Shown here: positions 1 to 37,467 of the stretch, one piece after another
Layout of the letters: the number at the start of each line of letters is the position of its first letter
How positions within the stretch are numbered: position 1 is the first letter of the stretch
IMG/VR virus record: IMGVR_UViG_2563366946_000012
Length of the DNA stretch: 37,467 nt
Origin: a virus
Taxonomy: Duplodnaviria > Heunggongvirae > Uroviricota > Caudoviricetes
Reading direction: 5' to 3' (one strand)
Program-made: the position numbers and the translations under genes
Notes under the pieces: generated by a model
What the model saw: only the letters and a program-made list of their open reading frames with translations
The model's database searches: none
What the model was told of the DNA's origin: nothing

Positions 1-1287
1 ACCAAGGTAATTGAGGACATCTTTTATACTGCCCTTAGCGATAATAGCGCGACCAATAGCTGTAAGGGTTGCCAGCGCTGCGCGGTCTGCTCCGGTAAAA
101 TAAGGCAACCGATCTGCTGCAGTGGCAAGTCCTGCCAGAGCAGTGAGCGTGGCATCTGCCGGTTGTTTTCCGTTTGCCAGATCGTATGCAGCCTTGACCG
201 CTTTCGGTGTGGCGGCCAGTATTTCAGACGTGCTGTTGATGGCACTGCTCAATTGTACGGTGCCTTTTGCCGTCAGCGAGGCAGCAGGCACTCCCGTTAT
301 CTGACTCCACGGGTGAGTGTGGCTGACGGGCGCCTTGCCGGCTGCAAGGTCGTATGCAGCCTTGACCGCCTTCGGCGTGGCAGCCTCAGTTTCTGATTGA
401 CTGTCCGTGGCGCTGCTCAGTTGTACGGTGCCTTTTGCCGTCAGCGAGGCAGCAGGCACTCCCGTTATCTGACTCCACGGGTGAGTATGGCTGACGGGGG
501 CCTTGCCGGCAGCCAGGTCATATGCAGCCTTGACGGCCTTTGGTGTGGCGGCCAGCGTTTCAGAGGTGCTGTTGGTGGCACTGCTCAGTTGTACGATCCC
601 TTTACGGGTCGTTGTTGCATCCTGGGCTGTGTATTTTCCCCGGGCCAGATCATACGCGATTTTCACAGCCTTCGGCGTGGCAGCCTCAGTTTCTGATTGA
701 CTGTCCGTGGCACTGCTCAGTTGTACGGTGCCTTTTGCCGTCAGCGAGGCAGCAGGCACTCCCGTTATCTGACTCCACGGGTGAGTGTGGCTGACGGGCG
801 CCTTGCCGGCTGCAAGGTCGTATGCAGCCTTGACCGCCTTCGGCGTGGCAGCCTCAGTTTCTGATTGACTGTCCGTGGCGCTGCTCAGTTGTACGGTGCC
901 TTTTGCCGTCAGCGAGGCAGCAGGCACTCCCGTTATCTGACTCCACGGGTGAGTGTGGCTGACGGGTGCCTTGCCGGCTGCAAGGTCGTATGCAGCCTTG
1001 ACGGCTTTTGGTGTGGCGGCCAGCGTTTCAGAGGTGCTGTTGGTGGCACTGCTCAGTTGGGTGAACCCCTTAGCTGTCAGTGTCGCGTCCGGGTGGTTAC
1101 GGGAACGTACGTGTTCAGCCAGTGACTGTGCGGCTTCCTCCGTTTTTTTCTTCAGCCATTTCGTCCTGTTTGCCAGTTGCCGGGGGGCTCGATTTGATAT
1201 CCCGTCAGCACCACCCAGAACCGGATCTGATGTCTCCAGTTGATAGATATTTTCTTCCCACTTTTCTGTTTCATTCAGGTTTCCCAT
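1..1287 (-). CDS. Tail fiber protein, N-terminal portion (gene continues past window start, so absent from the ORF track)
   Basis: Hand translation from ATG at 1285-1287 (2 nt after the stop of the upstream gene) gives MGNLNETEKWEENIYQLETSDPVLGG...HPDATLTAKGFTQLSSATNSTSETLAATPKAVKAAYDLAAGK... with no stop down to position 1. These are the classic phage tail-fibre repeat motifs. Confidence 0.8.
   Translation of the reverse strand, partial: MGNLNETEKWEENIYQLETSDPVLGGADGISNRAPRQLANRTKWLKKKTEEAAQSLAEHVRSRNHPDATLTAKGFTQLSSATNSTSETLAATPKAVKAAYDLAAGKAPVSHTHPWSQITGVPAASLTAKGTVQLSSATDSQSETEAATPKAVKAAYDLAAGKAPVSHTHPWSQITGVPAASLTAKGTVQLSSATDSQSETEAATPKAVKIAYDLARGKYTAQDATTTRKGIVQLSSATNSTSETLAATPKAVKAAYDLAAGKAPVSHTHPWSQITGVPAASLTAKGTVQLSSATDSQSETEAATPKAVKAAYDLAAGKAPVSHTHPWSQITGVPAASLTAKGTVQLSSAINSTSEILAATPKAVKAAYDLANGKQPADATLTALAGLATAADRLPYFTGADRAALATLTAIGRAIIAKGSIKDVLNYLG
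160..1080. repeat. In-frame tandem coding repeats of about 168 bp (56 aa; one 132-bp unit) inside the tail fiber gene
   Basis: Near-identical units starting near 241, 409, 577, 709, 877 and 1045, each encoding QLSSAT(D/N)S.SET.AATPKAVKAAYDLAAGKAPVSHTHPWSQITGVPAASLTAKGTV. They also generate the repeated plus-strand frame-artifact ORFs in the track. Confidence 0.8.
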
Positions 1288-1289
1288 AA

Positions 1290-1880
1290 TCAACTGCTCC
1301 CGTGGTTATAACTGCCATCATGGATGGCGGTATTGTTATAGCGAATGGCCACAGACTGATACTCTAGGCTGGCCAGATGGCAGCGGGCCGGTGCAAATGC
1401 AGCGAGCGTCTGACGCAGCATCGCGGCCTGATCGTTAGTAATGGGCTGTTTCAGAATAACGCGATAAACCGCCCAGGCGGCTGCATCTCCATGAACAAAC
1501 AGTCCGTTATAGCTGCGATTGCCGTCGTAACTGAGACGACCTGTGCCTTCAATCAGATCCACTTCACCAAAGCCAAAACGGCGGATAACTTCCCGGATTG
1601 ACCACGGCGTCCCTTTATACCGGTGCAGTTCGATGGCTGCTTTTATAAGCATGCGGCGAACATCGTCCGATTCCGCCAGCTCCCAGCCATCGCCAGACAG
1701 TGAGAACTGCTCGCCCAGCCATGGCAGCGCAGAACTGTCGACGATATCGACGAGAAAGACCATCAGTACGCTCAGGTCGATGTTATCCAGCCGCCCTGCC
1801 AGTCTTCCCAGCGTCCTGAGACTGATATCTCCCTCAAGCGGTGGCGGGAGTTGTAATGGCTCAGTCATCAGACACTCCAC
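1290..1880 (-). CDS. Tail protein, P2 gpI / Mu gp48-like
   Basis: 196-aa ORF immediately upstream of the tail fiber and downstream of the J-like gene; size and position match P2 gpI-type tail proteins. Confidence 0.6.
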   Translation of the reverse strand: MECLMTEPLQLPPPLEGDISLRTLGRLAGRLDNIDLSVLMVFLVDIVDSSALPWLGEQFSLSGDGWELAESDDVRRMLIKAAIELHRYKGTPWSIREVIRRFGFGEVDLIEGTGRLSYDGNRSYNGLFVHGDAAAWAVYRVILKQPITNDQAAMLRQTLAAFAPARCHLASLEYQSVAIRYNNTAIHDGSYNHGSS

Positions 1881-2964
1881 TCATGTTAAGTGTGATCGCC
1901 GTACAGTTTGCCCATTCGTTTTCTGCCACCACCCTCAGTGCCGGTGTCACCAGTTCAACCTGGTACACCCCGGAAACGGACAATGCACTGATAATCTGGC
2001 TGGGGACAATATCACGCCCCAGCGTGGCGGCACGTGATGCCACCCAGTTCTGTATGGCGCTGTTAGCGGCATCTTTTACAGACCTGGCATCCTGATCACG
2101 ATAGATCGTAATCCTGGCTTCAATGGTGTAATCCACCTTCACTGGTGTTTTAGCCCGCACTGTATCAGTGAGTGGCCTGACTTTCTCATCAGAGCAGAAA
2201 CTCTCTACCAGCGTGAGAACACCGCCGTCCGGCAGACCGGTACTGAGCAGCGGATACAGATCTACGGTCCCGGGAACCGGGGAAAGCACAGCAACATCGA
2301 CAATGTTGGGATGGGCCTGCATGGCATGAAAGCGGTATGCGCCACGGCTTCCGGCATTGGTGAATGACTCCGGGGCCAGCCTGATACGCTCCCGGAGCCT
2401 GTCATCGTCTTCCTGTTCTGAACCGCCGGAACTGGCCGTCAGATTGCTCACCAGCAGGTCGACGTTATCAATCTCATCGAGTAACTGACTGACCTGCGCA
2501 GGTTGCCAGCCGTTACCAGCGGTACCGGGTTCGGTACAGGTGGACGTGACATTGACCAGCAGCAATCCGGCCTTCAGTACCACATCTGTATCGGTGGCGA
2601 AAATAACGCTGTCGGAAGCGCTGACGCGGGTGCCTGCCGGGATCAGCACATCAATGGCCAGTGCCTCATCTACGGAGAACTGGAGCGTGGTGGTGGCAGG
2701 CTGCGCGGCAAGACGGTATACACCGACCAGTTCACCGAGGTAATCAATCATCGGCTCACGGGCAAAGGCGACCAGATTCTGCTTTGCTGCCTCCTGTACC
2801 GCAACCCTGACCAGCATTTCGCGATAGGCCCACAGATCAATCAGCAGACGTTCTGCCTGTGCCGGGTACAGCGTTTTGCCGGTATCCGCTTCATACTTCG
2901 CAATCATTTCTGCCGTGATTTTGTCGGCATCGCGTTCAATAAAATCGGGTTCTGTCAGCGCCAT
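1861..2964 (-). CDS. Baseplate J-like protein (P2 gpJ / Mu gp47-like)
   Basis: 367-aa ORF in the canonical V-W-J-I-H order; overlaps neighbouring genes as in a coupled baseplate operon. Confidence 0.7.
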   Translation of the reverse strand: MALTEPDFIERDADKITAEMIAKYEADTGKTLYPAQAERLLIDLWAYREMLVRVAVQEAAKQNLVAFAREPMIDYLGELVGVYRLAAQPATTTLQFSVDEALAIDVLIPAGTRVSASDSVIFATDTDVVLKAGLLLVNVTSTCTEPGTAGNGWQPAQVSQLLDEIDNVDLLVSNLTASSGGSEQEDDDRLRERIRLAPESFTNAGSRGAYRFHAMQAHPNIVDVAVLSPVPGTVDLYPLLSTGLPDGGVLTLVESFCSDEKVRPLTDTVRAKTPVKVDYTIEARITIYRDQDARSVKDAANSAIQNWVASRAATLGRDIVPSQIISALSVSGVYQVELVTPALRVVAENEWANCTAITLNMSGVSDD

Positions 2965-3302
2965 AGCAGCTCCTGAGTCCGGGTCTGTCCGTCTGAGCCT
3001 TTCCAGCTCACCCGGAGCGTAAGATGTTCGCCGTCGACGGCGGGTTTAACTGACATAAGCTGGCAGCGGGGCTCCCAGCGCCGGATGGCATCGACGGATT
3101 CGCGCACCACATGCGGAATGGCCCGGTCTACAGGCCAGTCGATATAAAGATGCAGATTGCTGCCGAACTCCGGGCGATGCGGGTCGCTGCCGCGGGGAGT
3201 CCGCAGGATAATTTGAATCGCCTGCCGGATATCATCCAGCCCCCGGACAATTTCGCCGGGAGCCTGCAGGGCTGGTTGCCAGAATACTGAGGTCGTTTTC
3301 AT
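2955..3302 (-). CDS. Baseplate wedge protein, GPW/gp25-like
   Basis: 115-aa ORF between the spike and J-like genes; size and position match the GPW/gp25 family. Confidence 0.65.
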   Translation of the reverse strand: MKTTSVFWQPALQAPGEIVRGLDDIRQAIQIILRTPRGSDPHRPEFGSNLHLYIDWPVDRAIPHVVRESVDAIRRWEPRCQLMSVKPAVDGEHLTLRVSWKGSDGQTRTQELLWR

Positions 3303-3356
3303 GGGGGCAGTATTGCCCCCGTGCGGGAACGCTGATATTAAAGGCGTTTAAGAAGC

Positions 3357-3953
3357 TCAGTGGGAGTGGTGGCTGGAGTTTTCGCCATCAGACAGCATAC
3401 TGCCCGTGGCATGGGCATTCCCTTTAATCTCGATATTGCCATGGATGGTCGCGGTAACACCTTTACCACCAGAACCCGCCATGCCTCCTTCGTAAATCAG
3501 CTTTCCCCTGACACGCAGATCTCCGGTAAGTTCGGTTTCCGGTGCGTCAATCGTGGCTTTCTGTGTTTTCAATACCACATCAGCACCACACTCAATGACA
3601 ATATGCTCAATGCCGCCCCGGATGGTCAGAGTGTGCGTCTTCCGGTTGTAGCTGTACTCTGCACCATCAGCAAACCGGGTTCCCCGGATATTTTTGTCAC
3701 TGAACGGTGGTTTATCGACGTCTGAATACACCGCGCCCAGAATAACACCATCCTCGCCGTTGGCATCGAGCAGCACCTCAACCTGCTCCCCCACGTCAGG
3801 GAGCCAGTAATCTTTGTTATCCTGGGTATTGCGCTGCAGCACGTTAAGCCAGTTTGTGCGCAGGTTATCGCATTCAGGCAGACGAACGCGGGCCTGAACC
3901 CTGTCGGCATCAACGGCACTGACCGTACCGACCTGACGAGTGACACCAGTCAT
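3357..3953 (-). CDS. Baseplate assembly protein V / central spike (Mu gp45-like)
   Basis: 198-aa ORF with gpV-like organisation and a His-rich C-terminus (…GSMLSDGENSSHHSH); sits between the gpD-like and gpW-like genes. Confidence 0.7.
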   Translation of the reverse strand: MTGVTRQVGTVSAVDADRVQARVRLPECDNLRTNWLNVLQRNTQDNKDYWLPDVGEQVEVLLDANGEDGVILGAVYSDVDKPPFSDKNIRGTRFADGAEYSYNRKTHTLTIRGGIEHIVIECGADVVLKTQKATIDAPETELTGDLRVRGKLIYEGGMAGSGGKGVTATIHGNIEIKGNAHATGSMLSDGENSSHHSH

Positions 3954-5104
3954 TTTTTCTTCTCCTTAATCACCGTCGATGTACTGCCATCCGGGTGATA
4001 AACCGTGAGTTTCTGAGTTTTTTGTTTTTTCCCTCTTGTGACTGGCCCCCGTGCCACTTCCAGCTCTGTGGTGTAGCCGCTGTTACGGTCAAACGCATGG
4101 CGGGCAGTGGTTATGAGCCATGGCCCGGATAACTGCCCAAAACTCACCAGTTCAATTTTGTTGCCTGCTGTCAGTTGAGGTGTTCCCGTCAGCGTCAGGG
4201 AGCCGTTCTGCTGGTATTCGTTATGTCTGGCCAGTGCTGAATCCGCTTTAATCCGGGCACTGTCCGGGTCGCTGACGCGGCTGTTAACTTTAAGTGAGTC
4301 AGCGCTGGTAACCTTACCACCTTTGAGCTTTTTGTCGCTTTCACGGGTACCACCATCAGCTTCGTAGACGATCAGTTTTTTACTGCTGCTTTTCTGGTGT
4401 TTTACCTTTGCAGATTTATAGACCCGGTTGATGGTGTCACGCAGGGAAAAGCGGGCCACATCCTGCGGTTTTAACTGCCTGACCGGCTCCTGACTGCGCA
4501 GTGTGGCCAGATGAGAAAAAATCAGCTGGTCACTGACCACTTTCACTGCATAACCATACTCGCTGGCCAGCCGGCGCAGAAAACCCACGTCGGTTTCAGC
4601 ATACTGGGTCACCCGGTCGATTCTGATGGACTCAATGCTGCCCACCAGTTTCAGTCGGTGCTTTCTGGCAATCCGCCCCGCAACAGCTGCCAGCGTGGTG
4701 TTCTCAAAACCACGACTGGTTTTAGTCCGCAGGGCACTGTTAACCGAGGTGGCCACCCCACGGATAGAAACAACGGAAGCGGGCGAACTCACTTCGATCT
4801 CGTCTATAGAGAACGTACCGCAGGACAGCAGCTTCTCGCCCTGATAGCCCATTTTCAGCGTCAGCGTGTCACCCTTGCCCGGATACCACTTATCCAGCCA
4901 GCGGCCATCGGTGTCGTCCAGCTCCACCTCAATGGTATCGGACTCATTTTTGATGTTATCGCTCCAGGTCACACGGGTGACATAAGGCGCGATATCAGAG
5001 GTGATGTTTTTCTGCAGATACCACAGAGTGAACACCGGTGTCAGCACATCGCTGACGCCGGTTAACGCTGATGTGACTTGCGCAGTGCTGTTTATCTCAG
5101 CCAT
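3950..5104 (-). CDS. Tail protein D / late control D family (baseplate hub, Mu P-like)
   Basis: 384-aa ORF, typical size for gpD-family proteins, located after the gpX-like gene and before the spike. Confidence 0.65.
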   Translation of the reverse strand: MAEINSTAQVTSALTGVSDVLTPVFTLWYLQKNITSDIAPYVTRVTWSDNIKNESDTIEVELDDTDGRWLDKWYPGKGDTLTLKMGYQGEKLLSCGTFSIDEIEVSSPASVVSIRGVATSVNSALRTKTSRGFENTTLAAVAGRIARKHRLKLVGSIESIRIDRVTQYAETDVGFLRRLASEYGYAVKVVSDQLIFSHLATLRSQEPVRQLKPQDVARFSLRDTINRVYKSAKVKHQKSSSKKLIVYEADGGTRESDKKLKGGKVTSADSLKVNSRVSDPDSARIKADSALARHNEYQQNGSLTLTGTPQLTAGNKIELVSFGQLSGPWLITTARHAFDRNSGYTTELEVARGPVTRGKKQKTQKLTVYHPDGSTSTVIKEKKK

Positions 5105-5307
5105 GGGGCAATATCCTCTTCTGTACGGGCTTCTTCAGCCTCAATCACCGGGATCAGTAACAACAGCCCGGAGGGCAGCACCGGCGTGATGGCCACGTGC
5201 GGATTGGCGGCAATAATCCGGGGATAGCCCAGCGGGTCACCGTAGTACTGCCATGCCAGCGAATCCCAGCGCTCTCCGTCACGGGTAACATGTTCAAGAA
5301 ACATCAC
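5092..5307 (-). CDS. Tail protein X-like (small LysM-like tail protein)
   Basis: 71-aa ORF between the gpU-like and gpD-like genes; sequence VTRDGERWDSLAWQYYGDP…IIAANP resembles the gpX family. Confidence 0.55.
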   Translation of the reverse strand: MMFLEHVTRDGERWDSLAWQYYGDPLGYPRIIAANPHVAITPVLPSGLLLLIPVIEAEEARTEEDIAPWLR

Positions 5308-6188
5308 ACACTCCTCGTCAGTATTCTGGCGGCCATTGCACTTAATCCCGGAGACATGCGGTTGAATGCTGTGCCGGCGGCGTTAAGCTGCCCGGAAACG
5401 GTATCCAGAGCACCTGCAATATTTCTTTTGTCCACACCACTCAGCGCAGACTGTGCCTGCTGTACATACGTGGCTGCTTCGCTGGCTGTTCTGGCCAGAC
5501 TGATGGCATCGGGCATGGATTCAGAGAGTGCGTTAAACGCCGGAACACTTTTCCCCAGAGCCCCGGAGATATTACCCAGTCCGCTCATCAGCCCCGGCAC
5601 ACGGGTCAGTGCGACAACGGGGTTATCCTTCATTTTCTGTGTCACCCGAACGGCGCTGATAGTGGTCTGGAGTACAGACTGCGCCTGTTTCGCATAGTTG
5701 ACGCCGTTGCGGATGAACTGCGCCACCCCTGAAGGTGAAGGAATGGCACCGGAGACCGCCCCGACACCCGGGAGCTTCGTGCGTATTGCCGGTGGTTGCA
5801 GAGGATTTTTCGGGTCACCGGTGTATTCCCGGAGAGACACGGTGGCACTGACAGCCAGCACGTTGCCGGTACTGTCAGTCTGCTCGCTGGTTGCAGTCAC
5901 ATCGGTAATCACGAACCAGCCGCGATAGTCACCGTTGCCGAAGACCAGCGCCAGTGCCTGATGGGCTTTCATGGCTGTTCGCAGTCTCGCCAGCTCCACA
6001 TCGGGTACACAATAATGCTGATGGAAAACCAGAGTTATCTGGATTTCGTCCAGCCTGTCGCCGACGAATTGCAGGCCAGGCTTCCCCCCGATGCGGGCAT
6101 GCTCCGCATAATCGACGCCGAACGTGGCCTCGAAGCCGTCCCAGTAGGTAATCAGCTCAAACTCAATATCACCCAGTACGGCAAACAT
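5304..6188 (-). CDS. Tail protein (P2 gpU / Mu DNA-circulation N-like)
   Basis: 294-aa ORF directly downstream of the tape measure gene (start/stop abut at 6188); low-complexity Ala/Ser/Gly-rich C-terminal half. Confidence 0.45.
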   Translation of the reverse strand: MFAVLGDIEFELITYWDGFEATFGVDYAEHARIGGKPGLQFVGDRLDEIQITLVFHQHYCVPDVELARLRTAMKAHQALALVFGNGDYRGWFVITDVTATSEQTDSTGNVLAVSATVSLREYTGDPKNPLQPPAIRTKLPGVGAVSGAIPSPSGVAQFIRNGVNYAKQAQSVLQTTISAVRVTQKMKDNPVVALTRVPGLMSGLGNISGALGKSVPAFNALSESMPDAISLARTASEAATYVQQAQSALSGVDKRNIAGALDTVSGQLNAAGTAFNRMSPGLSAMAARILTRSV

Positions 6189-9139
6189 CAGCGGTACTCC
6201 TTACGTTGTTTCTGAGCCAGCAGACGCTCCAGCATTTTTTCCAGCTCATGCAGACTCATATTCAGGGCACCAGTCAGTCCTGCAGGCGCTGTGGTTTCCC
6301 TGCCATTGAGGAAAAACTGAGGATTAAAGCTGACCTGAATACCACCAGACGTTCCACCGCCGGTTGCAGCTGCACCACGGCCTGAATATCCGGCAGCCAG
6401 GATTTCAGACGAGGGGATACGGGGAACATCCGGTGTCATCTCATTTGCCAGACGTTGCCCTGGTAAAATCGATGCCCGGGTGGAGAGCGGAATAGCGGGC
6501 ATGGAAGACAAACTATTGATTACGGATCCGATCGCATTTTTAGCAGACGACATAAACCCGTTGATATCGGGCAACGGCATGCGGAAGTGAACATCTGAAG
6601 TGTTATCCCGTATTTCTGGCCCCTGAATGCTCACGGGCATTTTGGGGAGCAGTTCACTGGCCATTCGCTGACCGGCCAGAGCTGCAAGCGGAGTGCTCCG
6701 CTGCAGGCCAATGGCGGCCCCCTGCGCGATATTGTCACCAAAGCCCATAAACACGCGGCTCGGCGAATGAATGCCCAGCTTTTCGCTGAACCAGCCACTG
6801 ATGCTGTCGCCCATTCCGGTTACGCTGGTTTTGAGTGACTCCCATTTGTTTTTGATACCGTTAATCAGACCGTCGACAAGATGGCCACCGAAGTCGGTGA
6901 ACTTTGCCGGCAGCTCAACGCCGAGATATTTCAGCGCAGCTGCAAAGGCTTTATAGAGCAGACCTGCCGGCGACCAGTTAATCAGCAGCTTACCAGTTCC
7001 CACGATACCGCCGTTAAAGGCTTCCTGAATGTCAGCCCAGCGTTGTTTAAACCAGCTACTGATGCTGTCACCCATTCCGGTTACACTGGATTTGAGCGCC
7101 CCCCATTTGTTTTTGATACCGTTAATCAGACCGTCGATAAGATGGCCACCGAAGTCGGTGAACTTTGCCGGCAGAGCAACGCCGAAATATTTCAGCGCAG
7201 CCGCAAAGGCTTTATAGAGCAGGCCTGCCGGCGACCAGTTAATCAGCAACTTACCAATTCCCACAATGCCGCCGTTAAAGGCTTCCTGAATGTCAGCCCA
7301 GCGCTGTTTAAACCAGCCACTGACTGCCCCCCAGTTGCGGTAGATAAGGTAAGCTGCTGCCGCGACAGCGGTGATAACGAGACCGATGGGATTCATCATC
7401 AGCGCACGTCCAATCCAGAGAACAGCACGTCCGGCGAGCATAATTCCGCGAACCAGCCCCCCGGAGAGCACGCCACTCAGTGTTCTGGCTCCTCTGGCGA
7501 CGGCGCTAAATCCGGTCACCAGCCAGCGGAGCTTACCGCCTTGCCCCAGTGCGAGCGACAGACGAAGCCAGTTGGCCCGAAGTAAAACAGCATTTTTCCA
7601 GACACTTACAAAGGGGGAAATAAGGAGATTCAGCCCCAGTTTGAGACCAACAGTCGCTATCTTAATCGCAAGGAGCGCACTGATGAGCTTAAAAGCCCCA
7701 CTGACAAATTGCGGGTGAGTCGCTACCCAGTGTTTTGTCCCCTGAATGAGTGGGAGCAAGTCCTGAGTCAGAGAAATAAAAGATGGAGCTAATTGATCGC
7801 CCAGCGTAATTGCCAGATCGCGACTGCTGACCATAAGTGCTTTAGTGGCTTCAAGGGGAGATTTCAGCCGCTGATCATAAGCACTGGCAAGCAAATCGTT
7901 ATCCGCAGTCCTGAGAGCACCGGCGCGGATCTCGCGATATCTGTCCATGTTGGCCAGCATCGGGCGGATAAATGCCATGACCTGCATATCCGCGAACATA
8001 TCACCCAGACCAAAGTTTTTCGCCAGAGCCTGAAGTGCCTCATCTCTTGCCGTATCATTCTTTATTTTCATGGCGGATTTGAAGCCGGCCAGCGCTTCGG
8101 GGCTTTTGGCATTGAGGTAACGTTCTATAACACTCAACATCCCTTCAATCGGAGAGATCCCCGCAGCCTTATAACTCGCAATAGATCCCTGCAAATCAAT
8201 ACCCAGATCAGCAAACTGTTTCTGAGTATCGCGGGCAAAAATTTTGGTAAGAAAGTTTTTAAAATTATTGGCTGCCTCGTCGGTGGAACCTGCACCGATT
8301 TTTGCTATCTGGAGACTGGCCCCGATTTCAGCAACAGCCTCTTTTCCACTGGCAATACCCGCCATCATTGGGGCCAGGGACTGCATCCACTTGACCTGAT
8401 CCGGGATTTCAAATGACCCCTGGTCACCGGCATAAGCCATAATATTCTGAACGGCACCAAAATCTCTGGCCGCACCTTTCAGGGAGTTTTGCCAGACTGC
8501 GGCCACTTTTGCCCAGTCCTGAGCAGACGTGCGTGTTGCCGTTGCCGCGCGGGCAATATCCGGCATCAGAAAACCGATATCTGACACATTATCAATATTG
8601 TCGCTGATGAGTGAACCCACCGCCTCCTGCAGCTCATCCTGATACTGATTGTATTTAAGCGCCCAGCCTTTTATCTGTCCGGCAAGTGCATCCCGCGTTT
8701 TATTGTCATATTTTGCGGTGATCGACATATCAATCATTTTGTCCTGAAAAGACATGGACTGCTGAACGGCAGGGGAAACCGTATGATAAACAGTCTGTGC
8801 CATGCCATACGCTTCAATCCCCTGACCATACAGCGCCATGCGGTTAGCTTTCAGCGCATCACTGGTAGCGGATGCCGCTGACAGACGGCGCTGCTGGCGC
8901 ACAATTTGCTCCATGGTGCGGCTTACCCGCAGCAGCTCGCTGTTGAGATGCTGCATCCGGGAAGAACCCAGTTGACCATAACGTTCTGTTGCACGGGTTA
9001 AAGCGTTCTGACGTTCCTGCAGGCGGCGTGAGGTATCGCTCAGGGAATCAAGCGCACGGCGGGTACCGCTCATTGCAGAACGGAATGTGCTGCCAATCAT
9101 CCCGCCGATAACAACGCCGACTGAAAACTGTCCCGACAT
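6188..9139 (-). CDS. Tail tape measure protein
   Basis: 983-aa ORF, the longest in the tail module. Alpha-helical/coiled-coil N-terminus, hydrophobic central segments, internal repeats; lies downstream of the chaperone pair with a GGAGG RBS. Confidence 0.85.
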   Translation of the reverse strand: MSGQFSVGVVIGGMIGSTFRSAMSGTRRALDSLSDTSRRLQERQNALTRATERYGQLGSSRMQHLNSELLRVSRTMEQIVRQQRRLSAASATSDALKANRMALYGQGIEAYGMAQTVYHTVSPAVQQSMSFQDKMIDMSITAKYDNKTRDALAGQIKGWALKYNQYQDELQEAVGSLISDNIDNVSDIGFLMPDIARAATATRTSAQDWAKVAAVWQNSLKGAARDFGAVQNIMAYAGDQGSFEIPDQVKWMQSLAPMMAGIASGKEAVAEIGASLQIAKIGAGSTDEAANNFKNFLTKIFARDTQKQFADLGIDLQGSIASYKAAGISPIEGMLSVIERYLNAKSPEALAGFKSAMKIKNDTARDEALQALAKNFGLGDMFADMQVMAFIRPMLANMDRYREIRAGALRTADNDLLASAYDQRLKSPLEATKALMVSSRDLAITLGDQLAPSFISLTQDLLPLIQGTKHWVATHPQFVSGAFKLISALLAIKIATVGLKLGLNLLISPFVSVWKNAVLLRANWLRLSLALGQGGKLRWLVTGFSAVARGARTLSGVLSGGLVRGIMLAGRAVLWIGRALMMNPIGLVITAVAAAAYLIYRNWGAVSGWFKQRWADIQEAFNGGIVGIGKLLINWSPAGLLYKAFAAALKYFGVALPAKFTDFGGHLIDGLINGIKNKWGALKSSVTGMGDSISSWFKQRWADIQEAFNGGIVGTGKLLINWSPAGLLYKAFAAALKYLGVELPAKFTDFGGHLVDGLINGIKNKWESLKTSVTGMGDSISGWFSEKLGIHSPSRVFMGFGDNIAQGAAIGLQRSTPLAALAGQRMASELLPKMPVSIQGPEIRDNTSDVHFRMPLPDINGFMSSAKNAIGSVINSLSSMPAIPLSTRASILPGQRLANEMTPDVPRIPSSEILAAGYSGRGAAATGGGTSGGIQVSFNPQFFLNGRETTAPAGLTGALNMSLHELEKMLERLLAQKQRKEYR
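6770..7330. repeat. Tandem duplication of a 261-bp (87-aa) unit inside the tape measure gene (two full copies plus the start of a third)
   Basis: Units begin near 6789, 7050 and 7311; protein repeat SWFKQRWADIQEAFNGGIVG(I/T)GKLLINWSPAGLLYKAFAAALKY…GMGDSIS occurs twice in tandem. Confidence 0.85.
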
Positions 9140-9214
9140 AGTGGTTAACCTCCGGGGAAGGTGAAAAGACGTGAGGGGATAACGCAGAACAGCCGCTACT
9201 GGCGGCTGTCTGTA

Positions 9215-9472
9215 CTATGATTTGTCGCCGTACTCGCTTTTGATTTGCTCTTCAGCCTGCTCCAGCCACATCTCCAGATCGTCAGTATCGAGGGCATCAA
9301 TCTCCCCCGGCTGAAACCGGAACCATCTCGCCAGCAGCCCCTGCGCCTGCGTCAGCGCCCTGGTTGCTCTCACCCATCCCCGTGATGAGCTGAAATCGTT
9401 TCTGTAACTGCAGGTAATCAGCCAGATCCATATTGTCGAGATCTTCCGGGAGAAGACCAGTACTGCGGGCAA
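9215..9472 (-). CDS. Overlapping alternative-frame ORF, candidate frameshift extension of the tail chaperone (E'-like)
   Basis: 85-aa ORF in a different frame overlapping the 3' half of the chaperone and ending just upstream of the tape measure start; acidic protein-like C-terminal sequence (…FQPGEIDALDTDDLEMWLEQAEEQIKSEYGDKS). Confidence 0.4.
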   Translation of the reverse strand: MPAVLVFSRKISTIWIWLITCSYRNDFSSSRGWVRATRALTQAQGLLARWFRFQPGEIDALDTDDLEMWLEQAEEQIKSEYGDKS

Positions 9473-9632
9473 TCAGCGGTTCGTCCCAGTCTGCCGGGTT
9501 TTTGCTGATTTTGCGCACCTGCTTCAGGTCTTTTACCGTCAGGCGTTTCAGTTCAACCTGCTCAATTCTGGTGCCTGCAGCAGTGGTGAAGGGATAAGAC
9601 AATTTAAAAGTATCGGATGGGGTCTGTGACAT
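9297..9632 (-). CDS. Tail assembly chaperone (P2 gpE / Mu gp41-like)
   Basis: 111-aa ORF between tube and tape measure; contains …LLPEDLDNMDLADYLQLQKRF…, resembling gpE-type chaperones. Confidence 0.55.
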   Translation of the reverse strand: MSQTPSDTFKLSYPFTTAAGTRIEQVELKRLTVKDLKQVRKISKNPADWDEPLIARSTGLLPEDLDNMDLADYLQLQKRFQLITGMGESNQGADAGAGAAGEMVPVSAGGD

Positions 9633-9729
9633 GATTGTGCTCCTGTGTAAGTTCAGGGCAGTATGTCGGGAGAAGCGCGTGACGGATATTAAAGGAGATT
9701 AAGAAGAAGGGGCCGGAGCCCCTGTGATG

Positions 9730-10011
9730 TCAGCAAGTGCGAAACCCCTTGCAGTTACGCAGGAAAGCGATGAGAAGCGTCTTTCCCTCAGATTTGCCGG
9801 TGCCGGAGAACCAGTGGTCGGGAGGCTCCCATGCTTCAATCAAATCCGCCAGTTTGCGGGCCTTTGAACGTGTGCAGTCAATCGGGTCATTGGTTTTACG
9901 GGTATTAAAAAGGGTTTCCACCCCCGGAATATCAAGGAGGGTAAACCACGTACCATTTGACATGCCCAGTGCCGCACATCGTCCTCCTTTATCCGTCAGT
10001 TCAACACTCAC
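9730..10011 (-). CDS. Hypothetical small protein between tube and chaperone genes
   Basis: 93-aa ORF starting 3 nt after the tube gene stop; followed by a GC-rich hairpin near 9695-9715. No recognisable family. Confidence 0.3.
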   Translation of the reverse strand: MSVELTDKGGRCAALGMSNGTWFTLLDIPGVETLFNTRKTNDPIDCTRSKARKLADLIEAWEPPDHWFSGTGKSEGKTLLIAFLRNCKGFRTC

Positions 10012-10013
10012 CG

Positions 10014-10535
10014 TCAGCCCCCGATATTGATACGGTAGTCAGTCAGTTGATCAACACCGCCGACCCGGAAGATGTTGGCCAGATAGTCCAGTTGCAGCAG
10101 CTCTTCACCATCCAGTACCTGTCTGATATACGTGCAGGTGAAGCTACTGGAGAACTCGGCGTTCTCGTGCTGTTTGAACGTCCCCAGCGGGTTCTTCTTG
10201 AACATAATCGTCAGGAAGGTGACCAGCGGGATTTCGTCAATCAGCCCCTGCGAGCTGTAGCGCTGGACGCTGGAACGACACTGCAGTGCCAGCGACCTGT
10301 ACGGGTTCGCGGCTGACAGCATCGCATCGCGGTAAAAGCTGTTCCATTTGATTTCGCCTTCCAGTTTGTCAAAACCAGCCGGGAGTTCCACCTTACCCAC
10401 CATCCCCAGCGCCTTGTGTTCCTGCATAATCATGGAGACATCGGGGAGTTTAACTTCCTCAGCCCGTCCCAGCAGGTTAGTACCATCCAGATAGATGTTG
10501 GCATTCGTGATGCGGTTTATCTCAATCTTTGACAT
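10014..10535 (-). CDS. Tail tube protein
   Basis: 173-aa ORF immediately downstream of the sheath gene (overlapping stop/start); size and position typical of contractile-tail tube proteins. Confidence 0.75.
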   Translation of the reverse strand: MSKIEINRITNANIYLDGTNLLGRAEEVKLPDVSMIMQEHKALGMVGKVELPAGFDKLEGEIKWNSFYRDAMLSAANPYRSLALQCRSSVQRYSSQGLIDEIPLVTFLTIMFKKNPLGTFKQHENAEFSSSFTCTYIRQVLDGEELLQLDYLANIFRVGGVDQLTDYRINIGG

Positions 10536-11962
10536 CAGTTGCCCCCTTTCAGGGTTAACAGGTATTCCGAGGTGATCTCAGTCTCAAACGTCAGTCGCTC
10601 CAGCGGCGGCGGTGGCGTATATTTGTAACTCAGCAACAGGTGCCCGGCGGCCAGCTCCGTCTCCGGATTGCGGGCCGGATCAAACCAGCAACGGAAGCCC
10701 AGTACCGCACCATCACCAGTCATTTTGCGACCGTAGGCGTTGACCGACTCCGTCAGTGCATCAATCAGCGCCTGAGTAATCGGCATGTCGATGTACTGCT
10801 GGCTGAAATAACGAATGGACTCGTTGATCACATCACCGGTGCGGCGAACGTTCTCAAAGTTACGCATATGGGTGACCGTTGGCCATGCTGCCGTCCGGTT
10901 ACCCCACAGACGAAGGCCGCTGCCGTAACTGCTGAATACCGTGGTGATCCCCTGTTCGTTAAGCAGGTTCACCTCACTCTGCGGGTCATCAATCATCGCG
11001 GACAGCTGGCGCTCCACGCCGGTGATCCCCAGAATCTCCTGATTGGAGGATGACCACCAGTAGCCCTTGTCCAGATCGACTCTGGCACGCAGACCTGCTG
11101 CACGCTGGCTGAGCGGCTCCAGACGCTCTGTGTTTGTCACCGGGTCATATACCTTCACATGCGGATAGCACAGACGGACGCGGTCGGAGCTGGTATTGAA
11201 GTTGATGGTGCCTTCCGGGCCACGACCTGCCAGAGCCTGTGCAAAGGTGGTACCGACAGGCGCATCAATGTAGGTTACCGCGCCCAGCTTCTCTGCCATG
11301 GCGATAAGCTCAACTGCGACACTCTTCTGGGTGCAGAACACCGGCGCAATCAGAATTTTGGCGAAATAGCCGTACAGGTTGAAGCTGTCGTTAAGCAGCT
11401 TCATGCCGGTTCGGTTTCCGGCGCTGTTCACCCCGCCGATGATGTCCGCCGCAGTCACCTTCGACGGGTCCGCGTACTCATAGCTCACCTTCACGCTGCC
11501 ATCGGCCTCAATAGCCTTGCCCAGGTTCGTGAGCACACCCGCCTGCGCATCAACACGGTAGTCCGTGTTCGCCGTGTGGGTGGTGCTGCCTTCACTGTTT
11601 TTCACCACCACATTAGCGACAACCGGATGCGCCAGTCTGGCCTGCCCTGTCGATTTGTCAAAGGTAACCACCTCATCCTCGATCGCCGTTTTATGTTTCG
11701 CCGGGTCGAGGACGTTAATGACCAGAACGGTGCCTGCACCATGGTCATAAATCGCATCCAGCGCCTGCGGAATGGTAAAGCCGGTGAACTGGCTGCCAAA
11801 TGCCGCTGCGTCTTTCTCAGACAGGCACTGTACCAGCGTATTGACATCCCCCATCGGGGCGGTACCAATCAGGCCAATAACGGCAGATTTCACCGTTTTA
11901 ACCGGGCGGGCTCCGTTTTCCACCTCAATGGTTTCGACGCCATGCAGATAGTTAGCTGCCAT
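10535..11962 (-). CDS. Tail sheath protein
   Basis: 475-aa ORF preceding the tube gene; typical sheath size and order. Confidence 0.8.
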   Translation of the reverse strand: MAANYLHGVETIEVENGARPVKTVKSAVIGLIGTAPMGDVNTLVQCLSEKDAAAFGSQFTGFTIPQALDAIYDHGAGTVLVINVLDPAKHKTAIEDEVVTFDKSTGQARLAHPVVANVVVKNSEGSTTHTANTDYRVDAQAGVLTNLGKAIEADGSVKVSYEYADPSKVTAADIIGGVNSAGNRTGMKLLNDSFNLYGYFAKILIAPVFCTQKSVAVELIAMAEKLGAVTYIDAPVGTTFAQALAGRGPEGTINFNTSSDRVRLCYPHVKVYDPVTNTERLEPLSQRAAGLRARVDLDKGYWWSSSNQEILGITGVERQLSAMIDDPQSEVNLLNEQGITTVFSSYGSGLRLWGNRTAAWPTVTHMRNFENVRRTGDVINESIRYFSQQYIDMPITQALIDALTESVNAYGRKMTGDGAVLGFRCWFDPARNPETELAAGHLLLSYKYTPPPPLERLTFETEITSEYLLTLKGGN

Positions 11963-12206
11963 GGGAGTCCTCCGTTTTCACTTCGCTGTCACTGCTGCTT
12001 CTGCGCTTTGGTGACTGCACAGCCGGTGTGACGGCGGGTTTAGTCTCTTCAGATACCGGCGTCAGGTGCTTCAGCGCCACCAGTACCTTCACGTAGTCAT
12101 GCTCCTCCGGCAGGGAAACCGTCTTCCCCGGCCAGAGCAGGATTTCGGTTCCGTCCGACAGCGTGACGCCGCTGGCCGGGCCGGAATAGCGGTATTCTTT
12201 CATCAC
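11952..12206 (-). CDS. Hypothetical small virion-associated protein
   Basis: 84-aa ORF between the gp37-like gene and the sheath, overlapping both. Confidence 0.35.
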   Translation of the reverse strand: MMKEYRYSGPASGVTLSDGTEILLWPGKTVSLPEEHDYVKVLVALKHLTPVSEETKPAVTPAVQSPKRRSSSDSEVKTEDSHGS

Positions 12207-12667
12207 TCGCTTTCCTCATAGTTCACTTCGGTTAACAGCGGGCCGGACGGTAAATCGCTGTCTTCGATAAAGACGCTTTCAGTCGCGAAGTCGAGGGCGT
12301 ATTGCCACAGCCCCCTGACTTCACCGATAAACACCTCGCGGGTCAGCCAGATACGGCGGCGGCACCCGGGCGGGGTGTGGCCACCGAGAATGCGGCGGAC
12401 AGCATCCAGGACATTAATCGCCCCTTTTTTACCGTTGAGCTGGCGGAAGACCACCGTGACGCAGAGCTGGATAGTCTGAGACTGGATCACCGCACCGGTA
12501 TCATCCGGCCTGTCAAAGCGCGAACCGGCATAGCTCAACAGCAACGCGCCAACCGGATGGTTCAGGCGATATTCAGCCGGTTTCTCCGGGAAGTACTCCA
12601 CCTGCAGTTGCGGCAGCTTCTCGCGTAACCGGGCCAGTACCGCATCAAGGACGGGCAGAACGTTCAT
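12203..12667 (-). CDS. Mu gp37-like virion protein (head-tail joining/neck region)
   Basis: 154-aa ORF in the position of Mu K/gp37, between head and sheath genes. Confidence 0.45.
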   Translation of the reverse strand: MNVLPVLDAVLARLREKLPQLQVEYFPEKPAEYRLNHPVGALLLSYAGSRFDRPDDTGAVIQSQTIQLCVTVVFRQLNGKKGAINVLDAVRRILGGHTPPGCRRRIWLTREVFIGEVRGLWQYALDFATESVFIEDSDLPSGPLLTEVNYEESE

Positions 12668-13113
12668 CAGTATTTCTCCAGTAAACCGTCACGACCGCCG
12701 AAAGTGGCCGGGCGACTGCGTACACGAAACTCGCCAGGCTCAGGCACATCTTTCTGAGTGGACGGCAGCCCCAGCGTGAGCCTGTTATCACGTAACTCCC
12801 TGAGTTGCCGCAGCGCTTCTTTGTGGTCATCCTTCACCGTATCCGGGAGGTCACCTTCCGGGCGGCGGGCGTAGAGCCGGTAACGGACCAGCGTGATGGC
12901 AATGTCCCGCAGAACAGTCGGTATCTCTGCCAGTGGCAGGATATAGCGTCCGCGCAGATGGGCATCAATCAGCTCGTCGGCATAGCGGATACAGCTGTCC
13001 ACCACACGGGTATTCACTGTTGCAGGCGAGTCGAAGTCCATCTCTTCACTGGTGAGCTCGATAAGCGTCCGCTCCGGCACCTGCGCAAGCAAATCCTCCA
13101 GGGTGCAGTACAT
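12667..13113 (-). CDS. Mu gp36-like protein (DUF1320-type)
   Basis: Track ORF 12667..13275 has an implausible N-terminal extension; the internal ATG (MYCTLEDLLAQVPERT…) at about 13113 overlaps the upstream gene's stop, giving about 148 aa. Confidence 0.45.
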   Translation of the reverse strand: MYCTLEDLLAQVPERTLIELTSEEMDFDSPATVNTRVVDSCIRYADELIDAHLRGRYILPLAEIPTVLRDIAITLVRYRLYARRPEGDLPDTVKDDHKEALRQLRELRDNRLTLGLPSTQKDVPEPGEFRVRSRPATFGGRDGLLEKY

Positions 13114-13114
13114 G

Positions 13115-13453
13115 TCACACCCCGCGCAGGATACGAATGACGTCGCCTTCACCCCCGGCTTCATCAAGTGCAATACCACAGGATTTACCGTCGCCGGACT
13201 GCGGCACGGCTCTGGCCTGAGCATCTGACTGAACAGCCACACCACGGCTGACAGCGGCCCCGGCCTCGACAGCAATAATGCCCAGAACGCTCACCGGCGT
13301 GCTGTCGCCGGTAACAGCATCCACTTCGGCAACCCCGAGCGCTGCGGCACCGGCTTTACAGGGGGTATTATCTGCCCCGACAAAACGCTGCTGTGCCAGT
13401 GCTGCCCCTGCCGTTACGGTTGTGATCAGAATGACCTGCTGAGTGGTTCCCAT
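13115..13453 (-). CDS. Small Ala/Gly/Val-rich head-associated protein (possible decoration/cement protein)
   Basis: 112-aa ORF directly downstream of the major head gene; composition typical of small capsid accessory proteins. Confidence 0.35.
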   Translation of the reverse strand: MGTTQQVILITTVTAGAALAQQRFVGADNTPCKAGAAALGVAEVDAVTGDSTPVSVLGIIAVEAGAAVSRGVAVQSDAQARAVPQSGDGKSCGIALDEAGGEGDVIRILRGV

Positions 13454-13462
13454 AACGCCTCC

Positions 13463-14416
13463 TTATTTACTGATACCGGTAATGAGATACCCGGCATCGC
13501 CACCAACCACGGCGACTTTGTAGATATCGGTATAACGGCAGTACTTCACCTTGCCACCGGCTCCGTCGTATTTGTCGGCAACAGGCATCCCCTTACGACG
13601 CAGGGTGTAGCCGAAGGACGGCTCGTTCTCGTCCGCGCTGTCCGCCCCCGGCTGCGGTTTGCCGACATAGTGCAGCATCAGATTGTCTCCCCAGATATCC
13701 GCCGGCACGCTGTTCTTATCCATTGCCGCTTTCATGGACGGCAGGGAGACCGGGGCACCGATGACGATCTCTTCGATCTGAAAGAGGTCCTGCAGGATTT
13801 CTGTGGTGATGCGCTTGCGTTCGTTGGCTCCGATGGCGGCCTGAATCGCCGGGTGGAACTTCAGCAGCGCCATCACGCCGGCCCCCATGGTCATCAGGTT
13901 AGGACGCAGCCCCGTGGCCGTACGGACCGCTTCCATACCGGCTTCAATCACCCCGATGGGGTCCCCCTTACCACCGGCCCAGCGATCACTGGCTGTCAGT
14001 TTTTTGACGTGCCCGGTACGGTAGACCTTTTCATCCTGAGCCAGACGGGCAGCGATAAGTTCACGGCGCAGGTTCACGCCATTCGTGGCGCGACGGATGG
14101 CCTTGCTCTCTTCGTTAAACATGGACTCCGCCTGCTCGCGATAGTCCACCGGCGCAGCCAGATCGTGTTCACCCAGCACCAGGTCCAGCGTGCCTGTTTT
14201 TTCACGGACCAGAACATTGCTGTCCGCCCCGACGGCACGCTCGGTGTCATATTCCACAAAGGCGGTTTTCCCGAAGGTCGGTACACGCACGCCTTCCTTG
14301 TCCGTCAGCACGACGGGGAAAATACGTTCGCCGATGAATGCGGCATTTTTATAGCCACGGGCGATACTGGTCAGTACCGGATCAACGACACGTTTACCTT
14401 TTAAGTAATCAGACAT
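13463..14416 (-). CDS. Major head subunit (Mu gpT-like)
   Basis: 317-aa ORF following the protease/scaffold gene; size and position match Mu T. Confidence 0.75.
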   Translation of the reverse strand: MSDYLKGKRVVDPVLTSIARGYKNAAFIGERIFPVVLTDKEGVRVPTFGKTAFVEYDTERAVGADSNVLVREKTGTLDLVLGEHDLAAPVDYREQAESMFNEESKAIRRATNGVNLRRELIAARLAQDEKVYRTGHVKKLTASDRWAGGKGDPIGVIEAGMEAVRTATGLRPNLMTMGAGVMALLKFHPAIQAAIGANERKRITTEILQDLFQIEEIVIGAPVSLPSMKAAMDKNSVPADIWGDNLMLHYVGKPQPGADSADENEPSFGYTLRRKGMPVADKYDGAGGKVKYCRYTDIYKVAVVGGDAGYLITGISK

Positions 14417-14430
14417 GCTCTCTCCTTAAA

Positions 14431-15546
14431 TTACAGGCAGCGTGCGACAGCAGCCTCATAGCTGATGCCTTCTTTTTTGGACAGGGCCACTGCTTTCTGA
14501 TGCAGGGCCAGACGCTCAGGATCGGCTTCCGCAAACTCTGCCACATCCACCTTCACCGTGTCGCCGACACGCTCTTTTGTGGCCTGTTCGGCGAAATTCA
14601 TCACCGGCTCCCCGTCGGAGAGCAATGAACGAAAGGCGGTGGCCAGCGGTGTGCGGCTTTCCCCCTCAGCAAACTCCACCGGCTTGTCGCCACCGGCGAC
14701 GGCATCCAGCAGGGCAACCACCACGGAGGAGGCGCGGGGAGCCAGACGGCCCTCTGCGACCAGTTTTTCTGCAAAGGCCACATTGTCCTTATGCAGTTGC
14801 TCCTGTCTGACCTGTGCATCACGCGCATCGCGATCAGCAGCCTGCTGCTTCAGGCGGCGGTTCTCCTCCTGAAGGGCTTCAATCTCTTCTTTTGTCATCG
14901 ATGATTCCTCGTTACTTGCGGAAGACGGCCCCGGGCCTGTCTCACTGAATTGTGCACCTGCTGCATCCTGCGACAGTGTGTCGCGGTACGCCTCTTCGCG
15001 CAGACTGTTGAGCTGCCATTCCGGCAGGACTTTTTCTGCCTCGTCCAGACTGAAGCGGGCGATCAGAAAATCGCGCAGCTTTCCCCACAGGGAGGCATTC
15101 GTGATGGCCTGCCAGTCGGCGAACTCCACCACACCTTCTTCCTGCTCACTGAAGGACACCTGTTTCAGCCCCTTGACGGAAGGTGGCTGTGCCCCGAGAA
15201 AGCCCACATGGCGAAGGTAGAGCACGCCGGGCTTCGGATTGGACGGTGAATCCGGGAGGTAGAAAGAGGCGGACACTTTTTTGAATCGTCCGTCGGTGAC
15301 CATCTCAGCAAACTGCGGGTCCAGCTGGGCAGGCTCTGCCATCAGATCGACGCCGCTGAGCGACAGGGCTTTCACCCAGCCCCACGCCGGGTCTTCCGTT
15401 CTGGGATGACCAATCACGAGTGGTGCTTCATGGACGGACGGGTCATAGGCTTTCACGCAGGCGGCAAGATCGTCTGGCGTGAACGGCAGTTTTTTGCCGT
15501 GCATATCGGTATGAGTACCGGCTTTAAAAATGTGAATGGCTGACAT
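14431..15546 (-). CDS. Head maturation protease / scaffold (Mu gpI-like)
   Basis: 371-aa ORF with globular N-terminal half and Glu/Ala/Arg-rich coiled-coil C-terminal half (…KEEIEALQEENRRLKQQAADRDARD…), the Mu I/Z arrangement. Confidence 0.75.
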   Translation of the reverse strand: MSAIHIFKAGTHTDMHGKKLPFTPDDLAACVKAYDPSVHEAPLVIGHPRTEDPAWGWVKALSLSGVDLMAEPAQLDPQFAEMVTDGRFKKVSASFYLPDSPSNPKPGVLYLRHVGFLGAQPPSVKGLKQVSFSEQEEGVVEFADWQAITNASLWGKLRDFLIARFSLDEAEKVLPEWQLNSLREEAYRDTLSQDAAGAQFSETGPGPSSASNEESSMTKEEIEALQEENRRLKQQAADRDARDAQVRQEQLHKDNVAFAEKLVAEGRLAPRASSVVVALLDAVAGGDKPVEFAEGESRTPLATAFRSLLSDGEPVMNFAEQATKERVGDTVKVDVAEFAEADPERLALHQKAVALSKKEGISYEAAVARCL

Positions 15547-15760
15547 TTTGCTGTCCCGCGTTATGTTGTCGGAGACAGTTTGTGAGAAATGCAGGCCCGG
15601 CGATTTTAATCTGCTTTAGAAAACATCAGGGGAGAAGGACAGGGAAAGCAATGCGGTGAACCGGAGGCGGTTATAAAACAGAGGCTGTAAAGCCTTTATA
15701 AAGGTAATACAGCCCCTCATTCGCTGGCAATGATAAATCACCCGCCTGAAGAGAGAAAAC

Positions 15761-16219
15761 TCAGCGACGGGCCGCTGATTCAAGATGGCGGACAATGGTA
15801 TCGAGGATGGGGATTACCACTTCAGGCTGTAGTTCTCCATCCCCCGTCACCGGCAGGAACGGGCGGGCCGGAAGTTCAACAGACTCATTACGCCCCGTTT
15901 TACCCCCGAACTGGTGAATGGCACCGTAAACAACGTTGGTCCCCACAACAGCCTGCCGGTCGTCATGGTCGGTTGATACTGACCCCATCAGACGCCCGGT
16001 ATCCTGCAGTGTCTGCCCGTCACGTTCTTCCGCTGCCAGCGAGGGGATCCACCCCGGACGCCCCTCATCAAGAAAGTTAAACTGTGTTTCCGCCAGCAGG
16101 GTTCCGGCGATTTTGCGCATCGCGGGCTCCAGGTCTGTGGCAGCAAGATCCAGCGCACGGAGGCTCCGGCGCAGGGATTTATCGTTAATGGTGATACTGA
16201 CCAGGTTATCGGAAGCCAT
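15761..16219 (-). CDS. Virion morphogenesis protein (Mu gpG-like)
   Basis: 152-aa ORF between the F-like and I-like genes, the position of Mu G. Confidence 0.7.
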   Translation of the reverse strand: MASDNLVSITINDKSLRRSLRALDLAATDLEPAMRKIAGTLLAETQFNFLDEGRPGWIPSLAAEERDGQTLQDTGRLMGSVSTDHDDRQAVVGTNVVYGAIHQFGGKTGRNESVELPARPFLPVTGDGELQPEVVIPILDTIVRHLESAARR

Positions 16220-16221
16220 TG

Positions 16222-17043
16222 TTATCCTCTCAGTTCCTGTTGTGCCAGTGGCTGAAGCGTACCCTGATAGCGGGCCAGGTCGGGACGGTATGCTGCCCCC
16301 GGTGCATAAGACCAGCCGACGTCGGTGGTCACCTTCGTGGTGCCGGTATTAAAGGTGGCCACGTTCCGCATTTCGCCGGTTTTCTCTGAGACCAGTTTCA
16401 GTTCCTGGCCCATGGCAGAGCCGGAGCTGATAACCTTCAGGCCACGGGCACGTACATCCGCCGCACTCAGGGCAATCACACTACAGCGGCAGCGCCAGCC
16501 GTTCGGCGGGTAAAATGCCTGCCAGAACGGGTCATCCCAGCGCAGCACCAGACCATGCAGCGCCAGATGGCTCCTGCGGGTATGGCTGTCGTTGATGCCG
16601 GTATACATCCAGTACGGCCTGTCGTCGACGTTTTCCATCTGTTCCGCCCAACGACCGGCGCTGTAGAGTACGGACATATTGGTGCGAAAGATGGTATCGA
16701 GCCGCCACGGACTGCCCTGCTGAATGGTGACCGGCTTACCCGTTACCGGGTCAGTCGTGTCACGTGGTCCCCACCATCCCTTACGCTTCAGCACCGGCTC
16801 CAGCTCCTGCCGGAACCAGCGATCGGTTTTTCCTTCATCGACAGCCTGCTGCAGTGCCCCGCGAATATCTTCCAGGATATCCAGGCGGGTCACTTTAGCA
16901 ACGGTAAAGGCGCGGGCATGGGCCTCCTGCCACATTTCTTCCCAGTCCCAGGTAATCTGATACCCTTTGGACTTCAGGTAACTGACTGCCCGCTTCGGGG
17001 GAAGCGTCATGCAGTACGCCAGTTCAGCCGTTGTCACGCTCAT
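16222..17043 (-). CDS. Head morphogenesis protein (Mu F-like)
   Basis: Contains …YTGINDSHTRRSHLALHGLVLRWDDPFWQAFYPPNGWRCRCSV…, typical of the Mu F family. Track ORF begins at 17070; an internal ATG near 17043 with a GGGG RBS is the more likely start. Confidence 0.8.
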   Translation of the reverse strand: MSVTTAELAYCMTLPPKRAVSYLKSKGYQITWDWEEMWQEAHARAFTVAKVTRLDILEDIRGALQQAVDEGKTDRWFRQELEPVLKRKGWWGPRDTTDPVTGKPVTIQQGSPWRLDTIFRTNMSVLYSAGRWAEQMENVDDRPYWMYTGINDSHTRRSHLALHGLVLRWDDPFWQAFYPPNGWRCRCSVIALSAADVRARGLKVISSGSAMGQELKLVSEKTGEMRNVATFNTGTTKVTTDVGWSYAPGAAYRPDLARYQGTLQPLAQQELRG

Positions 17044-18520
17044 GCAGACGTCCCCAGATATTTGCCACAAAGAGAATGCGGGCCAGCCGTTCCTGCAGAT
17101 CGTCCGTGTTCATCTGAGGGTAGAGCTCCGCCAGTTCGCCCAGCAGCTCAGTCGGGTTAACCCCGTTTTCGACCCGCTTAAACAGAGGTGCCAGGACGGG
17201 TTCCAGCGTGCCATTTAACACACCTCCGTTCATCAGAATGTCCAGCGCGTCGTCAAGCTGCTGCTGAGCCTGAATATCGGCATCAATCGCCTCGGCAAAT
17301 GACAGCGGCAGCATGTTATTCTGGCGTTCCGACGGTGGTGTCTCGTCAATATCGCCGTCCTGCAGCTGGTACTCACGCTTAAAGTATTGCGGGGTCAGAC
17401 GCAGACCCGCCCGGGTGAGTTTTTCGTCGCGGGTGGCGCGGGTGTCATCAATGGTCTCCTGTTCCCACATGGCCCAGACCGGACACGGCACATCGCCGAA
17501 GTTCAGGGTGACCACCGTTCTGATAACCTGATTCACTGCTGCCTGAATGATGTCCGCATCCGCATCGCGGATATCAGCCGTTACCTCCAGCCCGGCCTGT
17601 GCAGAGGCCTTGTTACTGTTCGCTTCCGTGGTCTGATTCTGACCAAGTAATGCAATGGAGATCTCACTGCGTGACAGTGTGATCAGCTCGCGGAATACCT
17701 CGCTGCTGTCCGCCTTACCATCCGCGGCTTTGAGTTCGATGCTGCTGTCATCGGGGATGGCGGCCACCGCGTCCTCCACCATCTGCTCCATGGAGTCCAG
17801 CAGTTTTTCAATCTCTGCATCATTTGCACCCCTCGGGTGCTTACCGATCACCCACGGGGAGCCAAACTTTTCGGCAAAGCGGAGCCAGAATTTCATCCCG
17901 CCTTTCTTGAAGGCGACCGGCCAGAAGCACATGGACAGGTCCGGGAAACCGTAAGGATTGTCATACGAGGCATCCTGTGCCGGCACCACGAATTTTGACG
18001 GTGACAGCAGCTCACCCTCCACACCCGCACCACGCGCCCGGAAGCGCAGGCAGTTGTCCGTATCAAACTGAAACCACTCAGGCGGTTTGCCGACAATATC
18101 CGTCACTGCCCACGCCCTGACCGAACGGCCCCACATGATTTCACAGGGCTGATACCCGTAGAGCACGGCATCACTCATCTCACCGATGATGCGGGACAGA
18201 TCCAGATCGTCGAGCATGTCGCGGATGAAACGGAAGACCCGGGCAGAAGCGTGACCGCGCTCCAGTCCACGCTCCAGTGATTTGAGCGCTGCTTTACGTC
18301 TGCGGATACAGCCCCCGACCAGCGGGTCGGTGCGCAGTTCGCGGTAGATACGGATATCCCGTCCCTGAGCCTTGAGAATGGGATCAGGATTGGGCAGATA
18401 CATGCCCAGTCCGTAAAAGTCGATCGCGCGGCTGCGGGAGGCAATCTGCGCGGTCAGTGATTTCTGAGGCTCAGAAAAAGCAACAAATTCATCGGGTGAA
18501 ACCCAGATACCCCTCGCCAT
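17024..18520 (-). CDS. Portal protein (Mu gp29-like)
   Basis: 498-aa ORF immediately downstream of the large terminase (overlapping stop/start), upstream of the F-like gene. Confidence 0.8.
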   Translation of the reverse strand: MARGIWVSPDEFVAFSEPQKSLTAQIASRSRAIDFYGLGMYLPNPDPILKAQGRDIRIYRELRTDPLVGGCIRRRKAALKSLERGLERGHASARVFRFIRDMLDDLDLSRIIGEMSDAVLYGYQPCEIMWGRSVRAWAVTDIVGKPPEWFQFDTDNCLRFRARGAGVEGELLSPSKFVVPAQDASYDNPYGFPDLSMCFWPVAFKKGGMKFWLRFAEKFGSPWVIGKHPRGANDAEIEKLLDSMEQMVEDAVAAIPDDSSIELKAADGKADSSEVFRELITLSRSEISIALLGQNQTTEANSNKASAQAGLEVTADIRDADADIIQAAVNQVIRTVVTLNFGDVPCPVWAMWEQETIDDTRATRDEKLTRAGLRLTPQYFKREYQLQDGDIDETPPSERQNNMLPLSFAEAIDADIQAQQQLDDALDILMNGGVLNGTLEPVLAPLFKRVENGVNPTELLGELAELYPQMNTDDLQERLARILFVANIWGRLHERDNG

Positions 18521-20115
18521 CAGAATCCCTCCAGCATACGGGCCGCCTGACGACGACAGCGTGAGCTTGCCTTCACCGGCCCTTTGTTAATTTCACGGCT
18601 GGCGAAATACGCCAGCGCCAGTGCGATGGCTGAATCCCCGTGGCGTTTACCACCGTCAGCCTTTGCTTTTGAGCGTTGCTCCGGCACGCGGGGGACACCG
18701 TTCACCACCTGAACGGCCCGCAGGTCATCCAGTGTGTCTTCATCCTTTGGTAAGTCCACCAGGTTACCGTCTTCCAGTGCAGCTTTGACCGGAGGCATAT
18801 GCTCCCGGTACCAGCCTTCAGTTGGCATCACCTGCTGAACCCGGCTGGAGCCGTAGCGCTGCATGGCGTATTCAGCCAGATAGGCACCATTACCACGGGC
18901 ATCAAACGCTGCACCCAGCAGACCGGGCAGGCCATCCATCAGATACCAGGTGATTTGCTCCTGCTGTCTGAACGGCACGTTACGCAGCTCCAGTACGAAT
19001 GGCACGCGTCGTACCAGGTTCTTCTCCTGCAGCAGGGGATAGTCCACCGACAAATCACCGCTACGGCCAAAGTCGCGCCCCAGGAAAGAGCGGGCATCAG
19101 CGGGGAGTGCCTCCAGCAAGGGTTTCAGATGCTCATCAAGCCAGTCCTGTGTCTCGTGGAAGCGAACCTCATCAGACAGCAGTTCATAACCTTCCTGACA
19201 GGTCAGACGCAATACCGGCGTATCAGCGGACATGCGGGACTCTATCAGGGCACGGGACAGCCAGGCGCCGCCACCGTTGGCCGGAATACAGTCAAGCTCT
19301 TCGGATGCGCCGGCAGCGTAGAATTTGTACACCGACGCCATCCAGGCCTGCTCGGATGCCTCTGACCATTCCTTCCCGGTGCGCAGACAAACGCGCCGGA
19401 ACAGCCCCTCAGATACGGCTTCCCGGAAAGTGATGCGATGTACGCTGCCTCCCTGACGTCCGGCACGGATATCCCCGATAAGCGTATTGAACGGATTGTC
19501 GTCACCGTCATGGGTGGAGATAACGCGTACCTTTCCCCCCCAGATAAGCATCGCCAGCGCCGCTTTCAACAGTTCGTCCAGTTGCTCATGGAACGCCGCT
19601 TCGTCGATAACAATAATACCCTGACGGCCACGCAGGTTAGACGGGCGGCTGGAGAGCGCAACAATACGAAAGCCGGAGTCAGGAAATTTGATGGTGTAAG
19701 TCTTGATGTGTTTGTCGTCGTCGTCCTCTTCCCAGAATCCTTCTTCAATTTCACTGGCCGCATAGTTGAATGCCCGTGCCCACATCGCACACGCCTGAAT
19801 GTATTCGACGGTCATGTCCTGGTTATAAGCGATGTAATACACATTCATCCCGCCTGCTGGCGCAGAAGAGGCGGCGGTCAGTACGTTATCGGATGCCTCA
19901 GCCCATGTAATACCGGTACGACGGCTCTTTTCTATCACCTTAAGCGGAGAGGTGTCTGCCACCCAGCGCTGCTGGTAAGGCAACAGAACGGGAGGGGCAT
20001 CCAGCGCCGAGGTATCGGGCAAAACGGGAGCAAGGTTATTCCTCCCGTCCATGGGACTCATCCCTTCGGGGCCGCCGCCAGCGGCGTTTAAAATCACTCC
20101 GGATGATTTTGTCAT
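18520..20115 (-). CDS. Terminase large subunit (Mu gp28-like)
   Basis: 531-aa ORF with Walker-B-like GIIVIDEAAF and a C-terminal acidic nuclease-type motif (…HGDSAIALALAY…); ATGA overlap with the upstream gene. Confidence 0.85.
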   Translation of the reverse strand: MTKSSGVILNAAGGGPEGMSPMDGRNNLAPVLPDTSALDAPPVLLPYQQRWVADTSPLKVIEKSRRTGITWAEASDNVLTAASSAPAGGMNVYYIAYNQDMTVEYIQACAMWARAFNYAASEIEEGFWEEDDDDKHIKTYTIKFPDSGFRIVALSSRPSNLRGRQGIIVIDEAAFHEQLDELLKAALAMLIWGGKVRVISTHDGDDNPFNTLIGDIRAGRQGGSVHRITFREAVSEGLFRRVCLRTGKEWSEASEQAWMASVYKFYAAGASEELDCIPANGGGAWLSRALIESRMSADTPVLRLTCQEGYELLSDEVRFHETQDWLDEHLKPLLEALPADARSFLGRDFGRSGDLSVDYPLLQEKNLVRRVPFVLELRNVPFRQQEQITWYLMDGLPGLLGAAFDARGNGAYLAEYAMQRYGSSRVQQVMPTEGWYREHMPPVKAALEDGNLVDLPKDEDTLDDLRAVQVVNGVPRVPEQRSKAKADGGKRHGDSAIALALAYFASREINKGPVKASSRCRRQAARMLEGF

Positions 20116-20657
20116 GTGGCAATCCCCAGAATCTCGCGACGAAGCGCCTGTACTGCGTCGCTTGACAGTCCCCCCTTACGGGCAATTTTCTCGGCGTTGC
20201 TGGCTGCCTGCTGCGCTCTGGCCCGTACTTCAGACTGGAACTTTTTGAGGTTGACGGACGCGCGGGACAGCGTAGCCACATTCTTCGCCACCTTCGACAG
20301 CAGGGCCACGCGTTCTTTAGGATCGACTTCGCCTTCTTCCGCCTCCTGCAACTGGACAATACTCTCGAACAGCTCGGTCTGAATAAGGGCTATCACGGCC
20401 TCCGAACGCGCATCCTGATCGTCTGCTGCGCCTTCGGTCAGCATGCGGGCCGCTTCTGTTGCTGCGCGGATAGCACCATAGCGGCGCTCAATCTTCTGTC
20501 CATAGCGATGGATAGCGGATTTGCTGATGACGTACCCCCGCTCACGCAGCAGGGACTCCAGCTCGTTATACCCGCTGAAGCCGGATTCAGTGAGCGCCCG
20601 TTCAAGCCAGCGGCGCACGTCTTCCGGCAGCTTTTCTATTGTGCTGCGTCTGGCCAT
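20112..20657 (-). CDS. Mu gp27-like protein (putative terminase small subunit)
   Basis: 181-aa basic helical protein directly upstream of and coupled to the large terminase. Confidence 0.55.
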   Translation of the reverse strand: MARRSTIEKLPEDVRRWLERALTESGFSGYNELESLLRERGYVISKSAIHRYGQKIERRYGAIRAATEAARMLTEGAADDQDARSEAVIALIQTELFESIVQLQEAEEGEVDPKERVALLSKVAKNVATLSRASVNLKKFQSEVRARAQQAASNAEKIARKGGLSSDAVQALRREILGIAT

Positions 20658-20968
20658 TATTCACTCCAGTACTTTTCCGGGCGGGCAATACCCGGACCAC
20701 ATTCCACGGTGTATTCCACCAGGTCTACGCCGAGGCGGGTCAGGTCAGCAAACCAGTCGCCAGAAGGTTTTTTCTCCAGATCAACCATTTTACGGTCAGC
20801 CAGATAATCCAGTTCGCGGCGCAGTTCCAGCGGTGTGGTGTCCGGGTAGATGGCACGGGACACATCCAGCAGCAGCGTCTCGCTGGCGGTGTAAGGGCGG
20901 GTCTTGTTCAGGGCAACCAGCAGACTCCAGCGCAGGGATTCGCGGCGTACCCGGGTAATATCGACCAT
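20657..20968 (-). CDS. Hypothetical phage protein (Mu gp26 position)
   Basis: 103-aa ORF between the lysis cassette and terminase genes. Confidence 0.4.
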   Translation of the reverse strand: MVDITRVRRESLRWSLLVALNKTRPYTASETLLLDVSRAIYPDTTPLELRRELDYLADRKMVDLEKKPSGDWFADLTRLGVDLVEYTVECGPGIARPEKYWSE

Positions 20969-21294
20969 TATTGACCTCCGGTATTGCGGTACTGCTGTAC
21001 CACTTCCAGTTTGTTATAAAGCGCGTCCAGTTTGGCCTCAATGACTGTCTGGCCACGGATATAATCCTCTCGACGGACATAATTCAGCGGTAAATCCGCT
21101 TTAAATCGCATAAATTCTTTTTCCAGCTCGCCCCAGTTGGAGGCGGATTGTTGCAGGGCCTGTTCAAGGGAGGCGAATCGTGCCGCCTGGCGTTCTTCTG
21201 TTTTACTGAACAACCATTTGGCGAGCCCTCCCACAAACCCCATGAAGGTGAGCAGAAAACTCACTACCGTCCAGAATTCAACCTGCAGTGTCAT
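20968..21294 (-). CDS. Membrane-anchored coiled-coil protein (Mu gp25 position)
   Basis: 108-aa ORF with N-terminal hydrophobic helix (WTVVSFLLTFMGFVGGLAKWLF) followed by a helical domain. Confidence 0.4.
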   Translation of the reverse strand: MTLQVEFWTVVSFLLTFMGFVGGLAKWLFSKTEERQAARFASLEQALQQSASNWGELEKEFMRFKADLPLNYVRREDYIRGQTVIEAKLDALYNKLEVVQQYRNTGGQ

Positions 21295-21941
21295 TTCTGT
21301 AATCCTTCCCGTTCATCCAGCAGCGCGTTTATCTGGTTCCGCCAGCGACGACATTGCCATGCGTTGTCGATGATGTTGGCGAGAACGTCACGCTGGGAGA
21401 CACCCGAATCGCGTAACCGGGTGTCAGTGGTTTCAGGTTGCCCGGTCGCTGTGCCAGAGCGGGTGCCAGTGGCGGCAACTGAGTCTGAATGACCGGTGTC
21501 GACGGATGCGTTGTCATACCCGAGTGCGGCGTTGTACTGGCGCACGAAACCGCGAGTAAACACGCACTCAATGGGATGACTCTTACCTTTTTCATCAATC
21601 CAGCGCTGTGTGACATCGTTAATTTGCCCCTGTAGTTGTTTGTTCCGGCTCTCCAGTTGAGCAATCTGCTCAAGATAACCGGCTTCAGCCCGCTGCCCGG
21701 CGGCCACCTGCTCCTGATACCGTCTGGCCCAGGCCCGCAGCGCAGCATTCTCAAGCGTTGCCTGCTCCGTTTTGTACGCGTCAAATGCTGACTGCAACTG
21801 ACTGAGCGCGGTATCACCGTCACGCTTTGCAGAGTCATGACCACTTCTGTATCCCATGGCATACAGGCCGACCAGAAAGGCATTGATAAGAATGGCCAGC
21901 AGAATGCCGCGCCACGGCAGCTTTTTAACCAGATGCCACAC
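21291..21941 (-). CDS. Inner-membrane spanin (Rz-like i-spanin)
   Basis: N-terminal TM segment (LPWRGILLAILINAFLVGLYAMGY) followed by a long coiled-coil periplasmic domain; directly downstream of the endolysin. Probable GTG start near 21941 rather than the ATG at 22043, which lies inside the endolysin gene. Confidence 0.5.
   Translation of the reverse strand: MWHLVKKLPWRGILLAILINAFLVGLYAMGYRSGHDSAKRDGDTALSQLQSAFDAYKTEQATLENAALRAWARRYQEQVAAGQRAEAGYLEQIAQLESRNKQLQGQINDVTQRWIDEKGKSHPIECVFTRGFVRQYNAALGYDNASVDTGHSDSVAATGTRSGTATGQPETTDTRLRDSGVSQRDVLANIIDNAWQCRRWRNQINALLDEREGLQK
21329..21595 (-). CDS. Outer-membrane spanin (Rz1-like lipoprotein) embedded in the +1 frame of the i-spanin gene
   Basis: Internal ATG in the 209-aa track ORF gives MKKVRVIPLSACLLAVSC… (lipoprotein-type signal with lipobox-like LAVSC) followed by a Pro-rich mature region (TPHSGMTTHPSTPVIQTQLPPLAPALAQRPGNLKPLTPG…). 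Confidence 0.45.
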   Translation of the reverse strand: MKKVRVIPLSACLLAVSCASTTPHSGMTTHPSTPVIQTQLPPLAPALAQRPGNLKPLTPGYAIRVSPSVTFSPTSSTTHGNVVAGGTR

Positions 21942-22659
21942 AACTGCTGCCTCCCCATGTGAGATATCGTGGTGCCAGTTCGCGCAGGATGCGCTGCGGA
22001 TAATGGCGGTTCTCCCGCCAGCTGGCCGCATTGCGTCCGGCATTCACCGTGGCGACATGTCCGAACCAGCGGGTGCTGTCCAGACCTTTCTGTGATGCAA
22101 GCCGCCTGTCCCGTTGTACCCAGCCCAGACCACCGTTATAGCCCGACAGTGTCATGGCCATACGCTCGCAGTCGTTGGCGGCGCTGACGCGCTGCCACAG
22201 CCAGCGGTCATAGCTGACCAGCGCCCGGATAGCCCATGCCGGATTAAACGGCTCACGACTGCTCAGCATCGGTATCAACTGGCTTATCCAGTCGGCAGTG
22301 GCAGGCATGAACTGCGCCAGTCCCTGAGCGCCAGCCGGCGAGACCGCATCAGGTCGCCAGCCGCTTTCCTGATGCAGTTGCGCGGCGAAATCGGCCACCG
22401 GCGCAGACAGTCCCCATTCAAGCCGGGCATTACGGATCACATCATCGCGATACTGCAGCGCAGCCTGCGGGGGCTGCGCTGCGCATGCCTGGCTGAAAAA
22501 GCCGCCACACCAGAGCAGCCAGACAATCACCAGGTTGCCAGCAAGCTGCCACCAGAAGCTGTATTTATCGTTACGTGGTTCTCCGTGTCTGATGGCGGTT
22601 ACGCCCAGACCAAAGGCGAACAGAATAATGAGGGTGATTTGAGGCCAGTTCATGGTCAC
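21925..22659 (-). CDS. Endolysin, soluble lytic transglycosylase (SLT) domain with N-terminal signal-anchor (SAR-type)
   Basis: Contains …QLHQESGWRPDAVSPAGAQGLAQFMP…, the catalytic-Glu block of SLT domains; N-terminal hydrophobic segment WPQITLIILFAFGLGVTAI. Confidence 0.8.
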   Translation of the reverse strand: MTMNWPQITLIILFAFGLGVTAIRHGEPRNDKYSFWWQLAGNLVIVWLLWCGGFFSQACAAQPPQAALQYRDDVIRNARLEWGLSAPVADFAAQLHQESGWRPDAVSPAGAQGLAQFMPATADWISQLIPMLSSREPFNPAWAIRALVSYDRWLWQRVSAANDCERMAMTLSGYNGGLGWVQRDRRLASQKGLDSTRWFGHVATVNAGRNAASWRENRHYPQRILRELAPRYLTWGGSSCVASG

Positions 22660-23039
22660 AGTCCTGTTGCCACAGCCAGACAGACCGCTGCAACAATCAG
22701 TGCACGGCGGATTAACGCAGCAGAAAATACAAGGTGAAGGCCGGTCTGCACAGGGAAACGCCCTTCAGCCATCAGCCTGTCTTCATGTTTCAGGTACTGA
22801 CCGGGACGGGCTTTGGGGAAGAGCGAACGGTCAAGCCAGTAACCCAGCACTGCTGCCAGCGTGATAAGTGCCAGCTTGTAGATCACAACAGGCAACTGCT
22901 GTGGCGAGACCAGAGCGATGATGCCCAGCAACAGCACTGAGGTCAGCAGCCAGCCGCTGAGGCGAGGTTTTTTAACAGGGGGAATGAATTTTTTCAGGTT
23001 TTTCATGTGTGTCTCCTCGTTTGGTGGAGACAGCATCAC
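22656..23039 (-). CDS. Putative holin/pinholin (first gene of the late operon)
   Basis: 127-aa ORF (GTG start in track; internal ATG giving MKNLKKF… near 23006) with 2-3 predicted TM helices, overlapping the endolysin start. Confidence 0.5.
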   Translation of the reverse strand: MMLSPPNEETHMKNLKKFIPPVKKPRLSGWLLTSVLLLGIIALVSPQQLPVVIYKLALITLAAVLGYWLDRSLFPKARPGQYLKHEDRLMAEGRFPVQTGLHLVFSAALIRRALIVAAVCLAVATGL

Positions 23040-23120
23040 AAATGTGGCGGGATACGGATTTTAAACAGCGTTAATAGTGAAGATGTAAACGTGCACTGCA
23101 TGATGACTTTGAAAGAACGA

Positions 23121-23148
23121 CCAGCCCGGTACCCGAACACCGGGCTGG
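23121..23148. promoter_or_regulatory. Perfect 10-bp inverted repeat with 8-nt loop upstream of the late operon (activator site or minus-strand terminator/insulator)
   Basis: ccagcccggt-acccgaac-accgggctgg read directly from the sequence, about 85-130 bp upstream of the holin start. Confidence 0.4.
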
Positions 23149-23194
23149 CCATCGCCCCACAGGAATGCGCTGTGAGCCGACCGAGGTTCAGTCA

Positions 23195-23234
23195 GTCTCG
23201 CGAGACCAGACTAGCCTGCCATATTTTTTATAAT
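23195..23234 (+). promoter_or_regulatory. Methyltransferase promoter region: 12-bp palindrome GTCTCGCGAGAC and consensus -10 hexamer TATAAT
   Basis: Palindrome at about 23195-23206; TATAAT at about 23229-23234, about 20 bp upstream of the ATG at 23254. Confidence 0.45.
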
Positions 23235-23253
23235 TGTAAAAGGCTTACAGATT

Positions 23254-24024
23254 ATGAAAATGCAGACATTACCCATCGTTCCATGGATTGGTGGCAAACG
23301 CCGCCTTGCAAAACACATCCTGCCGTTGTTTCCGGCGCATGAATGTTATGTGGAGCCGTTTTGTGGGGCAGCAGCGCTCTATTTTCTTAAGGTACCCGGC
23401 AAGATCGAAGTCATTAATGATATCAACGGTGAACTGGTGAACCTGTATCGGGTGGTAAAACATCATCTGGAAGAATTTGTACGCCAGTTCAAATGGGCGC
23501 TGGTCAGCCGGCAGATCTACAAATGGCTGCAGATCACCCCGGAAGAAACACTGACGGATATCCAGCGTGCAGCACGGTTCTACTACCTTCAGAAGCAGGC
23601 GTTTGGAGGCAAGGTGGCGGAGCACAGCTTTGGTACCTCCACCATATCCCCGCCACGCTTCAACCTGCTGCGTATTGAAGAAGAACTGTCAGCGGCACAC
23701 CTGCGGCTTTCCAGAACGGTCATAGAACACATGGACTGGCAACAATGCATAGAACGATATGATCGCCCGCATACGTTGTTCTACTGTGACCCTCCATACT
23801 GGGGAACGGAAGGTTATGGTGTGGAGTTCGGACTAGAAAATTATGATCATATGGCAGATTTAGCACGCAGGATCAAAGGGAAGATGATTATATCGGTGAA
23901 CGATATCCCGGAAATGCGGCAGGCATTCAACGGTCTAAATATTCAGTCGGTTGATATCAGCTACAACCTCAAGATCACTGGCAAATCCAGTCGCAAGAAG
24001 GAACTCATTATCCTCAACTTTTGA
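23254..24024 (+). CDS. Orphan DNA N6-adenine methyltransferase (Dam-like, alpha class)
   Basis: N-terminal AdoMet-binding block (VEPFCGAAALYF), C-terminal catalytic DPPY (FYCDPPYWGTEGYG), about 256 aa; no adjacent restriction endonuclease gene. Confidence 0.85.
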   Translation: MKMQTLPIVPWIGGKRRLAKHILPLFPAHECYVEPFCGAAALYFLKVPGKIEVINDINGELVNLYRVVKHHLEEFVRQFKWALVSRQIYKWLQITPEETLTDIQRAARFYYLQKQAFGGKVAEHSFGTSTISPPRFNLLRIEEELSAAHLRLSRTVIEHMDWQQCIERYDRPHTLFYCDPPYWGTEGYGVEFGLENYDHMADLARRIKGKMIISVNDIPEMRQAFNGLNIQSVDISYNLKITGKSSRKKELIILNF

Positions 24025-25219
24025 CCGAATAGTAAGACTTCATGCAGTGAATCAAGTACTGCATGAAGTCAAGGGCTGGTTTTGTGTACCAAAAATAAAC
24101 AGTGATAGCGGTAATAATTCCCATAACTAGAACACCACGTATAATCCAGAACGTACGTTTCTGCGTGTCTAGTCGCGCAGAAATACTGCTAAATACACCA
24201 GCCACGTCATCTTTAATGAAGGAATATTCCTTATTAATCTGTTTTTCTTTGTATTCAATTTCTTCGCCTAAGGCCTTTATAGATTGCATCTGGTTCGAAA
24301 GTGCCAGCCAGATTAACGTTGCAGCAAAAATGCATCCCAGAAGAATTATTGTGTTTGTTATCCCTTGGCCTGACCATTTCGTAGCCACTTTGAATTGGGT
24401 AGCTACGATAACAGAGGCAACAGGAATGCCAAGTATATGGTTCTGGATATCTGAAAACGCTTTGTGGATTTTACCCATTTCTTCGACTTTTGCAGCACGC
24501 AGTTGATCCATTACTTTGTCATAAGAGAATCCAGAAGAGTAGATACGATACCCTTTCAGAAACTTTTCATGCAGACGCTGAATATTGTCCAGTAAATAAG
24601 CGAATACTAGAGGTGAATCAATTCCATCACTAACTGCTTGGATACTTTCAATCAGAATATCTAGCTTCTGATCCTTATGGGTATCATCATTGAAACAAGC
24701 TATAAGGTTATCAAGATACTCTCTTTGCAAATTTTGTACATTTTCTGCAGCGAAGTGCGGTAATAGCTTGATAACTTCTTTTTTCAGAAAAACTAACTGA
24801 CAAGTTGAGTTATCAAAGTAGGCCGCGGCCTCTTTTAGCAGGTTAACGAACTCGAGAATCTTCCGGTAGTTGCTGATGAAAACGGGGATATCTTCATCAT
24901 CATTACGAAACTTTGTTTCTAGGATGAAGTAATTAGCTGGCTCAAGGCACTGATGCTTTGGAGCATTTAGCAATTTTTCATGGGTGGAAAACACAAGTCC
25001 CAGTCCACTCCGTGGTGACGTCACACGTAGGATGATCGTGTTACCTGGAGCGATAGTGCCTGTATCAATAGAAAGACCATATTCACGAGGATCATCAAGC
25101 AAAGTATCAACCAGATCACAATCGGACTGATCTAAGAGCAACAGCGAACCGACACGAAACCCCTCTTGGAATTCCATACGACGATACAGAGCTGTCAGCA
25201 TCTCAAATGAAATCGCCAC
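24014..25219 (-). CDS. Cassette gene 2: protein with large cytoplasmic N-terminal domain and two C-terminal transmembrane helices (candidate effector)
   Basis: 401-aa ORF; hydrophobic helices near residues 295-320 (ITNTIILLGCIFAATLIWLALS) and 360-385 (FWIIRGVLVMGIITAITVYFWY). Start is 2 nt after the stop of the upstream gene; AT-rich by eye. Confidence 0.6.
   Translation of the reverse strand: MAISFEMLTALYRRMEFQEGFRVGSLLLLDQSDCDLVDTLLDDPREYGLSIDTGTIAPGNTIILRVTSPRSGLGLVFSTHEKLLNAPKHQCLEPANYFILETKFRNDDEDIPVFISNYRKILEFVNLLKEAAAYFDNSTCQLVFLKKEVIKLLPHFAAENVQNLQREYLDNLIACFNDDTHKDQKLDILIESIQAVSDGIDSPLVFAYLLDNIQRLHEKFLKGYRIYSSGFSYDKVMDQLRAAKVEEMGKIHKAFSDIQNHILGIPVASVIVATQFKVATKWSGQGITNTIILLGCIFAATLIWLALSNQMQSIKALGEEIEYKEKQINKEYSFIKDDVAGVFSSISARLDTQKRTFWIIRGVLVMGIITAITVYFWYTKPALDFMQYLIHCMKSYYSVKS
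24036..24087 (+). terminator. Rho-independent-type terminator hairpin downstream of the methyltransferase
   Basis: Perfect 13-bp inverted repeat gacttcatgcagt / actgcatgaagtc with 9-nt loop (about 24036-24070), followed by GGTTTTGTGT; overlaps the last codons of the convergent minus-strand membrane-protein gene. Confidence 0.5.
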
Positions 25220-25221
25220 GA

Positions 25222-26229
25222 TTAAACCTCAGTCATCCACATTTCCCTAAATTCTTCAGGTACATTACGTAGGGTGATAATATTTGTTTCCGGATCATAA
25301 TCAATATAGCCTTCAGTTTTCCCTTCCCGGTCAAACTTAAGTTCCCAATATTTAGACTTGCCTTTAAAAGATACCAGAGCCCGAATGACTCGACCATCAG
25401 GAACGAAGCCATCCGATAACTCCAACTCTTCAGCAGCAAGTTTACCAGATAACTCCTCGGGAGCCTGGGGCCAAATGGCATTAACAAGGGTTTCAAGACT
25501 AAGTGGTTCACCAGCCTTACTTAGTGCATGTAAGTGTTCAAACGCACTCTTAAGAAATGCATCTTTTTCAGCGCCGTCAAGTCCTTTCTCTGCCGCAAAT
25601 GCTTTTAAAACGTCACGTAACTTTTCAGACTCTCGTTTGGCGATTAAGACATCATTACAGCCGAGGAACTGTTTAAAATAGTTTGAAACATTACCTTGCC
25701 CCTTAAGAAAACTGATATAGCGCTCTGCGCCACTTTCCCACGCGGTTAAGTCAATGCGCCCAGCCATACGCAGCTTAGCAATATCAAGATAGGTACTATC
25801 TTGGATGTTAAAATCATCTGTGACAGTGGACCCAATGGTAGCGCTTACAATAGCTATCAACAGGTGTTCATTGTGTCCTATCACGATATTTGCAAAAAGA
25901 ACATAACCACCAGTAGCCATGTTTTCTCGCTGAGAACGTTCCGTCAGGTGATGCATCATTCGGCAGGAACTTTGGTAGAAATCATCAACACCTTCGAGAA
26001 AGTCCCCAGCCATTCGTTCCATAGGATAGTTATCCGTATCGCCTTCAAAATAGCCATAACCTTTACCTGTGCGTCCTGCATATTTTGCACAAATATCGTT
26101 TATAAGGCGCTGGGAGGCTTCAGTAACTAGACCTTCTTCAGGACTCAATCTCTCAGAAGCGTCTCCATTTTGTTGTTTGTCTAAAATGTGAACTACAACG
26201 TGTTTAACTTCAATGGTCTGCTCAGACAT
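25222..26229 (-). CDS. Cassette gene 1: YejK/NdpA-like (NA37 family) nucleoid-associated protein homolog
   Basis: 335-aa ORF with blocks recalled from E. coli YejK (…GGYVLFANIV…HLLIAIVS…YLDIAKLRMAGRIDLTAWESGAERYISFLKG…FKQFLG…). Good RBS (AAGGTGGA) before the ATG; begins 70 bp downstream of the repressor stop on the same strand. Confidence 0.55.
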   Translation of the reverse strand: MSEQTIEVKHVVVHILDKQQNGDASERLSPEEGLVTEASQRLINDICAKYAGRTGKGYGYFEGDTDNYPMERMAGDFLEGVDDFYQSSCRMMHHLTERSQRENMATGGYVLFANIVIGHNEHLLIAIVSATIGSTVTDDFNIQDSTYLDIAKLRMAGRIDLTAWESGAERYISFLKGQGNVSNYFKQFLGCNDVLIAKRESEKLRDVLKAFAAEKGLDGAEKDAFLKSAFEHLHALSKAGEPLSLETLVNAIWPQAPEELSGKLAAEELELSDGFVPDGRVIRALVSFKGKSKYWELKFDREGKTEGYIDYDPETNIITLRNVPEEFREMWMTEV

Positions 26230-26299
26230 TAGCTATCCACCTTATTTTTTATTGCTTAATGGCAAATAATTTCTGCTATATGTTCTCGTTAGGAACACA

Positions 26300-26707
26300 T
26301 TAACCCACATTTTTTAACCGCTCAATCGTTGCGGATAATTCCTTCAGTTGTTTTTCCATCTCAATCACACGCTGTTTTTCTTCAGCGCCTCGCATGAGAT
26401 CTCGCCGAACCTCAGGATCTAACTGGTTTAGAAGTTCAAGCATTTTAAGGTCTGACGGGCTGAATTGATGTTGTGTTGGTACAGCAACAATTTCTTTAGA
26501 TGGAATATGTTCTTTACCGGTAAGTAGCCAATCGATCGATACACCCAAATGGGTGCTTAGCGCAACAAGAGCCTCTGCGTTTGGTTCTCTCTCTCCACGC
26601 AAATAGTTTTGAAGTGAGCGATATGGAATTTTTGATAAGTCAGATAATGCCTTTATTGTCATGCCATTAGCATCCATCACTTCACGCAATCTCTCTTTTG
26701 TACTCAT
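26300..26707 (-). CDS. Prophage repressor, XRE-type helix-turn-helix
   Basis: From the internal ATG (MSTKERLREVMDANGMTIKALSDLSKIPYRSLQNYLRGEREPNAEALVALSTHLGVSIDWLLTG…) an HTH-type DNA-binding domain plus C-terminal coiled coil; divergent from the early operon. The track N-terminal extension (TTG start at 26803) is implausible. Confidence 0.7.
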   Translation of the reverse strand: MSTKERLREVMDANGMTIKALSDLSKIPYRSLQNYLRGEREPNAEALVALSTHLGVSIDWLLTGKEHIPSKEIVAVPTQHQFSPSDLKMLELLNQLDPEVRRDLMRGAEEKQRVIEMEKQLKELSATIERLKNVG

Positions 26708-26789
26708 TTGAACACATCTCAATTTGACACACTCATTTGGGTGTGTACAATAGACCCAATAGAGTACATCATAACCTAACAGGAACACG
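26708..26789. promoter_or_regulatory. Divergent repressor/early promoter-operator region
   Basis: 82-bp gap between divergent repressor and ner-like genes containing the inverted repeat ACACAC-n8-GTGTGT and the adjacent palindrome TGTACA. Confidence 0.5.
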
Positions 26790-26795
26790 GTGCAT

Positions 26796-27020
26796 ATGAA
26801 CAAACAACAAGTTCGGGCACGGCTGGTTGAACGAGGCAGTAGCTTGCGCCAGTTCGCGCTTAACGCGGGCTATGAACCACGAACAGTCACCCAGGCAGTC
26901 AGTCGCTGGGCTGGTAAAAGTGAACTACCTCGCGGTCGTTTGACTTATCGGATTTTGCGAGATCTATCGGTTGCAATAGGTAAAGAAGTTACCCCCGGTA
27001 TCCTTAAGGAGGCGTCATGA
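26796..27020 (+). CDS. ner: Ner-like DNA-binding early regulator
   Basis: …LRQFALNAGYEPRTVTQAVSRW… resembles the Mu Ner HTH; first gene of the early operon, about 75 aa. Confidence 0.65.
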   Translation: MNKQQVRARLVERGSSLRQFALNAGYEPRTVTQAVSRWAGKSELPRGRLTYRILRDLSVAIGKEVTPGILKEAS

Positions 27021-27325
27021 ATAAACCAAATACATCAAGCTCAGGTACCCGTATTTTGCGCGTTCTTAAGGCCTTACGTGGCCACGCTTTGAACGGTGTT
27101 TCTAACGGGGAACTAGCGGTTGCACTGCACGAATCACCGGCAAACATCAACCGGGCACTTAACACGCTCATTGAAGAAGGGTTGGCTCTGAAACTAGAAA
27201 ACGGGCGTTTCGCACCAGGCATCCAGTTGCTGCAGATCGCCATGGCCCACAGTAACGAGATGGCACGTGCACAGGATCGCATTAACGAAATCAACCAACG
27301 TGTTATTTCAGGTAGTCGTTTGTAA
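27017..27325 (+). CDS. Winged-helix DNA-binding protein (IclR/MarR-like HTH)
   Basis: 102 aa; …ILRVLKALRGHALNGVSNGELAVALHESPANINRALNTLIEEGLA… looks like a wHTH; ATGA overlap with ner. Confidence 0.45.
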   Translation: MNKPNTSSSGTRILRVLKALRGHALNGVSNGELAVALHESPANINRALNTLIEEGLALKLENGRFAPGIQLLQIAMAHSNEMARAQDRINEINQRVISGSRL

Positions 27326-27335
27326 GGAGTAATCA

Positions 27336-28247
27336 ATGGGACGCACCAAATCACCGGTTAGCACTGAACTGAACGTCGAGGTACCGCTGTCGGATGATCT
27401 CAATGTCAGTCTAAACGCCATGACACAGCATCGCATGGAAATCATGCAACAGTTCGGCGATGGTCTGCCCTATGAGCGCGATCGTGTTGTCCATGAGGCA
27501 CGCTTTTATATGGCACAGAGCGCTGAGGCCATGCTGGAGGCAGGTAAGCGGCTGATAATCCTTAAGGAAAATGAACCACACGGGGAGTTTATAAAGATTC
27601 TTGAAAGTGAGTTGGGGCTGGCATACCGGACATCTGTGAGAATGATGCAAGCATCGACAAAATACTTATCCCCGGCGCTGAAACCAAATGTGCCAACGTT
27701 GGCACATTTGGGAAAAGCCAAACTTTTCGAATTAATGACAGAAGACGACGAAGAGCTTGCCGAACTGGCCGACGGCGGCACAGTTGCCGGCCTGACGCTT
27801 GACGACGTTGATCGCATGTCAGTACGTGAATTGCGTCAGGCCCTGCGCGAAGCGCGCGAAACCAACGCAGCACAACAGCGCGTACTCGCTGACAAAAATG
27901 AAAAAATAGACTCACTCTCCACCAGACTGGAGAAGAAATCCCGTATTCAGCCGCCTGAGCCTGATGAAGAGGTTAAGAAGCTGCGGGCGGAAGTGACAGC
28001 ATTAGCGGTTGAGGCGGAATCTGCTATCGCCGTTCGACTGTCCAGCGCTTTTGAGACGCTGTGCGCATATTGTGCTGAAAACATGATTGATACCCCCAGA
28101 GACTTCATGGCAGGCCTGGTCTGTCAACTGGAAAGCACAGCGCGTAGCCTGCGCTCCACATTTGACCTGCCGGATGAGCCAACAGGCAATGCCGCGCCTT
28201 CATGGCTGACTGAGCCGACGCCACAGATTAACGGGCTGGAGGCATAA
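27336..28247 (+). CDS. Hypothetical early protein
   Basis: 303-aa ORF with strong RBS (AAGGAG) upstream of the transposase; acidic, helical; no family recognised. Confidence 0.45.
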   Translation: MGRTKSPVSTELNVEVPLSDDLNVSLNAMTQHRMEIMQQFGDGLPYERDRVVHEARFYMAQSAEAMLEAGKRLIILKENEPHGEFIKILESELGLAYRTSVRMMQASTKYLSPALKPNVPTLAHLGKAKLFELMTEDDEELAELADGGTVAGLTLDDVDRMSVRELRQALREARETNAAQQRVLADKNEKIDSLSTRLEKKSRIQPPEPDEEVKKLRAEVTALAVEAESAIAVRLSSAFETLCAYCAENMIDTPRDFMAGLVCQLESTARSLRSTFDLPDEPTGNAAPSWLTEPTPQINGLEA

Positions 28248-28250
28248 CCA

Positions 28251-30020
28251 ATGAATGCTGCCCTGACTGAACGACTGGTTTATGTCGCCCGCGCGGCACG
28301 TGACGCGGGGCATGGTAAACGCGGTGCAATATACGACGCTGCCTGTGCTGAACTTGGCATGTCCCGCGCCACTCTGCTGCGCAGGCTGAAGGAGGTCTCT
28401 GTGACTGATAAACGCAAAAAACGCGCTGATGCCGGACGCAGCGCCCTGACCCGCGACGAAGCCGCGCTGATATCTGCCACACTGCGTGAGGCCACCCGCA
28501 AGAACGGTAAACGCCTCTATTCCATCGCAGATGCAGTGGAAACCCTGCGGGCTAACGGCTTTATCACCGCAGGCAGAACAGATGAAACCACCGGTGAGTT
28601 TTTCCCGTTGTCTGAAGATGCCATCAGCCGTGCTCTGCGTAACTATGGCCTGCACCCGGAACAACTGGATGCTCCTGCACCGCATACCGAAGTGGCCAGT
28701 CTGCACCCCAATCATGTCTGGCAGATTGACGCCTCACTCTGCACGCTTTACTACCTGAGCAATGGACATAAAGGGCTGCAGGTGATGGACAGAGCGAAGT
28801 TCTACAAGAACAAGCCCGCTAACCTTGCCCGTATCGCCAGTGACCGCGTGTGGAGTTACGAGATTACCGACCATGCCAGCGGCTGGATTTACGTTGAGTA
28901 TGTGACGGGCGCGGAATCAGGTGAGAACCTGTGTTCTGTGCTTATCAACGCCATGCAGGAGCGTGGCGGCGCAGACGTGCTGCACGGTGTGCCGAAAATA
29001 CTCTATCTCGACCCCGGCTCGGCAAACACCGCGGGTATGACGAAAAACATGTGCCGCTCACTGGGCATCGACCTGATAGCGCACAAGCCGCATAACGCCC
29101 GCGCCACCGGACAGGTGGAAAAGGCGCGGGACATTATCGAACGCAAGCTGGAGCCGGGTCTGAAGTTCCGGCCGGTTCACAGTCTGGAAGAACTCAACGC
29201 GCTGGCCGCGAAATGGCGCAGCCACTTTAACGCCACGGCTGTTCACAGCCGCCACGGTAAAACCCGCACGGATATCTGGCTGAAGATTACTGCTGAGCAG
29301 CTGAAAAAAGCGCCTCCCGTTGAGGTATGTCGTGAACTGGCTGTGGCGGCACCAGAACTCCGCAAAGTCACGCCAAAACTTCGTGTCTCGTTCCGGGGCA
29401 CTGAATTTGACGTATCAACGGTACCGGGCGTACTGGTTGGTGAAAAACTGATGATTACCCGTAACCCATGGCGCAGCGATGTGGCACAGGTGGTTCTGAC
29501 CGGTGAGGACGGCCACGAGACGTTCTTCCTGGTCGAAGAGGTCAGAAAGAACGAGTTTGGCTTTGCTGAAGGCGCGGCGGTATTTGGCGAAAGTTACAAA
29601 GCCCTGCCGGAAACCCCGGCACAGATGGCGGCAAAAGAAACCGAAGCGCTGGTTACCGGTACAGACAACGCCGCAGATGCAGCCGCCGCACGCAAGGCGA
29701 AGGCGCTGCCGTTCGGCGGGCGGCTTGACCCGTATAAACATATCGACGACACCACACTTCCGGCCTATATGCCGAAGCGTGGTCAGGCCTCTGACGTACG
29801 CGGGCCGCGCACTGAACAACGTCCCATGACTCATGTGGAGGCCGCGAAAGCCCTGCGCGATAAGTTCAGCGCCGACGGCCTTACCTGGACGCCGGAACAT
29901 TACCGCCAGTTAACGGCACAGTACCCGGACGGCGTACCGGAAGCCGCACTGGATGAAGTCATGGCCACGCTGACCACACCGGCCCGCAGCAGTGTTATCA
30001 GCATTGTTAACGGCAACTGA
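28251..30020 (+). CDS. DDE transposase (MuA-like / rve-type integrase core)
   Basis: 589 aa; candidate catalytic triad in …HVWQIDASLCTLYY…, …ILYLDPGSANTAG…, …ATGQVEKARDI…; followed by the ATPase partner. Confidence 0.8.
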   Translation: MNAALTERLVYVARAARDAGHGKRGAIYDAACAELGMSRATLLRRLKEVSVTDKRKKRADAGRSALTRDEAALISATLREATRKNGKRLYSIADAVETLRANGFITAGRTDETTGEFFPLSEDAISRALRNYGLHPEQLDAPAPHTEVASLHPNHVWQIDASLCTLYYLSNGHKGLQVMDRAKFYKNKPANLARIASDRVWSYEITDHASGWIYVEYVTGAESGENLCSVLINAMQERGGADVLHGVPKILYLDPGSANTAGMTKNMCRSLGIDLIAHKPHNARATGQVEKARDIIERKLEPGLKFRPVHSLEELNALAAKWRSHFNATAVHSRHGKTRTDIWLKITAEQLKKAPPVEVCRELAVAAPELRKVTPKLRVSFRGTEFDVSTVPGVLVGEKLMITRNPWRSDVAQVVLTGEDGHETFFLVEEVRKNEFGFAEGAAVFGESYKALPETPAQMAAKETEALVTGTDNAADAAAARKAKALPFGGRLDPYKHIDDTTLPAYMPKRGQASDVRGPRTEQRPMTHVEAAKALRDKFSADGLTWTPEHYRQLTAQYPDGVPEAALDEVMATLTTPARSSVISIVNGN

Positions 30021-30030
30021 GGAGGGAAAC

Positions 30031-31197
30031 ATGCTGGTACTGAAGCAGCAACTGAAAGAGGCCCGTATTCCACAGGCGGTGGTGGCGAGAGCTGTCGATG
30101 TTTCTGAGGCCACGCTGGCCCAGATTGTGAATCATAACGCGTGGCCCCGCACCAGCCCCGGAGAAGTGCGCCGGCGTCTTGCGTCCTGGCTGGAAAGTCA
30201 GGGGATTGATACAACGAAGAGTTTTGATGCTGTACAGGGCGCGGCCACGCCCCGTACAGCGGGTACCACAGATAAAACGAGCCTCAGTGAGGAAGAGAAT
30301 ATGTTACTCAAAAAACAGGTGTTATTTCCAGCAACCAAAAAAGCGTTTGGTCTTTTCCGTGACCCGTTCGCCGACGAAGCCATGCAGGGTTCTGATGATG
30401 TGTTCACCACCCCGGACATTCGCTACGTGCGTGAGGCGTTGTACCAGACAGCCCGTCATGGTGGGTTTATGGCCGTCATCGGTGAGTCCGGTGCGGGTAA
30501 ATCCACGCTGCGCCGTGACCTGACTGAACGTATCAACCGCGAGAATGCGCCGGTGATTGTTATCGAGCCATACATCATCGCTATGGAAGACAACGATGTG
30601 AAAGGGAAAACCCTGAAGGCAGCAGCGATTGCCGAAGCCATTATCAGTACCATCGCACCACTGGAAAGCATCAGACGCAGTCAGGACGCCCGCTTTCGCC
30701 AGCTGCATCGCGTCCTGAAAGACAGCAGCCAGGCGGGGTTCAGCCACGTTCTGGTGATTGAGGAGGCCCACAGTCTGCCCATTCCGACACTGAAACACCT
30801 CAAACGCTTTTTTGAGCTGGAGTCCGGTTTCAAAAAACTGCTGTCCATCGTGCTGATTGGCCAGCCGGAACTGGCGACAAAACTGTCTGAACGCAATATG
30901 GAAGTCCGTGAAGTCGTTCAGCGCTGTGAGGTGGTCGAACTTCTGCCTCTGGACAATAACCTTGAAGAGTTTCTGACGTTCAAACTGCAACGGGCCGGTA
31001 AACAACTGACGGACATTATGGACGCCAGTGCAGTGGATGCCATACGTACCCGCCTGAGCAATCCGGGAAGTCATCGTAAAAATATGGTCAGCCTGCTGTA
31101 TCCGCTGGCCGTCAGTAACCTGGTAATAGCCGCCATGAATCTGGCCGCTGAAATCGGGGTTCCACAGGTCAACGCTGACGTTGTCAAAGGGGTTTAA
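30031..31197 (+). CDS. Transposition ATPase (MuB/TniB-like AAA+)
   Basis: Walker A GESGAGKST and Walker B-like HVLVIEEAH; ATG at 30031 preceded by GGAGGG (the track ORF begins earlier at an alternative start). Confidence 0.8.
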   Translation: MLVLKQQLKEARIPQAVVARAVDVSEATLAQIVNHNAWPRTSPGEVRRRLASWLESQGIDTTKSFDAVQGAATPRTAGTTDKTSLSEEENMLLKKQVLFPATKKAFGLFRDPFADEAMQGSDDVFTTPDIRYVREALYQTARHGGFMAVIGESGAGKSTLRRDLTERINRENAPVIVIEPYIIAMEDNDVKGKTLKAAAIAEAIISTIAPLESIRRSQDARFRQLHRVLKDSSQAGFSHVLVIEEAHSLPIPTLKHLKRFFELESGFKKLLSIVLIGQPELATKLSERNMEVREVVQRCEVVELLPLDNNLEEFLTFKLQRAGKQLTDIMDASAVDAIRTRLSNPGSHRKNMVSLLYPLAVSNLVIAAMNLAAEIGVPQVNADVVKGV

Positions 31198-31199
31198 TA

Positions 31200-31469
31200 A
31201 TGAAATCCACCACAGGTATCAACCAGCAAATCAGTAAAGTGCAGTCAGCCATTATGGCGCTTAAGGCGACGAACACGGATGTACAAAGCATCACCATCAG
31301 GGGTAACAAACCTGTCATCCGCGTTTCCAGGAGTGCGCATTGCATGCGCATGCTTGAGCAGGGAAAGGCCTGTTATCTGTATACCGGACATGACCACAGG
31401 GGATATTTCCGTCAGGGCGTTTTCGAACTGCACGGCTGTCGCGTCGTGTGGCCGGAATCTTTGTGGTAA
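31200..31469 (+). CDS. Hypothetical early protein
   Basis: 89-aa ORF coupled to the ATPase gene; Cys/His-containing. Confidence 0.35.
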   Translation: MKSTTGINQQISKVQSAIMALKATNTDVQSITIRGNKPVIRVSRSAHCMRMLEQGKACYLYTGHDHRGYFRQGVFELHGCRVVWPESLW

Positions 31470-31496
31470 TCAGCACAACTGGAGAAATCATAAAAA

Positions 31497-32027
31497 ATGG
31501 CAAAAAGTACAAAAGGTGCAAAACGTATCAAGGCCGCAGCAGCACTCTGGGTGCCGGGGACACGTGAAGAGGTCATTGAGGGAATCAGACTACTCGGTGA
31601 CGCACAACGTGAACTGGTCAGGGCTGAAACAGAAATGAATGACGCCATTGGCGATATCACCGCACGTTATGCCACGCTCACCGAGAGCCTGAAAAAACGC
31701 ATGGCCGAACTGCAGTCCGGTATTCAGACATGGTGTGAGGCACACCGTGATGAACTGACCGGCAACGGGAAGGTGAAGTTCGCTAACCTCACCACCGGCG
31801 AGGTGCAGTGGCGAAACCGTCCGCCATCAGTCAGTATCCGTGGGGCGGATAATGTTATTGAATTACTGAGACGTCTGGGGCTTGAGCGCTTTATTCGTGT
31901 AAAAGAGGAAATAAATAAAGACGCTATCCTGAATGAAAAAGAGGCCGTGAAAAATATTCCCGGTATTTCCATTAAAAGCGACATTGAGGATTTTTCAATA
32001 ATTCCTTTTGAGCAGGATGTGCAGTAA
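31497..32027 (+). CDS. gam: Gam-like host-nuclease inhibitor (DNA-end-binding)
   Basis: 176 aa; MAKSTKGAKRIKAAAALWVPGTREEVIEGIRLLGDAQRELVRAETEMNDAIGDITARY… resembles Mu Gam in sequence and length; GGAG RBS. Confidence 0.75.
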   Translation: MAKSTKGAKRIKAAAALWVPGTREEVIEGIRLLGDAQRELVRAETEMNDAIGDITARYATLTESLKKRMAELQSGIQTWCEAHRDELTGNGKVKFANLTTGEVQWRNRPPSVSIRGADNVIELLRRLGLERFIRVKEEINKDAILNEKEAVKNIPGISIKSDIEDFSIIPFEQDVQ

Positions 32028-32124
32028 ACACACCACGTTAATTATTTAATAAAAACATTTTCTTTTTTATTCCGGCGTCAGCGCCGCGGGCTTCTGCACG
32101 CCGGAAACAGAGGAGAATTAAATC

Positions 32125-32319
32125 ATGATATTTAAATGTATTCAGTGCGAGAGGGATATAACAGCCCTGCGTTTTCACAGCGCCATCGCCGTGATGTCCG
32201 GTAAATACCACATCCCTGCGGTACGCGTCACCCTGGTCTGCCCGTACTGCAGCCAGCATTTTTCGGCAGACGTGCCCGTCATGGAATTCTCCCGCCCTGA
32301 CAGGGAGGACTCGCAATGA
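32125..32319 (+). CDS. Small zinc-ribbon protein
   Basis: 64 aa with CxxC (CIQCE) and CxxC (CPYC) pairs; AGGAG RBS. Confidence 0.4.
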   Translation: MIFKCIQCERDITALRFHSAIAVMSGKYHIPAVRVTLVCPYCSQHFSADVPVMEFSRPDREDSQ

Positions 32320-32588
32320 TTACCCCACAGGAAGCACGACAGCGCACCCGATCCCTTGTTGAACACTATGTCAACGAGTGTGAATGCCGCGACCTCACCG
32401 ATGTGAAGCACGTCCTGACGGCGCTAATCAGCATGACCGCTCAGGCCATTGTGGCGACCAACGGAAAGGCGGCTGCCCTGCAGGTACTGGTGAACACACT
32501 AACCCACACGGCAGCGCATGAGGTGCCGTACCGGATGGAAACCACTGCAGAAGGCGGTCTGCACATCACCGTCAGCCGGAAGCACTGA
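32316..32588 (+). CDS. Hypothetical early protein
   Basis: 90-aa ORF, ATGA-coupled to the preceding gene. Confidence 0.35.
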   Translation: MITPQEARQRTRSLVEHYVNECECRDLTDVKHVLTALISMTAQAIVATNGKAAALQVLVNTLTHTAAHEVPYRMETTAEGGLHITVSRKH

Positions 32589-32597
32589 GGGCGCAGC

Positions 32598-32903
32598 ATG
32601 ACACGGTACACCATACTCACCCGCACCGCCCTCTACCGTCTGGCCCTGCAGCGTTTCGGGCCGGACGCACAGGCCCTGAAACTGACAGAAGAGGCCGCTG
32701 AACTGGCAGCCTGTGCTGCCCGCAACCTGAACGGACAGGGCAGTGAAAGTGACCTCGCGGCAGAGCTGGCAGACGTGGAAATCATGACAGAGCAGTTGCG
32801 CCTTCAGGGGATGGACCGGCTGATTGACTTCCACAAACAGAAAAAACTGGAACGCCTTGCCGCACGGCTGGGCGTCATGTACACCGGAGATACTGAACAA
32901 TGA
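32598..32903 (+). CDS. Possible MazG-like nucleotide pyrophosphohydrolase domain protein
   Basis: 101 aa; acidic helix motifs (…LTEEAAELAA…AAELADVEIMTEQL…) reminiscent of the EExxE-type MazG fold. Weak call. Confidence 0.35.
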   Translation: MTRYTILTRTALYRLALQRFGPDAQALKLTEEAAELAACAARNLNGQGSESDLAAELADVEIMTEQLRLQGMDRLIDFHKQKKLERLAARLGVMYTGDTEQ

Positions 32904-33583
32904 CAGACCTGGATAAACACATTGAAAAACTGAAAAAGTTGCTGGCGCTGGCAGCATCCGGCAACCCGTATGAGGCTGCTCTGGCACTGCGCCGCGCCCG
33001 TAAACTGATGGATGTTCACGGCATCACACATTCCGACATCGCCATGAGTGATATTGATGAAACCATCAGTCACTACTGGCCGACAGGCAGCCTCCGTCCA
33101 CCGCGCTACATGCTGGGCCTGATGAACATCATCCGCGAGGCATTTGGTGTTAACTCCATCATTCACCCCGGCACATATCCGGGTGTGGGGTTCTACGGCA
33201 ACCGGGAACGGGCCGCACTGGCTGCGTACACCTGGGAAGTGCTGGCCCGCCAGCTGAAAAAGGCGCGTCAACAGTATATCAGCGCACAGAACAAAAGAAT
33301 AAAAACTGCCACCCGTACCAGCCGTGGTGACCAGTTTGCTGAAGGCTGGGTGCTGGCCGTTATCAGTGAAATACAGTCCTTCGCCCTGACCGATGACGAA
33401 CGTGAACTGATGCAGCAGTGGCTGGAACATAAATACCCGCAAACGCAAACCACCAGGGCGCGTAAACCGGGAAGAAGCCGCAATGGCGACGCCTCGCGCT
33501 ATGCGGGGTTTCGTGAAGGGCAGAACGTCAGACTGCACCGCCCGGTCAGTGGGCAGGAACAACAGAAACTGGAGGCCAGATGA
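32900..33583 (+). CDS. Hypothetical phage protein (DUF2786-like N-terminus)
   Basis: 227 aa; N-terminal …IEKLKKLLALAASGNPYEAALALRRARKLMDVHGIT… motif common in phage early proteins. Confidence 0.4.
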   Translation: MTDLDKHIEKLKKLLALAASGNPYEAALALRRARKLMDVHGITHSDIAMSDIDETISHYWPTGSLRPPRYMLGLMNIIREAFGVNSIIHPGTYPGVGFYGNRERAALAAYTWEVLARQLKKARQQYISAQNKRIKTATRTSRGDQFAEGWVLAVISEIQSFALTDDERELMQQWLEHKYPQTQTTRARKPGRSRNGDASRYAGFREGQNVRLHRPVSGQEQQKLEAR

Positions 33584-33810
33584 TTACGCTATCAGGTAAC
33601 AGCCGGAAATTAAAAGCCTGCCGAATATCTGCCAGATACCTTTTTGCCCGCGCCTTTTTTAAGAACGTCAGGCCGGGGATCACAATTGGTGTTATTGCCG
33701 GACGCGAACAGGTTGAAAAATACATGTCAGGTGCATGGTGGAATAACGCCCCTGTCATTGCTGCCCGTAATATTCATATCAGTTGGGGGGATATTCAGAA
33801 TGACGGCTGA
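33580..33810 (+). CDS. Hypothetical small protein
   Basis: 76-aa ORF, ATGA-coupled to the upstream gene. Confidence 0.3.
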   Translation: MITLSGNSRKLKACRISARYLFARAFFKNVRPGITIGVIAGREQVEKYMSGAWWNNAPVIAARNIHISWGDIQNDG

Positions 33811-34015
33811 ATCTGTTGTATGTGCCCTGTTCTGGTATTGTTTTGTCGGTTGGTGTACTGCTGAACTGCACCGCCGTTCAGGGTTTTATTCACGTTACAG
33901 TGGTGCCGGCTACTGGATTAGCTGGTCGGTGATGTTCCTGTGCTGGCCTGTGGCGCTTCCTTTATATGTCGATTATATCGGTGGCGCAGGTAAAAGGAGC
34001 AACGATGATGACTAA
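33800..34015 (+). CDS. Small two-helix membrane protein
   Basis: Internal ATG of the 123-aa track ORF gives MTAESVVCALFWYCFVGWCTAEL…WISWSVMFLCWPVALPLY… (about 71 aa, two hydrophobic helices), overlapping the neighbouring genes. Confidence 0.3.
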   Translation: MTAESVVCALFWYCFVGWCTAELHRRSGFYSRYSGAGYWISWSVMFLCWPVALPLYVDYIGGAGKRSNDDD

Positions 34016-34457
34016 ACAACGTCTTATCCAGCTCATTCATATTGCCCGTAATGAACTGGGTATGGATGAAGACACCTACCGCCAGATGTTACAGGGGCTG
34101 ACCGGTAAAGCCTCAACCAAAGGAATGGATACCACACAACTAAACTGCGTGCTGGAATCCATGAAAAGGAAAGGCTTTCGCGTTAAGCCTGCCAGAAAAG
34201 CCAGCTCCGGTTTACCGCTGGATAACCATCCGCAGTCCAGGAAAATCCGTGCGCTATGGCTTGAAATGGCTGCTGCCGGCATTGTTCGTGACCGTTCAGA
34301 AAATGCATTAGCGCGGTGGATCAAGCGGGAAACGGGCATCAGCGCCCTGCGCTGGCTCAATACTGAACAGGCAAGCAGTGTTATTGAGAAACTGAAGAAG
34401 TGGCAGCACAGAGCTGCGGGAGTAAAACATGAGCGACCTGAATCAGTTTCGAAGTAA
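34005..34457 (+). CDS. gemA: GemA-like regulatory protein (Mu gp16 family)
   Basis: MMTKQRLIQLIHIARNELGMDEDTYRQMLQGLTGKASTKGMDTTQLNCVLESMKRKGF… resembles GemA; ATG preceded by AAAGGAG. Confidence 0.65.
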   Translation: MMTKQRLIQLIHIARNELGMDEDTYRQMLQGLTGKASTKGMDTTQLNCVLESMKRKGFRVKPARKASSGLPLDNHPQSRKIRALWLEMAAAGIVRDRSENALARWIKRETGISALRWLNTEQASSVIEKLKKWQHRAAGVKHERPESVSK

Positions 34458-34818
34458 AGGGCCGGAACTCTTGGTGGAGCTGGCACAGCATACCTCTGAG
34501 ACCGTTCGCGAGATTATTGATATTGAGCCCGCAATTGCCGACCAGATTGGTCAGGCCGTCGCGAACCGCATGATGCAGGTCTGGGGCGGGCAAAACGTTT
34601 ATTTCCCGATGGGCATGGTATGGAAGGTCAGTCAGCGCGACCGGGAAATCTTCAGGGAGTTTAACGGACGTAACCACCATGAACTGGCCCGCAAATTTGG
34701 TGTTTCGCTTCAGTGGGTCTACAGCGTGGTTAAGCGGGTAAGAAAAGAAGAACTGGATCGGATGCAGGGCAAGCTATTTGCTGATGAACCCGATGTAGAT
34801 ACGGAGAAAAAAGAGTAA
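34429..34818 (+). CDS. mor: Mor-family transcriptional activator (middle operon regulator)
   Basis: 129 aa; …QVWGGQNVYFPMG…RDREIFREFNGRNHHELARKFGVSLQWVYSVVKRVRKE… matches the Mor/C-family C-terminal HTH pattern; last gene before the prophage end. Confidence 0.75.
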   Translation: MSDLNQFRSKGPELLVELAQHTSETVREIIDIEPAIADQIGQAVANRMMQVWGGQNVYFPMGMVWKVSQRDREIFREFNGRNHHELARKFGVSLQWVYSVVKRVRKEELDRMQGKLFADEPDVDTEKKE

Positions 34819-34847
34819 TATCTGCAATCAGGCTGGAGCGAGTTCTG

Positions 34848-37467
<2,620 letters not shown>

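Follow-up and report, generated by a model that had tools for sequence, protein, structure and literature searches.

The tape measure protein, whose length acts as a ruler for the phage tail, is a textbook case, and the evidence for it comes mostly from engineered mutants, mainly of siphoviruses. What does a long in-frame duplication do to such a ruler when it occurs in nature? The question is raised by a viral sequence of 37,467 nucleotides (IMG/VR record IMGVR_UViG_2563366946_000012), the whole of which is called the window below. In this window a preliminary description had recognised a 261-bp tandem duplication inside a presumed tape measure gene, and had predicted from it a longer tail than in single-unit relatives, a hotspot for recombination and a source of assembly errors.

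The assignment as a tape measure gene was confirmed. The 983-aa ORF scored above the curated cut-offs of PF10145 (74 bits versus 33.2, aa 159–340) and of TIGR01760 (58.9 versus 28.8), and it matched the PHROG tape measure families phrog_28 (E 2e-135) and phrog_794. In E. coli TUM13754 a copy with 100% identity carries the annotation of a tape measure protein. The gene lies within a sheath-tube tail module, between a gpE-like chaperone and gpU/X/D, as follows:

6188..9139, minus strand: tail tape measure protein gene, 983 aa (ORF; PF10145, TIGR01760 and PHROG matches)
9297..9632, minus strand: gpE-like tail assembly chaperone gene, upstream of the tape measure gene (PF10109 Phage_TAC_7, 78.7 bits; phrog_166)
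5304..6188, minus strand: gpU-like tail protein gene, downstream of the tape measure gene (phrog_788; annotation)
3950-5104: gpD-like gene, downstream of the tape measure gene
10014-10535, minus strand: tail tube gene (annotation of matching phage and prophage records; the PHROGs label is "head closure", phrog_55)
10535-11962, minus strand: tail sheath gene (phrog_23)

The presence of the tail sheath and tube genes at 10014–11962 indicates a contractile tail. P2-like and Mu/BcepMu-like phages have the same gene order (sheath, tube, gpE chaperone, tape measure, gpU, gpX, gpD), and P2 gpT, Mu gp42 and phiE255 gp18 belong to the same family by TIGR01760 and PF10145. Judged by its gene content, the module is P2-like and of the contractile-tail type, and the prophage is BcepMu-like and transposable. 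A gene for a transposase with an rve domain is located at 28251–30020, and the matching annotated prophage carries ExeA-family (MuB-like role), Gam and Mor genes. The best phage match was PhiKM (96% identical), classified as Bcepmuvirus and deposited as a phage from uropathogenic E. coli. The insertion sites vary: the same prophage is found inside sslE in the window and beside yhfW in TUM13754, and single genomes carry up to three copies. A literature search on PhiKM and Bcepmuvirus returned unrelated phiKMV papers only, and neither the literature on ST131 Mu-like prophages nor the KS10 paper held tail-length measurements for this phage group.

Within the tape measure gene, Tandem Repeats Finder (TRF) delimited an array of 2.0 copies with a period of 261 (93% matches, no indels, score 944). 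The two near-identical 87-aa units and the start of a third that had been described in tandem corresponded to this array, the third start amounting to 13 bp. Since 261 is three times 87, the duplication is in frame. The elements of the array are the following:

6789..7323, minus strand: tandem array of two full 261-bp units and 13 bp of a third (TRF)
7058..7318, minus strand: unit copy 1, N-proximal, aa 608-694 (codon register)
6797..7057, minus strand: unit copy 2, C-proximal, aa 695-781 (codon register)
7311..7323, minus strand: 13-bp boundary direct repeat, TCAGTGGCTGGTT on the coding strand, at the N-side edge ("start of third unit"; sequence reading)
7050..7062, minus strand: 13-mer TCAGTGGCTGGTT with one mismatch, at the junction of copies 1 and 2 (sequence reading)
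6789..6801, minus strand: 13-mer TCAGTGGCTGGTT at the C-side edge of the array (sequence reading)

On the plus strand, the 13-bp segment at 7311–7323 reads AACCAGCCACTGA. The single unit of a one-copy allele (locus L002, see below) is bordered by the same 13-mer. The two copies in the window differ at 18 of 261 nucleotides and at 8 of 87 amino acids (79 shared, 91% identity). Chance cannot produce a repeat of 261 bp with 93% identity. By the substitutions that separate them (dS 0.178, dN 0.044, ratio 0.24), both copies are under purifying selection.

Could the duplication have been produced by the assembly? The prediction of assembly errors was borne out elsewhere: PhiKM has a 100-N sequencing gap within the array, an intact three-copy gene was split by PGAP into two "pseudogenes", and one IMG/VR contig (L014) displays an aberrant, frame-broken array of 4.0 and 3.4 units. 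A repeat that breaks assemblies in this manner could also have been collapsed or expanded in the source assembly of the window. This origin is extremely unlikely: the complete genome of TUM13754 contains the identical 2952-bp gene, and the two-copy form recurs in seven IMG/VR contigs and in hundreds of complete genomes that come from independent laboratories; moreover, the ORF is intact, and the 18 differing positions allow the units to be distinguished easily in reads. "Partial" tape measure proteins in the databases were considered as products of contigs broken at the repeat, and this was rejected: nearly all are N-terminally truncated (at aa 6–170), away from the array at aa 608–781. In practice, the repeat leads to gaps and mis-annotation as pseudogenes, and short-read assemblies may give wrong copy numbers; the tape measure length of this prophage should therefore be taken from long-read data only.

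The unit was present in 631 of 5,426 complete E. coli genomes, at 1,471 places. About 12 loci were examined closely, in addition to a sample of 60 rows spread over the 631 genomes, in which seven records had one place, 37 had two, 12 had three and four had 4, 5 or 9. The commonest allele has two copies. Sister prophages form an allelic series in which one, two and three units correspond to proteins of 896, 983 and 1070 aa (genes of 2691, 2952 and 3213 bp), and the protein length classes of 896, 983 and 1070 aa hold one, two and three unit motifs, respectively. The comparison of tape measure length with copy number among related prophages, suggested as a check, produced the expected single-unit relatives and three-unit ones too. 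The tube protein WP_162832341.1 was identical at loci with tape measures of 821 aa (L006), 825 aa (L005), 896, 983 and 1070 aa. The records with 4, 5 or 9 matches were considered as sources of alleles with more than three copies, but two that were opened held normal two- or three-copy genes. Because of these two, and of a further record with two separate loci, the records with 4, 5 or 9 matches are read as having several prophages per genome. The sole array of more than three units was that of the frame-broken contig L014. The predominance of two copies may be due to clonal expansion of ST131-type hosts and not to selection acting on tail length.

Comparison of the alleles gave information on how they are related. 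The one-copy locus L011 of strain IPCEC48 and the two-copy locus L009 of strain MINF_1A have identical flanks (0/1821 and 0/609 nucleotides different) and are exactly one unit apart; the single unit of L011 is the 5' part of copy 1 joined to the 3' part of copy 2. The one-copy locus L002 carries a chimera of copies 1 and 2 of locus L010, with a crossover point different from that of L011. The middle units of the three-copy loci L003 and L008 are the reciprocal chimeras (5' part of copy 2, 3' part of copy 1), with two different crossover points. Strains with a three-copy allele include GN04979 and 3359. Altogether four different crossover intervals, in two genetic backgrounds, were observed. 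Read from these junctions, the array has expanded at least twice and contracted at least twice, each time independently, by unequal homologous recombination. The description of the array as a recombination hotspot is directly supported by these chimeric units and by the recurrence of gain and loss.

Unequal homologous exchange between the 93%-identical units converts the one-, two- and three-unit alleles into one another and leaves the chimeric units behind. The first duplication probably stems from the 13-bp direct repeat TCAGTGGCTGGTT, which flanks the unit in single-copy alleles and between whose copies slippage or illegitimate recombination would have taken place. An origin from this microhomology lies beyond proof, since a tandem duplication has no unambiguous register.

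It might be argued that the prophage is defective and its tape measure gene drifting, so that the variation in copy number would be a neutral decay devoid of phenotype. The occurrences are mostly prophages in clonal lineages, at some loci neighbouring genes are damaged (at L002, a chaperone gene with an internal stop and another ORF with a frameshift), and the tape measure gene of L014 is broken. Against this, the frame is kept over 896–1070 codons in every one-, two- and three-copy allele examined, the dN/dS ratio between the copies is the low value given above, and the gene set of the window prophage is apparently full. PhiKM, its close relative, was deposited as a phage, and the two or three transposed copies present in several genomes imply recent activity. 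Neutral decay is accordingly very unlikely to account for the series.

The position of the unit in the protein raises a second alternative. The following elements surround the array:

7601..7711, minus strand: hydrophobic segment, aa 477-513 (Kyte-Doolittle scan)
7340..7426, minus strand: hydrophobic segment, aa 572-600, directly upstream of the units in the protein (Kyte-Doolittle scan)
6749..6775, minus strand: conserved motif GIHSPSRVF, aa 789-797, immediately following the array (sequence; conserved together with the unit in the tape measure proteins of many phages)

The unit and the IHSPSRVF motif are 50–58% identical to the tape measure proteins of phiE255, KS14 and phiE12-2. Deposited phages held 565 places in 564 records, and in every one of the 40 records listed the unit was at a single place. 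Among the best 150 representatives, 23 had at least two tandem near-full units, with differing unit lengths, and in most of these 23 the copies of one protein resemble each other more than they resemble those of other proteins. In these other lineages the module occurs up to four times, and the three- and four-copy proteins are among the longer ones. According to these comparisons, related tape measure proteins share the unit as a conserved module, usually in single copy, and other, distant lineages have multiplied it separately.

The internal structure of the unit was also explored. A blastp self-comparison of the whole protein gave the diagonal only, and piecewise comparisons were used in its place. 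They detected no internal sub-repeat, and the halves of the unit are not similar to each other. In a piecewise comparison the unit was weakly and collinearly similar to aa 556–606, which include the hydrophobic segment aa 572–600 (E 0.017). An interpretation as the classical aromatic repeat of 11/18 aa was discarded, the autocorrelation of W/F/Y over aa 441–694 having no peak at lag 11, 18, 22 or 29. A PDB sequence search with the tape measure protein gave no match, hence the unit could not be placed in a solved tail.

The duplication could consequently be real and the unit be a functional module rather than a length of ruler, with a membrane, the hub or a chaperone as a possible partner next to the IHSPSRVF motif; the copy number would then modify infection with no proportional change of tail length. 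The conservation of unit and motif in single copy in deposited P2-like and Mu-like phages, the two hydrophobic segments that precede the unit, the missing 11-aa aromatic periodicity and the purifying selection on the copies are compatible with this. On the other hand, the region aa 540–830 is about 90% helix in an AlphaFold2 single-sequence model (low confidence, mean pLDDT 48), the unit itself being predicted almost entirely helical, and, as noted above, the proteins with three or four units are among the longer ones. In phage TP901-1, deletions in the hydrophobic region of the tape measure shortened the tail proportionally, as repeat deletions did, essentially all internal residues being counted (PMC5099701). 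We consider a functional module of this sort rather unlikely. The segment, a conserved and normally single-copy module between the hydrophobic segments and IHSPSRVF, might nevertheless have a specific role beyond length.

The best explanation, which we regard as likely, is that of a real in-frame 87-aa duplication, polymorphic from one to three units by unequal recombination, the tail being lengthened with each unit. An extended, mostly alpha-helical tape measure protein would occupy the lumen of the tube and halt the polymerisation of tube and sheath. Each extra unit would make the tail about 13 nm longer, i.e. roughly three tube/sheath rings. This effect per copy is calculated from the proportional change of tail length upon tape measure deletions and duplications in lambda, TP901-1 and T4. 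In TP901-1 the tails are shortened linearly, and 118 nm for about 810 length-determining residues gives about 0.146 nm per residue (PMC5099701); the lambda and T4 precedents are cited in PMC3271669 and PMC13585406. A longer tail would require no change in other genes, as the tube protein is identical across the alleles.

The in-frame deletions and duplications known to change tail length proportionally, in lambda gpH (Katsura and Hendrix 1984), TP901-1 (Pedersen 2000; Mahony 2016, PMC5099701) and T4 gp29 (Abuladze 1994), are engineered or selected laboratory mutants, whereas the present series is natural and recurrent in prophages. Like the natural tape measure repeats described by Belcaid et al. 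2011 (PMC3271669) and those of lactococcal p2 and TP901-1, the array varies in the number of tandem units by duplication and loss; unlike those 11/18-aa repeats, its unit is 87 aa long, without the aromatic periodicity, and is present in one to three highly similar copies. A 2026 survey found myovirus-type tape measure proteins to be mostly without tandem repeats (PMC13585406), a trend from which the present myovirus-type protein departs. It also differs from those P2-like and Mu/BcepMu-like phages in which the unit is single, being here in tandem with a copy number of one to three in one lineage. Bacterial VNTR or minisatellite coding repeats offer another parallel, with copy-number alleles, chimeric junction units, recurrent gain and loss, and problems of assembly and annotation; nothing here points to programmed or high-frequency phase variation, however, the unit is long (261 bp) and the copy range is narrow. 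The duplication is real, and is a well-documented natural example of a phenomenon already known in principle.

A bolder and unlikely proposal is that P2/Mu-type tape measure proteins in general use the module of about 75–90 aa just upstream of IHSPSRVF as a "length cassette", repeatedly gained and lost in nature, resulting in a quantised tail-length polymorphism that is possibly selected. If so, each unit would shift tail length by about three tube/sheath rings, also between near-isogenic prophages within a single E. coli clone, and the polymorphism might be selected, e.g. by the matching of capsule or O-antigen layer thickness, rather than neutral. The alleles constitute a ready-made natural series of one, two and three units, with identical flanks in some pairs and an identical tube protein throughout, in a contractile-tail phage frequently carried by clinical E. 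coli, ST131 among them. With this series one could test how many residues make up one tube/sheath ring and whether infection depends on tail length.

A tandem array was reported by Tandem Repeats Finder at positions 6789–7323 (period 261 bp, 2.0 copies, 93% matches, score 944); it is strong, free of indels and contained in a minus-strand ORF. The elements were located as follows.

Repeat array of the tape measure gene
6188–9139, minus strand, ORF of 983 codons
6789–7323, tandem array within this ORF
7058–7318, unit copy 1 (N-proximal), aa 608–694, in codon register
6797–7057, unit copy 2, aa 695–781, in codon register
6789–6801, 7050–7062 (one mismatch) and 7311–7323, 13-bp string

The two copies differed at 18 of 261 nucleotides and 8 of 87 amino acids. 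With a dS of 0.178 and a dN of 0.044, the ratio of 0.24 indicated that both were constrained, and the reading frame was kept in every allele examined. The start of a third unit corresponded to the 13-bp string, AACCAGCCACTGA on the plus strand and TCAGTGGCTGGTT on the coding strand. The preliminary description, with two near-identical units and the beginning of a third inside a tape measure gene, was thus accurate. The 983-aa product matched PF10145 (74 bits, curated cut-off 33.2), TIGR01760 tape_meas_TP901 (58.9 bits, cut-off 28.8) and PHROG tape-measure families, and the neighbours belonged to a P2-type contractile tail module, which also agrees with the proposed gene identity.

Tail module and landmarks of the tape measure protein
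9297–9632, gpE-like tail assembly chaperone (PF10109)
10014–10535, tail tube
10535–11962, tail sheath
next in the module after the chaperone and tape measure region, gpU-, gpX- and gpD-like genes
aa 477–513 and aa 572–600, hydrophobic segments upstream of the units

A conserved GIHSPSRVF motif immediately followed the units. The remaining sequence corresponds to a Mu-type transposable prophage with an rve-domain transposase; ExeA-family, Gam, Mor, lysis and Mu-like head genes were present in a matching annotated prophage. The nearest deposited phage was Escherichia phage PhiKM (Bcepmuvirus), 96% identical over the tape measure gene.

Matches to this gene were present in 634 of the 5,426 complete E. 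coli genomes; taken by itself, the 261-bp unit matched 631 genomes, at 1,471 places. In a sample of 60 records spread across the ranking, the unit occurred once in 7, twice in 37, three times in 12, and four, five or nine times in 4. Some genomes (E. coli GN04979, p11A, MINF_1A and AR_0067) gave four to nine matches. Two inspected records with at least four places contained normal two- or three-copy genes and one further record had the unit at two separate loci, so that such records were read as several prophage copies per genome. This implies that the transposable prophage is present there two or three times, which is consistent with recent replicative transposition.

The comparison of copy number among related prophages, proposed as a check in the preliminary description, produced a clean series.

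Allele classes among the window and the fetched comparison loci
1 unit: gene 2691 bp, protein 896 aa (L002, L011)
2 units: gene 2952 bp, protein 983 aa (window, L009, L010)
3 units: gene 3213 bp, protein 1070 aa (L003; L004; L008, the last from strain GN04979)

The protein database contained the same three length classes, with one, two and three unit motifs, the largest cluster (1,995 members) being that of 983 aa. One unit was found in the more distant E. coli relatives L005–L007 (821–825 aa). An exact scan for the unit–unit junction identified ten IMG/VR contigs, seven with two copies, two with three (L013, L021) and one aberrant (L014). The array in the window is real, not an artefact, and polymorphic in copy number.

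Aligning the variable sites across units allowed the crossovers to be mapped. The flanks of one-copy L011 and two-copy L009 showed no differences (0/1821 and 0/609), and the single unit of L011 combined a 5′ part from copy 1 of L009 with a 3′ part from its copy 2; L011 is a contraction product. One-copy L002 was a chimera of the same kind derived from the L010 haplotype, its crossover lying in another interval (sites 97–113). Conversely, the middle unit of three-copy L003 joined the 5′ part of copy 2 to the 3′ part of copy 1, with a crossover near sites 62–70, and three-copy L008, of the other flank haplogroup, had its crossover near sites 3–16. Reciprocal chimeras of this kind are expected when misaligned units undergo unequal homologous recombination, which is shown to underlie the copy-number change; at least two gains and two losses occurred independently.

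The predicted hotspot of recombinational length variation was therefore directly supported at four loci, and the predicted proneness to assembly errors was also encountered. The PhiKM gene is annotated as "disrupted by sequencing gap", with a run of 100 N inside the array. In L014 (IMGVR_UViG_2740892433_000005, positions 2686–7052), arrays of 4.0 and 3.4 units were separated by a 110-bp out-of-frame partial duplication, with a 371-bp super-period, so that the gene is broken into two ORFs (532 and 929 aa); the contig either was misassembled or carries a degenerate, hyper-expanded allele. In strain AVS0754, the intact three-copy gene was annotated by PGAP as two partial pseudogenes. Among the protein database homologues (P0049–P0109), many "partial" copies were truncated N-terminally (aa 6–170), far from the repeat (aa 608–781), indicating that short-read contigs often stop near the start of the gene.

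The initial duplication from one to two units predates these events, as the copies are 6.9% apart, a distance comparable to that from the one unit present in the L005 lineage. It may have originated by slippage or illegitimate recombination at a 13-bp microhomology, since the 13-bp string located above flanks the unit as a direct repeat in single-copy alleles (in an 11/13 version in L005 and L006).

The 5′ flank (1821 bp, 7319–9139) fell into two haplogroups approximately 3.8% apart (about 70 differences among L002–L011), whereas the 3′ flank (609 bp, 6188–6796) showed 0–5 differences among sister loci and 11–13 between these and the window. The tape measure gene is thus a mosaic produced by recombination, with its breakpoint in or close to the repeat. 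A segment of 71 aa (6461–6673, aa 823–893) in window-type proteins was missing from the 821–825-aa relatives L005–L007, a second, older length difference of the same protein. The segment lies between the two copies of a diverged direct repeat (STPLAALAGQRMASELLPKMP / STRASILPGQRLANEMTPDVP, E 7e-5), which suggests an earlier partial duplication.

Other repeats were visible in the window. The tail fibre gene, extending past the window start (N-terminal 429 aa at 1–1287, minus strand), was a second repeat-rich structural gene, with six PF03406 "phage tail fibre repeat" matches and two 168-bp (56-aa) tandem arrays (175–603 and 668–1059, 85–92% identity). At the other end, an 839-aa ORF (DUF4092; 34948–37467, minus strand), beginning exactly at the window end, corresponded to the 5′ part of the host sslE gene (lipoprotein metalloprotease/mucinase SslE/YghJ). 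Short 18/42-bp tandem repeats at 37204–37309, in the sslE 5′ end, encode a low-complexity linker typical of the SslE N-terminus, with a weak Trypan_PARP-like match. Host homology started at about 34980, adjoining the Mor end of the prophage, which was apparently inserted in sslE, truncating it; this junction was absent from all complete E. coli genomes of the collection.

The unit with its motif occupied a single place in each of the 40 deposited phage records listed (overall, 565 places in 564 records), including Burkholderia phages phiE255, KS14 and phiE12-2 and Ralstonia, Pasteurella and Pseudomonas phages at 50–58% identity. Among 1.84 billion representative proteins, 6,468 relatives were found; 23 of the best 150 carried two to four near-full copies in tandem; multi-copy proteins are overrepresented in this sample, since additional copies increase the score. 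Unit spacings varied among the 23 (60–119 aa), and in most of them the copies resembled one another within the protein (about 50–73% identity) more closely than they did the unit of E. coli (about 40–50%), indicating that other lineages multiplied the module independently. The unit did not show the 11-aa aromatic periodicity, and the classical repeat described by Belcaid et al. was therefore rejected as a counterpart. A 2026 survey reports that tandem repeats are mostly missing from myovirus tape measure proteins (PMC13585406), which makes the present array somewhat atypical, yet with precedent.

A single-sequence AlphaFold2 model of aa 540–830, of low confidence (mean pLDDT 48), was almost wholly helical, the helix being briefly interrupted in each unit at the PAKFTDFGG stretch; no solved structure with sequence homology to the protein was found. 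Tail length is set by tape measure proteins, and each 87-aa unit would correspond to approximately 13 nm of tail, at about 0.146–0.15 nm per residue. If each ring adds roughly 4 nm, about three tube/sheath rings per unit are predicted. In TP901-1, the tail shortens linearly with deletions (118 nm per ~810 length-determining residues), and hydrophobic-region deletions count like repeat deletions (PMC5099701); passages of PMC3271669 and PMC13585406 cite Lambda gpH and T4 gp29 as the classical ruler cases. The tube protein WP_162832341.1 was identical at loci with tape measure proteins of 821, 825, 896, 983 and 1070 aa, and the tail-length shift would require no other gene change. The literature searched contained no tail measurements for this phage group. 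The array is a well-documented natural example of an already known principle, in which the effect on tail length is predicted.

Follow-up and report, generated by a model that had tools for sequence, protein, structure and literature searches.

The window analysed here, a stretch of 37,467 nucleotides of viral DNA, is a BcepMu-like transposable prophage, and the region described below is 99.7% identical to Escherichia phage PhiKM (genus Bcepmuvirus). Its contractile tail module is encoded on the minus strand in the order sheath, tube, small ORF, chaperone and tape measure. The sheath gene (10535..11962, PF04984/PF17482) is followed by that of the FII-like tail tube (10014..10535, PF04985, E=2.9e-53), which forms the upstream context, by a small ORF of 93 aa with only a weak DUF7739 match (9730..10011), by the gpE-like chaperone, the short product of the locus (9297..9632, PF10109, E=3.5e-22) and, as downstream context, by the tape measure gene (6188..9139, PF10145, E=2e-20). 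Chaperone frameshifting between tube and tape measure genes is textbook knowledge, and a previous interpretation made from the letters alone (hereafter, the sequence-only reading) had placed a chaperone/extension pair between these two genes. This placement was borne out, with the extra small ORF preceding the chaperone.

The slot of this small ORF holds a different gene in some relatives (PF13876 in L107) and is empty in others (L109); the position between tube and chaperone resembles a slot for variable cargo within the tail operon. Between the small ORF and the chaperone start stands a GC-rich terminator-like hairpin followed by a T-rich tail (9708-9723, minus strand; AGGGGCTCCGGCCCCT TCTTCTTAAT), which might attenuate transcription into the chaperone and tape measure genes. 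Inside the tape measure gene, a 261-bp unit is present in 2.0 copies with 93% identity (6789-7323, minus strand) and doubles a protein segment of ~87 aa (WFKQRWADIQEAFNGGIVG...). The duplication may lengthen the tail, and the repeat probably accounts for the "sequencing gap" at which the tape measure gene is broken up in the PhiKM record.

Both of the overlapping minus-strand ORFs claimed by the sequence-only reading were found, 9297..9632 (111 aa, ATG start) and 9215..9472 (85 aa, TTG start). The downstream ORF had been assigned to the +1 frame of the chaperone, and this was correct: the starts are 160 nucleotides apart (9632-9472 = 160; 160 mod 3 = 1), which places 9215..9472 in the +1 (equivalently -2) frame relative to 9297..9632, in agreement with the three-frame translation. 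The -1 frame, said to remain open for about 36 codons past the chaperone stop, does so for about 33-36 codons. The chaperone scored 78.7 bits against PF10109 (Phage_TAC_7; cut-off 25) over residues 8-81, and the same family was matched in all 13 diverse relatives tested. Its 0-frame tail beyond F80 is of low complexity and unconserved, and in relatives the 0-frame stop drifts from +9 to +36 codons after the F80 codon TTT. In the window this stop is TGA 9299-9297, and the sequence predicted without fusion, read in frame 0 only, is FQLITGMGESNQGADAGAGAAGEMVPVSAGGD.

An 85-codon ORF in an alternative frame is unremarkable per se, as there are many such in the ORF list of the window. The +1 ORF is nevertheless beyond chance, because the extension is conserved, occupies the +1 frame at 81 of the 83 related loci, BcepMu included, and is more conserved than the chaperone itself. 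These 83 loci comprise IMG/VR contigs, isolated phages and BcepMu (marker peptide FQPGEIDALD...). The two loci that depart from the +1 frame, L077 and L082, both carry single-base deletions (GGGG for GGGGG in L082). At loci whose chaperones are 67-86% identical, identity of the extension stays at 93-97%; across the enteric loci it is 93-100%. The +1 offset is common to elements of Escherichia, Salmonella, Klebsiella, Xenorhabdus, Brenneria, Ralstonia, Burkholderia and Pseudomonas, and among isolated phages it is present in PhiKM, KP12, BcepMu, phiE255 and Bise.

Lineages differ by changes that are synonymous in the +1 frame only and that disrupt frame 0, as seen for CGG->AGA (Arg) and for GGG/GGC/GGT/GGA (Gly). 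For example, TTC CGG TTT and TTT AGA TTT both read F-R-F in +1, with the second variant creating a 0-frame TAG. Two IMG/VR loci (L021 and L022) have a 0-frame CAG->TAG change at chaperone codon 91 that is synonymous in +1 (ACC->ACT), and this nonsense change suggests that the 0-frame tail is dispensable. Upstream of TTT, the ratio of synonymous to non-synonymous differences in frame 0 was 816/339 in pairwise counts that are not phylogenetically independent. Between nt +37 and +96, counts of the same pairwise, phylogenetically non-independent kind gave 217/128 in +1 vs 43/265 in frame 0. Positional entropy agreed with a change of frame at the same place, peaking at 0-frame codon position 3 upstream of TTT and, from TTT on, at position 1, which is the +1 wobble position; the same phase flip was observed in the BcepMu lineage. 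As judged from these patterns, purifying selection clearly acts in the +1 frame. The -1 frame had the worst synonymous/non-synonymous ratio everywhere. Hence, to the question of the true extension frame, which the sequence-only reading had left to be checked, the answer is +1; the open -1 frame is accidental, lacking a coding signature and closing at differing points in relatives.

The extension in the window weakly matched PF06528 (P2 GpE) with 17-18 bits (E=0.0016-0.004), below the 23-bit cut-off, and the family was matched in 8 of 13 diverse relatives (best E=7.7e-5). When a profile of 13 reconstructed fusions was compared with P2 E+E' by hhalign, both domains were aligned (probability 89%, E=2.3e-6); a search of PDB sequences with the family profile gave no match. 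On comparative grounds, the +1 ORF is truly coding, as an extension of the chaperone that is probably related to P2 E'. The E'-like extension would span 9215..9391 (minus strand), with 58 codons plus the stop TAG 9217-9215, and would read SSSRGWVRATRALTQAQGLLARWFRFQPGEIDALDTDDLEMWLEQAEEQIKSEYGDKS. The predicted fusion, of the E+E' type (9215..9632, minus strand), would have 138 aa, composed of residues 1-80 in frame 0 and 58 residues in frame +1, with a mass of ~15.6 kDa, the junction ...LQKRF-SSSRGWVR... and the domains PF10109 (8-82) and PF06528 (100-132).

We have located the frame switch by mapping stop codons across the relatives, which confined a common site to the interval from codon -3 through codon +9 around the F80 TTT. 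In this permissive zone, an in-frame TTT followed by C was the sole element common to all lineages. The proposed +1 recoding site of the window is therefore CGA_UUU_C (9392..9398, minus strand), with CGA at 9398-9396, TTT at 9395-9393 (codon F80) and C at 9392. CGATTTC (9398-9392) was invariant in 62 unique enteric sequences, while only 1 of 47 degenerate wobble positions was invariant in the 49 codons upstream. CGA is rare in the genes of this phage (7 of 182 Arg codons). TTT_C was also found in every +1-type Burkholderia, Pseudomonas and Ralstonia relative examined, including Pseudomonas phage Bise and its relatives. The 13 unique sequences of the BcepMu lineage keep TTT_C, and their flanking codons vary synonymously (TCC/TCT/GCC, CGC/CGT). 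In that lineage, the +1 codon directly after UUC is Ala, written as GCA, GCC, GCG or GCT, with the overlapping 0-frame codon encoding S, L, R, G, C or D. The CGA context is kept only in the enteric and Ralstonia sequences, with UCC, GCC, GCA, GCG or AAA in other lineages.

In the enterics, the first ~11 codons past the site showed only a weak +1 preference (138/249 vs 90/305, again pairwise and not phylogenetically independent); what pins down the enteric site is chiefly the limits set by stop codons and the invariance of the motif. The proposed shift site coincides with the C-terminal limit of PF10109, and about 3 profile positions at most separate it from T_TTT_TTG, the experimentally known -1 site of P2, which is also annotated in RefSeq. 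A Pasteurella phage relative with the same two domains joins them in the -1 frame at A_AAG and has Leu where the +1-type members have Phe; because of this Leu, the invariant TTT is best explained by recoding rather than by a protein requirement. The comparisons establish the frame of the extension and its conservation, place the switch with a precision of a few codons, and support homology with P2 E'. The frameshift that the sequence-only reading proposed for the overlap was supported, at a probable site that is not in the last part of the overlap, by the chaperone stop and G-run, but ~31 codons upstream of the stop, at 9398-9392. Across homologs, both a slippery site and a conserved extension were present.

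By analogy with Mu, the G-run was the intuitive alternative. This GGGGG (9304..9308, minus strand; GCC_GGG_GGA) lies two codons before the chaperone stop, and a -2 shift there as in Mu, or a +1 slip of tRNAGly, would give products reading ...EMVPVSAG(G)EIDALDTDDLEMWLEQAEEQIK / ...VSAG(G)EIDALD.... In the window, frame 0 passes through the run and stops two codons later, which is the classic layout; the run resembles the Mu -2 site CGG_GGG_CGA (PMC5009743), and database proteins as well as L077 carry in-frame fusions with exactly this junction. However, a 0-frame TAG precedes the run in most (enteric) relatives, and for this reason we have rejected it as the slip site of the family. Frame 0 also ends 15-25 codons earlier in L107, L109, L110 and Bise, and 9-15 codons after F80 in Salmonella, Citrobacter and Pseudomonas relatives, and BcepMu has no G-run at the equivalent position. 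Moreover, +1-frame conservation begins ~28 codons upstream of the run, and a shift at the run would leave unexplained the strict +1 conservation, with synonymous variation, of GW...AQGLLARWFRFQP before it. The in-frame database fusions, for their part, have many different junctions, as expected of random indels. Altogether, we consider a shift at the G-run improbable. Quite improbable, too, is that the +1 ORF is a separate E'-only gene, translated independently from TTG 9472, GTG 9373 or, in relatives, an internal ATG. The TTG start does figure in the ORF list of the window, some relatives have an ATG at +1 codon 12-17, and phiE255 and BcepMu have a small CDS annotated separately at the equivalent place; yet the start codons vary in type and position among relatives, with no consistent Shine-Dalgarno sequence, and most candidate starts come too late to include conserved +1 residues such as W86. 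The open stretch of the +1 frame in L087 begins no more than 3 codons ahead of TTT, and the P2 homolog, organised in the same two domains, has been proven to be a fusion.

A decayed gene or chance ORF without a functional long product, for instance from a fixed frameshift in a defective prophage, could draw on the many spurious alternative-frame ORFs of the window and on obvious indels at L077, L082, L098 and L106. It is very improbable in view of the same +1 offset across elements of the genera listed above, isolated phages included, and of the purifying selection apparent in that frame. A canonical shift into the -1 frame, whose product would contain ...MPSILTIWRCGWSR..., would follow the usual direction, the one used by P2 and the Pasteurella relative, and that frame is open past the chaperone stop as described above. 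Nonetheless, no X_XXY_YYZ slippery heptamer was found in the overlap after codon 54, -1-frame stops occur 8 and 14 codons after TTT, the synonymous ratio is worst in this frame, and its peptide was seen only in indel-derived database proteins. Hence, we regard this last explanation as extremely improbable.

Several other candidates were tried and set aside. In a second GGG_G (9341-9338), any of the four bases (G/C/T/A) is found in the last place, a synonymous position in +1, and L107, L109, L110 and Bise stop before it. A -2 event at UUU_C is implausible, with no tRNA able to re-pair two bases back, and transcriptional slippage on T3 is likewise implausible. The in-frame fusion proteins of the protein database (P0001-P0009, P0064 and others) have scattered junctions, most often at the G-run, and look like indel or assembly artefacts or prophage decay, not like natural fusions. 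The GGGGG run and its flank showed recurrent 1-nt deletions in public sequences (L077, L082, L098; P0002-P0005, P0007, P0008). Through these deletions, either frame 0 becomes joined to the final part of the extension or the +1 extension is interrupted; the deletions may be errors of assembly or genuine inactivating mutations of prophages undergoing decay.

Recoding that joins the chaperone to the downstream extension, as put forward in the sequence-only reading, is strongly supported by the comparative evidence. Our favoured reading, which we hold to be probable, is that two proteins would be made from one chaperone start, the long one by a +1 shift at CGA_UUU_C that appends the E'-like extension. 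From sequence data, we infer that ribosomal +1 slippage on UUU_C causes the frame switch. UUU-pyrimidine sites are reportedly prone to +1 slippage in E. coli. Most ribosomes would translate frame 0 up to TGA 9299-9297 and yield the 111-aa chaperone, and a minority would shift into +1 at CGA_UUU_C (9398-9392). Either the peptidyl-tRNAPhe would re-pair from UUU to the overlapping UUC, with tRNAPhe decoding UUU as well as UUC, or Phe-tRNA would bind UUC out of frame; both routes would give the same protein. The shifted ribosomes would then read AGC UCA UCA CGG GGA UGG... up to TAG 9217-9215 and produce the 138-aa fusion. By analogy with lambda G/GT and P2 E/E+E' (PMC5009743, PMC3091744), the shared N-terminal domain would coat the tape measure protein, the extension would recruit tube subunits, and the short and long chaperones would both be absent from the virion. 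That the invariant CGA acts via a weak I:A wobble in the neighbouring site is speculation.

The proposed site appears poor in stimulators. The sequence-only reading had pointed to downstream structure as a feature to look for, and none was conserved. The RNA downstream of the site had an MFE z-score of -0.95, and RNAalifold returned weak structures with essentially no covariation for the enteric and BcepMu sets. There was no slow A-site codon after TTT, the next 0-frame codon being CAG, CAA or CGC (CAG in the window), and no upstream SD-like stimulator was found at the site. Ten structural genes of the window contain 10 in-frame copies of UUU_C and one of CGA_TTT_C. Given these 10 in-frame occurrences of such a minimal site, UUU_C alone should give low-level shifting only. 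RNAalifold also paired CGAUUUC (9392-9398) with GAGAUUG (9298-9304), ~90 nt downstream, through 7 bp of which 2 are G-U; this long-range pairing shows no covariation and is probably coincidental. In the BcepMu lineage (L117-L130), the 24 nt 3' of TTT_C, CGC-NNC-ATGGTTGAGGGACGGGAT, are conserved at all three codon positions, with a mean entropy of 0.25-0.33, which could reflect dual coding or an unrecognised frameshift stimulator.

Of 5,426 complete E. coli genomes, 641 carried the prophage. Among the 11 full-length E. coli matches listed, the region is annotated as "phage tail assembly protein" only, and the records of PhiKM, KP12 and phiE255 are without the fusion. In the BcepMu RefSeq record, the +1 extension is "gp42", with slippage proposed into "gp43". 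The gp43 ORF (L003 1619-2124) is antisense to a small membrane-protein gene annotated in phiE255 (L086 1176-1537), and for this reason the gp42/gp43 assignment is probably wrong. L107-L111 have the same opposite-strand gene, of 86-99 aa, after E' and before the tape measure gene; the window lacks it and leaves a gap of just 75 nt there. That chaperones of different phages use -1, -2 or +1 shifts has already been noted in the review literature (PMC5009743). In the records and literature searched, which did not extend to Xu et al. 2004, Summer et al. 2004 and Schwartz & Curran 1997, we found no description of a +1 shift in BcepMu-like chaperones. What appears to be new is the assignment for this P2-E/E'-related, BcepMu-like group, the +1 direction and the specific conserved site. 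As an annotation rule, a PF10109 ORF with an in-frame TTT_C at the domain end and PF06528 following in +1 would bring back a presumably essential tail protein throughout this group of phages. The family also offers a natural, apparently stimulator-poor +1 site, and a means of comparing -1 and +1 solutions at equivalent positions.

The closest known system is P2 gpE/gpE+E' of the FETUD operon, which uses -1 programmed ribosomal frameshifting at T_TTT_TTG (Christie et al. 2002, as reported in PMC3091744). The two have in common a gene position flanked by tube (FII) and tape measure (T), nearly the same fusion length (138 aa predicted in the window, 142 aa in P2), a shift, proposed in the case of the window, on a Phe TTT codon where PF10109 ends, and no downstream stimulatory structure. 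P2 E+E' combines PF10109 and PF06528 (residues 7-85 and 104-139), and the fusion of the window would probably have this layout too. They differ in that P2 shifts by -1 at a heptamer, 6 codons before the 0-frame stop, whereas the window would shift by +1 at UUU_C (CGA_UUU_C), 31 codons before it, and in that the PF06528 score of the window itself is below the Pfam cut-off. Mu gp41, which is made with a -2 frameshift (Xu, Hendrix & Duda 2004, as covered in PMC5009743), is likewise from a contractile-tailed transposable phage and has its chaperone extension in the +1/-2 frame. Mu gp41 is weak on PF10109 (24.7 bits, just under the 25-bit cut-off), and its G-run site CGG_GGG_CGA is near the 3' end of a PF23746 protein, a family with no match in the chaperone of the window, whose own G-run (9308-9304) is behind the 0-frame stop in most relatives.

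With lambda gpG/gpGT, the window shares the predicted scheme of two proteins with a common N-terminus, a fixed ratio and low-level recoding, located between the major tail gene and the tape measure gene (PMC5009743). In contrast to the window, lambda shifts by -1 on G_GGA_AAG, has a non-contractile tail and shows no detectable sequence similarity. As regards the slippage itself, the UUU-pyrimidine sites of E. coli (argI), the subject of Schwartz & Curran 1997 as cited in PMC3789692, and prfB CUU_UGA are similar in that a single P-site tRNA re-pairs one base forward, and in the window the UUU->UUC re-pairing would keep full complementarity. Those cases differ in being error-level or in relying on a slow or stop A-site codon with an upstream SD, neither of which is visible in the window. 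A wider reading, which we put forward tentatively and consider rather doubtful, and which if true would describe a compact, structure-free bacterial +1 cassette undescribed in the literature searched, is that, within one homologous chaperone family, the recoding site has been kept on the domain-boundary Phe codon while its direction has switched between -1 (T_TTT_TTG, P2-like) and +1 (UUU_C, BcepMu-like), with the invariant, rare CGA codon, decoded via an I:A wobble, stimulating the shift in the enterics.

Follow-up and report, generated by a model that had tools for sequence, protein, structure and literature searches.

Introduction

The late promoters of bacteriophage Mu possess -10 but no -35 hexamers, and the protein C binds to them at a 16-bp imperfect dyad located at -43.5 (PMC2582627). 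One of them, P_I, depends on C (Margolin, Rao & Howe 1989; annotation in AF083977). In the same record the -10 hexamers of the late promoters read TAGACT, CAAACT, TATCCT, and TAAGAT, and A/T-rich dyads lie 23–24 nt upstream of them, as TTAT-N6-ATAA in Pmom and TTAA-N5-ATAA in P_P. P_I itself occupies the end of the gap between genes G and I, in which AF083977 places, in order, the gyrase cut site (17879/80), a predicted terminator (17908–17953), and P_I (17977–18043).

A strong gyrase site (SGS) is found between G and I in both Mu and FluMu (PMC2628397; for Mu also PMC3820752 and PMC10052514), and a candidate SGS is known in the Pseudomonas phage Ab30 (PMC5977238). The SGS of Mu is devoid of a recognisable consensus. 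The gap between G and I measures 196 nt in Mu, and its counterpart in BcepMu, the gp31-gp32 junction (AY539836), is a gene-free interval of 202 nt.

The G-I Junction of a BcepMu-Like Prophage

The window, i.e., the whole stretch of DNA analysed here (37,467 nt; IMG/VR record IMGVR_UViG_2563366946_000012), includes a prophage whose right end is at 34979 (...AATCA), adjoining sslE, and whose left end falls outside, since the window starts within the tail-fibre gene. All the late genes in the window are located on the minus strand. With Escherichia phage PhiKM (genus Bcepmuvirus) the junction between the G-like and I-like genes shares 100% identity, and with Klebsiella phage KP12 86%; it was found in 637 of 5426 complete E. 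coli genomes, some of which carry as many as three copies, in agreement with the transposable nature of the prophage. The analysis of this junction brings the late genes of a prophage very common in E. coli under the Mu paradigm of control.

The preliminary description of this DNA had pointed to a non-coding gap of 214 bp (15547–15760) between these two genes, unusually long in an otherwise tight operon, and on both counts it was right: the gap is present as described and is the longest non-coding interval of the late block, whose other junctions mostly overlap or are within about 20 nt. The genes on its two sides and the features recognised within it and elsewhere in the window are listed in Table 1. 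In particular, the product of the I-like gene is 74% identical to proteins of relatives named "peptidase" by PGAP.

For the comparison, the G protein was used as query and a set of 62 genome loci and 80 viral contigs was obtained. The gap is gene-free and 194–215 nt long in all the Enterobacterales loci in which both genes could be placed (19 of 19), and its alignment behaves as a phylogenetic footprint in which two blocks, island A in the G-proximal half and island B in the I-proximal half, are conserved, the remainder having diverged, including a middle portion of about 50–70 nt with indels. The examination of both strands of the gap gave no conserved ORF and, with ARAGORN, no tRNA or tmRNA; Rfam 15, searched at a permissive E-value, returned two matches at chance level (E = 1.5 and 5; 12–15 bits versus gathering thresholds of 39–45).

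The gap is best read as mainly a terminator-plus-late-promoter junction, as in Mu and in the same place, and not as a lost anti-CRISPR locus. With fairly high confidence, it can be described as the regulatory region that separates one late unit of a BcepMu-like transposable prophage from the next, similar to the Mu G-I region, in which a putative activator-driven promoter comes after terminator-like hairpins. Like the whole Mu G-I region, it spans about 200 bp, lies near the centre of the genome, and has structured, perhaps A/T-phased DNA first and the predicted promoter last; it differs from Mu in the G-proximal half, which has no sequence similarity and contains a core, CTTTATAAAG...CTTTAC, without a Mu counterpart. 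The junction is ordinary in kind, and the conserved core is the remaining point of interest.

Table 1. Features of the G-I junction and related elements in the window (positions 1–37,467)
Feature	Positions	Strand	Basis or remarks
I-like protease/scaffold gene, first after the gap	14431-15546	-	tblastn to relatives; BcepMu gp32 is the "Mu I equivalent"
G-like virion morphogenesis gene (Mup31 homologue)	15761-16219	-	PF05069, E=1e-22; "Mup31, G" in PhiKM
Terminator-like hairpin T1, TCAGCGG-CCCG-TCGCTGA, over the G stop codon, followed by GTTTTCTCTC	15751-15778	-	consensus scan; putative function
Long interrupted hairpin with stems of 10 and 4 bp on the two sides of a 3x3 internal loop, UAUA at the apex, and GUUUUAU after it	15673-15717	-	fold
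Island A, core CCTTTATAAAGGCTTTACAG, including the 12-bp palindrome CCTTTATAAAGG (15693-15704)	15685-15704	-	conserved in relatives
Variable spacer between the conserved halves	15623-15672	-	poorly conserved, indels; cargo site in distant relatives
Island B, candidate activator box TTTCTAAAGCAGATTAAAATC; dyad CTAA-N6-TTAA at 15619-15606	15602-15622	-	four copies; conserved
-10 hexamer CAAACT, as the Mu P_I -10; no -35	15577-15582	-	fixed, 23 nt from TTAA
Predicted start of transcription for the late operon of I (head)	15569-15571	-	placed 6-8 nt past the -10
Inverted repeat CTGTCTCC (15578-15571)/GGGACAG (15557-15551)	15551-15578	-	predicted stem in fold
Predicted sister late promoter, lysis operon: box 23077-23057, -10 GATGCT 23037-23032	23032-23077	-	
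Predicted sister late promoter, tail genes: box 9705-9685, -10 CATACT 9665-9660	9660-9705	-	
Predicted sister late promoter, baseplate genes: box 3354-3334, -10 AATACT 3314-3309	3309-3354	-	
Mor/C-family transcription activator, end of the early operon	34429-34818	+	match along the entire PF08765 profile, E=1.3e-43

A Putative Late Promoter Module Repeated Ahead of Four Gene Blocks

An internal promoter was among the explanations offered for the gap in the preliminary description, and this one is supported by a Mor/C-type module in the I-proximal half that is repeated ahead of four late blocks. Island B reads TTTTCT(A/T)AA-N5-TTAA(A/C)A in the relatives (15622–15602), is followed by ACTG 22 nt further on, and is conserved in all of them and in BcepMu. 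A repeat search first paired two other intergenic sites (family D8), and a pattern search revealed four related 21-mers on the minus strand, versus 0.39 expected by chance. A further match to the 21-mer, at 31200–31180 and with two mismatches, is taken for a chance occurrence.

On its minus strand the window has four copies of the composite TAA-N6-TTAA-N27-CTG, at 23073 (lysis), 15618 (I), 9701 (tail), and 3350 (baseplate), and on its plus strand none (mean in shuffled sequences, 0.03). Each of these sites is intergenic and located 32–56 nt upstream of the first gene of its late block, and the spacing from the dyad to the downstream (A/G)CTG is exactly equal at all four. In the 80 IMG/VR relatives (1.46 Mb), 216 copies of the composite are on the late strand and 2 on the opposite one. 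A 20-kb locus has it at three fixed positions, and this applies also to the loci of Dickeya- and Pectobacterium-type phages (about 70% identity in G). In the 112 unique site sequences only the dyad and a hexamer nAnnCT(G) are conserved, the A in second and the T in sixth position being invariant, and the intervening 20 nt vary freely. The hexamer is CAAACT, CAGACT, or GACACT at the I site, GATGCT at the lysis, CATACT at the tail, and AATACT at the baseplate site. In three of the four dyads TAA-N6-TTAA can be read on either strand, and the centre of the one at the I site is 42.5 nt upstream of the predicted +1.

A sigma-70 scan of the gap on the late strand did not find a -35/-10 pair. As P_I of Mu, the module is situated after G and directly upstream of I, has CAAACT followed by G and no -35, is one of four late-unit promoters, is accompanied by a Mor/C-family activator, and bears an A/T-rich dyad 23–24 nt upstream of the -10. 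The differences concern the half-sites, which are TTAA/CTAA...TTAA here and TTAT...ATAA in Mu, and the dyad, which is 1 bp closer to the -10, a spacing within 1 bp of those of Pmom and P_I; moreover, the Mu promoters have been mapped, whereas those of the window are read from sequence.

The complete genome of BcepMu (36.7 kb) contains just two copies of TAA-N6-TTAA; both are on the late strand, one ahead of the holin gene and the other ahead of gp32 (I), and each is 23 nt upstream of an nAnnnT hexamer, the candidate activator box at gp32 being GTAAAGCCGATTAAAAG; variant boxes precede gp41 and gp49. The predicted start at the BcepMu junction coincides with the start-codon region, which suggests a leaderless mRNA or one with a very short leader. 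Because of the layout shared with the Mu late promoters and of these boxes of BcepMu, the segment 15622–15577 is read as the putative P_I homologue of the BcepMu-like phages. The resulting promoter model, T(T/C)AA-N6-TTAA, 23 nt, nAnnCT, at four sites with a single Mor/C activator, can aid the annotation of operons, the prediction of late expression for inserted cargo, and phage engineering. This promoter consensus for the BcepMu-like phages is a product of the present analysis and was not found described in the literature searched, to which the original BcepMu paper did not belong.

Downstream of the -10, an inverted repeat pairs the discriminator region with the Shine-Dalgarno sequence GGGA (15557–15554). 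Comparable complementarity is present in Mu P_I (CTGCTCA/TGAGCAG) and, at the lysis site, between GTCTCC and GGAGAC, where it reaches 9 bp in Pectobacterium-type phages; at the I site of the Dickeya lineage, CCTGTTT and AAACAGG form a complementary pair of another sequence. All these pairings were recognised by eye in the sequences. The repeat is only partly inside the RNA starting at the predicted +1 and therefore fits a simple promoter model poorly: such an RNA would be devoid of most of the 5' arm, so that only read-through RNA could form the stem. It may be speculated that the transcripts initiated at the promoter are those favoured for translating the first gene.

The position of this repeat bears on another way of reading the sites, in which the dyad box acts as an operator, its right half sharing bases with a -10 hexamer TAAAAT/TAATAT (15606–15601), and the late promoters are repressed or undergo MerR-style activation from between the -35 and -10 positions; the conserved ACTG would then belong to the 5' leader and pair with the Shine-Dalgarno sequence to control translation. 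At the lysis, tail, and baseplate sites, TAAAAT and TAATAT do agree well with a -10, and an RNA starting about 7 nt past them would hold both arms of the repeat that sequesters the Shine-Dalgarno sequence, although the leader at the baseplate site would still be only about 26 nt long. This arrangement is considered unlikely and was set aside owing to the loss of the critical last T at the I site, where most relatives have TAAAAG and the Pectobacterium types TAACAG, to the lack of conservation at -35 or further upstream, and to the mode of action of the Mor/C family, which binds at -43.5 and not over the -10 (PMC2582627). Moreover, P_I of Mu uses CAAACT as its -10, the hexamer that is also preferred here.

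The Activator and the Proposed Mode of Action

The activator gene of the prophage is preceded by GemA. Its product is 31% identical to Mu Mor and 37% identical to Mu C, and no Mor/C paralogue was found elsewhere in the window. With a single Mor/C gene, the one that closes the early operon, the cascade probably has two tiers, early then late, and not three, in contrast to Mu, which has a Mor-then-C cascade. The same single activator is proposed to drive all four late promoters.

The anatomy of the module, its four-fold repetition, its specificity of strand and position, its conservation, and the presence of an activator gene are observed; the mode of action is proposed as follows. Transcription coming from the lysis/terminase/portal/F/G unit would meet the hairpins at 15778–15751 and 15717–15673, which may work as terminators or attenuators, and about 55 nt past them the promoter without a -35 would restart transcription, now of the head-to-tail-tube unit. 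The single Mor/C-family activator would bind, as a dimer, the dyad at 15619–15606, presumably centred near -42.5, and in turn recruit sigma-70 RNA polymerase to CAAACT (15582–15577). The mRNA would start near 15570, and translation would use the Shine-Dalgarno GGGA placed 7 nt before the ATG of I.

Hairpins in the G-Proximal Half

The G-proximal half of the gap contains two hairpins. T1 has a 7-bp stem and a T-rich tail, GUUUUCUCUC. The second one includes the weak hairpin AGGCTTTACAGCCT of the preliminary description, which is present at 15695–15682 on the minus strand and corresponds to the inner part of a larger structure (15717–15680) with a minimum free energy of -20 kcal/mol (z = -3.87; 1 of 200 shuffled sequences as good). 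By position, this larger hairpin is the counterpart of the terminator annotated in the Mu G-I gap.

In the window, both structures combine a hairpin and a U-run on the transcribed strand; in the relatives, the U-run and stem strength of the second are not kept. An apex hairpin forms in all the lineages, with energies from -5 to -24 kcal/mol; in gaps of the Erwinia, Pectobacterium, and Dickeya types the second hairpin is weak, at -5 to -11 kcal/mol, and the T-run after it is good only in the lineage of the window, the KP12-like relatives having CCCCGCTTTG. Stronger terminator-like hairpins are located directly upstream of the lysis (23150–23119) and tail (9723–9708) promoters, and for this reason terminator-then-promoter is considered a recurring module. 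The simplest reading is that the hairpins of the gap terminate or attenuate transcripts of the late unit lying upstream.

A small RNA was also among the suggestions of the preliminary description. The gap would encode a small regulatory RNA, for example one derived from the 3'-UTR and ending at the island A hairpin, and a stable hairpin followed by a U-run about 40–90 nt past the G stop, with a strongly conserved apex sequence, speaks in its favour; however, the U-run is not conserved, the Rfam search provided no match, and no promoter of its own is evident. The orientation of the core, which is reversed with respect to the late strand in a distant group of phages (see below), argues against a strand-specific RNA. 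A small RNA is left without support and is regarded as very unlikely, although, on sequence alone, one derived from the 3'-UTR or from a terminator is conceivable.

The Conserved Core

Island A, in the relatives, reads CCTTTATAAAGG(C)TTTACAG (15704–15685). Within it CCTTTATAAAG is invariant in 20 enterobacterial gaps, with diverging flanks, and the 16 central bases of the core, TTTATAAAGGCTTTAC, are identical in BcepMu, whose G protein is just 44% identical. The core is situated at the apex of the second hairpin and is present in a single copy in the window; similarly, in the gp31-gp32 junction of BcepMu, TTTATAAAGGCTTTAC is at the apex of a 13-bp hairpin, and the flanks of the gap are unrelated in sequence to those of the window. 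When viral contigs were scanned for the 16-mer, it adjoined G/I homologues in every GC-rich contig that has it, and the matches in AT-rich contigs, which are without G/I homologues, are attributed to chance. In the distant group D, with G proteins 34–42% identical, the late strand reads the mirror arrangement GTAAAG-GC-TTTATAAAG. As to the location in the genome, the core is at 18746 of 36748 in BcepMu, i.e., 51% of the genome, and about 45–47% along the prophage of the window.

The identity of the core from E. coli to Burkholderia is not explained by a plain terminator. The 20 nt are constrained far beyond what a terminator needs and probably have a further sequence-specific role; this deeply conserved central element is a candidate for a cis element that organises the prophage domain. 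Several kinds of site were considered and rejected. As a sigma-70 promoter, on either strand, island A offers TATAAA and TTTACA, but the spacing to a partner hexamer, evaluated by eye, is inconsistent across lineages; as a further Mor box, its half-sites are 1–2 nt closer and variable among lineages, and there is no -10 hexamer 23 nt downstream. A repeat of the prophage ends or a transposase site was discarded, since the right end has no similarity and no other pentamer cluster occurs in the window, and the consensuses of IHF, Fis, LexA, CRP, and sigma-28 sites did not fit.

A further possibility, to be held tentatively, is that the G-proximal half around 15685–15704 is an SGS-like or DNA-wrapping site, together with or instead of a termination region. 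Gyrase or another DNA-wrapping protein would help the synapsis of the prophage ends for replicative transposition, and this function is compatible with the promoter model. Several features are in line with it. The SGS cut site of Mu falls in the same gap, 20 bp past the G stop, and the candidate SGS of Ab30 comes directly after G, according to the G position obtained in this analysis. Moreover, the core resembles the Mu SGS in its placement near the genome centre, between G and I, and its occurrence in either orientation relative to the late strand, as in group D, is what is expected of a site acting as double-stranded DNA.

The phasing of A/T tracts at 9.5–12 bp was also evaluated, and the Mu control was passed only with 50-bp windows, in which the right arm of the SGS takes second place in Mu. 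The region of island A ranks within the top 0.14% of the window and the top 0–0.7% in 16 relatives, figures to be read knowing that a random position reaches 0.2% with P of about 0.03; on the other side, it is only in the top 9% in BcepMu, and in the relatives the phasing derives largely from the conserved core itself. A substitute gyrase score built on the consensus of Sutormin et al. (PMC6379681, the paper of the 130-bp matrix) missed the SGS in Mu and was discarded.

Among the alternative sites tested in place of the Mu SGS, only a site from a Sakai prophage could replace it (PMC10052514), a result that counts against an SGS-like function of the core. The core and the Mu SGS are, in addition, not similar in sequence. 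Reportedly, a site that failed in the work of Oram and Pato, in 2004, came from the BcepMu-like prophage of S. Typhi CT18. Should the core be such a site after all, a central motif conserved in the whole family would give a handle on what makes an SGS-like site work. In a more specific form, it is conceivable, but rather doubtful, that CTTTATAAAG(G/C)CTTTAC is a dedicated central cis-acting DNA site of the BcepMu-type phages, either an SGS analogue or the site of a DNA-organising protein.

The Anti-CRISPR Position and the Cargo of Distant Relatives

The junction between G and the protease/scaffold gene is also known as a place of anti-CRISPR (acr) and associated (aca) genes in Pseudomonas Mu-like phages. 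This statement of the preliminary description is true of JBD5, in which AcrE1, AcrF3, another acr, and a wHTH gene are found between gp33 and gp38. The further idea that the gap of the window is a decayed acr-aca or accessory locus, of which a small ORF would be the surviving anti-defence gene, agrees with the position of the acr locus in Pseudomonas Casadabanvirus phages such as JBD5, although position alone does not define a family. The ORF had been given 32 codons; it exists, on the minus strand, with its ATG at 15720 and its stop at 15616–15618, but has 34 codons.

No gene of the acr or aca type and no Aca-type operator was recognised in the gap, and neither the ORF nor the part of the peptide downstream of the core is conserved. 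In particular, an aca-like HTH gene is missing and would not fit in 214 bp, an acr promoter is likewise missing, and there is no similarity to the Aca1 inverted repeats of JBD5, GGCACANTGTGCC. The ORF is not preceded by a Shine-Dalgarno sequence, its ATG is CTG in the KP12-like lineage, and it is absent in a further relative (L017) and in BcepMu. Its peptide is kept only where it translates the core (FIKALQP), the rest diverging with indels; in fact, the ORF is open only by virtue of the translation of the core. A 59-aa ORF containing this peptide had no match in Pfam.

The comparison of the enterobacterial G-I junctions, which had been indicated as a check, revealed no inserted small genes: gap length and sequence blocks are kept in all the enterobacterial relatives, with no ORF signal, against the notion of a remnant and in the way that the preliminary description itself had named as refuting. 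A gap held at 194–215 bp in Enterobacterales, and at about 200 bp in BcepMu and Mu, does not follow the pattern of a decaying insert. The decayed-locus explanation is thus largely refuted and highly improbable. What the gap has in common with the acr-aca operon of JBD5 is the place between the G homologue and the protease/scaffold gene; it differs in having no genes, no Aca operator, and no acr promoter, and is a junction of the ancestral type and not a derived locus. The acr position of the Pseudomonas phages therefore corresponds, in this lineage, to the ancestral terminator/promoter junction.

The spacer between the two islands is empty of cargo in the prophage of the window and in all the enterobacterial relatives sampled. 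On the other hand, distant BcepMu-like relatives carry cargo genes at exactly the G-I junction, and to this extent the positional intuition behind the anti-CRISPR idea has some merit. In five of these loci (L155, L167, L261, L168, and L240) the cargo is placed between island A and the TAA-N6-TTAA box. It consists of a 270-aa protein of a family not known in L167 and L261, interrupted by an IS in L155, of a RES-domain protein on the opposite strand in L168, and of a 143- or 167-aa protein in L240; a 148-aa zinc-ribbon protein is the cargo of L064. Since the cargo lies exactly between islands A and B, the variable spacer is the insertion point of cargo in the wider family. A 10-nt motif, CTCCGGTTCA, is common to the spacer of the window and to group D; it is lineage-specific and its presence is probably due to chance.

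Leaders and Flanks of the Predicted Late Promoters

The late promoters are predicted Mor/C-type sites, each made of an activator box and a -10 hexamer, and reading by eye indicated complementarity between the bases located directly 3' of the hexamer and the first gene's Shine-Dalgarno region (Table). The same arrangement was read by eye at the Mu promoter PI (L147, about 18026-18050), where CTGCTCA pairs with TGAGCAG; the complementary pairs, by the same reading, differ between lineages. Judging from the sequence, the full stem between the post--10 bases and the Shine-Dalgarno region could form only in read-through transcripts.

At the baseplate late promoter (3302-3314, minus strand), only the six bases GCCCCC separate the -10 hexamer AATACT from the ATG of the 115-aa baseplate gene; therefore, the predicted start is the A of the start codon, and the mRNA of this gene is predicted to be leaderless. 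The same arrangement, here CAACAT-GGCCGC-ATG, precedes gp49 in BcepMu (L269) and probably also occurs ahead of gp32 in that phage.

The lysis and tail late promoters are each immediately preceded by a strong terminator-like hairpin, consisting of a stem and a T-run (Table); at the tail site the T-run extends into the activator box. In the lysis promoter of BcepMu (11505-11535), the -10 hexamer CAAGAT is flanked by a perfect 6-bp inverted repeat, GCCGTC...GACGGC.

Complementary pairs and hairpins associated with the predicted late promoters of the window
Feature	Position	Strand	Remark
Complementary pair CTGTCTCC/GGGACAG	15551-15578	minus	read by eye
Complementary pair GTCTCC/GGAGAC	23011-23031	minus	read by eye
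Strong terminator-like hairpin, 14-bp stem + T-run	23119-23150	minus	directly upstream of lysis late promoter
Strong terminator-like hairpin, 6-bp stem + T-run	9708-9723	minus	directly upstream of tail late promoter

Cargo Genes at the G-I Junction of Distant Relatives

Distant relatives (L167, L261, L155, L168, L240, and L064) carry cargo genes at the G-I junction, flanked by the conserved core on one side and the I promoter on the other. One encodes a 270-aa protein with no match in Pfam or PADLOC, and its copy in L155 is interrupted by an IS3-type element; another, on the opposite strand, encodes a HEPN/RES-NTD plus RES-domain protein, and the remaining cargo genes have small protein products (143-167 aa and 148 aa).

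A 690-bp contig filed as Actinacidiphila cocklensis (JANCAF010000089.1, L004) carries a gene for a G protein that shares 98% identity with that of the E. coli prophage; the contig is most likely a contamination of that assembly.

Other Regions of the Window

The GC content falls to 39-44%, compared to about 57% elsewhere, in the interval that separates the lysis promoter from the early/repressor region (23900-27000); this stretch, which contains minus-strand ORFs of 401 and 335 aa (24014-26229) and within which the Escherichia phage PhiKM and the window differ, is probably an accessory island. The right prophage end, ...TCTAATCA (within 34936-34979), adjoins sslE of the host. The motif (A/T)ATNTATCTCA occurs twice in subterminal position (34936-34947 and 34958-34969), and both copies look like transposase-binding repeats. 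Two structural genes contain tandem repeats: the tail-fibre gene, with which the window begins, has 168/300-nt units (166-1101), and the tape-measure gene has a 261-nt duplication whose copies are 93% identical (6789-7310).

Follow-up and report, generated by a model that had tools for sequence, protein, structure and literature searches.

A probable embedded Rz/Rz1-like spanin pair, with an unannotated nested lipoprotein gene, in the lysis cassette of a transposable E. coli prophage

The described lysis systems closest to the locus analysed here are those of the Pseudomonas phages B3, JBD25, JBD18 and JBD67, whose spanins have been catalogued as embedded two-component spanins (Kongari et al. 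2018, PMC6139136). Phage Mu likewise has a two-component spanin, formed by gp23 and gp23.1 (Chamblee et al. 2022, PMC9239132). In the window, by which we mean the whole 37,467-nucleotide stretch of DNA that was analysed, an i-spanin gene carries within its +1 frame a second open reading frame (ORF) for a Pro-rich lipoprotein. Very probably, the two constitute an embedded Rz/Rz1-like two-component spanin among the lysis genes of an E. coli prophage of the transposable (Mu/B3/BcepMu-like) type. The core reading of an initial annotation of this DNA, an embedded spanin pair of the Rz/Rz1 type, is upheld by the PHROG 1403 assignment, the transmembrane (TM) segment, the lipobox and the conservation described below.

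The genes of the cassette (Table 1) follow one another in the order holin, SLT endolysin and spanins, succeeded by packaging genes resembling Mu gp26, gp27 and gp28, and their stop and start codons overlap. Among 5426 complete E. coli genomes, 638 carry the cassette, which also occurs in prophages of many Enterobacterales genera. A scan of the cassette for promoters and terminators returned nothing beyond shuffled expectation. The prophage is inserted inside sslE, with a single prophage end lying in the window, and decayed copies of the locus (L014 and L023) are known from symbiont genomes. Both observations would fit a cryptic, non-inducible prophage whose genes are intact, the spanin pair being without present function in this strain. 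We regard such a state as quite improbable, given that no damage was seen in any ORF examined for lysis, packaging, transposase or repressor, that the cassette is 89-98% identical to its counterparts in PhiKM and KP12, both of them isolated phages, and that purifying selection acts on both frames across genera. The two decayed loci are the only ones that have lost the Cys of the nested gene or gained stops.

Table 1. Positions of the lysis genes and associated motifs in the window
Feature	Position	Strand	Details and evidence
108-aa protein with N-terminal TM segment	20968..21294	minus	phrog_462; gene order
i-spanin gene	21291..21941	minus	216 aa, 651 nt; PHROG 1403, RefSeq, GTG with Shine-Dalgarno (SD) motif, hydropathy, AlphaFold2
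Shine-Dalgarno GGGGAGG of i-spanin	21950..21956	minus	8 nt upstream of GTG; within the endolysin gene's 3' end
Putative o-spanin gene	21329..21616 (or ..21595)	minus	lies wholly within the i-spanin gene, frame +1; unannotated
Candidate lipobox L-A-V-S-C of o-spanin	21542..21556	minus	PROSITE PS51257; Cys25 in the long form, Cys18 in the short form
SD-like AGGGG of o-spanin	21627..21631	minus	10 nt upstream of ATG 21616
SLT lytic transglycosylase endolysin	21925..22653	minus	PF01464, 1.1e-14; phrog_669, phrog_5479; alternative start GTG 22659
Holin	22656..23006	minus	116 aa, 2-3 hydrophobic segments; PF13272 Holin_2-3, 7.6e-41; phrog_1528, 8e-54; RefSeq 'putative holin'

The outer gene was initially given the span 21291..22043, which is the longest stop-to-stop reading of its frame. 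This placed the 5' end 102 nt, or 34 codons, too far upstream, where it overlaps the endolysin gene. A longer i-spanin with its start at ATG 22043 is excluded because eight of the 15 GTG-bearing loci have an in-frame stop just upstream. Read from the sequence, the start is GTG 21941: the same 651-nt gene is annotated in RefSeq and in phage PhiKM, and the GTG with its SD motif (GGGGAGG or GGGGGGG) recurs at 15 of the 19 related loci inspected, the tblastn-derived start having fallen elsewhere than at the GTG and SD motif in the remaining four (L008, L013, L016 and L018).

The product matches PHROG 1403, 'Rz-like spanin', with an E value of 4e-92 over nearly its whole length (residues 3-216 on positions 4-212 of the 212-position profile), while other Rz-like PHROGs match it weakly; the identical protein, at the same coordinates, is named 'lysis system spanin subunit' in RefSeq (WP_000264665.1). 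A single hydrophobic stretch spans residues 8-31, with K6 and K7 before it and a Kyte-Doolittle peak of 2.45. In the AlphaFold2 model, a helix at residues 10-118 (pLDDT 76-89) and a second at residues 183-215 flank a region, residues 144-177, in which pLDDT is below 50. These data predict a single N-terminal TM anchor at about residues 10-31, with the remainder of the protein forming a periplasmic helix, a disordered linker and a second helix, and they agree with the N-terminal TM segment ascribed to the outer protein at first inspection. A periplasmic Cys is present in at least one subunit of 507 of the 528 known two-component spanin systems. Here it is supplied by the i-spanin, whose Cys126 is invariant in 23 of 23 aligned sequences and whose Cys197 is kept in close relatives; the mature o-spanin has no periplasmic Cys.

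The nested ORF occupies i-spanin codons 109 to 205 of 216, or 0.50 to 0.95 of the outer gene's length (L), its stop codon (21329-21331) lying 38 nt before the outer stop. Since it falls wholly inside the i-spanin gene, in the +1 frame of the same strand, the embedded Rz/Rz1-type architecture first proposed holds, and the nested position fits the typical span, beginning at 0.4-0.5 L and ending at 0.9-1.0 L, in which about 70% of embedded spanins reportedly fall (PMC6139136). The start codon is ambiguous, with 21616, 21598 and 21595 as the candidates. The peptide quoted in the initial annotation, MKKVRVIPLSACLLAVSC..., reads from ATG 21595 (MKKVRV...) and has 88 residues. Seven codons upstream, ATG 21616 (MSHSAGLMKKV...) would give a prolipoprotein of 95 residues and is kept in 19 of 19 homologous loci, and TTG 21598 is an alternative between them. 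A purine-rich motif (AGGGG, AGAG, GAGG or GGAGA) is located 9-12 nt upstream of this conserved ATG in each of the 19 loci.

On the validity of the lipobox in the internal ORF, named at the outset as a point that could refute the reading, the outcome was favourable by the PROSITE rule PS51257, applied with a script for which lambda Rz1 and Mu gp23.1 served as positive controls, both of which pass. The 88- and 89-residue forms pass, the MKKV start included; the 95-residue form fails one heuristic of the rule, having no Lys or Arg among its first seven residues. In every homolog at least one start form passes, with the same Cys each time, and this Cys is present in all intact homologs, having been lost only in the decayed locus L014. 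An earlier Cys (LSAC; Cys19 in the long form, Cys12 in the short) was considered as the lipidation site and rejected: it would leave too little hydrophobic region, violates the position rule and is absent in B3 and JBD25. The mature protein, starting at the lipobox Cys, would comprise 71 residues, of which 11 are Pro, in keeping with the Pro-rich region noted originally, and 20 are Ser or Thr. Ala at position +2 predicts sorting to the outer membrane.

That the nested frame is under protein-level selection is established decisively by its conservation in sequence comparisons. Every intact locus has the +1 lipoprotein ORF, across at least 12 genera and down to 41% i-spanin identity, and the lipobox Cys, an LPPL..RP..PLTPGY core, the ATG and the SD-like motif are kept in 19 loci. 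In close relatives, the proportion of synonymous differences (pS) in the i-spanin frame drops about five-fold, from 0.49 outside the overlap to 0.10 inside it, and each of the 136 locus pairs compared, which are phylogenetically non-independent, has its lower value inside. Over codons 151-180 the conservation of the +1 frame surpasses that of frame 0, both among close relatives (0.95 versus 0.85) and among all sequences (0.85 versus 0.72). The +1 translation outscores frame 0 in 45 sliding windows of the i-spanin gene, as opposed to 0 of 456 in four neighbouring genes, and the i-spanin gene is the only one among those compared in which the +1 translation is better conserved than the annotated frame. 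The conserved o-spanin core overlies the i-spanin's disordered, variable linker, and the conserved parts of the i-spanin overlie the signal peptide and tail of the o-spanin. The 19 loci, the drop in pS and the superiority of the +1 frame show the internal frame to be conserved in homologs, a point whose failure would have refuted the initial annotation.

It might nevertheless be argued that the nested ORF is untranslated. Synonymous-codon shuffles left a +1 frame as long or longer in 5-44% of cases for seven of the eight genes tested; for the window's own i-spanin gene the figure was 0.5% (23 of 5000). As +1 openness is about as expected in seven of eight genes, ORF length was dropped as evidence for the nested gene. 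Under a loose rule, lipobox-like N-termini also occur in six further ORFs when the window is translated in all six frames; on this basis, about 0.03 chance hits would be expected in a gene of i-spanin size. Moreover, non-synonymous differences too are lower in the overlap, as would result from a younger recombinant block. Against these points stand the better conservation of the +1 peptide than of the i-spanin peptide in codons 151-180, with no comparable signal in the control windows, the persistence of Cys, core, ATG and SD-like motif down to 41% i-spanin identity (and of a lipobox Cys and a related core in B3), and the confinement of Cys loss and stops to decayed prophages. An untranslated ORF is therefore very improbable, and we infer that the o-spanin is expressed and lipidated and that it enters a complex with the i-spanin.

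A translated lipoprotein could still act independently of the i-spanin, for example in the outer membrane, conferring exclusion or serum resistance in the manner of lambda Bor or Cor. Outside the B3 family, no characterised o-spanin resembles the nested protein in sequence, and a disordered Pro-rich sequence is uninformative on function. Yet it is without exception encoded inside an Rz-like i-spanin gene, over the canonical 0.5-0.95 L, in a late lysis operon and directly after the endolysin, and no other o-spanin candidate was seen beside the i-spanin, a protein that, from lambda genetics, is not known to function alone (PMC6139136). Independent action is the least probable of the readings considered, and a partnership between the two products is preferred.

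As anticipated at the outset, the nested gene has been missed by gene callers. It is absent from the RefSeq and GenBank annotations checked and, by exact look-up of both start forms, from a collection of 15 billion proteins. A protein database search with the o-spanin yielded six matches, all of them frameshift or assembly chimeras or truncated calls, and tblastn against phage records matched only three near-identical phages; more distant o-spanins were located by way of i-spanin homologs. The i-spanin itself is mislabelled elsewhere as 'lipoprotein', 'OmpH family' or 'hypothetical'. The main value of these results lies in annotation, in that the set of lysis genes in this prophage family becomes complete once the nested gene is added; the locus also offers a clean, well-sampled example of constraint shared between two overlapping frames. 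General knowledge of spanins is unchanged by this pair, which is an ordinary embedded spanin of a known family, its sole unusual feature being that the nested gene is missing from annotations.

The other components of the cassette were described initially as a SAR-type endolysin and a pinholin, and neither designation was established. A SAR endolysin has a single weakly hydrophobic, Gly/Ala/Ser-rich, uncleaved N-terminal TM domain directly before the catalytic domain. The SLT enzyme of the window begins instead with two hydrophobic segments, at residues 2-24 (peak 2.18) and 37-54 (peak 1.85), or 5-21 and 33-57 in another delimitation, in which Gly, Ala, Ser and Thr make up only 28-30%, and a conserved A-x-A signal-peptidase-like motif follows the second segment, before the catalytic domain; in JBD25 the same two-segment module is free-standing, as a separate 52-aa gene. 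Judging by this N-terminus, Sec export of the endolysin is plausible. A pinholin, for its part, is a small holin with two TM segments, the first a SAR domain, that makes holes on the nanometre scale. The protein encoded here is a Holin_2-3 member with two to three hydrophobic segments, and hole size is unreadable from sequence.

On the other side of the spanins, the ATG of the 108-aa protein overlaps the i-spanin stop (ATGA). The gene takes the position of those for Mu gp25 and JBD25 gp29, the DUF2730 releasin. PF10805 is matched by gp25 (2.5e-13) and gp29 (4.6e-9); the window protein gave no match to it at E values up to 10, nor did 22 other aligned homologs at E values up to 1, and hhalign against DUF2730 returned a probability below 2%. 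Membership in DUF2730 was rejected on sequence, with position and N-terminal TM topology alone in common. Two homologs of the protein carry the UniRef name 'DUF2730'. One could imagine that the SLT endolysin is held at the membrane by its two-segment module and that the membrane-tethered phrog_462 protein, translationally coupled to the spanin, controls its release as a releasin analogue unrelated in sequence to DUF2730; we consider this rather unlikely, but, if true, phrog_462 would give Mu-like phages a second and independent releasin family.

The mechanism proposed for the spanin pair rests on architectural analogy because neither product shows similarity to lambda Rz/Rz1 or Mu gp23, no Pfam or NCBIfam model scored above threshold for either, and a PDB sequence search found no relative. 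By analogy with lambda, the two products would associate via their C-terminal regions, forming a periplasm-spanning complex, with i-spanin dimers probably held by Cys126 (and Cys197). Until the holin has fired and the wall has been broken down by the SLT endolysin, the peptidoglycan mesh would keep the complex caged; once freed, the complex may fuse the inner and outer membranes, removing the last barrier to virion release.

The likeness to lambda Rz/Rz1 is one of organization. Both systems pair a type II inner-membrane protein of helix, linker and helix with a lipoprotein gene that is nested, in the +1 frame, within the distal half of its gene, both have a Pro-rich, presumably unstructured mature o-spanin and a periplasmic Cys in the i-spanin, and both lie directly after the endolysin. 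They differ in length, the lambda i-spanin having 153 residues against 216 here and the mature o-spanin 41 against 71, and the window o-spanin lacks both the penta-proline run and the mature Cys of Rz1. Single-pair BLASTP gave E values of 0.018 for Rz and 0.13 for Rz1, which are not significant, and for want of significant pairwise similarity neither lambda Rz/Rz1 nor Mu gp23 was accepted as homologous. Mu, also a transposable phage, shares the order endolysin, spanins, small TM protein and gp26/gp27/gp28, but its gp23 belongs to PHROG 214 rather than 1403, its o-spanin is overlapped, running well beyond the i-spanin stop, and it employs a muramidase SAR endolysin and no holin, in place of the SLT enzyme and Holin_2-3 holin encoded by the window element.

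Correspondence is closest with the B3 family. The B3 Rz-like spanin matches the same PHROG 1403 profile (3.8e-75), and the i-spanins of B3 and the JBD phages share about 30-33% identity with that of the window. In B3 (33% identity), the +1 frame again contains a Pro-rich lipoprotein ORF, 40% identical to the window o-spanin (E 7e-6); this ORF has a lipobox Cys and a Pro-rich core of related sequence, and the o-spanin start region is unalignable. The B3-family and window o-spanins have in common a PP.L..RPGPPP.LTP.Y core and, following the lipobox, C-A/G-T/S-T-T-P. Those of B3 and the JBD phages possess an extra periplasmic Cys that the enterobacterial ones lack, and B3 and JBD25 have an extra ORF of roughly 70 aa between endolysin and spanin. 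In RefSeq the B3 o-spanin ORF runs 7 nt past the i-spanin stop, making it marginally overlapped rather than embedded. The spanin family therefore mixes embedded (enterobacterial, JBD25) and marginally overlapped (B3) members, a combination within one family not seen by Kongari et al. (2018, PMC6139136). The cassettes themselves are ordered alike, with a Holin_2-3 holin, an SLT endolysin, the spanins, a TM protein and gp26/gp27/gp28-like genes in B3 and the JBD phages as in the prophage described here.

The window is a segment of the Escherichia coli chromosome carrying a transposable prophage of the Mu/B3/BcepMu-like kind, in which a Mu-type transposase, a transposition protein, a repressor, a portal, a tape-measure protein and a Dam methylase are also encoded. 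All of its lysis and packaging genes lie on the minus strand, and overlaps of 1-4 nt between neighbouring cassette genes resemble those of a translationally coupled operon. A 2.2-kb stretch around the spanin locus shows 100% identity with several complete E. coli genomes and is found in 638 of the 5426 complete E. coli genomes; its identity is 98% with Escherichia phage PhiKM and 89% with Klebsiella phage KP12. The right end of the prophage falls at about 34980, and from there to 37467 the minus strand matches, at 100% identity, the sslE gene of other E. coli strains, which encodes the lipoprotein metalloprotease SslE. Since the sslE ORF in the window ends after 839 codons, insertion of the transposable prophage appears to have truncated sslE.

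Lysis and packaging genes of the prophage, in cassette order
Feature	Coordinates	Strand	Position and family match
Holin	22656..23006	-	First; PF13272 Holin_2-3, 7.6e-41
SLT endolysin	21925..22653	-	Second, after holin; PF01464
i-spanin (outer ORF)	21291..21941	-	Third, after endolysin
108-aa transmembrane protein	20968..21294	-	Fourth, after i-spanin
Mu gp26-like protein		-	After 108-aa protein gene
gp27-like small terminase		-	After gp26-like gene; PF11985
Large terminase		-	Last, after small terminase

The initial annotation had placed the outer ORF of the spanin pair at 21291-22043, which is the longest stop-to-stop reading; the gene itself starts at GTG 21941, with GGGGAGG 8 nt upstream. 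The identical 651-nt gene is annotated in RefSeq (WP_000264665.1, 'lysis system spanin subunit') and in PhiKM, M-W is the N-terminus of all aligned i-spanin homologs (23/23), and, of 19 related loci inspected, 15 have the GTG with its Shine-Dalgarno motif, an in-frame stop lying directly upstream in eight of these 15. The product matches PHROG 1403 ('Rz-like spanin') from end to end (4e-92) and by hydropathy has a single N-terminal hydrophobic segment (residues 8-31), in agreement with the membrane-anchored i-spanin first proposed. An AlphaFold2 model built from 23 homologs predicts a continuous helix (residues 10-118), a low-confidence segment (144-177) and a further helix (183-215), which is the layout published for lambda Rz (PMC6139136), an anchor followed by two coiled coils with a linker between them. 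Cys126 is invariant and Cys197 is kept among close relatives. The protein is frequently mislabelled: PhiKM, KP12 and some RefSeq and UniRef entries call it 'putative lipoprotein' or 'lipoprotein' (the public records concerned are PQ738613.1, OM835952.1 and several RefSeq genomes), while the name 'OmpH family outer membrane protein' has been given to one homolog and 'aldo-keto reductase family protein' to another. For the i-spanin family all of these labels are name errors.

Nested in the +1 frame of this gene, as had been recognized at the outset, is a lipoprotein ORF that stops at 21329, 38 nt ahead of the outer stop, and whose product reads MSHSAGL-MKKVRVIPLSACLLAVSC-ASTTP... Along the i-spanin gene it occupies 0.50 L to 0.95 L, the same inner-gene range as in approximately 70% of embedded spanins (PMC6139136). 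The start of the 95-aa long form, ATG 21616, is made from the i-spanin Asp codon GAT and the G of the following Val codon, and is kept in all 19 loci, where a purine-rich motif precedes it by 9-12 nt; the start originally chosen, ATG 21595, is missing from four distant loci. The long form falls short of PROSITE PS51257 on one heuristic, a Lys or Arg among the first 7 residues, and the 88/89-aa forms pass fully. The same script passes lambda Rz1 and Mu gp23.1, two o-spanins with experimental validation that served as positive controls. Every homolog has at least one form that passes, always at the same Cys, which bears out the lipobox claimed for the internal ORF. The mature lipoprotein is identical for all start forms and Pro-rich, as had been stated, with 11 Pro and 20 Ser plus Thr among its 71 aa. 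Its +2 residue is Ala or Ser and not Asp, which by the established +2 rule retains lipoproteins in the inner membrane. The conserved core of the o-spanin shares its bases with the disordered, variable i-spanin linker, and its signal peptide is overlain by the invariant i-spanin block DVTQRWIDEKGKSHPIECVFTRGFVRQYNAALGY.

When synonymous codons were permuted in eight genes with the i-spanin protein held constant, the +1 frame was open for at least the observed length in 5-44% of shuffles for seven of the eight and in 0.5% (23/5000) for the window's own gene; ORF length, not in excess of chance for most of these genes, was dropped as evidence for a nested gene. A loose lipobox rule, applied to the six-frame translation of the window, also matches six other ORFs, among them that of SslE, a genuine lipoprotein. 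The decisive evidence comes from comparison of 20 loci drawn from one-genome-per-species contigs, together with the phages (i-spanin identity 82% down to 41%; Pantoea, Buttiauxella, Erwinia, Mixta, Trabulsiella, Limnobaculum, Apirhabdus, Serratia, Pectobacterium, Brenneria, Dickeya and Symbiopectobacterium). Conservation of the internal frame in homologs, whose absence would have refuted the first proposal, was found across this whole range: no intact locus lacks a +1-frame ORF at this position, and each encodes a hydrophobic leader, a lipobox (AVSC, AASC, VASC, LASC or LVSC), the sequence C-(A/S)-(S/N)-T-T-P and a conserved LPPL..L(A)..RP....PLTPGY core. Only two loci depart from this pattern, both of them visibly decayed prophages. 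In Mixta mediterraneensis (locus L014) an insertion of about 2 kb of DNA interrupts the i-spanin gene and the lipobox has Tyr in place of its Cys; in Candidatus Symbiopectobacterium (L023) there is an in-frame i-spanin stop (PIE*VFT) and the o-spanin leader is damaged. A poly-A-run frameshift lies at the i-spanin start of Erwinia tracheiphila (L008).

Among close relatives, the median of synonymous differences in the i-spanin frame is 0.49 over codons 1-107 versus 0.10 over codons 109-204, and all 136 pairs from all groups have the lower value within the overlap, these pairs not being phylogenetically independent. Over i-spanin codons 151-180, conservation of the +1 translation exceeds that of the i-spanin (0.95 versus 0.85 in close relatives; 0.85 versus 0.72 in all loci). 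As a control, 30-codon sliding windows were moved along four other genes of these loci (holin, endolysin, 108-aa and gp26-like); an alternative frame was more conserved than the annotated one in 0 of 456 windows, as against 45 windows of the i-spanin gene, all of them over the nested ORF. What the comparison shows, at the level of sequence, is two conserved overlapping coding frames with the predicted topogenic signals of a periplasm-facing pair, one for the inner and one for the outer membrane, in a late lysis operon.

The expectation that gene callers miss the nested gene proved correct, as it is unannotated in RefSeq, PhiKM and KP12. Searching 5.8 billion protein clusters with the o-spanin returned six matches only, all frameshift chimeras or truncated calls, and neither start form is present in a 15-billion-sequence collection in which the i-spanin occurs on at least 1000 contigs. 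The i-spanin half was already recognized by RefSeq. The spanin pair is of a known kind; its o-spanin member is newly recognized.

Upstream, a SAR-type SLT endolysin and a pinholin had been proposed. The SLT enzyme and the holin stand on their family matches, but nothing shows the holin to be a pinholin, and what the endolysin has is a signal for export or anchoring that differs from a textbook SAR domain. Its two hydrophobic segments (phrog_5479; 28-30% Gly/Ala/Ser/Thr) are separated by the charged loop RHGEPRNDKYS, and a conserved A-x-A motif follows the second (ACA, ARA, AQA or AHA; AKA in Pseudomonas phage B3). Comparison of this N-terminal module with L026:1170-1954 and L004:966-1760 (L004 being B3) places it as a fusion to the SLT enzyme in B3 and the enterobacterial prophages, whereas JBD25 encodes it as a stand-alone ORF of 52 aa, and the SLT enzyme that comes next there has a signal peptide of its own (MKRLLTLGLLGLLSAC...). 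In three Pectobacterium/Brenneria-type loci its place is taken by a single Leu-rich N-terminal segment. The export signal shows gene fusion/fission polymorphism. Pseudomonas Mu-like SLT endolysins have been described as SAR type (Chamblee et al. 2022, PMC9239132), and SAR-like behaviour is thus possible for the endolysin of the window.

Downstream, the start of the 108-aa protein overlaps the i-spanin stop (ATGA). The protein belongs to phrog_462, where it is labelled 'lipoprotein', and is without a lipobox. It sits in the slot of Mu gp25 and JBD25 gp29 (DUF2730, releasin), with which it has in common an N-terminal transmembrane segment and a helical cytoplasmic domain. PF10805 matched neither the protein nor its 22 homologs and profile comparison was likewise negative; a DUF2730 assignment was rejected on this lack of detectable homology, although two homologs carry that name in UniRef.

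By analogy with lambda Rz/Rz1 (PMC6139136) and Mu (PMC9239132), the i- and o-spanin would form a periplasm-spanning complex held in check by the peptidoglycan; after the holin has fired and the wall has been removed by the SLT endolysin, it would fuse the inner and outer membranes. Pairwise comparison detected no sequence similarity between the window pair and lambda Rz/Rz1, nor was any detected between its i-spanin and Mu gp23, so the pair probably works like Rz/Rz1 without belonging to that sequence family. Among known families, the nearest is found in Pseudomonas phages B3, JBD25, JBD18 and JBD67. Kongari et al. 2018 (PMC6139136) list it among embedded spanins, and it has the same cassette order, a common PHROG, an i-spanin identity of 30-33% and, in B3, a +1-frame lipoprotein homologous to the o-spanin (40% identity, E 7e-6). 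The B3 o-spanin ORF (2266-2574 of locus L004, from NC_006548) ends 7 nt past the stop of its i-spanin (1956-2567). Kongari et al. 2018 (PMC6139136) reported no family mixing embedded and overlapped architectures; the o-spanin is technically overlapped in B3 but embedded in JBD25 and the enterobacterial prophages, and a single spanin family thus straddles the two architecture classes.

Follow-up and report, generated by a model that had tools for sequence, protein, structure and literature searches.

The window analysed here, a stretch of 37,467 nucleotides from a caudoviricete virus record (IMG/VR IMGVR_UViG_2563366946_000012), is a BcepMu-type transposable (Mu-related) prophage of E. coli. 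The same prophage is present identically in E. coli chromosomes, among them those of TUM13754 and AHB24, and a related phage record, PhiKM, is classified as Bcepmuvirus. A 1.1-kb query around the inverted repeat that concerns us was matched in part by 636 of 5426 complete E. coli genomes (~12%). The gene layout was taken from the NCBI PGAP annotation of an identical copy, together with the reading frames of the window, and is given here with the repeat itself.

Up to the holin gene (ATG at 23006), minus strand: tail, head and lysis genes, running leftward (PGAP)
23121..23148, minus strand: core of the inverted repeat (hairpin H3 below), with arms at 23121-23130, CCAGCCCGGT, and 23139-23148, ACCGGGCTGG, 10 nt each, 8 nt apart and 100% complementary
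23254-24024, plus strand: D12-class (Dam-like) adenine methylase gene, running rightward (PGAP)
Right of the methylase gene, minus strand: genes for a 401-aa protein, an NA37 nucleoid-associated protein and an HTH/CI-type repressor (PGAP)
Beyond the repressor gene, plus strand: early operon with DDE transposase, ExeA-type ATPase, Gam, a gp16-like protein and Mor (PGAP)
34429-34818, plus strand: the single Mor-family protein (Pfam Mor, 1.3e-43)

The repeat sits between the divergent holin and methylase genes. This annotation agrees with the layout assumed in an earlier note on this DNA, which had been made from the sequence alone: the late genes and the repressor cassette share the minus strand, and the cassette lies beyond the methylase gene. 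The note had recognised no separate C-like activator in the window, and we likewise found one Mor-family protein only, with 31% identity to Mu Mor and 37% to Mu C.

The 10-8-10 inverted repeat that had been reported at 23121-23148 was recovered by a repeat search and by direct reading. The whole window has four perfect inverted repeats with arms of 10 bp or more and a loop of 3-12 nt, compared to a mean of 0.37 in 100 dinucleotide-preserving shuffles, and in the 247-bp intergenic region such a repeat arose in only 5 of 3000 shuffles. The inverted repeat is non-random. On the minus strand, which we also call the late strand, it lies 115-142 nt upstream of the holin ATG at 23006, the start chosen by PGAP in the identical E. 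coli record, and 82-109 nt upstream of an alternative holin GTG at 23039. The distance of about 85-130 bp to the first late gene given earlier was thus roughly right. The minus-strand tail that was said to follow the hairpin is also present, as UCGUUCUUUC at 23120-23111. Two readings of the repeat had been offered: a binding site for a Mor/C-family activator at the late promoter, and a minus-strand intrinsic terminator that prevents read-through from the repressor cassette into the lysis genes.

Pairing and conservation of the three-hairpin module

For comparison we assembled about 110 related prophages, from which 57 distinct copies of the element, representing at least 12 enterobacterial genera, were aligned in late-strand orientation. 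The RNAalifold consensus of the 57 copies had three domains, H1, H2 and H3, over ~115 nt, and H3 is the inverted repeat. The parts of this module in the window are as follows.

23178..23221, minus strand: H1, a compound hairpin around the invariant palindrome GTCTCGCGAGAC (23195-23206), from RNAalifold
23156..23176, minus strand: H2, the hairpin CUCACAG/CUGUGGG, with 7 pairs including U·G and a hypervariable loop of 6-7 nt, from RNAalifold
23116..23153, minus strand: extended H3 stem, in which 5' GAUGG (23153-23149) pairs with UCGUU 3' (23120-23116) through G·U and A-U pairs, for 15-16 pairs in total
23111..23120, minus strand: U-rich tail UCGUUCUUUC, directly after the core stem; the extended stem can take in the first five of these bases
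23097..23120, minus strand: block A, TCGTTCTTTCAAAGYCATCATGCR, conserved beyond the need of a terminator tail where the holin gene adjoins the element (alignment, 7 genera)

Read as minus-strand RNA, H3 folded with 16 pairs, G·U included, at -32.2 kcal/mol (z = -4.4, with none of 200 shuffles as stable), compared to only 10 pairs and -23.2 kcal/mol for the plus-strand RNA; for the 119-nt module the corresponding values were -54.0 on the minus strand and -42.5 on the plus strand. The outer pair of the extended stem was A-U in 33 copies, G·U in 23 and G-C in one, and the extension positions become A·C mismatches when read on the plus strand. Most relatives have an H3 stem of 11 bp with a loop of 6 nt. 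As in an intrinsic terminator, the stem-loop is stable and G+C-rich, with a core of 10-11 bp that consists mainly of G-C pairs.

The strand-specific pairing was observed directly in the alignment. Across the 855 cells of the 15-pair H3 stem, the minus-strand RNA had 684 Watson-Crick pairs, 167 G·U pairs and 4 mismatches (99.5% paired), compared to 684 Watson-Crick pairs, 3 G·U pairs and 168 mismatches (80% paired) for the plus strand or a DNA dyad, although the 57 sequences are related by descent and such cell counts overstate the number of independent events. Among the cells that departed from the commonest pair, 17 were fully compensated, and 55 were G·U on the minus strand as against 3 on the plus strand. 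Double changes occurred at six H3 pairs. The compensated examples include the innermost pair, where U-A became C-G or A-U, and two positions at which C-G became U-A, and in two divergent lineages a change of A-U to G-C came together with one of G-C to A-U. Variants that are G·U on the minus strand were found at eight or more pair positions and in several loop backgrounds, compared to two positions for variants of the plus-strand type. Shifting the 3' partners by 1-3 columns lowered H3 pairing from 99.4% to 24-48%.

Similar behaviour was seen in the rest of the module. H1 and H2 had the same minus-strand bias in pairing; in H2, 100% of the cells were paired on the minus strand, and where it has a U·G pair the plus strand has a C·A mismatch. 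Loops were free to vary between copies while the stems were kept. On this comparative evidence, the pattern is that of selection on a late-strand RNA helix, and not on a symmetric protein site in duplex DNA.

Parts of the module are conserved in sequence as well as in pairing. The tail GTCGTTCTTTCA (also given as UCGUUCUUUCA) was invariant in 56 of the 57 distinct copies; in the remaining one (L011) its first T is replaced by C. Past the tail, the sequence differed between module types. Residues 28-68 of the window row of the alignment, which form the H1 region, were almost wholly invariant in the 57 copies. In some loci with inserted genes, a second copy of block A follows a decayed hairpin upstream of the lysis promoter. 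H1 and block A are both more nearly invariant than would be expected of a plain terminator.

The module boundary could be read from partial matches. More than 500 E. coli records matched only rightward from window position 23104 or 23110, into the methylase gene, and other E. coli records matched the holin side only, up to 23077. Homology broke directly after TGAAAGAACG, the late-strand U-rich tail, and in several relatives the repeat was separated from the holin gene by one to three additional genes (DUF2441 and others). Because the E. coli matches run into the methylase gene while the left-hand modules differ, the repeat travels with the methylase. In 113 of 114 loci the methylase ATG lay ~45 nt to the right of the element. 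One locus (L006) kept H1-H3 without the promoter region or the methylase. The module is tied to the methylase gene more tightly than our reading would account for. Exact copies of a conserved 21-mer by the repeat, TTCAGTCAGTCTCGCGAGACC, turned up in 49 viral and 47 metagenome contigs and in 12 species genomes from other genera, which include Pantoea, Mixta, Erwinia, Trabulsiella, Buttiauxella and Limnobaculum.

A search of positions 22500-24200 against all 4227 Rfam families gave no match up to an E-value of 1. With a 181-nt query, the sRNA Xoo8 (RF02243) had given a truncated match of 20.1 bits, far below its gathering threshold of 90, which was gone with 411 nt; we discounted it as a chance match. 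Xoo8 is the lpxC-ftsZ intergenic RNA of Xanthomonas (PMC3039613). A small late-strand protein was rejected as well, since the frame from the sole ATG of the element has three codons before its stop (AUG GCA GGC UAG). Structure on the plus strand, either a terminator or a methylase 5' leader, did not fit the plus-strand tail CCAUCGCCCC, the weaker plus-strand fold or the 20% of stem cells that are mismatched there. A literature search on small RNAs or late promoters of BcepMu-type E. coli prophages found nothing relevant, and the module is undescribed there. The element is absent from Sp18, a Mu-like prophage of E. coli Sakai for which Term-seq and dRNA-seq data exist; Sp18 is of another family, with the classical layout of Mu.

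Mor-type promoters of the late region

The Mor site of Mu is a dyad of 16 bp, in which two 5-bp arms flank a 6-bp spacer rich in G/C (PMC4390567). It spans -51 to -36, with its centre at -43.5, and lies ~22 nt before the -10 of a promoter that has no -35 (PMC4287176, PMC4390567). We placed Mu Pm in the Mu sequence by means of -57G, -55A and -54A (PMC4390567) and the interval -51 to -36 (PMC4287176), and read it as the dyad AGTAA-AGCCGG-TTAAT, 22 nt, and TATCCT.

In the window, TTAA-N6-TTAA has three occurrences only. The longer pattern TTAA-N6-TTAA-N23-nAnnCT, with one mismatch allowed, gave four matches compared to 0.29 expected, and none of 100 shuffles reached four. All four matches are on the late strand and in late intergenic gaps, before the lysis, head, tail and baseplate blocks.

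23032..23075, minus strand: P_lys, upstream of the holin gene (pattern at 23074-23032), with the dyad ATTAA-CGCTGT-TTAAA (23075-23060), 22 nt, and the -10 GATGCT (23037-23032)
15619-15577, minus strand: putative Mor-type promoter before the protease/scaffold gene (pattern search)
9702-9660, minus strand: putative Mor-type promoter before the tail assembly/tape measure genes (pattern search)
3351-3309, minus strand: putative Mor-type promoter before the gp25/W baseplate gene (pattern search)

Transcription from P_lys would start near 23025, 19 nt before the holin ATG. The P_lys dyad lies 47 bp downstream of the repeat, which would place the repeat at about -96 to -123. The P_lys motif was invariant across 7 genera, and BcepMu has CTAA-AGCCGA-TTAA-N23-CAAGAT upstream of its holin gene. 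By geometry and position, the TTAA-N6-TTAA sites are the predicted Mor-type late promoters of the prophage, four in number. It is plausible that the single Mor-family protein would drive all of them, with no C protein involved. The earlier suggestion that Mor may act here directly, without C, is consistent with the single Mor protein and the four Mor-type motifs; where it went astray was the site of action, which is not the repeat. The palindrome GTCTCGCGAGAC of H1 was also considered as a Mor site, and was rejected for its mismatch to the recurring motif.

Leftward transcription and the role of the hairpin

Strand-specific pairing, the invariant tail and the module boundary all speak for the earlier reading of the repeat as a minus-strand terminator. 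As in a terminator, pairing has been kept on one strand, where G·U is tolerated and A·C is not, and the loops are variable. The part of that reading that fits less well is the U tract. In the tail UCGUUCUUUC, U makes up 6 of 10 bases in an interrupted tract, and with the G·U-extended stem formed, the unpaired tail is CUUUCA only. A simple terminator consensus scan had no match at the site, because the tail is interrupted and its first five bases can pair. We therefore speak of a terminator-type hairpin.

Which RNA might end here depends on what is transcribed leftward. The repressor, NA37 and 401-aa genes lie upstream of the hairpin on the same strand, but the opposite-strand methylase gene lies in between. 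The 401-aa gene overlaps the methylase stop by 11 bp, as it does in a Mixta relative, and no canonical terminator was found at the 401-aa/methylase junction, where the sole hairpin (24036-24070, 13 bp) lies within coding sequence and has a poor tail. Leftward transcripts must therefore cross the methylase gene antisense, toward H1-H3.

Relatives with other cargo have minus-strand terminators between the repressor/cargo genes and the late operon: CCGGAAAGCA-UUG-UGCUUUCCGG followed by UUUUGUUUC in one locus (L003), and CAGCCC-UUC-AGGGCUG followed by UUUCUGUUC in the CE10 type. A canonical terminator after the repressor or last cargo gene in these relatives indicates that leftward lysogenic transcription is ended before the late region in the family. 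Since some relatives end the repressor transcript upstream already, insulation from that operon can be only part of the story, and the methylase-linked hairpin is not the sole barrier. The earlier claim that the terminated RNA is read-through from the repressor cassette gains from the antisense route through the methylase gene, and loses from these upstream terminators and from the tie of the module to the methylase. BcepMu has no hairpin upstream of its lysis promoter. The notion of a terminator that always stands directly upstream of the lysis promoter was dropped, as it fails both in BcepMu and in some loci with inserted genes, where the hairpin has no replacement.

A local source of leftward RNA may also exist.

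23233..23260, minus strand: candidate sigma-70 promoter, uncertain, with the -35 TTTTCA (23260-23255), 16 nt, and the -10 TACAAT (23238-23233); 9/12 in a promoter scan

Its -35 overlaps the methylase ATG (23254), and a start near 23226, 5-8 nt before H1, would give a predicted RNA of ~115 nt. The -10 of relatives reads TATAAT, TACAAT, TACAGT, TACTGT or TACATT; in about half of the loci it reads TGCAAT, with G at -11, which makes the local promoter uncertain. Because H3 is the last of three methylase-tied hairpins, the transcript that ends there may be local, instead of or besides the repressor read-through.

We conclude that the repeat encodes an RNA hairpin of the minus strand, probably a terminator or 3' stem-loop placed before the Mor-dependent lysis promoter, that insulates the late operon. 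H3 and its invariant U-rich tail would end leftward transcription, either factor-independently or as a 3' stem-loop. The leftward RNA could come from a local promoter back-to-back with the methylase, from repressor/cargo read-through antisense to the methylase, or from both. A stop 47 bp upstream of the Mor-dependent lysis promoter would then keep the lysis-head-tail operon silent until Mor is made. The repeat, its strand-specific pairing, the constant tail, the boundary that follows it, the link to the start of the methylase gene and the separate Mor-type motif were all observed, whereas we infer termination itself, the transcript that ends at the hairpin and late-operon insulation as its purpose.

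Readings at the DNA level fare poorly against the strand-specific pairing. That the repeat is the DNA site of a Mor/C-family activator driving the late promoter is scarcely credible, and this half of the earlier proposal appears largely refuted by the sequence. The 28 bp of the repeat are not excluded by size alone, since C tetramers are reported to cover ~26 bp of promoter DNA (2025 preprint), but its 10-bp G+C-rich arms and 8-nt spacer contradict the 16-bp Mu site, whose arms are A/T-rich and 5 bp long and whose 6-bp spacer is G/C-rich. The repeat is a dyad and does precede the first late gene, yet none of the hexamers 22-23 nt past it (CAGTGC and AGTGCA on the minus strand, GTGAGC on the plus strand) has both the A at position 2 and the T at position 6 of a -10. 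The element does not recur in the window, either as a second paired half-site copy with 2 mismatches allowed or as a similar inverted repeat; the flank beyond its tail differs between relatives; and its symmetry as DNA is broken in the 168 of 855 stem cells counted above, compared to 4 mismatches as minus-strand RNA. The Mor site of Mu does overlap a terminator-like dyad, but here it is another dyad, with the exact geometry of Mu Pm, that stands at the four late promoters and in BcepMu. It is very unlikely, too, that the repeat acts as DNA in some other way, as the operator of a different regulator (for example at the methylase promoter) or as a recombination or cruciform site. The repeat does lie exactly at the mosaic junction, with different cargo in relatives, and ~105 bp upstream of the methylase start; however, the modules of mosaic phage genomes often meet at terminators, so no special site is needed for the junction. 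One-sided substitutions, which disrupt the symmetry of the DNA yet leave the RNA of a single strand paired, argue against a DNA site, as do the compensated double changes, which keep the pairing and alter the sequence that a protein would read.

A different RNA-level reading is that the hairpin is the terminator of an independent phage small RNA of ~115 nt (H1-H2-H3), divergent from the methylase promoter region and mainly regulatory, acting perhaps on the methylase or on mRNAs of host or phage, and not chiefly insulating. We regard this as a tentative alternative. It overlaps with the insulating terminator, and the difference is which function matters. The three hairpins with their minus-strand-specific pairing and hypervariable loops are what such an RNA would have, and both the single-stranded and the H1 sequence are near-invariant in at least 12 genera. 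The methylase ATG at its ~45-nt distance in 113 of 114 loci, the lack of an Rfam family for the module, and the retention of the element in relatives that already terminate the repressor transcript upstream also favour it. The promoter-like TTTTCA-16-TACAAT would put the start 5-8 nt before H1, but in about half of the loci its -10 is TGCAAT, and the overlap with the ribosome-binding site and start codon of the methylase gene confounds its conservation. In addition, the 3' U tract is short for an Hfq-type RNA, and in locus L006 the three hairpins occur with neither the promoter region nor the methylase gene. It is conceivable, if somewhat doubtful, that an undescribed RNA of ~115 nt, shared by BcepMu-type prophages across at least 12 enterobacterial genera and present in ~12% of complete E. 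coli genomes, is made back-to-back with the orphan methylase and would regulate the methylase or the lysogeny-lysis decision.

Taken as a late-strand terminator, the hairpin would be an element of an ordinary kind, in an instance not yet described; the three-hairpin RNA attached to it might prove new. In BcepMu-type phages the repressor and cargo genes point at the lysis genes, so something must stop lysogenic transcription from leaking into a lethal operon. The hairpin is a good candidate for this barrier in the methylase-carrying variants, which are present in ~12% of complete E. coli genomes. Late transcription in the BcepMu-type family has, to our knowledge, not been mapped. The analysis separates the putative barrier from the likely real activator sites, offers four candidate Mor-type late promoters for the family, and makes the three-hairpin, methylase-linked RNA a concrete candidate for a new phage non-coding RNA.

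Comparison with known phage systems

Mu offers the nearest parallel known: it already has terminators ahead of activator-dependent late promoters, and the arrangement in the window is not surprising in kind. At Mu Pm, a hairpin of AAAGCCGG-TTAA-TCCGGCTTT followed by seven T adjoins or overlaps the 16-bp Mor dyad; we take this hairpin to be the terminator of the early operon. The window resembles Mu Pm in having a G+C-rich dyad and a T run, on the strand of the downstream operon, directly before a Mor-type promoter with a -10 and no -35. In both, the upstream transcription unit would be closed where the activator-dependent unit begins. The two differ in that the U run is canonical in Mu and interrupted in the window, and in that the Mor dyad, overlapped by the hairpin in Mu, lies 47 bp from it in the window. 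The window hairpin also closes a series of three conserved ones and is linked to a methylase gene of the opposite strand.

A second likeness concerns the promoters. The four 16-bp A/T-armed dyads of the window, with a G/C-rich 6-bp spacer and 22 nt to the -10, compare with Mu Pm, Plys, PI, PP and Pmom and with the lysis region of BcepMu. This likeness to the Mor/C-dependent promoters of Mu and to the lysis region of BcepMu belongs to the neighbouring element, and the repeat shares none of those features.

The mom promoter region of Mu combines a DNA-modification gene with an oppositely oriented RNA polymerase site. The promoter region of the methylase gene in the window may do the same, its opposite RNA polymerase site being a candidate, and we offer the parallel as a lead only. 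It has its differences: the window methylase is a D12-class adenine methylase and not Mom, and no Mor-type dyad was found upstream of it. We know of no structured RNA or terminator described in the mom region.

In lambda, a short transcript from PR' (6S RNA) ends at the terminator tR', directly upstream of the late lysis genes. By analogy, lambda and the window may both have a short leftover transcript that ends directly before a lysis-head-tail operon. No Q-like protein was seen in the window. The lambda terminator tR' is read through by Q antitermination from the same promoter, whereas the late operon of the window would have an activator-dependent promoter of its own, downstream of the hairpin.

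Conserved and mosaic stretches around the hairpin module

The three-hairpin module attached to the methylase start contains the palindrome GTCTCGCGAGAC (23195-23206), which, together with about 40 nt around it, was essentially invariant in all 114 of the loci compared, across many genera. Conservation of the palindrome and its flanks exceeds what RNA pairing alone would need. A further role is possible, either as operator of the methylase promoter or as a sequence recognised in the RNA.

Downstream of the last hairpin (inverted repeat 23121-23148), block A TCGTTCTTTCAAAGYCATCATGCR (23097-23120) was also kept across genera. Some insert-bearing loci (L015, L016, L021, L067 and similar) carry a second copy of block A upstream of the lysis promoter; this copy, with a decayed version of the hairpin in front of it, overlaps the inserted gene's end. 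The segment 23077-23110, which separates the hairpin tail from the lysis promoter, is a hot spot of mosaicism, as seen in the relatives L002-L005 and L116. These either have DUF2441, a gene annotated 'ABC transporter ATPase', or several small unknown genes at the equivalent position, or are devoid of the methylase module altogether.

Other inverted repeats and the cargo pair

Two further long perfect inverted repeats were found in the window, both intragenic:

27684-27711, palindrome CCAAATGTGCCAACGTTGGCACATTTGG with 12-bp arms, in the early-operon DUF3102 gene
22455-22482, perfect inverted repeat with 11-bp arms, in the transglycosylase gene

Within 24014-24070, the convergent methylase and 401-aa genes overlap by 11 bp, an arrangement shared by a Mixta prophage (L007 6612-6622), and the final codons of the 401-aa gene contain a perfect inverted repeat of 13 bp (24036-24070, -21 kcal/mol). 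This gene forms, with that for an NA37 (NdpA-like) nucleoid-associated protein, a minus-strand cargo pair adjoining the repressor (24014-26229). The 401-aa protein has membrane segments in its C-terminal part; it was assigned no family by Pfam, and in PADLOC it weakly matched KwaA, from the Kiwa defence system (E = 8e-5). Possibly the two genes form a cassette for defence or superinfection exclusion.

Candidate Mor-dependent late promoters

Four minus-strand sites in the window share one geometry (TTAA-N6-TTAA, 23 nt, nAnnCT) and are candidates for Mor-dependent late promoters:

23032-23074, minus, upstream of the lysis block
15577-15619, minus, upstream of the head block (protease/scaffold)
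9660-9702, minus, upstream of the tail-assembly/tape-measure block
3309-3351, minus, upstream of the baseplate block (gp25/W)

At the baseplate candidate (3300-3314), only 6 nt separate the end of the -10 hexamer AATACT from the gp25/W ATG (3302). If this is the true gp25/W start codon, the baseplate transcript would have almost no leader or none.

BcepMu has the same motif upstream of its holin gene (L117 11485-11527). In phage Mu (L114 674-702), where we positioned the Mor dyad from published promoter positions, this 16-bp dyad overlaps a canonical terminator-like hairpin that is itself 3' of the mor gene. Thus, while 'terminator' and 'Mor site' coincide in Mu, they are separate elements in the window.

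Follow-up and report, generated by a model that had tools for sequence, protein, structure and literature searches.

Organisation of the locus

The cassette lies in an E. coli Mu-like prophage, within the 37,467 nucleotide stretch of DNA analysed here (the window; IMG/VR record IMGVR_UViG_2563366946_000012, Caudoviricetes). Its cargo is two minus-strand genes, which we have designated gene A and, following it, gene B (Table 1). The open reading frame coordinates agreed with the first-pass annotation, which had described two coupled minus-strand genes of this size; the GTG start codon of gene B is located exactly 2 nt past the TAA stop codon of gene A. Both genes are real. The ribosome-binding site of gene A (26,243–26,237) is 7 nt 5′ of its ATG. 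The GTG start of gene B was backed by the conservation of F5 and L8, which precede its first internal methionine, and the RefSeq annotation for gene B (WP_001007984.1) likewise has 401 amino acids.

Table 1. Positions of the cassette genes, of the gene B protein regions and of the flanking features in the window
Feature	Position	Strand	Description and basis
Dam-type N6-adenine methyltransferase gene	23254..24024	+	Pfam MethyltransfD12, E = 7e-28; PADLOC MTase_II, E = 4e-115
Gene B	24014..25219	-	401 aa, GTG start; membrane protein; putative effector (DS-1B-like, Pag2B-like)
Gene B TM helix 2, residues ~352–380	24080..24166	-	Hydropathy, family alignment, AF2
Gene B TM helix 1, residues ~285–310	24290..24367	-	Hydropathy (single protein and family-averaged), alignment; followed by invariant N309 and Q310
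Gene B long helix, residues 213–275	24392..24581	-	AF2 helix; carries the family's best-conserved motif
Gene B acidic alpha/beta N-terminal domain, residues 1–210	24590..25219	-	Charge, AF2; putatively cytoplasmic, putatively nucleoid-protein binding
Gene A	25222..26229	-	335 aa, ATG start; NA37/YejK-family nucleoid-associated protein; putative DNA-bound sensor (DS-1A-like, PagA-like)
Spacer, repressor stop to gene A start	26230..26299	-	70 nt; ribosome-binding site AAGGTGG, short inverted repeat at 26281–26297
Prophage HTH repressor gene	26300..26707	-	Pfam HTH_3 and Phage_CI_repr; RefSeq 135 aa, start at 26707; upstream, same strand as the cassette

The ends of the repressor gene (stop at 26,300) and of gene A (start at 26,229) bore out the earlier placement of the cassette 70 bp from the repressor on the same strand. 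The absence of a terminator from this gap, also claimed previously, was upheld; a scan of the 70-nt spacer found no terminator-like site, and the intergenic RNA had no folding advantage over shuffled sequence (z = 0.30). The sole match in a promoter consensus scan was a 9-of-12 promoter-like site within the repressor gene. Co-transcription of the repressor and the cassette is compatible with this sequence. It is no general feature of the cassette, as other phages place the pair in other slots. Approximately 65 nt of the gene A leader were common to close relatives, and in Klebsiella a Mu-like prophage carries leader and cassette together downstream of a gene other than the repressor. A conserved promoter or operator moving with the cassette was considered and rejected, as no element was conserved across the family and the leader was found in close relatives only. 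On the other side, the Dam-type methyltransferase gene is convergent with gene B, overlaps its 3′-end by 11 nt and marks the opposite edge of the cargo slot.

Gene A encodes an NA37/YejK-family protein

The NA37 profile search suggested by the first-pass annotation was strongly positive. Gene A matched Pfam NA37 (PF04245) with E = 1e-80 between model positions 1 and 324 of 325, and matched the solved YejK structure PDB 9be2 over its full length (E = 6.8e-30), confirming the resemblance to the NA37 (YejK/NdpA) family. Housekeeping YejK/NdpA (NF001557; 9be2) therefore shares the NA37 fold with gene A over the full length. It differs from gene A in that gene A scored 186 bits against the NCBIfam YejK model (NF001557), under the equivalog cut-off of 341, and is low-GC prophage cargo with an obligate membrane partner. 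Nor does gene A have the conserved chromosomal context of a housekeeping gene; among 5426 complete E. coli genomes, only 19 carried it.

The pairing of an NA37 protein with a membrane protein is that of the named system DS-1 (DefensePredictor; DeWeirdt et al., Science 2026, PMC13092281). The DS-1 protein sequences used for pairwise BLASTP were obtained from the table of DeWeirdt et al. (PMC13092281). Gene A shared 23% identity with DS-1A (WP_000355468.1; E = 8e-9) and matched the NCBIfam model DS1_1_antiphage (NF053868, 'nucleoid-associated anti-phage protein') with E = 1.4e-17 and 63.7 bits, where the equivalog cut-off is 330. No PADLOC v2.0.0 model matched gene A.

An NA37 protein had been thought unexpected inside a prophage. 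This did not hold, because both products belong to phage families that already exist; gene A matched phrog_3767 (E = 7e-117) and gene B matched phrog_5023 (E = 2e-142).

Gene B encodes a two-helix membrane protein

The predicted layout of gene B, a large soluble N-terminal domain followed by two C-terminal TM helices, was recovered in agreement by hydropathy of its own sequence (TM segments at residues 285–311 and 356–378), family-averaged hydropathy (Table 1) and an AF2 model with a mean pLDDT of 82. The N-domain was modelled as mixed strand and helix (pLDDT 79–92). Residues 1–265 are only moderately acidic, with a net charge of -11 and a pI of 5.1, and residues 1–210 were acidic in 40 of 42 family members (mean net charge -8).

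Conservation within the family is strongest in the long helix (invariant or nearly invariant columns 223–277), in the motif GY..F.S.FSYDK...KIHK.FSDIQN.ILGIPVA, which aligns to DS-1B. A polar helical loop of approximately 40 residues and the invariant R349 and Q353 come before TM helix 2. The effector family comprises about 1300 clusters at 50% identity.

BLASTP of gene B against DS-1B gave approximately 23% identity (E = 6e-10), and hhalign of the gene B family profile against DS-1B gave a probability of 95% over 267 columns. The NCBIfam model DS1_2_antiphage (NF053869, 'anti-phage protein') was matched by gene B with E = 3e-21 and 75.9 bits, against an equivalog cut-off of 315, and by all 76 of the 76 gene B family members tested.

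The two genes form a strict and ancient pair

Across 49 loci in three classes, the Gamma-, Beta- and Alphaproteobacteria, genes A and B were always adjacent and co-directional and usually overlapped, with an intergenic gap of between -32 nt and +14 nt. A genome scan placed an NA37 gene directly upstream of every full-length gene B homolog (36/36). Pairwise identities of A and of B were correlated (r = 0.92), a value that none of 2000 Mantel permutations reached. The pairing is strict and ancient. A missing NA37 match together with a lack of co-occurrence had been named at the outset as grounds for abandoning the proposal; the pairing was constant in the 49 loci. Three Cupriavidus loci with a gene B homolog and no NA37 gene were examined as counter-examples and rejected, because they are 5′-truncated remnants of 208 amino acids beside unrelated genes.

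The obligate pairing with a membrane protein also disfavours a suggestion made in the first-pass annotation, that the cassette might be a modulator of host topoisomerases.

The pair is accessory cargo, mainly of temperate phages

The GC content of the cassette was 39–44% compared to 55–60% for the phage. Related Mu-like flanks were found in 535 E. coli genomes, of which 19 contained the cassette; it was missing from the other 516, where the same slot was occupied by other cargo. Low GC and a slot filled by different genes in related prophages fit the moron-like accessory cargo proposed earlier, and the absence from 516 of the 535 genomes indicates that the pair is dispensable for the phage. 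Among the carriers are TUM13754, isolated from urine, and M-17, a probiotic strain. Other cargos of the slot between the repressor and Dam genes were a 175-aa protein and a pair of proteins of 297 and 145 amino acids that has no family match.

Outside this slot, carriers of the A/B subfamily were again mainly temperate phages. In lambdoid prophages the pair occupied the cargo slot between Q and holin and was antisense to the late genes in three of four phage lineages (Salmonella, Citrobacter and Yersinia). In the fourth, Morganella, it ran in the direction of the late genes, which makes late-phase expression possible in some phages. The pair also occurred between Dam and holin, and the Klebsiella Mu-like prophage held it in a different slot from that of the E. 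coli prophage. It was also carried by Sinorhizobium phage phi2LM21 and, in Paraburkholderia, was found beside a Mrr-type nuclease in a non-prophage island.

These positions bear on the possibility that the pair serves the life cycle of the phage itself, as a nucleoid protein tethered or controlled by its membrane partner, for example in DNA organisation or compaction during transposition, replication or packaging, or in lysis timing beside the holin module. Such a role would suit the adjacency to lysis genes in several phages (the Q–holin and Dam–holin slots), the Morganella orientation and the closeness of gene A to housekeeping YejK. We nevertheless consider it unlikely, given that the pair is dispensable, lies antisense to the late operon in three of the four lambdoid lineages, is found in unrelated phage types as well as in a non-prophage island, and consists of two proteins homologous to the phage-blocking pair of DS-1.

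Proposed anti-phage function

The initial statement that no named system has this pairing has been overtaken by DS-1 (PMC13092281) and type II PANGU (10.64898/2026.04.06.716658), published in 2025–2026. In the original screen, DS-1 lowered the plating of phage Bas1 by approximately 7.6 logs and that of Bas26 by approximately 2.7 logs (Table S7, PMC13092281). Type II PANGU (Li et al., bioRxiv 10.64898/2026.04.06.716658) couples the nucleoid-associated protein Pag2A to a TM effector, Pag2B, whose acidic N-terminal domain (a DNA mimic, 'DMK') binds Pag2A. It came from an E. coli strain termed 'upec' in the preprint, and the phenotypes are those of the PANGU-Ecu system. Both genes were needed for defence, and no single-gene construct of the PANGU systems was toxic. 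The sensor was nucleoid-localised, was released upon T4 infection and bound the effector N-domain at 19 nM. Growth curves were consistent with abortive infection; cultures were incompletely protected at low MOI and stopped growing at high MOI, and the authors read this as abortive infection (10.64898/2026.04.06.716658).

The defence or abortive-infection reading that had been put forward for the cassette is supported by the remote homology of both A and B to the validated DS-1 pair and by an architecture like that of type II PANGU. The cassette is probably a prophage-borne two-gene anti-phage module of a nucleoid-protein sensor and a membrane effector, a divergent relative of DS-1 with type II PANGU architecture. 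In a lysogen, the tightly coupled genes would allow the YejK-like protein A and the membrane protein B to be made together, and A would reside on the chromosomal DNA. An incoming lytic phage that degrades or disrupts the host chromosome would deprive A of its DNA substrate, and the freed A may then bind the acidic cytoplasmic N-domain of B. The two-helix membrane module of B, probably oligomeric, would in turn compromise the inner membrane. The infected cell would stop growing or die before the phage cycle ends, protecting clonal lysogens and the prophage. We infer every functional step of this scheme for the locus, including the trigger, the membrane-damaging output and expression in the lysogen.

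Two further explanations were considered. The first is superinfection exclusion without cell death, in which B would keep the DNA of incoming phages from crossing the inner membrane and the NA37 protein would serve as regulator or co-factor. The cassette is in the immunity region, beside the repressor; some prophage exclusion proteins occupy positions of this kind, and B is a predicted inner-membrane protein with a periplasmic loop of approximately 40 residues. An entry blocker, however, has no evident need of an obligate, co-evolving cytoplasmic DNA-binding partner, and the low- and high-MOI behaviour of type II PANGU also argues against exclusion, which we regard as improbable.

The second is an addiction or toxin–antitoxin-like module that stabilises the prophage, with B as a membrane toxin restrained by A. 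A tightly coupled two-gene operon encoding a small TM module on mobile elements would be in keeping with this. It is nonetheless very improbable, since the single PANGU genes were non-toxic and both were required for defence, A is a full-length 335-aa YejK-fold protein rather than a small labile antitoxin, and truncated remnants of B persist in Cupriavidus without the NA37 gene.

If the cassette is active as an anti-phage module, defence by nucleoid-protein sensors would be common cargo of temperate phages (Mu-like, lambdoid and others), beyond defence islands, and the prophage would make it possible to examine such a system at native expression in a natural lysogen. The subfamily would also be of mechanistic use, with a sensor near canonical YejK (structure 9be2) and a large effector family that has a sharply conserved membrane-adjacent motif. 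The PANGU preprint leaves open how Pag2B acts and how the released sensor activates the effector (10.64898/2026.04.06.716658). Together, these features could offer a route to that step, from released sensor to activated membrane effector.

Comparison with known systems

Like A and B, DS-1 is a two-gene operon with the NA37/YejK protein first and a protein of approximately 400 amino acids with a hydrophobic C-terminal region second. Gene A is a homolog of DS-1A and gene B of DS-1B, and the BLASTP matches to the DS-1 proteins were colinear. DS-1B shares with gene B the motif FS..K...KI..F.S.Q...L.IP.A preceding TM helix 1. Both proteins scored far below the curated DS-1 equivalog cut-offs (A, 63.7 bits with a cut-off of 330; B, 75.9 bits with a cut-off of 315), and the A/B pair is a remotely related sister family rather than DS-1 in the strict sense. 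DS-1A (391 aa) has an N-terminal Cys4 extension (CxxC...CxxC) that gene A lacks, the first 73 residues of gene B did not align to DS-1B, and gene A stands much nearer to canonical YejK, at 186 bits, than to DS-1A, at 64 bits and approximately 23% identity. The accessions of the pair, WP_000003711 and WP_001007984, were not mentioned in the literature or DefensePredictor tables searched. It is possible, although we put it forward tentatively and hold it doubtful, that the phage-borne clade of phrog_3767 and phrog_5023 represents a separate sensor and membrane-effector defence lineage, which recruited a near-canonical YejK independently of DS-1A and spread mainly by temperate phages as lysogen-expressed cargo. 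The slot between the repressor and Dam genes would then be an unrecognised defence hotspot, and its other cargos further systems.

Compared by description only, type II PANGU has the same layout as the A/B pair: gene order, YejK-like protein, acidic N-domain and C-terminal TM region. All 49 loci combine a YejK-like protein with a TM protein in a two-gene arrangement, and the effector N-domain is acidic in gene B and in 40 of 42 homologs, as given above. The PANGU preprint emphasises linkage to defence islands, and the word 'prophage' is absent from it (10.64898/2026.04.06.716658), whereas the carriers of the A/B pair are mainly temperate phages.

Kiwa (the membrane protein KwaA and KwaB, DUF4868) is likewise a two-gene system of a membrane protein and a DNA-binding protein, although its gene order is reversed relative to A and B. 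Gene B matched PADLOC KwaA weakly (E = 8e-5), in the TM region only. Kinship with Kiwa was rejected, as the KwaA match was present in only 3–4 of 76 gene B family members and gene A matched neither KwaB nor DUF4868 in Pfam and PADLOC.

Lambda RexAB is immunity-region prophage cargo expressed with the repressor, in which a cytoplasmic sensor and an inner-membrane effector abort lytic-phage infection. RexB has four TM helices, RexA falls outside the NA37 family, and the likeness to A and B is one of functional analogy with no sequence relationship. The cassette leaves the range of kinds of defence system unchanged; as a distant relative of the validated DS-1 with the layout of type II PANGU, it plausibly adds one more member to a class of defence already described.

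Genetic organisation of the prophage and the cassette

Annotation of the window revealed it to be an E. coli transposable (Mu-like) prophage in which four genes, the cassette flanked by a Dam-type methyltransferase gene and a repressor gene, separate the late genes from the early operon (see table). The first-pass annotation had described two coupled minus-strand genes with a 70 nt gap to the repressor, and its coordinates were correct to the base. The absence of a terminator upstream of gene A was also confirmed; no terminator-like site was found in the repressor-gene A spacer and the folded spacer RNA had no more structure than shuffled sequence. The cassette had a GC content of 39-44% compared to 55-60% for the phage.

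Gene B and the Dam gene are convergent and overlap by 11 nt (24,014-24,024). Beyond Mor (34,429-34,818), an 839 aa minus-strand ORF with a DUF4092 domain (34,948-37,467) begins precisely at the window's final base. This ORF probably belongs to the flanking host sequence, in which case the prophage would have its right end at ~34.9 kb.

Features of the window, of the compared slots and of protein B
Feature	Position	Strand	Details
Late genes (lysis, head, tail)	up to ~23.0 kb	-	gene annotation of window
Dam-type methyltransferase	23254-24024	+	
Gene B	24014-25219	-	401 aa; GTG start, 2 nt past TAA of gene A
Gene A	25222-26229	-	335 aa; ATG start; ribosome-binding site AAGGTGG 7 nt upstream
HTH repressor	26300-26707	-	stop codon 70 nt upstream of gene A
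Early operon	from 26.79 kb	+	Ner-like gene, DUF3102 gene, 589-aa transposase, MuB-like ExeA-family gene, Gam, GemA, Mor
Alternative cargo, repressor-Dam slot	L002:6126-6741		single 175-aa protein
Alternative cargo, repressor-Dam slot	L055:3269-4733		overlapping 297-aa + 145-aa pair
Protein B alpha/beta N-terminal domain	residues ~1-210		AF2 model
Protein B long helix	residues 213-275		AF2 model
Protein B two long helices with hydrophobic segments	residues 285-311, 356-378		AF2 model
Protein B polar helical loop, ~40 residues	between the two hydrophobic segments		AF2 model

Analysis of proteins A and B

Protein A showed the NA37/YejK fold over its full length (Pfam PF04245, E=1e-80), which bore out the NA37 (YejK/NdpA) resemblance noted in the first-pass annotation, and it aligned end to end with the solved YejK structure 9be2 (E=6.8e-30). 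It is not the housekeeping YejK ortholog: its score with the NCBIfam YejK model was 186 bits, well short of the equivalog cut-off of 341. An existing phage protein family, phrog_3767, includes it (E=7e-117).

No Pfam domain was found in protein B, which is included in phrog_5023 (E=2e-142). Protein B was modelled with AF2 from 76 homologs, and the model (mean pLDDT 82) has four parts. Hydropathy, its family average, in which both TM segments were kept, and this model agreed with the soluble N-terminal domain and two C-terminal TM helices that had been proposed. The N-domain of protein B is acidic (net charge -11 over residues 1-265), as were residues 1-210 in 40 of 42 homologs. Conservation in the family was highest in a membrane-adjacent motif, GY..F.S.FSYDK....KIHK.FSDIQN.ILGIPVA, and invariant residues flanked the TM helices (N309, Q310, R349 and Q353). 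A weak PADLOC match to KwaA was not common to the B family and membership of Kiwa was rejected.

Linkage of genes A and B

When 1.84 billion representatives were searched with a profile, B relatives were found in 1305 clusters (50% identity) at E<=1e-3, 410 of them at E<=1e-30. With one genome taken per species, a profile-guided scan found 39 loci with B homologs. An NA37 gene lay immediately upstream on the same strand in all 36 loci with a full-length B homolog, and the remaining three, all from Cupriavidus, encoded 208 aa, 5′-truncated remnants. These remnants (L032:7992-8618, L033 and L034), found in genomes and one plasmid, still encoded the family motif and the two TM helices; no NA37 gene was present and their neighbours were unrelated. 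In 49 loci, comprising the scan loci and those from other look-ups, the A-B gap ranged from -32 to +14 nt, with an overlap in most. The pairwise identities of A and B (42 distinct pairs) were correlated (r=0.92; reached in none of 2000 Mantel permutations); A and B have therefore been passed on and mobilised together as a single unit, even where B identity falls to 24-26%. Co-occurrence, on which the first-pass reading depended, was thus conserved in this neighbourhood survey, and the comparisons indicate that the pairing is ancient and strict. Pure entry exclusion would not explain such a cassette, as it leaves the obligate cytoplasmic DNA-binding partner unaccounted for.

Distribution and genetic contexts

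Related Dam or repressor flanks were present in 535 of 5426 complete E. coli genomes, only 19 of which contained the cassette. Eighteen of these 19 cassettes were at least 99% identical and none was plasmid-borne. The cassette prophage occupied apparently many chromosomal coordinates (raw values, not normalised for assembly start or orientation), and this scatter fits insertion by transposition. The carriers included probiotic strain M-17 and urine isolate TUM13754.

The repressor-Dam slot (24,014-26,299) holds the NA37 and TM pair in the 19 genomes and other cargo in related E. coli Mu-like prophages. Pfam and PADLOC searches of the 175 aa, 297 aa and 145 aa proteins encoded there returned no family match; these cargos may be as yet unrecognised defence genes. 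A second variable slot, between holin and Dam, is empty in the window (23,040-23,253). In L002 (4402-4950) it encodes a 182 aa protein that weakly matched the PADLOC '2TM effector' model (E=7.5e-5), and in L055 (988-2310) it contains three small unannotated genes.

Elsewhere, the pair was found between antiterminator Q and holin in lambdoid prophages of Salmonella, Citrobacter and Yersinia, antisense to the late genes, and in the same slot in Morganella in the sense orientation. In a Klebsiella Mu-like prophage it lay between Dam and holin, away from the repressor, and in Paraburkholderia it adjoined an Mrr-type nuclease in a non-phage island. Adjacency to the repressor thus characterises the window prophage and not the cassette, which is accessory cargo of temperate phages. 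A role in the phage life cycle is disfavoured on three counts. The phage can do without the cassette, which 516 of the 535 E. coli genomes that have the related flanks lack; of four lambdoid lineages examined, three carry it antisense to the late genes; and the pair is present in phages of unrelated types as well as in non-phage DNA. Sinorhizobium phage phi2LM21 also carries the pair. There, an adenine methyltransferase gene (L054:2806-3718) is likewise convergent and directly downstream; other loci showed no general link and this neighbour is probably a coincidence.

Approximately 65 nt of leader move with the cassette among close relatives, which is compatible with a promoter of its own; a consensus scan and a family comparison identified none in this leader. 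A short inverted repeat, TGTTC-N7-GAACA, is located in the gene A leader just past the repressor stop codon (26,281-26,297). It has 7 bp arms in the Mixta homolog (L003). No T-run comes after the repeat, and other members of the family did not generally share it; it may be an operator or functionless.

Comparison with known defence systems

The first-pass annotation knew of no named system with this pairing, which has however been published in 2025-2026 as DS-1 and type II PANGU. The DefensePredictor study validated DS-1 along with other systems, and the 'YejK nucleoid-associated domain' appears in its list of domains with a newly validated role in defence (PMC13092281). In the DS-1 locus, the gene for WP_000355468.1 (391 aa, NA37) precedes that for WP_000150292.1 (404 aa), and in the screen plating was reduced by ~7.6 logs for Bas1, ~2.7 for Bas26 and ~1.7 for Bas3 and T3 (PMC13092281). 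Protein A matched the NCBIfam model DS1_1_antiphage ('nucleoid-associated anti-phage protein'; E=1.4e-17) and protein B matched DS1_2_antiphage (E=3e-21), both far under the equivalog cut-offs; the DS1_2 model matched all 76 B-family members tested. BLASTP alignments were colinear, with 23% identity between protein A and DS-1A (E=8e-9) and between protein B and DS-1B (E=6e-10), and hhalign gave a 95% probability for the B-family profile against DS-1B. Genes A and B are thus very probably both homologs of the DS-1 pair, which shares the NA37-first, two-gene organisation of the window locus, although the latter is divergent (~23% identity).

In PANGU systems, by definition, a YejK-like protein is paired with an effector; type II comprises a nucleoid protein, Pag2A, and a TM effector, Pag2B, which has its TM domain at the C-terminus and an acidic, DNA-mimicking domain at the N-terminus (10.64898/2026.04.06.716658). 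In the tested system, from E. coli 'upec', defence needed both genes, growth curves pointed to abortive infection, Pag2A-GFP departed from the nucleoid during T4 infection and the Pag2B N-domain bound Pag2A with a KD of 19 nM (10.64898/2026.04.06.716658). The same preprint reports single PANGU genes to be non-toxic, which conflicts with a toxin-antitoxin or addiction module.

The cassette is likely to be an anti-phage module of the DS-1 or nucleoid-sensor class, and the earlier guess of a defence or abortive-infection effector pair appears largely right, given the homology to DS-1 and the layout of type II PANGU. We infer its trigger, its output and its expression in lysogens. The functional steps, which would carry over from the related systems to the anatomy and homology observed here, form a specific chain of events to which we give about even chances. 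Protein A would coat the chromosome and be freed when an infecting phage destroys or remodels host DNA. It would then engage the acidic cytoplasmic domain of protein B, whose two-helix module, probably oligomeric, would damage the inner membrane and abort the infection.

The value of the locus lies in a sensor near canonical YejK, a large and well conserved effector family, and a natural prophage context with uncharacterised neighbouring slot contents. Its layout is exactly that of type II PANGU, a likeness of described architecture and not of Pag2 sequences. On the sequence comparisons, the cassette appears to be a divergent, mainly phage-borne relative of the published pairing, with a putative role in defence.

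Follow-up and report, generated by a model that had tools for sequence, protein, structure and literature searches.

Introduction

In phage Mu the mom gene follows com, and its product, Mom, makes N6-carbamoylmethyl-adenine and is not a SAM-dependent methyltransferase. The modified base was named N6-(1-acetamido)-adenine in the work of Drozdz et al. (PMC3299994), where it is also reported that Pseudomonas phage B3 carries a methyltransferase, ORF48, in place of Mom. The activity of ORF48 was never demonstrated, and this protein was not found among the relatives of the methyltransferase Hia5 (Drozdz et al., 2012; PMC3299994). Another described enzyme is M.EcoMIV (WP_000783854.1, EC958_1101), encoded in prophage Phi2 of the E. 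coli ST131 strain EC958. Its transcription in the EC958 lysogen was significantly lower than that of dam and no motif was assignable to it (PMC4659465); moreover, no recognition site was known for any M.EcoMIV homologue with more than 65% identity (Forde et al., 2015; PMC4659465).

The present analysis concerns a stretch of viral DNA of 37,467 nucleotides (IMG/VR record IMGVR_UViG_2563366946_000012), hereafter called the window. The original prediction had proposed, at positions 23254-24024, an orphan Dam-like adenine methyltransferase located in a variable accessory region, transcribed from its own promoter and insulated by a strong hairpin terminator. This gene is one allele of M.EcoMIV, as listed in REBASE, and falls within the family of phage B3 ORF48. 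It is a prophage orphan methyltransferase of an ordinary kind that had already been annotated; the interest lies in the specificity of a very widespread methyltransferase family and in the opposite-strand RNA that travels with it.

Results

The gene codes for an intact orphan methyltransferase

The gene (23254..24024, plus strand) codes for an orphan alpha-class (D12, Dam-fold) DNA amino-methyltransferase of 256 amino acids. In a Pfam profile search the protein matched PF02086, the D12-class N6-adenine methyltransferase family, with 98.4 bits (cut-off 22). The Dam-family model TIGR00571 gave 116.9 bits, which passes the cut-off of 114.85 by 2 bits, and the PADLOC Type II methyltransferase profile gave 382 bits. 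The protein is 89% identical to M.EcoMIV over its full length and 66% identical to phage B3 ORF48 (E 4e-131). The sequence contains the motifs WIGGKRR (residues 11-17), EPFCGAAALY (motif I, residues 34-43) and DPPY (residues 179-182). Since motif I precedes DPPY, the order is that of the alpha class, and the protein has the Dam-type three-dimensional fold. In an alignment of 65 relatives, 35-64% identical, GGK, motif I and DPPY are invariant; no loss of catalytic residues was found, and the gene is real and intact, as originally predicted. The protein is predicted to carry out SAM-dependent methyl transfer to DNA. The gene is under strong purifying selection, with pN/pS values of 0.10-0.18 with respect to three related alleles and of 0.03-0.18 across all allele pairs.

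Profile searches detected no nuclease domain in any neighbour gene of the window, nor at the homologous loci of EC958, NCTC 13148, KP12 and PhiKM. The methyltransferase is therefore an orphan, in agreement with what had been proposed. Membership of a Type II restriction-modification system was rejected, because a cognate endonuclease gene is not adjacent.

The gene is a mosaic, as observed when it was compared with the alleles L008, L005 and L001. Over codons 1-190 it differs little from the ST131 allele (pS 0.22); codons 191-256 have a pS of 0.81 with respect to the same allele and are nearer to that of NCTC 13148/KP12. Of the 637 E. coli genomes with the transposase, 621 have it at 95% identity or more, and in most carriers the methyltransferase region is 80-90% identical; uniformity of the former and divergence of the latter indicate that the methyltransferase region is a recombination hotspot. 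The representative library also contained giant proteins of 1056-2505 amino acids (P0123, P0135, P0147 and P0236) with two to four tandem methyltransferase domains; in some of these proteins there is, in addition, an XkdF-type phage protease domain or else ligase and metallo-beta-lactamase domains. These giants look like multi-specificity phage counter-defence proteins, and the existence of such fused tandem members, some with the XkdF protease domain, means that a counter-defence function also fits the family.

Prophage context and distribution

The sequence of the window is that of a BcepMu-like transposable E. coli prophage, and strain TUM13754 is 100% identical to it over this stretch. Tail, head and lysis genes occupy the minus strand and end at the holin gene (22656..23006, minus strand), with which the lysis/late operon begins; next comes the methyltransferase gene, on the plus strand. 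Past it, again on the minus strand, are found a two-gene cargo cassette (24014..26229), coding for a 401-aa membrane protein and an NA37/YejK-like protein, and the HTH repressor of the prophage (26300..26707), whose operon heads towards the methyltransferase gene. Position and orientation are those originally described, with the late/lysis operon on one side and the convergent cassette on the other. The early genes, on the plus strand, code for an IclR-like HTH protein, a DUF3102 protein, an rve transposase, an ExeA-type ATPase, Gam, GemA and Mor (34429..34818), a Mor-family late transcription activator and candidate activator of the late genes. The presence in the window of transposase, ExeA-type ATPase, Gam, GemA, Mor and Mu-type late genes places the methyltransferase within a transposable prophage. 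One end of the prophage appears to lie just past the Mor gene, within 34819-37467, where an 839-aa minus-strand ORF (DUF4092) extends to the final base of the window; this ORF resembles a host gene, and its start is maybe beyond the window. The left edge of the window is still within tail genes, and the other prophage end is outside it.

Among 5426 complete E. coli genomes, the transposase was found in 637, a methyltransferase-like sequence in 556 and the cassette in 19. Roughly 87% of the genomes with this prophage family (556 vs. 637) therefore have the methyltransferase. Across the compared prophages, extra genes have been gained or lost on either side of it, and the corresponding region of BcepMu has no methyltransferase gene. 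These counts, together with the variable flanking genes, indicate that the methyltransferase is a conserved fixture of the enterobacterial lineage inside a cargo hotspot; the originally proposed location in a variable accessory region is correct for the cargo region and its flanks, but not for the gene itself. A species-level scan with one genome per species gave at least 583 matching stretches encoding a relative. Among the best 80 of these, the Enterobacterales include Mixta, Erwinia, Photorhabdus, Xenorhabdus, Serratia, Citrobacter and Brenneria, and nearly all of these Enterobacterales loci have a BcepMu-like context, the exception being Pantoea stewartii, in which no lysis genes were detected upstream. 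The gene is therefore present in about one tenth of the complete E. coli genomes, pandemic ST131 clone included, and in hundreds of other species.

The recognition hairpin differs from that of Dam

The protein is 26% identical to E. coli Dam and reaches 69.2 bits on the Dam equivalog model NF008152, whose cut-off is 441. We compared the positions K9, Y119, L122, R124, N126, P134 and Y138 of E. coli Dam, which we take to be those that read GATC; the list, N126 aside, reportedly goes back to the work of Horton et al. in 2006. In the HMMER alignment K9, L122, R124, N126 and P134 correspond to P10, K120, A122, H and S132, and the aromatic positions alone are kept, Y119 as F117 and Y138 as F136. 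In a MAFFT alignment the recognition hairpin contains a gap of about 7 residues. Dam and DpnM have a common hairpin motif, NGLxRxN...FNVPxGRY, which T4 Dam and M.EcoRV also possess; in the window protein FGGKVAEHSFGTSTISPPRF stands in its place. Across the subfamily the hairpin tip is diverse, and the scaffold FGG ... FG is kept. With respect to E. coli Dam, T4 Dam and DpnM (17-28% identity), the window protein has a different and probably shorter hairpin that lacks the GATC contact residues. On the basis of identity, equivalog score and missing contact residues, assignment as Dam proper, a GATC orthologue, was rejected. The term "Dam-like" is accordingly appropriate for the fold and misleading as regards a GATC enzyme.

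M.CbeI, an alpha-class N4-cytosine methyltransferase of GGCC with a solved structure, is as near to the window protein as Dam is and has DPPY at the same residue numbers. The fold therefore does not firmly indicate which sequence is recognised, and allows some slight doubt about the target base. Nevertheless, methylation of cytosine at N4 instead of adenine at N6 seems to us very improbable, considering that the identity to M.CbeI is just 25%, that most characterised D12 members are adenine enzymes and that DPPY is the typical adenine motif.

The protein might still be a phage Dam isozyme that acts on GATC, like T4 Dam and P1 Dam, and boosts the GATC methylation of fast-replicating phage DNA. 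The benefit would be protection from MboI/DpnII-type restriction and from MutH nicking, or a role in packaging or gene control. Both the Dam fold and the narrowly passed TIGR00571 cut-off agree with this explanation. Lysogens that carry the gene show no extra motif, as expected of a GATC enzyme in a dam+ host; this absence fits a GATC specificity masked by the host Dam just as well as it fits the other explanations. GATC is also under-represented in the window (114 sites observed and 183 expected from a second-order model, ratio 0.62), and seven sites lie inside the 771-bp gene; these counts, however, are uninformative about the target. What makes a GATC isozyme unlikely is the low identity to Dam, the 69 bits obtained against an equivalog cut-off of 441, the replacement of the hairpin motif by FGGKVAEHSFGTSTISPPRF with loss of K9, L122, R124, N126 and P134, the high variability of the hairpin tip in the subfamily, and the fact that M.CbeI is equally close. 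The literature on the CJIE1 dam-like gene and on the Chania, Shewanella and Salmonella methylomes contained no determined specificity applicable to the window protein.

Many relatives are encoded directly behind com

A Com ORF (PF10122, 59 bits) ends at the methyltransferase start in 20 or more of some 59 loci from beta- and gammaproteobacteria, taken from the best 80 of at least 583; these com-linked loci are found among Mu-type baseplate J, Gp48, I-protease and capsid genes. Close homologues behind com, in Mu-like prophages and in phage B3, are 66-76% identical to the window protein. Their occurrence in many Mu-like prophages indicates that the family is the modification gene of many such prophages, and the position of com directly before the homologues in at least 20 Mu-like prophages and in B3 argues for a late, Mom-like anti-restriction role. 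Among the roles considered in the original prediction, protection from restriction is therefore the best supported, given that these homologues stand directly behind com where Mu has com-mom. Com-type control in the relatives also bears on the GATC isozyme discussed above: it suggests that a mistimed product is harmful, whereas GATC methylation is not.

The site of the com-methyltransferase module varies (loci L028-L089, for example L037 and L046, and L092): it was found after baseplate/Gp48, after the major capsid gene and, in B3, in the tail operon. From these differing prophage positions it follows that the module and the upstream RNA element described below travel as one unit.

No Com-like ORF was present in the window or in the 19 Enterobacterales loci checked, and a search of the methyltransferase leader for a remnant com ORF gave none. 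As the window protein belongs to the family and com is absent, the window represents a com-less variant, for which the analogy with Mom rests on the relatives.

Promoter, leader and neighbouring cassette

The presumed promoter of the original prediction is a TATAAT hexamer (23229..23234, plus strand) without a -35 element. It overlaps a minus-strand promoter-like match, TTTTCA-16-TACAAT (23260..23233), and it was not reported in a promoter scan of the window. The relatives have AATAAT, ATTGAT, GCTAAT, CTCTAT and other hexamers at this position. Lacking a -35 element and conservation in the relatives, an autonomous sigma-70 promoter is doubtful. A complementary pair, AGCCT ... AAAGGCT (23213..23246, plus strand), is conserved, flanks the -10 region and overlaps the Shine-Dalgarno sequence AAGG (23241-23244). 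This pair could mask the ribosome-binding site, but it varies too little, and masking is therefore unproven. Between the hairpin upstream of the gene and the holin start, a weak promoter-like sequence, TTTACA ... TTTAAA/TAAAAT (23040-23110, minus strand), may represent an activator-dependent lysis/late promoter; no motif common to this region and the other late intergenic regions was found.

Downstream of the gene, a perfect 13-bp hairpin (24036..24070, plus strand) begins 12 nt after the stop codon. It falls within the last 19 codons of the convergent cassette gene, which the methyltransferase gene overlaps by 11 bp (24014-24024), and it is kept in Brenneria with one compensatory change. It is probably the 3' end or terminator of the methyltransferase transcript. 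Of the insulating terminator originally proposed, the strong hairpin was confirmed, but it is located inside a coding end and has no adjacent U-tract.

Both cassette proteins gave weak matches, far below the curated cut-offs, to known defence models: DS1_2 and KwaA for the 401-aa membrane protein and DS1_1 for the NA37/YejK-like nucleoid-associated protein. The cassette is possibly a distant variant of a two-gene anti-phage system. A three-gene defence system formed by methyltransferase and cassette was ruled out by co-occurrence (556 vs. 19 genomes), and the cassette is not functionally tied to the methyltransferase.

The perfect TATAAT may be a promoter gained by the window allele, which may then be expressed in the lysogen. 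According to a host-directed explanation, the enzyme would act in the lysogen on the host: it might regulate epigenetically, serve as a "vaccine" against restriction-modification systems that enter the cell, or mark self DNA as the partner of the cassette. Besides the perfect -10 hexamer, this would account for the nearly matching E. coli counts of the cassette (19 genomes) and of alleles with 99% identity or more to that of the window (18 genomes), and for the arrangement of methyltransferase plus cassette side by side also in Mixta tenebrionis and a Brenneria species. However, about 97% of the E. coli methyltransferase carriers have no cassette, and the cassette, which has no nuclease domain, resembles a two-gene system whose models include no methyltransferase. 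Moreover, the repressor-cassette operon converges on the methyltransferase gene, which favours silencing, and M.EcoMIV, the nearest of the alleles that have been studied, showed poor transcription in the lysogen and yielded no motif (PMC4659465). A host-directed role thus appears quite improbable.

A structured RNA is conserved on the opposite strand

Directly upstream of the methyltransferase start codon, the minus strand contains a structured RNA element (23104..23232; covariance model R1) with an inner four-pair helix around two hairpins, plus a 5' hairpin. A GC-rich terminal hairpin, CCAGCCCGGT / ACCGGGCTGG, followed by UCGUUCUUUC (23121..23148, minus strand), looks like an intrinsic terminator in Enterobacterales; in GC-rich relatives the tail of the element is pyrimidine-rich, not U-rich, and pairs into an enclosing helix. 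The core of helix 4 is CACAG-N7-CTGTG (23158..23174, minus strand), and its flanking extension pairs by G-U on the minus strand only. The perfect 12-bp palindrome GTCTCGCGAGAC (23195..23206) is unique in the window, and its dyad symmetry is kept through symmetric changes in other genera (GTCATCGATGAC, GTTCTCGAGAAC). Its centre is at about -41 from the transcription start implied by the TATAAT, and it forms the 5' hairpin of the RNA element or else serves as a protein-binding site. The hypothesis that GTCTCGCGAGAC and CACAG-N7-CTGTG are shared late-promoter (Mor) sites was discarded, as no comparable copies precede the other late operons.

The roughly 150 bp from the upstream hairpin to the start codon are 87-93% identical among alleles whose genes show pS values of 0.2-0.55, so that this region is better conserved than the synonymous sites of the gene. 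When 18 Enterobacterales sequences were folded with RNAalifold, -42.7 kcal/mol was obtained for the minus strand and -24.5 kcal/mol for the plus strand. The covariance model R1, built on the minus-strand alignment, detects the element in 55 loci, corresponding to 54 contigs of Gamma- and Betaproteobacteria and to phage B3, always directly 5' of com at the com-carrying loci and of the methyltransferase gene at the others. The window element scores 134 bits, its sequence being part of the seed; independent matches come from 37 loci outside the seed, including B3 (L092 1851 to 1722, E 2e-8). No match to the element was found in Rfam 15 at E up to 1.

In the 55 sequences 92.6% of the cells are paired, 29 of the 32 pairs change on both sides and the covariation score is 0.619, whereas shuffles reach 0.227 and slid controls no more than 0.117, in an alignment that was fitted to the covariance model itself. 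Helix 4 is 93.7% paired on the minus strand vs. 73.6% on the plus strand, with 123 vs. 6 G-U pairs, and helix 5 is 93.9% vs. 84.7% paired. The structure of the element is thus selected on the strand opposite the methyltransferase gene. We also considered that the element might belong to a BcepMu-type backbone independently of the methyltransferase, which was rejected because it is absent from BcepMu 1-16000, from the other B3 regions and from the part of SuMu that was searched.

No clear sigma-70 promoter for the opposite-strand RNA was identified in the window. The element is possibly the end of a leftward transcript from a divergent promoter, and a possible precedent for such an upstream opposite-strand transcript is the Mu mom promoter, at which Sun and Hattman reportedly described bidirectional transcription in 1998. 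Another possibility is that it works as a cis-antisense regulator of the methyltransferase leader. In the window prophage it might also be the stop for the repressor-cassette operon, whose transcripts would run antisense through the methyltransferase gene towards the lysis genes.

The conserved structure, the strand bias and the strict linkage to the methyltransferase family in 55 loci are compatible with the idea of a widespread two-part module, made of the methyltransferase and a divergent or antisense RNA of about 130 nt. The RNA would silence a potentially harmful enzyme of relaxed or novel specificity until late lytic growth, and those enterobacterial BcepMu-like phages that lack com would depend on it as their principal switch. 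We put this forward tentatively, as a proposal that is in its entirety rather doubtful. The element itself, apparently undescribed, may be a new phage regulatory RNA family and represents a concrete, testable candidate.

Discussion

The explanation that we prefer, and consider slightly more probable than its opposite, is that the window protein is an active orphan Dam-fold enzyme of the B3-ORF48/M.EcoMIV subfamily, which acts late, gives phage DNA a Mom-like protection and does not recognise GATC by the known reading mechanism. In such a scheme, Mu-like and BcepMu-like transposable phages would carry this subfamily in place of the Mom of Mu. The methyltransferase would be nearly silent in the lysogen and switched on in lytic growth, and phage DNA methylated before packaging would survive restriction in the next host. 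In the enterobacterial lineage the translational activator Com is absent and the conserved upstream RNA module is kept, whose opposite-strand RNA may take part in keeping the methyltransferase off or in timing its expression. If a broad protection of the Mom or Hia5 type holds true, it would help to explain the wide host spread of these transposable prophages and could add a useful enzyme for chromatin-footprinting methods.

Comparison with known systems

The closest system is that of M.EcoMIV, which is likewise found in a BcepMu-like prophage, in the slot flanked by holin and repressor; RNA element and leader upstream of it are the same as in the window. It differs in the C-terminal third, which is that of another allele, and in having AATAAT where the window has TATAAT. 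Moreover, in EC958 three extra genes lie between methyltransferase and holin, and the downstream cassette is absent.

Phage B3 is also transposable, shares the layout of the early genes and has the opposite-strand RNA element upstream of the module. There, however, the com homologue ORF47 directly precedes and overlaps ORF48, and the module is inside the tail operon, whereas in the window com is missing and the gene is located between the lysis and immunity regions.

As regards Mu com-mom, the relatives of the window protein occupy the place of mom directly 3' of com and presumably provide broad protection from restriction, but Mom is unrelated to the methyltransferase in sequence and chemistry. 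The region upstream of the gene in the window has no GATC sites through which a Dam/OxyR control could act.

A relationship with M.EcoGII was rejected, since that enzyme is of the beta class. Membership of the Hia5 type was also rejected: SuMu gp53, which was chosen as a proxy of the Hia5 family for its position behind com and its DPPY near residue 190, gave a best BLASTP E value of 0.057 with the window methyltransferase, and the match between PF02086 and the SuMu gp53 family is a bare one (23 bits). Hia5, Hin1523 and Nma1821 are nonetheless similar in kind, being non-specific orphan adenine methyltransferases of the Dam fold that replace Mom behind com in FluMu-type prophages (PMC3299994). 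They can be regarded, by analogy, as a precedent for relaxed specificity in the niche of Mom, and it is possible that the window enzyme, though outside their family, resembles Hia5 in its mode of action and methylates adenine almost independently of sequence.

Follow-up and report, generated by a model that had tools for sequence, protein, structure and literature searches.

Introduction

Type II PANGU is described, in the accessible text of a recent preprint, as an abortive-infection (Abi) system composed of a nucleoid-associated protein (NAP), Pag2A, and a transmembrane effector, Pag2B (Li et al., bioRxiv 10.64898/2026.04.06.716658). According to that text, the tested E. coli type II operon (PANGU-Ecu) protects against T4 and Bas34, both genes are required, and the NAP relocalises on infection and binds the DMK domain (bioRxiv 10.64898/2026.04.06.716658). 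In phage lambda, the Rex system mediates abortive infection triggered by T4-type phages (PMC11077077). It has also been reported that DefensePredictor gives a lambdoid-type pair of the kind examined here, WP_000097747.1 and WP_000127202.1, log-odds of about 12 and 9, so that both count as predicted novel defence genes (PMC13092281 supplement).

In this study, we analysed a window of 37,467 nucleotides (IMGVR_UViG_2563366946_000012). This sequence is an E. coli prophage of the BcepMu-like transposable type, and it carries an rve (DDE) transposase, Mu Gam, Mor, a MuB-like ATPase, and divergent early and late arms. Its insertion site, a DUF4092 lipoprotein gene, differs from that of the copy in NZ_OZ546956.1, which lies in aceK. 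A first-pass annotation had noticed an AT-rich island at 24030-26790, covering the repressor and a two-gene cassette. We propose that the island serves the prophage as a plastic zone for lysogeny control and cargo, and that the cassette is most likely a type II PANGU-like Abi system. The latter assignment is made by architecture, and we put the probability of the explanation as a whole at about 0.78.

Results

The G+C content of positions 24030-26790 was 0.413 (41.3%), compared to 0.553 (55.3%) in the remaining window. This was the lowest value among segments of the same length (z = -6.2, far beyond chance), the reference being 585 same-length segments without overlap with the island (minimum 0.501, mean 0.557, sd 0.023). 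The global minimum of the sliding-window G+C begins at 24001, and the 500-nt profile was 0.38-0.45 across 23751-26750 and 0.52-0.63 over the greater part of the structural and the early genes. The AT run quoted in the first-pass annotation, aaaataaacagtgatagcggtaataattc, was found at about 24093-24121. Codon usage was calculated on the prophage copy in NZ_OZ546956.1, which is 99.985% identical. GC3 was 0.393 in the 401-aa gene, 0.350 in the NA37 gene and 0.336 in the repressor gene, against a backbone mean of 0.599 (sd 0.077; z = -2.7 to -3.4). Since GC3 was lowered in all three island genes, the AT shift sits at synonymous sites, beyond amino-acid composition alone. The island that had been seen by eye was thus borne out by both calculations. 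At its left edge, G+C drops below about 0.47 at about 23700-23900, where the Dam methylase gene has its 3' end; at its right edge, it rises again at 26700-26900. Intermediate shoulders (0.48-0.52) were observed at 23000-23750 and 26800-27750.

The island was then compared with related prophages, which were found in 642 of 5,426 complete E. coli genomes. The window's module was present in only 19 of these 642, and its cassette is absent from 97% of the sister prophages; natural lysogens include strains AHB24 and TUM13754. In sister prophages whose lysis and early flanks are 94-100% identical, the stretch from the holin gene to the ner-like gene has at least five alternative contents (Table 1). 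There are six slot configurations in all, and their homology breakpoints (left, 23945/24005; right, 26280/26759/27016) coincide with the compositional edges. In two sister prophages (L002 and L003) with flanks 90-98% identical, homology ends at 23945 and restarts at 26759, and the N-terminal HTH half of the repressor is not conserved. Another (L014) has the same immunity region as the window with different cargo. The island is thus made up of two modules exchanged independently, the cassette at 24006-26279 and the immunity region at 26280-26758/27016. As the first-pass annotation had predicted, the module is variable while the flanks are conserved. Its proposal of mosaicism, with separately acquired cargo, is supported by the slot exchange, but the single acquired block that it envisaged gives way to two modules.

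The Dam gene is optional in sister prophages, with recombination breakpoints within its last 80 nt, and it overlaps the convergent 3' end of the 401-aa gene by 11 nt. Both the Dam gene and the empty slot at 23078-23109 are also part of the plastic zone. The cassette has neither flanking direct or inverted repeats nor a transposase, and its derivation from a transposon or IS was rejected. No Rfam match to an ncRNA was found in the island at E <= 0.1. PADLOC and Pfam gave no convincing defence domains in the alternative cargos of sister prophages, so a generalisation to a "defence hotspot" has the window's cassette as its single basis.

Table 1. Features of the AT-rich island and its surroundings, with the contents found at the same slots in sister prophages.
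Feature	Position	Strand	Remarks
Second cargo slot, empty in window (32 bp)	23078-23109	.	Sister prophages hold 1-1.4 kb: DUF2441 gene or three-gene set
D12-class DNA adenine methylase (Dam)	23254-24024	+	Left shoulder, G+C 0.49
AT-rich core	23946-26758	.	No homology to L002/L003 (blastn) apart from 78% patch at 26281-26546; G+C 0.41
Cargo cassette	24006-26279	-	Discrete replacement versus L014 (175-aa gene there); G+C 0.413
401-aa partner protein (Pag2B-like)	24014-25219	-	phrog_5023, 1.9e-142; 166 homologues
335-aa YejK/NdpA-family (Pfam NA37) nucleoid-associated protein, PagA-like	25222-26229	-	First cassette gene
Immunity module	26280-26795 (exchange right limits 26758/27016)	- (repressor)	HTH repressor and operator/promoter region
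135-aa HTH (XRE/CI-type) prophage repressor	26300-26707	-	Pfam HTH_3 and Phage_CI_repr; RefSeq CDS coordinates; PHROG repressor families
Divergent control region	26708-26795	.	Consensus matches only
74-aa ner/cro-like small DNA-binding protein	26796-27020	+	First early gene; right shoulder of island; GC3 0.425
Alternative slot content: 297-aa + 114/142-aa pair	Holin to ner-like gene		
Alternative slot content: 328-aa + 203/193-aa pair	Holin to ner-like gene		
Alternative slot content: one 175-aa gene	Holin to ner-like gene		
Alternative slot content: cassette missing	Holin to ner-like gene		Common ST131 type
Alternative content: DUF2441 or three-gene insert	Second slot		

The first cassette gene encodes a full-length YejK homologue, and only 2 nt separate its stop (25222) from the start of the partner gene (25219) on the same strand. 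The partner matched no Pfam family. Its N-terminal domain (residues 1-255) is acidic and alpha/beta, with a pI of 5.1 and a net charge of -10. The protein also has long helices, and two to three hydrophobic segments (262-280, 285-311 and 356-378) make up a C-terminal membrane domain. Among 42 family members, the N-terminal domain carries a net negative charge in 41. [quoted passage not shown]

The control region contains an early-promoter-like site, TTGACA-16-TACAAT, at 26724-26751 (+), matching the consensus at 11 of 12 positions. It lies inside an inverted repeat (17 nt, imperfect) at 26719-26754, a candidate operator. The repressor gene lies upstream of the cassette on the same strand, with a gap of 70 nt in which no terminator-like site was found, and a weak promoter-like site is located within its 3' end. 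Promoter and terminator matches were no more numerous than in shuffled sequence. Gene order, the short gap, the lack of a terminator-like site there and the weak promoter-like site suggest that cassette and repressor may be co-expressed.

We also investigated the distribution of the pair. Of 46 GTDB species-level loci, 41 had the NA37 gene directly upstream of the partner gene and on the same strand, and the five exceptions were truncated, contig-edge or weak matches. At 27-38% identity, the pair occurs in Paraburkholderia, in Shewanella, in a Sinorhizobium phage and on a Sphingomonas plasmid. Lambdoid prophages carry it on the opposite strand, where it sits between Q and holin, and a chromosomal island has it next to an Mrr-type nuclease. 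BcepMu-like prophages of other genera hold the cassette in the slot that it occupies in the window, at 94-97% aa identity in Mixta and 80-92% in Brenneria and Pectobacterium, and their backbones are identical to a similar degree. Betaproteobacterial prophages hold it there too. In one further locus (L010), the cassette proteins were 77-87% identical and terL and the transposase 39-58% identical, a contrast that speaks for mosaicism.

This distribution bears on whether the whole 2.8-kb island was captured recently, in one event, from a low-G+C donor and has not yet ameliorated. The sharp 14-point drop in G+C, the GC3 shift and the lack of the island in most sister prophages would fit such an event. 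However, the island comprises two modules with separate histories. The same-slot cassettes of Mixta, Brenneria, Pectobacterium and the betaproteobacterial prophages are still 7-13 G+C points below their backbones, and the AT shift was observed in 39 of 41 species-level loci, in hosts of 44-65% G+C and in all phage contexts. A recent one-off capture is thus unlikely. Since the cassette occupies the same slot across genera, has diverged to a similar extent as the backbones and is still AT-shifted, its low G+C is no proof of recent arrival. These results indicate that low G+C is a standing property of the cargo family and the slot, not the signature of one recent transfer, and that a compositional island need not imply recent acquisition.

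Discussion

The YejK-like protein might serve the phage's own biology instead of defence, for example as an architectural factor in transposition or in the lysis-lysogeny decision, and the membrane protein might then function in superinfection exclusion or in the timing of lysis. Mu-type transposition makes use of host NAPs. The cassette adjoins the repressor and lies near lysis genes in several phages, and RexA has been reported to bias the lambda switch (PMC11077077). Against this, plasmids, a chromosomal island and the lambdoid Q-holin moron site also harbour the pair, which therefore has no fixed link with transposition. In addition, 97% of sister prophages dispense with it, and the similarly organised PANGU-Ecu operon protects when cloned alone, according to the accessible preprint text (bioRxiv 10.64898/2026.04.06.716658). 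We consider a role in the phage's own biology quite improbable. It is scarcely credible that protein composition (a membrane and helical protein rich in I, K, N and F), and not module history, accounts for the low G+C: in the 401-aa gene, GC1 and GC2 are low as well (0.505 and 0.320), but GC3 drops most in all three genes, the soluble NAP and the repressor included (0.21-0.26 below the backbone mean), the non-coding spacers are as AT-rich as the genes, and the breakpoints coincide with the loss of homology.

The cassette is best read as a type II PANGU-like Abi system. In a lysogen, its layout suggests that it would be expressed with or just behind the repressor. Its further action can be pictured from the steps given in the PANGU preprint for the tested E. 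coli operon. The NAP dimer would occupy the host nucleoid. Degradation of host DNA by a superinfecting phage would free the NAP, which could then bind the acidic, DNA-mimicking N-terminal domain of the partner. The membrane partner would in turn damage the membrane, and the infection would be aborted.

This locus provides a clean, quantified case of temperate phages maintaining a fixed repressor-side slot for exchanged AT-rich cargo. It may also place a recent class of NAP-based Abi systems on prophages (Mu-like, lambdoid and rhizobial), a context absent from the accessible text of the PANGU preprint. For annotation, the RefSeq accessions of the two cassette proteins are WP_000003711.1 and WP_001007984.1. 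One is at present called "nucleoid-associated protein" and the other "hypothetical protein", and together they can be marked as candidate defence proteins.

Among known systems, type II PANGU as described in the accessible preprint text shares with the cassette a bicistronic order, with a YejK-like NA37 gene first and a partner with an acidic N-domain and a C-terminal transmembrane region second. Both are present in E. coli and spread across Pseudomonadota, and both are predicted or shown to be defensive. They differ in context: prophages are mentioned nowhere in that text (bioRxiv 10.64898/2026.04.06.716658), whereas the window's cassette is prophage cargo that immediately follows a transposable phage's repressor, and in lambdoid phages the cargo lies at the Q-holin site. 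Kiwa also consists of two genes, a membrane protein (KwaA) and a DNA-interacting partner (KwaB), but in the reverse order relative to the cassette. PADLOC v2, which does not include the present family, gave as its sole match a weak KwaA hit to residues 262-394 of the 401-aa partner (8e-5). Kiwa membership was rejected, as the KwaA match was found in only 3-4 of 42 family members and the window's NAP had no DUF4868/KwaB match.

Phage morons and prophage accessory hotspots, such as the P2-P4 defence hotspots and the lambdoid Q-S cargo, likewise have a fixed slot, conserved flanks and swappable AT-rich cargo expressed from the prophage. Here, the slot differs in lying between the lysis cassette and the repressor of a BcepMu-like transposable phage, and in that most alternative cargos have no recognisable function. 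The AT-rich island illustrates this known pattern well and does not represent a novel type of element.

[quoted passage not shown] As in lambda, the genes lie downstream of the repressor on the same, lysogenic strand (26707->26300, 26229->25222, 25219->24014), divergent from a cro/ner-like early operon, and lambda cI-rexAB is AT-rich too (G+C 0.42). Homology to RexA or RexB was not detectable by hhalign (probability <= 1%), and RexB is a four-transmembrane protein of 144 aa, whereas the window's partner is 401 aa long and includes a large cytoplasmic domain. Weak structural relationships to RdgC and CENP-N/Chl4 have been reported both for RexA and for the N-domain of YejK. It is conceivable, if doubtful, that the repressor, NAP and membrane protein form the transposable-phage counterpart of cI-rexA-rexB, both belonging to one ancient class of exclusion modules. 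A non-specific DNA clamp with an RdgC/CENP-N-like fold would then report DNA loss or remodelling to a membrane effector, and the persistent AT-richness would have a function, such as H-NS-type silencing or expression coupled to the repressor, instead of being left over from a recent transfer. If so, NAP release of the PANGU type could account for the long-unresolved trigger of Rex exclusion.

Results

We identified the window as an Escherichia coli prophage of the transposable, BcepMu-like (Mu-type) kind. A 99.985% identical copy interrupts aceK in E. coli strain AHB24 (NZ_OZ546956.1). In the window, the prophage ends on the right at 34980, next to a truncated DUF4092 lipoprotein gene (34948-37467), possibly YghJ/SslE-like. 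Both insertions fall within a gene but in different genes, so the same phage has inserted at more than one site, as a transposing phage would. The tail-fibre region (1-1059) contained shifted internal repeats and differed from the AHB24 copy. The tape-measure gene (6789-7341) contained a tandem-like duplication of ~290 nt with 91% identity.

Features in and around the AT-rich island of the prophage
Feature	Position	Strand or region	Remarks
Structural/lysis arm	1-23006	minus	
Dam-type D12 methylase	23254-24024	+	
401-aa protein	24014-25219	-	without Pfam family
335-aa protein	25222-26229	-	NA37/YejK family
135-aa repressor	26300-26707	-	HTH
Early promoter	26724-26751	control region	sigma-70-like, 11/12 match, TTGACA-16-TACAAT
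Early arm	from 26796	plus	ner-like, HTH, DUF3102, DDE transposase, MuB-like ATPase, Gam ... Mor

The first-pass annotation had described 24030-26790 by eye as an AT-rich island, and both base composition and codon usage bore this out. The G+C content was 0.413 against 0.553 for the rest of the window (z = -6.2 against 585 same-length windows not overlapping the island), the lowest in the window, where all other same-length windows had at least 0.501; a 500-nt profile agreed. The AT run quoted in that annotation was found near 24093-24121. GC3 of the three island genes was 0.393, 0.350, and 0.336, compared with 0.599 +/- 0.077 for 48 other prophage genes, and the shift was largest at synonymous sites. 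Intermediate G+C shoulders extended to ~23000 on the left and ~27750 on the right.

Among 5,426 complete E. coli genomes, 642 had related prophages and only 19 had the module of the window. The interval from holin to ner was read in six configurations. Compared with sister prophages L002 and L003, homology (90-98%) ended at 23945 and restarted at 26759; in between, the C-terminal half of the repressor contained a patch of 78%. Compared with L011-L013, homology restarted only at 27016. Homology with L014 extended to 24005 and restarted at 26280; thus, the immunity region is common to L014 and the window. L014 has a ner-like protein 100% identical and a repressor 76% identical (aa) to those of the window, and a single 175-aa gene replaces the cassette. 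Since L014 keeps the immunity region with other cargo, these breakpoints divide the island into a cargo module (24006-26279) and an immunity module (26280-26758/27016), which are separable. The variable interval was AT-shifted in every sister prophage (0.44-0.49 versus 0.51-0.59 in the flanks). No repeats or transposase were found in the cassette flanks.

A second cargo slot at 23078-23109, between holin and Dam, is empty in the window. In sister prophages it is occupied, either by a DUF2441 gene or by three genes (242, 134, and 71 aa) with no assigned function. In L012, the Dam gene is cut down to its first ~80 nt.

In 39 of 41 species-level loci, and in every phage context, the cassette had an AT shift compared with the DNA around it. 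Proteins of the cassette and of the backbone diverged to a similar degree from those of the window in the prophages of Mixta, Brenneria, and Pectobacterium (80-97% and 78-94%, respectively), and the G+C offset persisted at 7-13 points. In L010, a more distant phage locus, the cassette was far closer to the window than the backbone (77-87% versus 39-58% identity), which shows exchange. Taken together, these comparisons argue that AT-richness is a lasting property of this cargo family as it circulates. The earlier proposal of a separately acquired, mosaic cargo site was supported by the variable module and conserved flanks, but as two modules rather than one block, and the AT-richness gave no evidence of a single recent transfer.

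The NA37 gene lay directly upstream of its partner on the same strand in 41 of 46 species-representative loci; the other five were truncated, contig-edge, or weak matches. In 9 of the 41 species-level loci, the pair occupied the same slot of a BcepMu-like prophage, including in betaproteobacterial hosts. Jeongeupia wiesaeckerbachi (NZ_CP136946.1), one such host, has two BcepMu-like prophage copies (L028 and L032), each with the pair in that slot. E. coli lambdoid prophages (16 genomes) carry a 38-50% identical pair on the opposite strand, with the Q antiterminator on one side and the holin on the other. A third variant occurs in a diverged BcepMu-like prophage. The pair was also found in Paraburkholderia (beside an Mrr-type nuclease), Shewanella, Sinorhizobium phage phi2LM21, and a Sphingomonas plasmid. 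In phi2LM21 and L010, an adenine methyltransferase gene, convergent or adjacent, lies beside the pair, perhaps by chance, perhaps because the neighbourhood recurs.

The NA37 protein is a full-length YejK homologue (Pfam NA37, 1e-80; PDB 9be2, E 6.8e-30), and the partner starts 2 nt past its stop. Residues 1-255 of the partner form an acidic alpha/beta domain (pI 5.1, net charge -10), kept in 41 of 42 homologues, and residues 262-378 contain 2-3 hydrophobic segments inside long helices. Each protein has its own PHROG family (phrog_3767 and phrog_5023). P0140, a 198-aa truncated protein 100% identical to part of the NA37 protein, was present on ~1,000 Salmonella Typhi contigs, which suggests a decayed cassette copy fixed in that lineage.

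The early promoter sits within an imperfect 17-nt inverted repeat (26719-26754) overlapping both hexamers, a candidate repressor operator. Inspection by eye revealed two perfect hairpins. One lies just past the Dam stop and within the 3' end of the 401-aa gene, at 24039-24069 (CTTCATGCAG...CTGCATGAAG), and the other separates Dam from holin, at 23121-23148 (CCAGCCCGG...CCGGGCTGG). They may halt leftward lysogenic transcription ahead of the lysis genes; a terminator scan called neither.

Discussion

The island probably contains a type II PANGU-like defence pair and an immunity module. In a 2026 preprint, PANGU systems are defined as YejK-like NAP operons, type II consisting of the NAP Pag2A and the membrane effector Pag2B, which combines an acidic, DNA-mimicking N-terminal domain with a C-terminal TM domain (bioRxiv 10.64898/2026.04.06.716658). 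There, an E. coli type II operon gave protection from T4 and Bas34 through abortive infection, for which both genes were needed, and its NAP left the nucleoid upon infection. The cassette in the window has every element of this architecture, a likeness at the level of gene and domain layout. The preprint text examined does not mention prophages, and the prophage context of the pair adds to its account. An independent tool, DefensePredictor, counted the lambdoid-type pair among its predicted defence genes, and the same study validated another, single-gene system with a YejK domain (PMC13092281).

The arrangement also resembles lambda cI-rexA-rexB, in which repressor, DNA-binding protein, and membrane protein follow in the same order on the lysogenic strand, and which is AT-rich (G+C 0.42) like the island.
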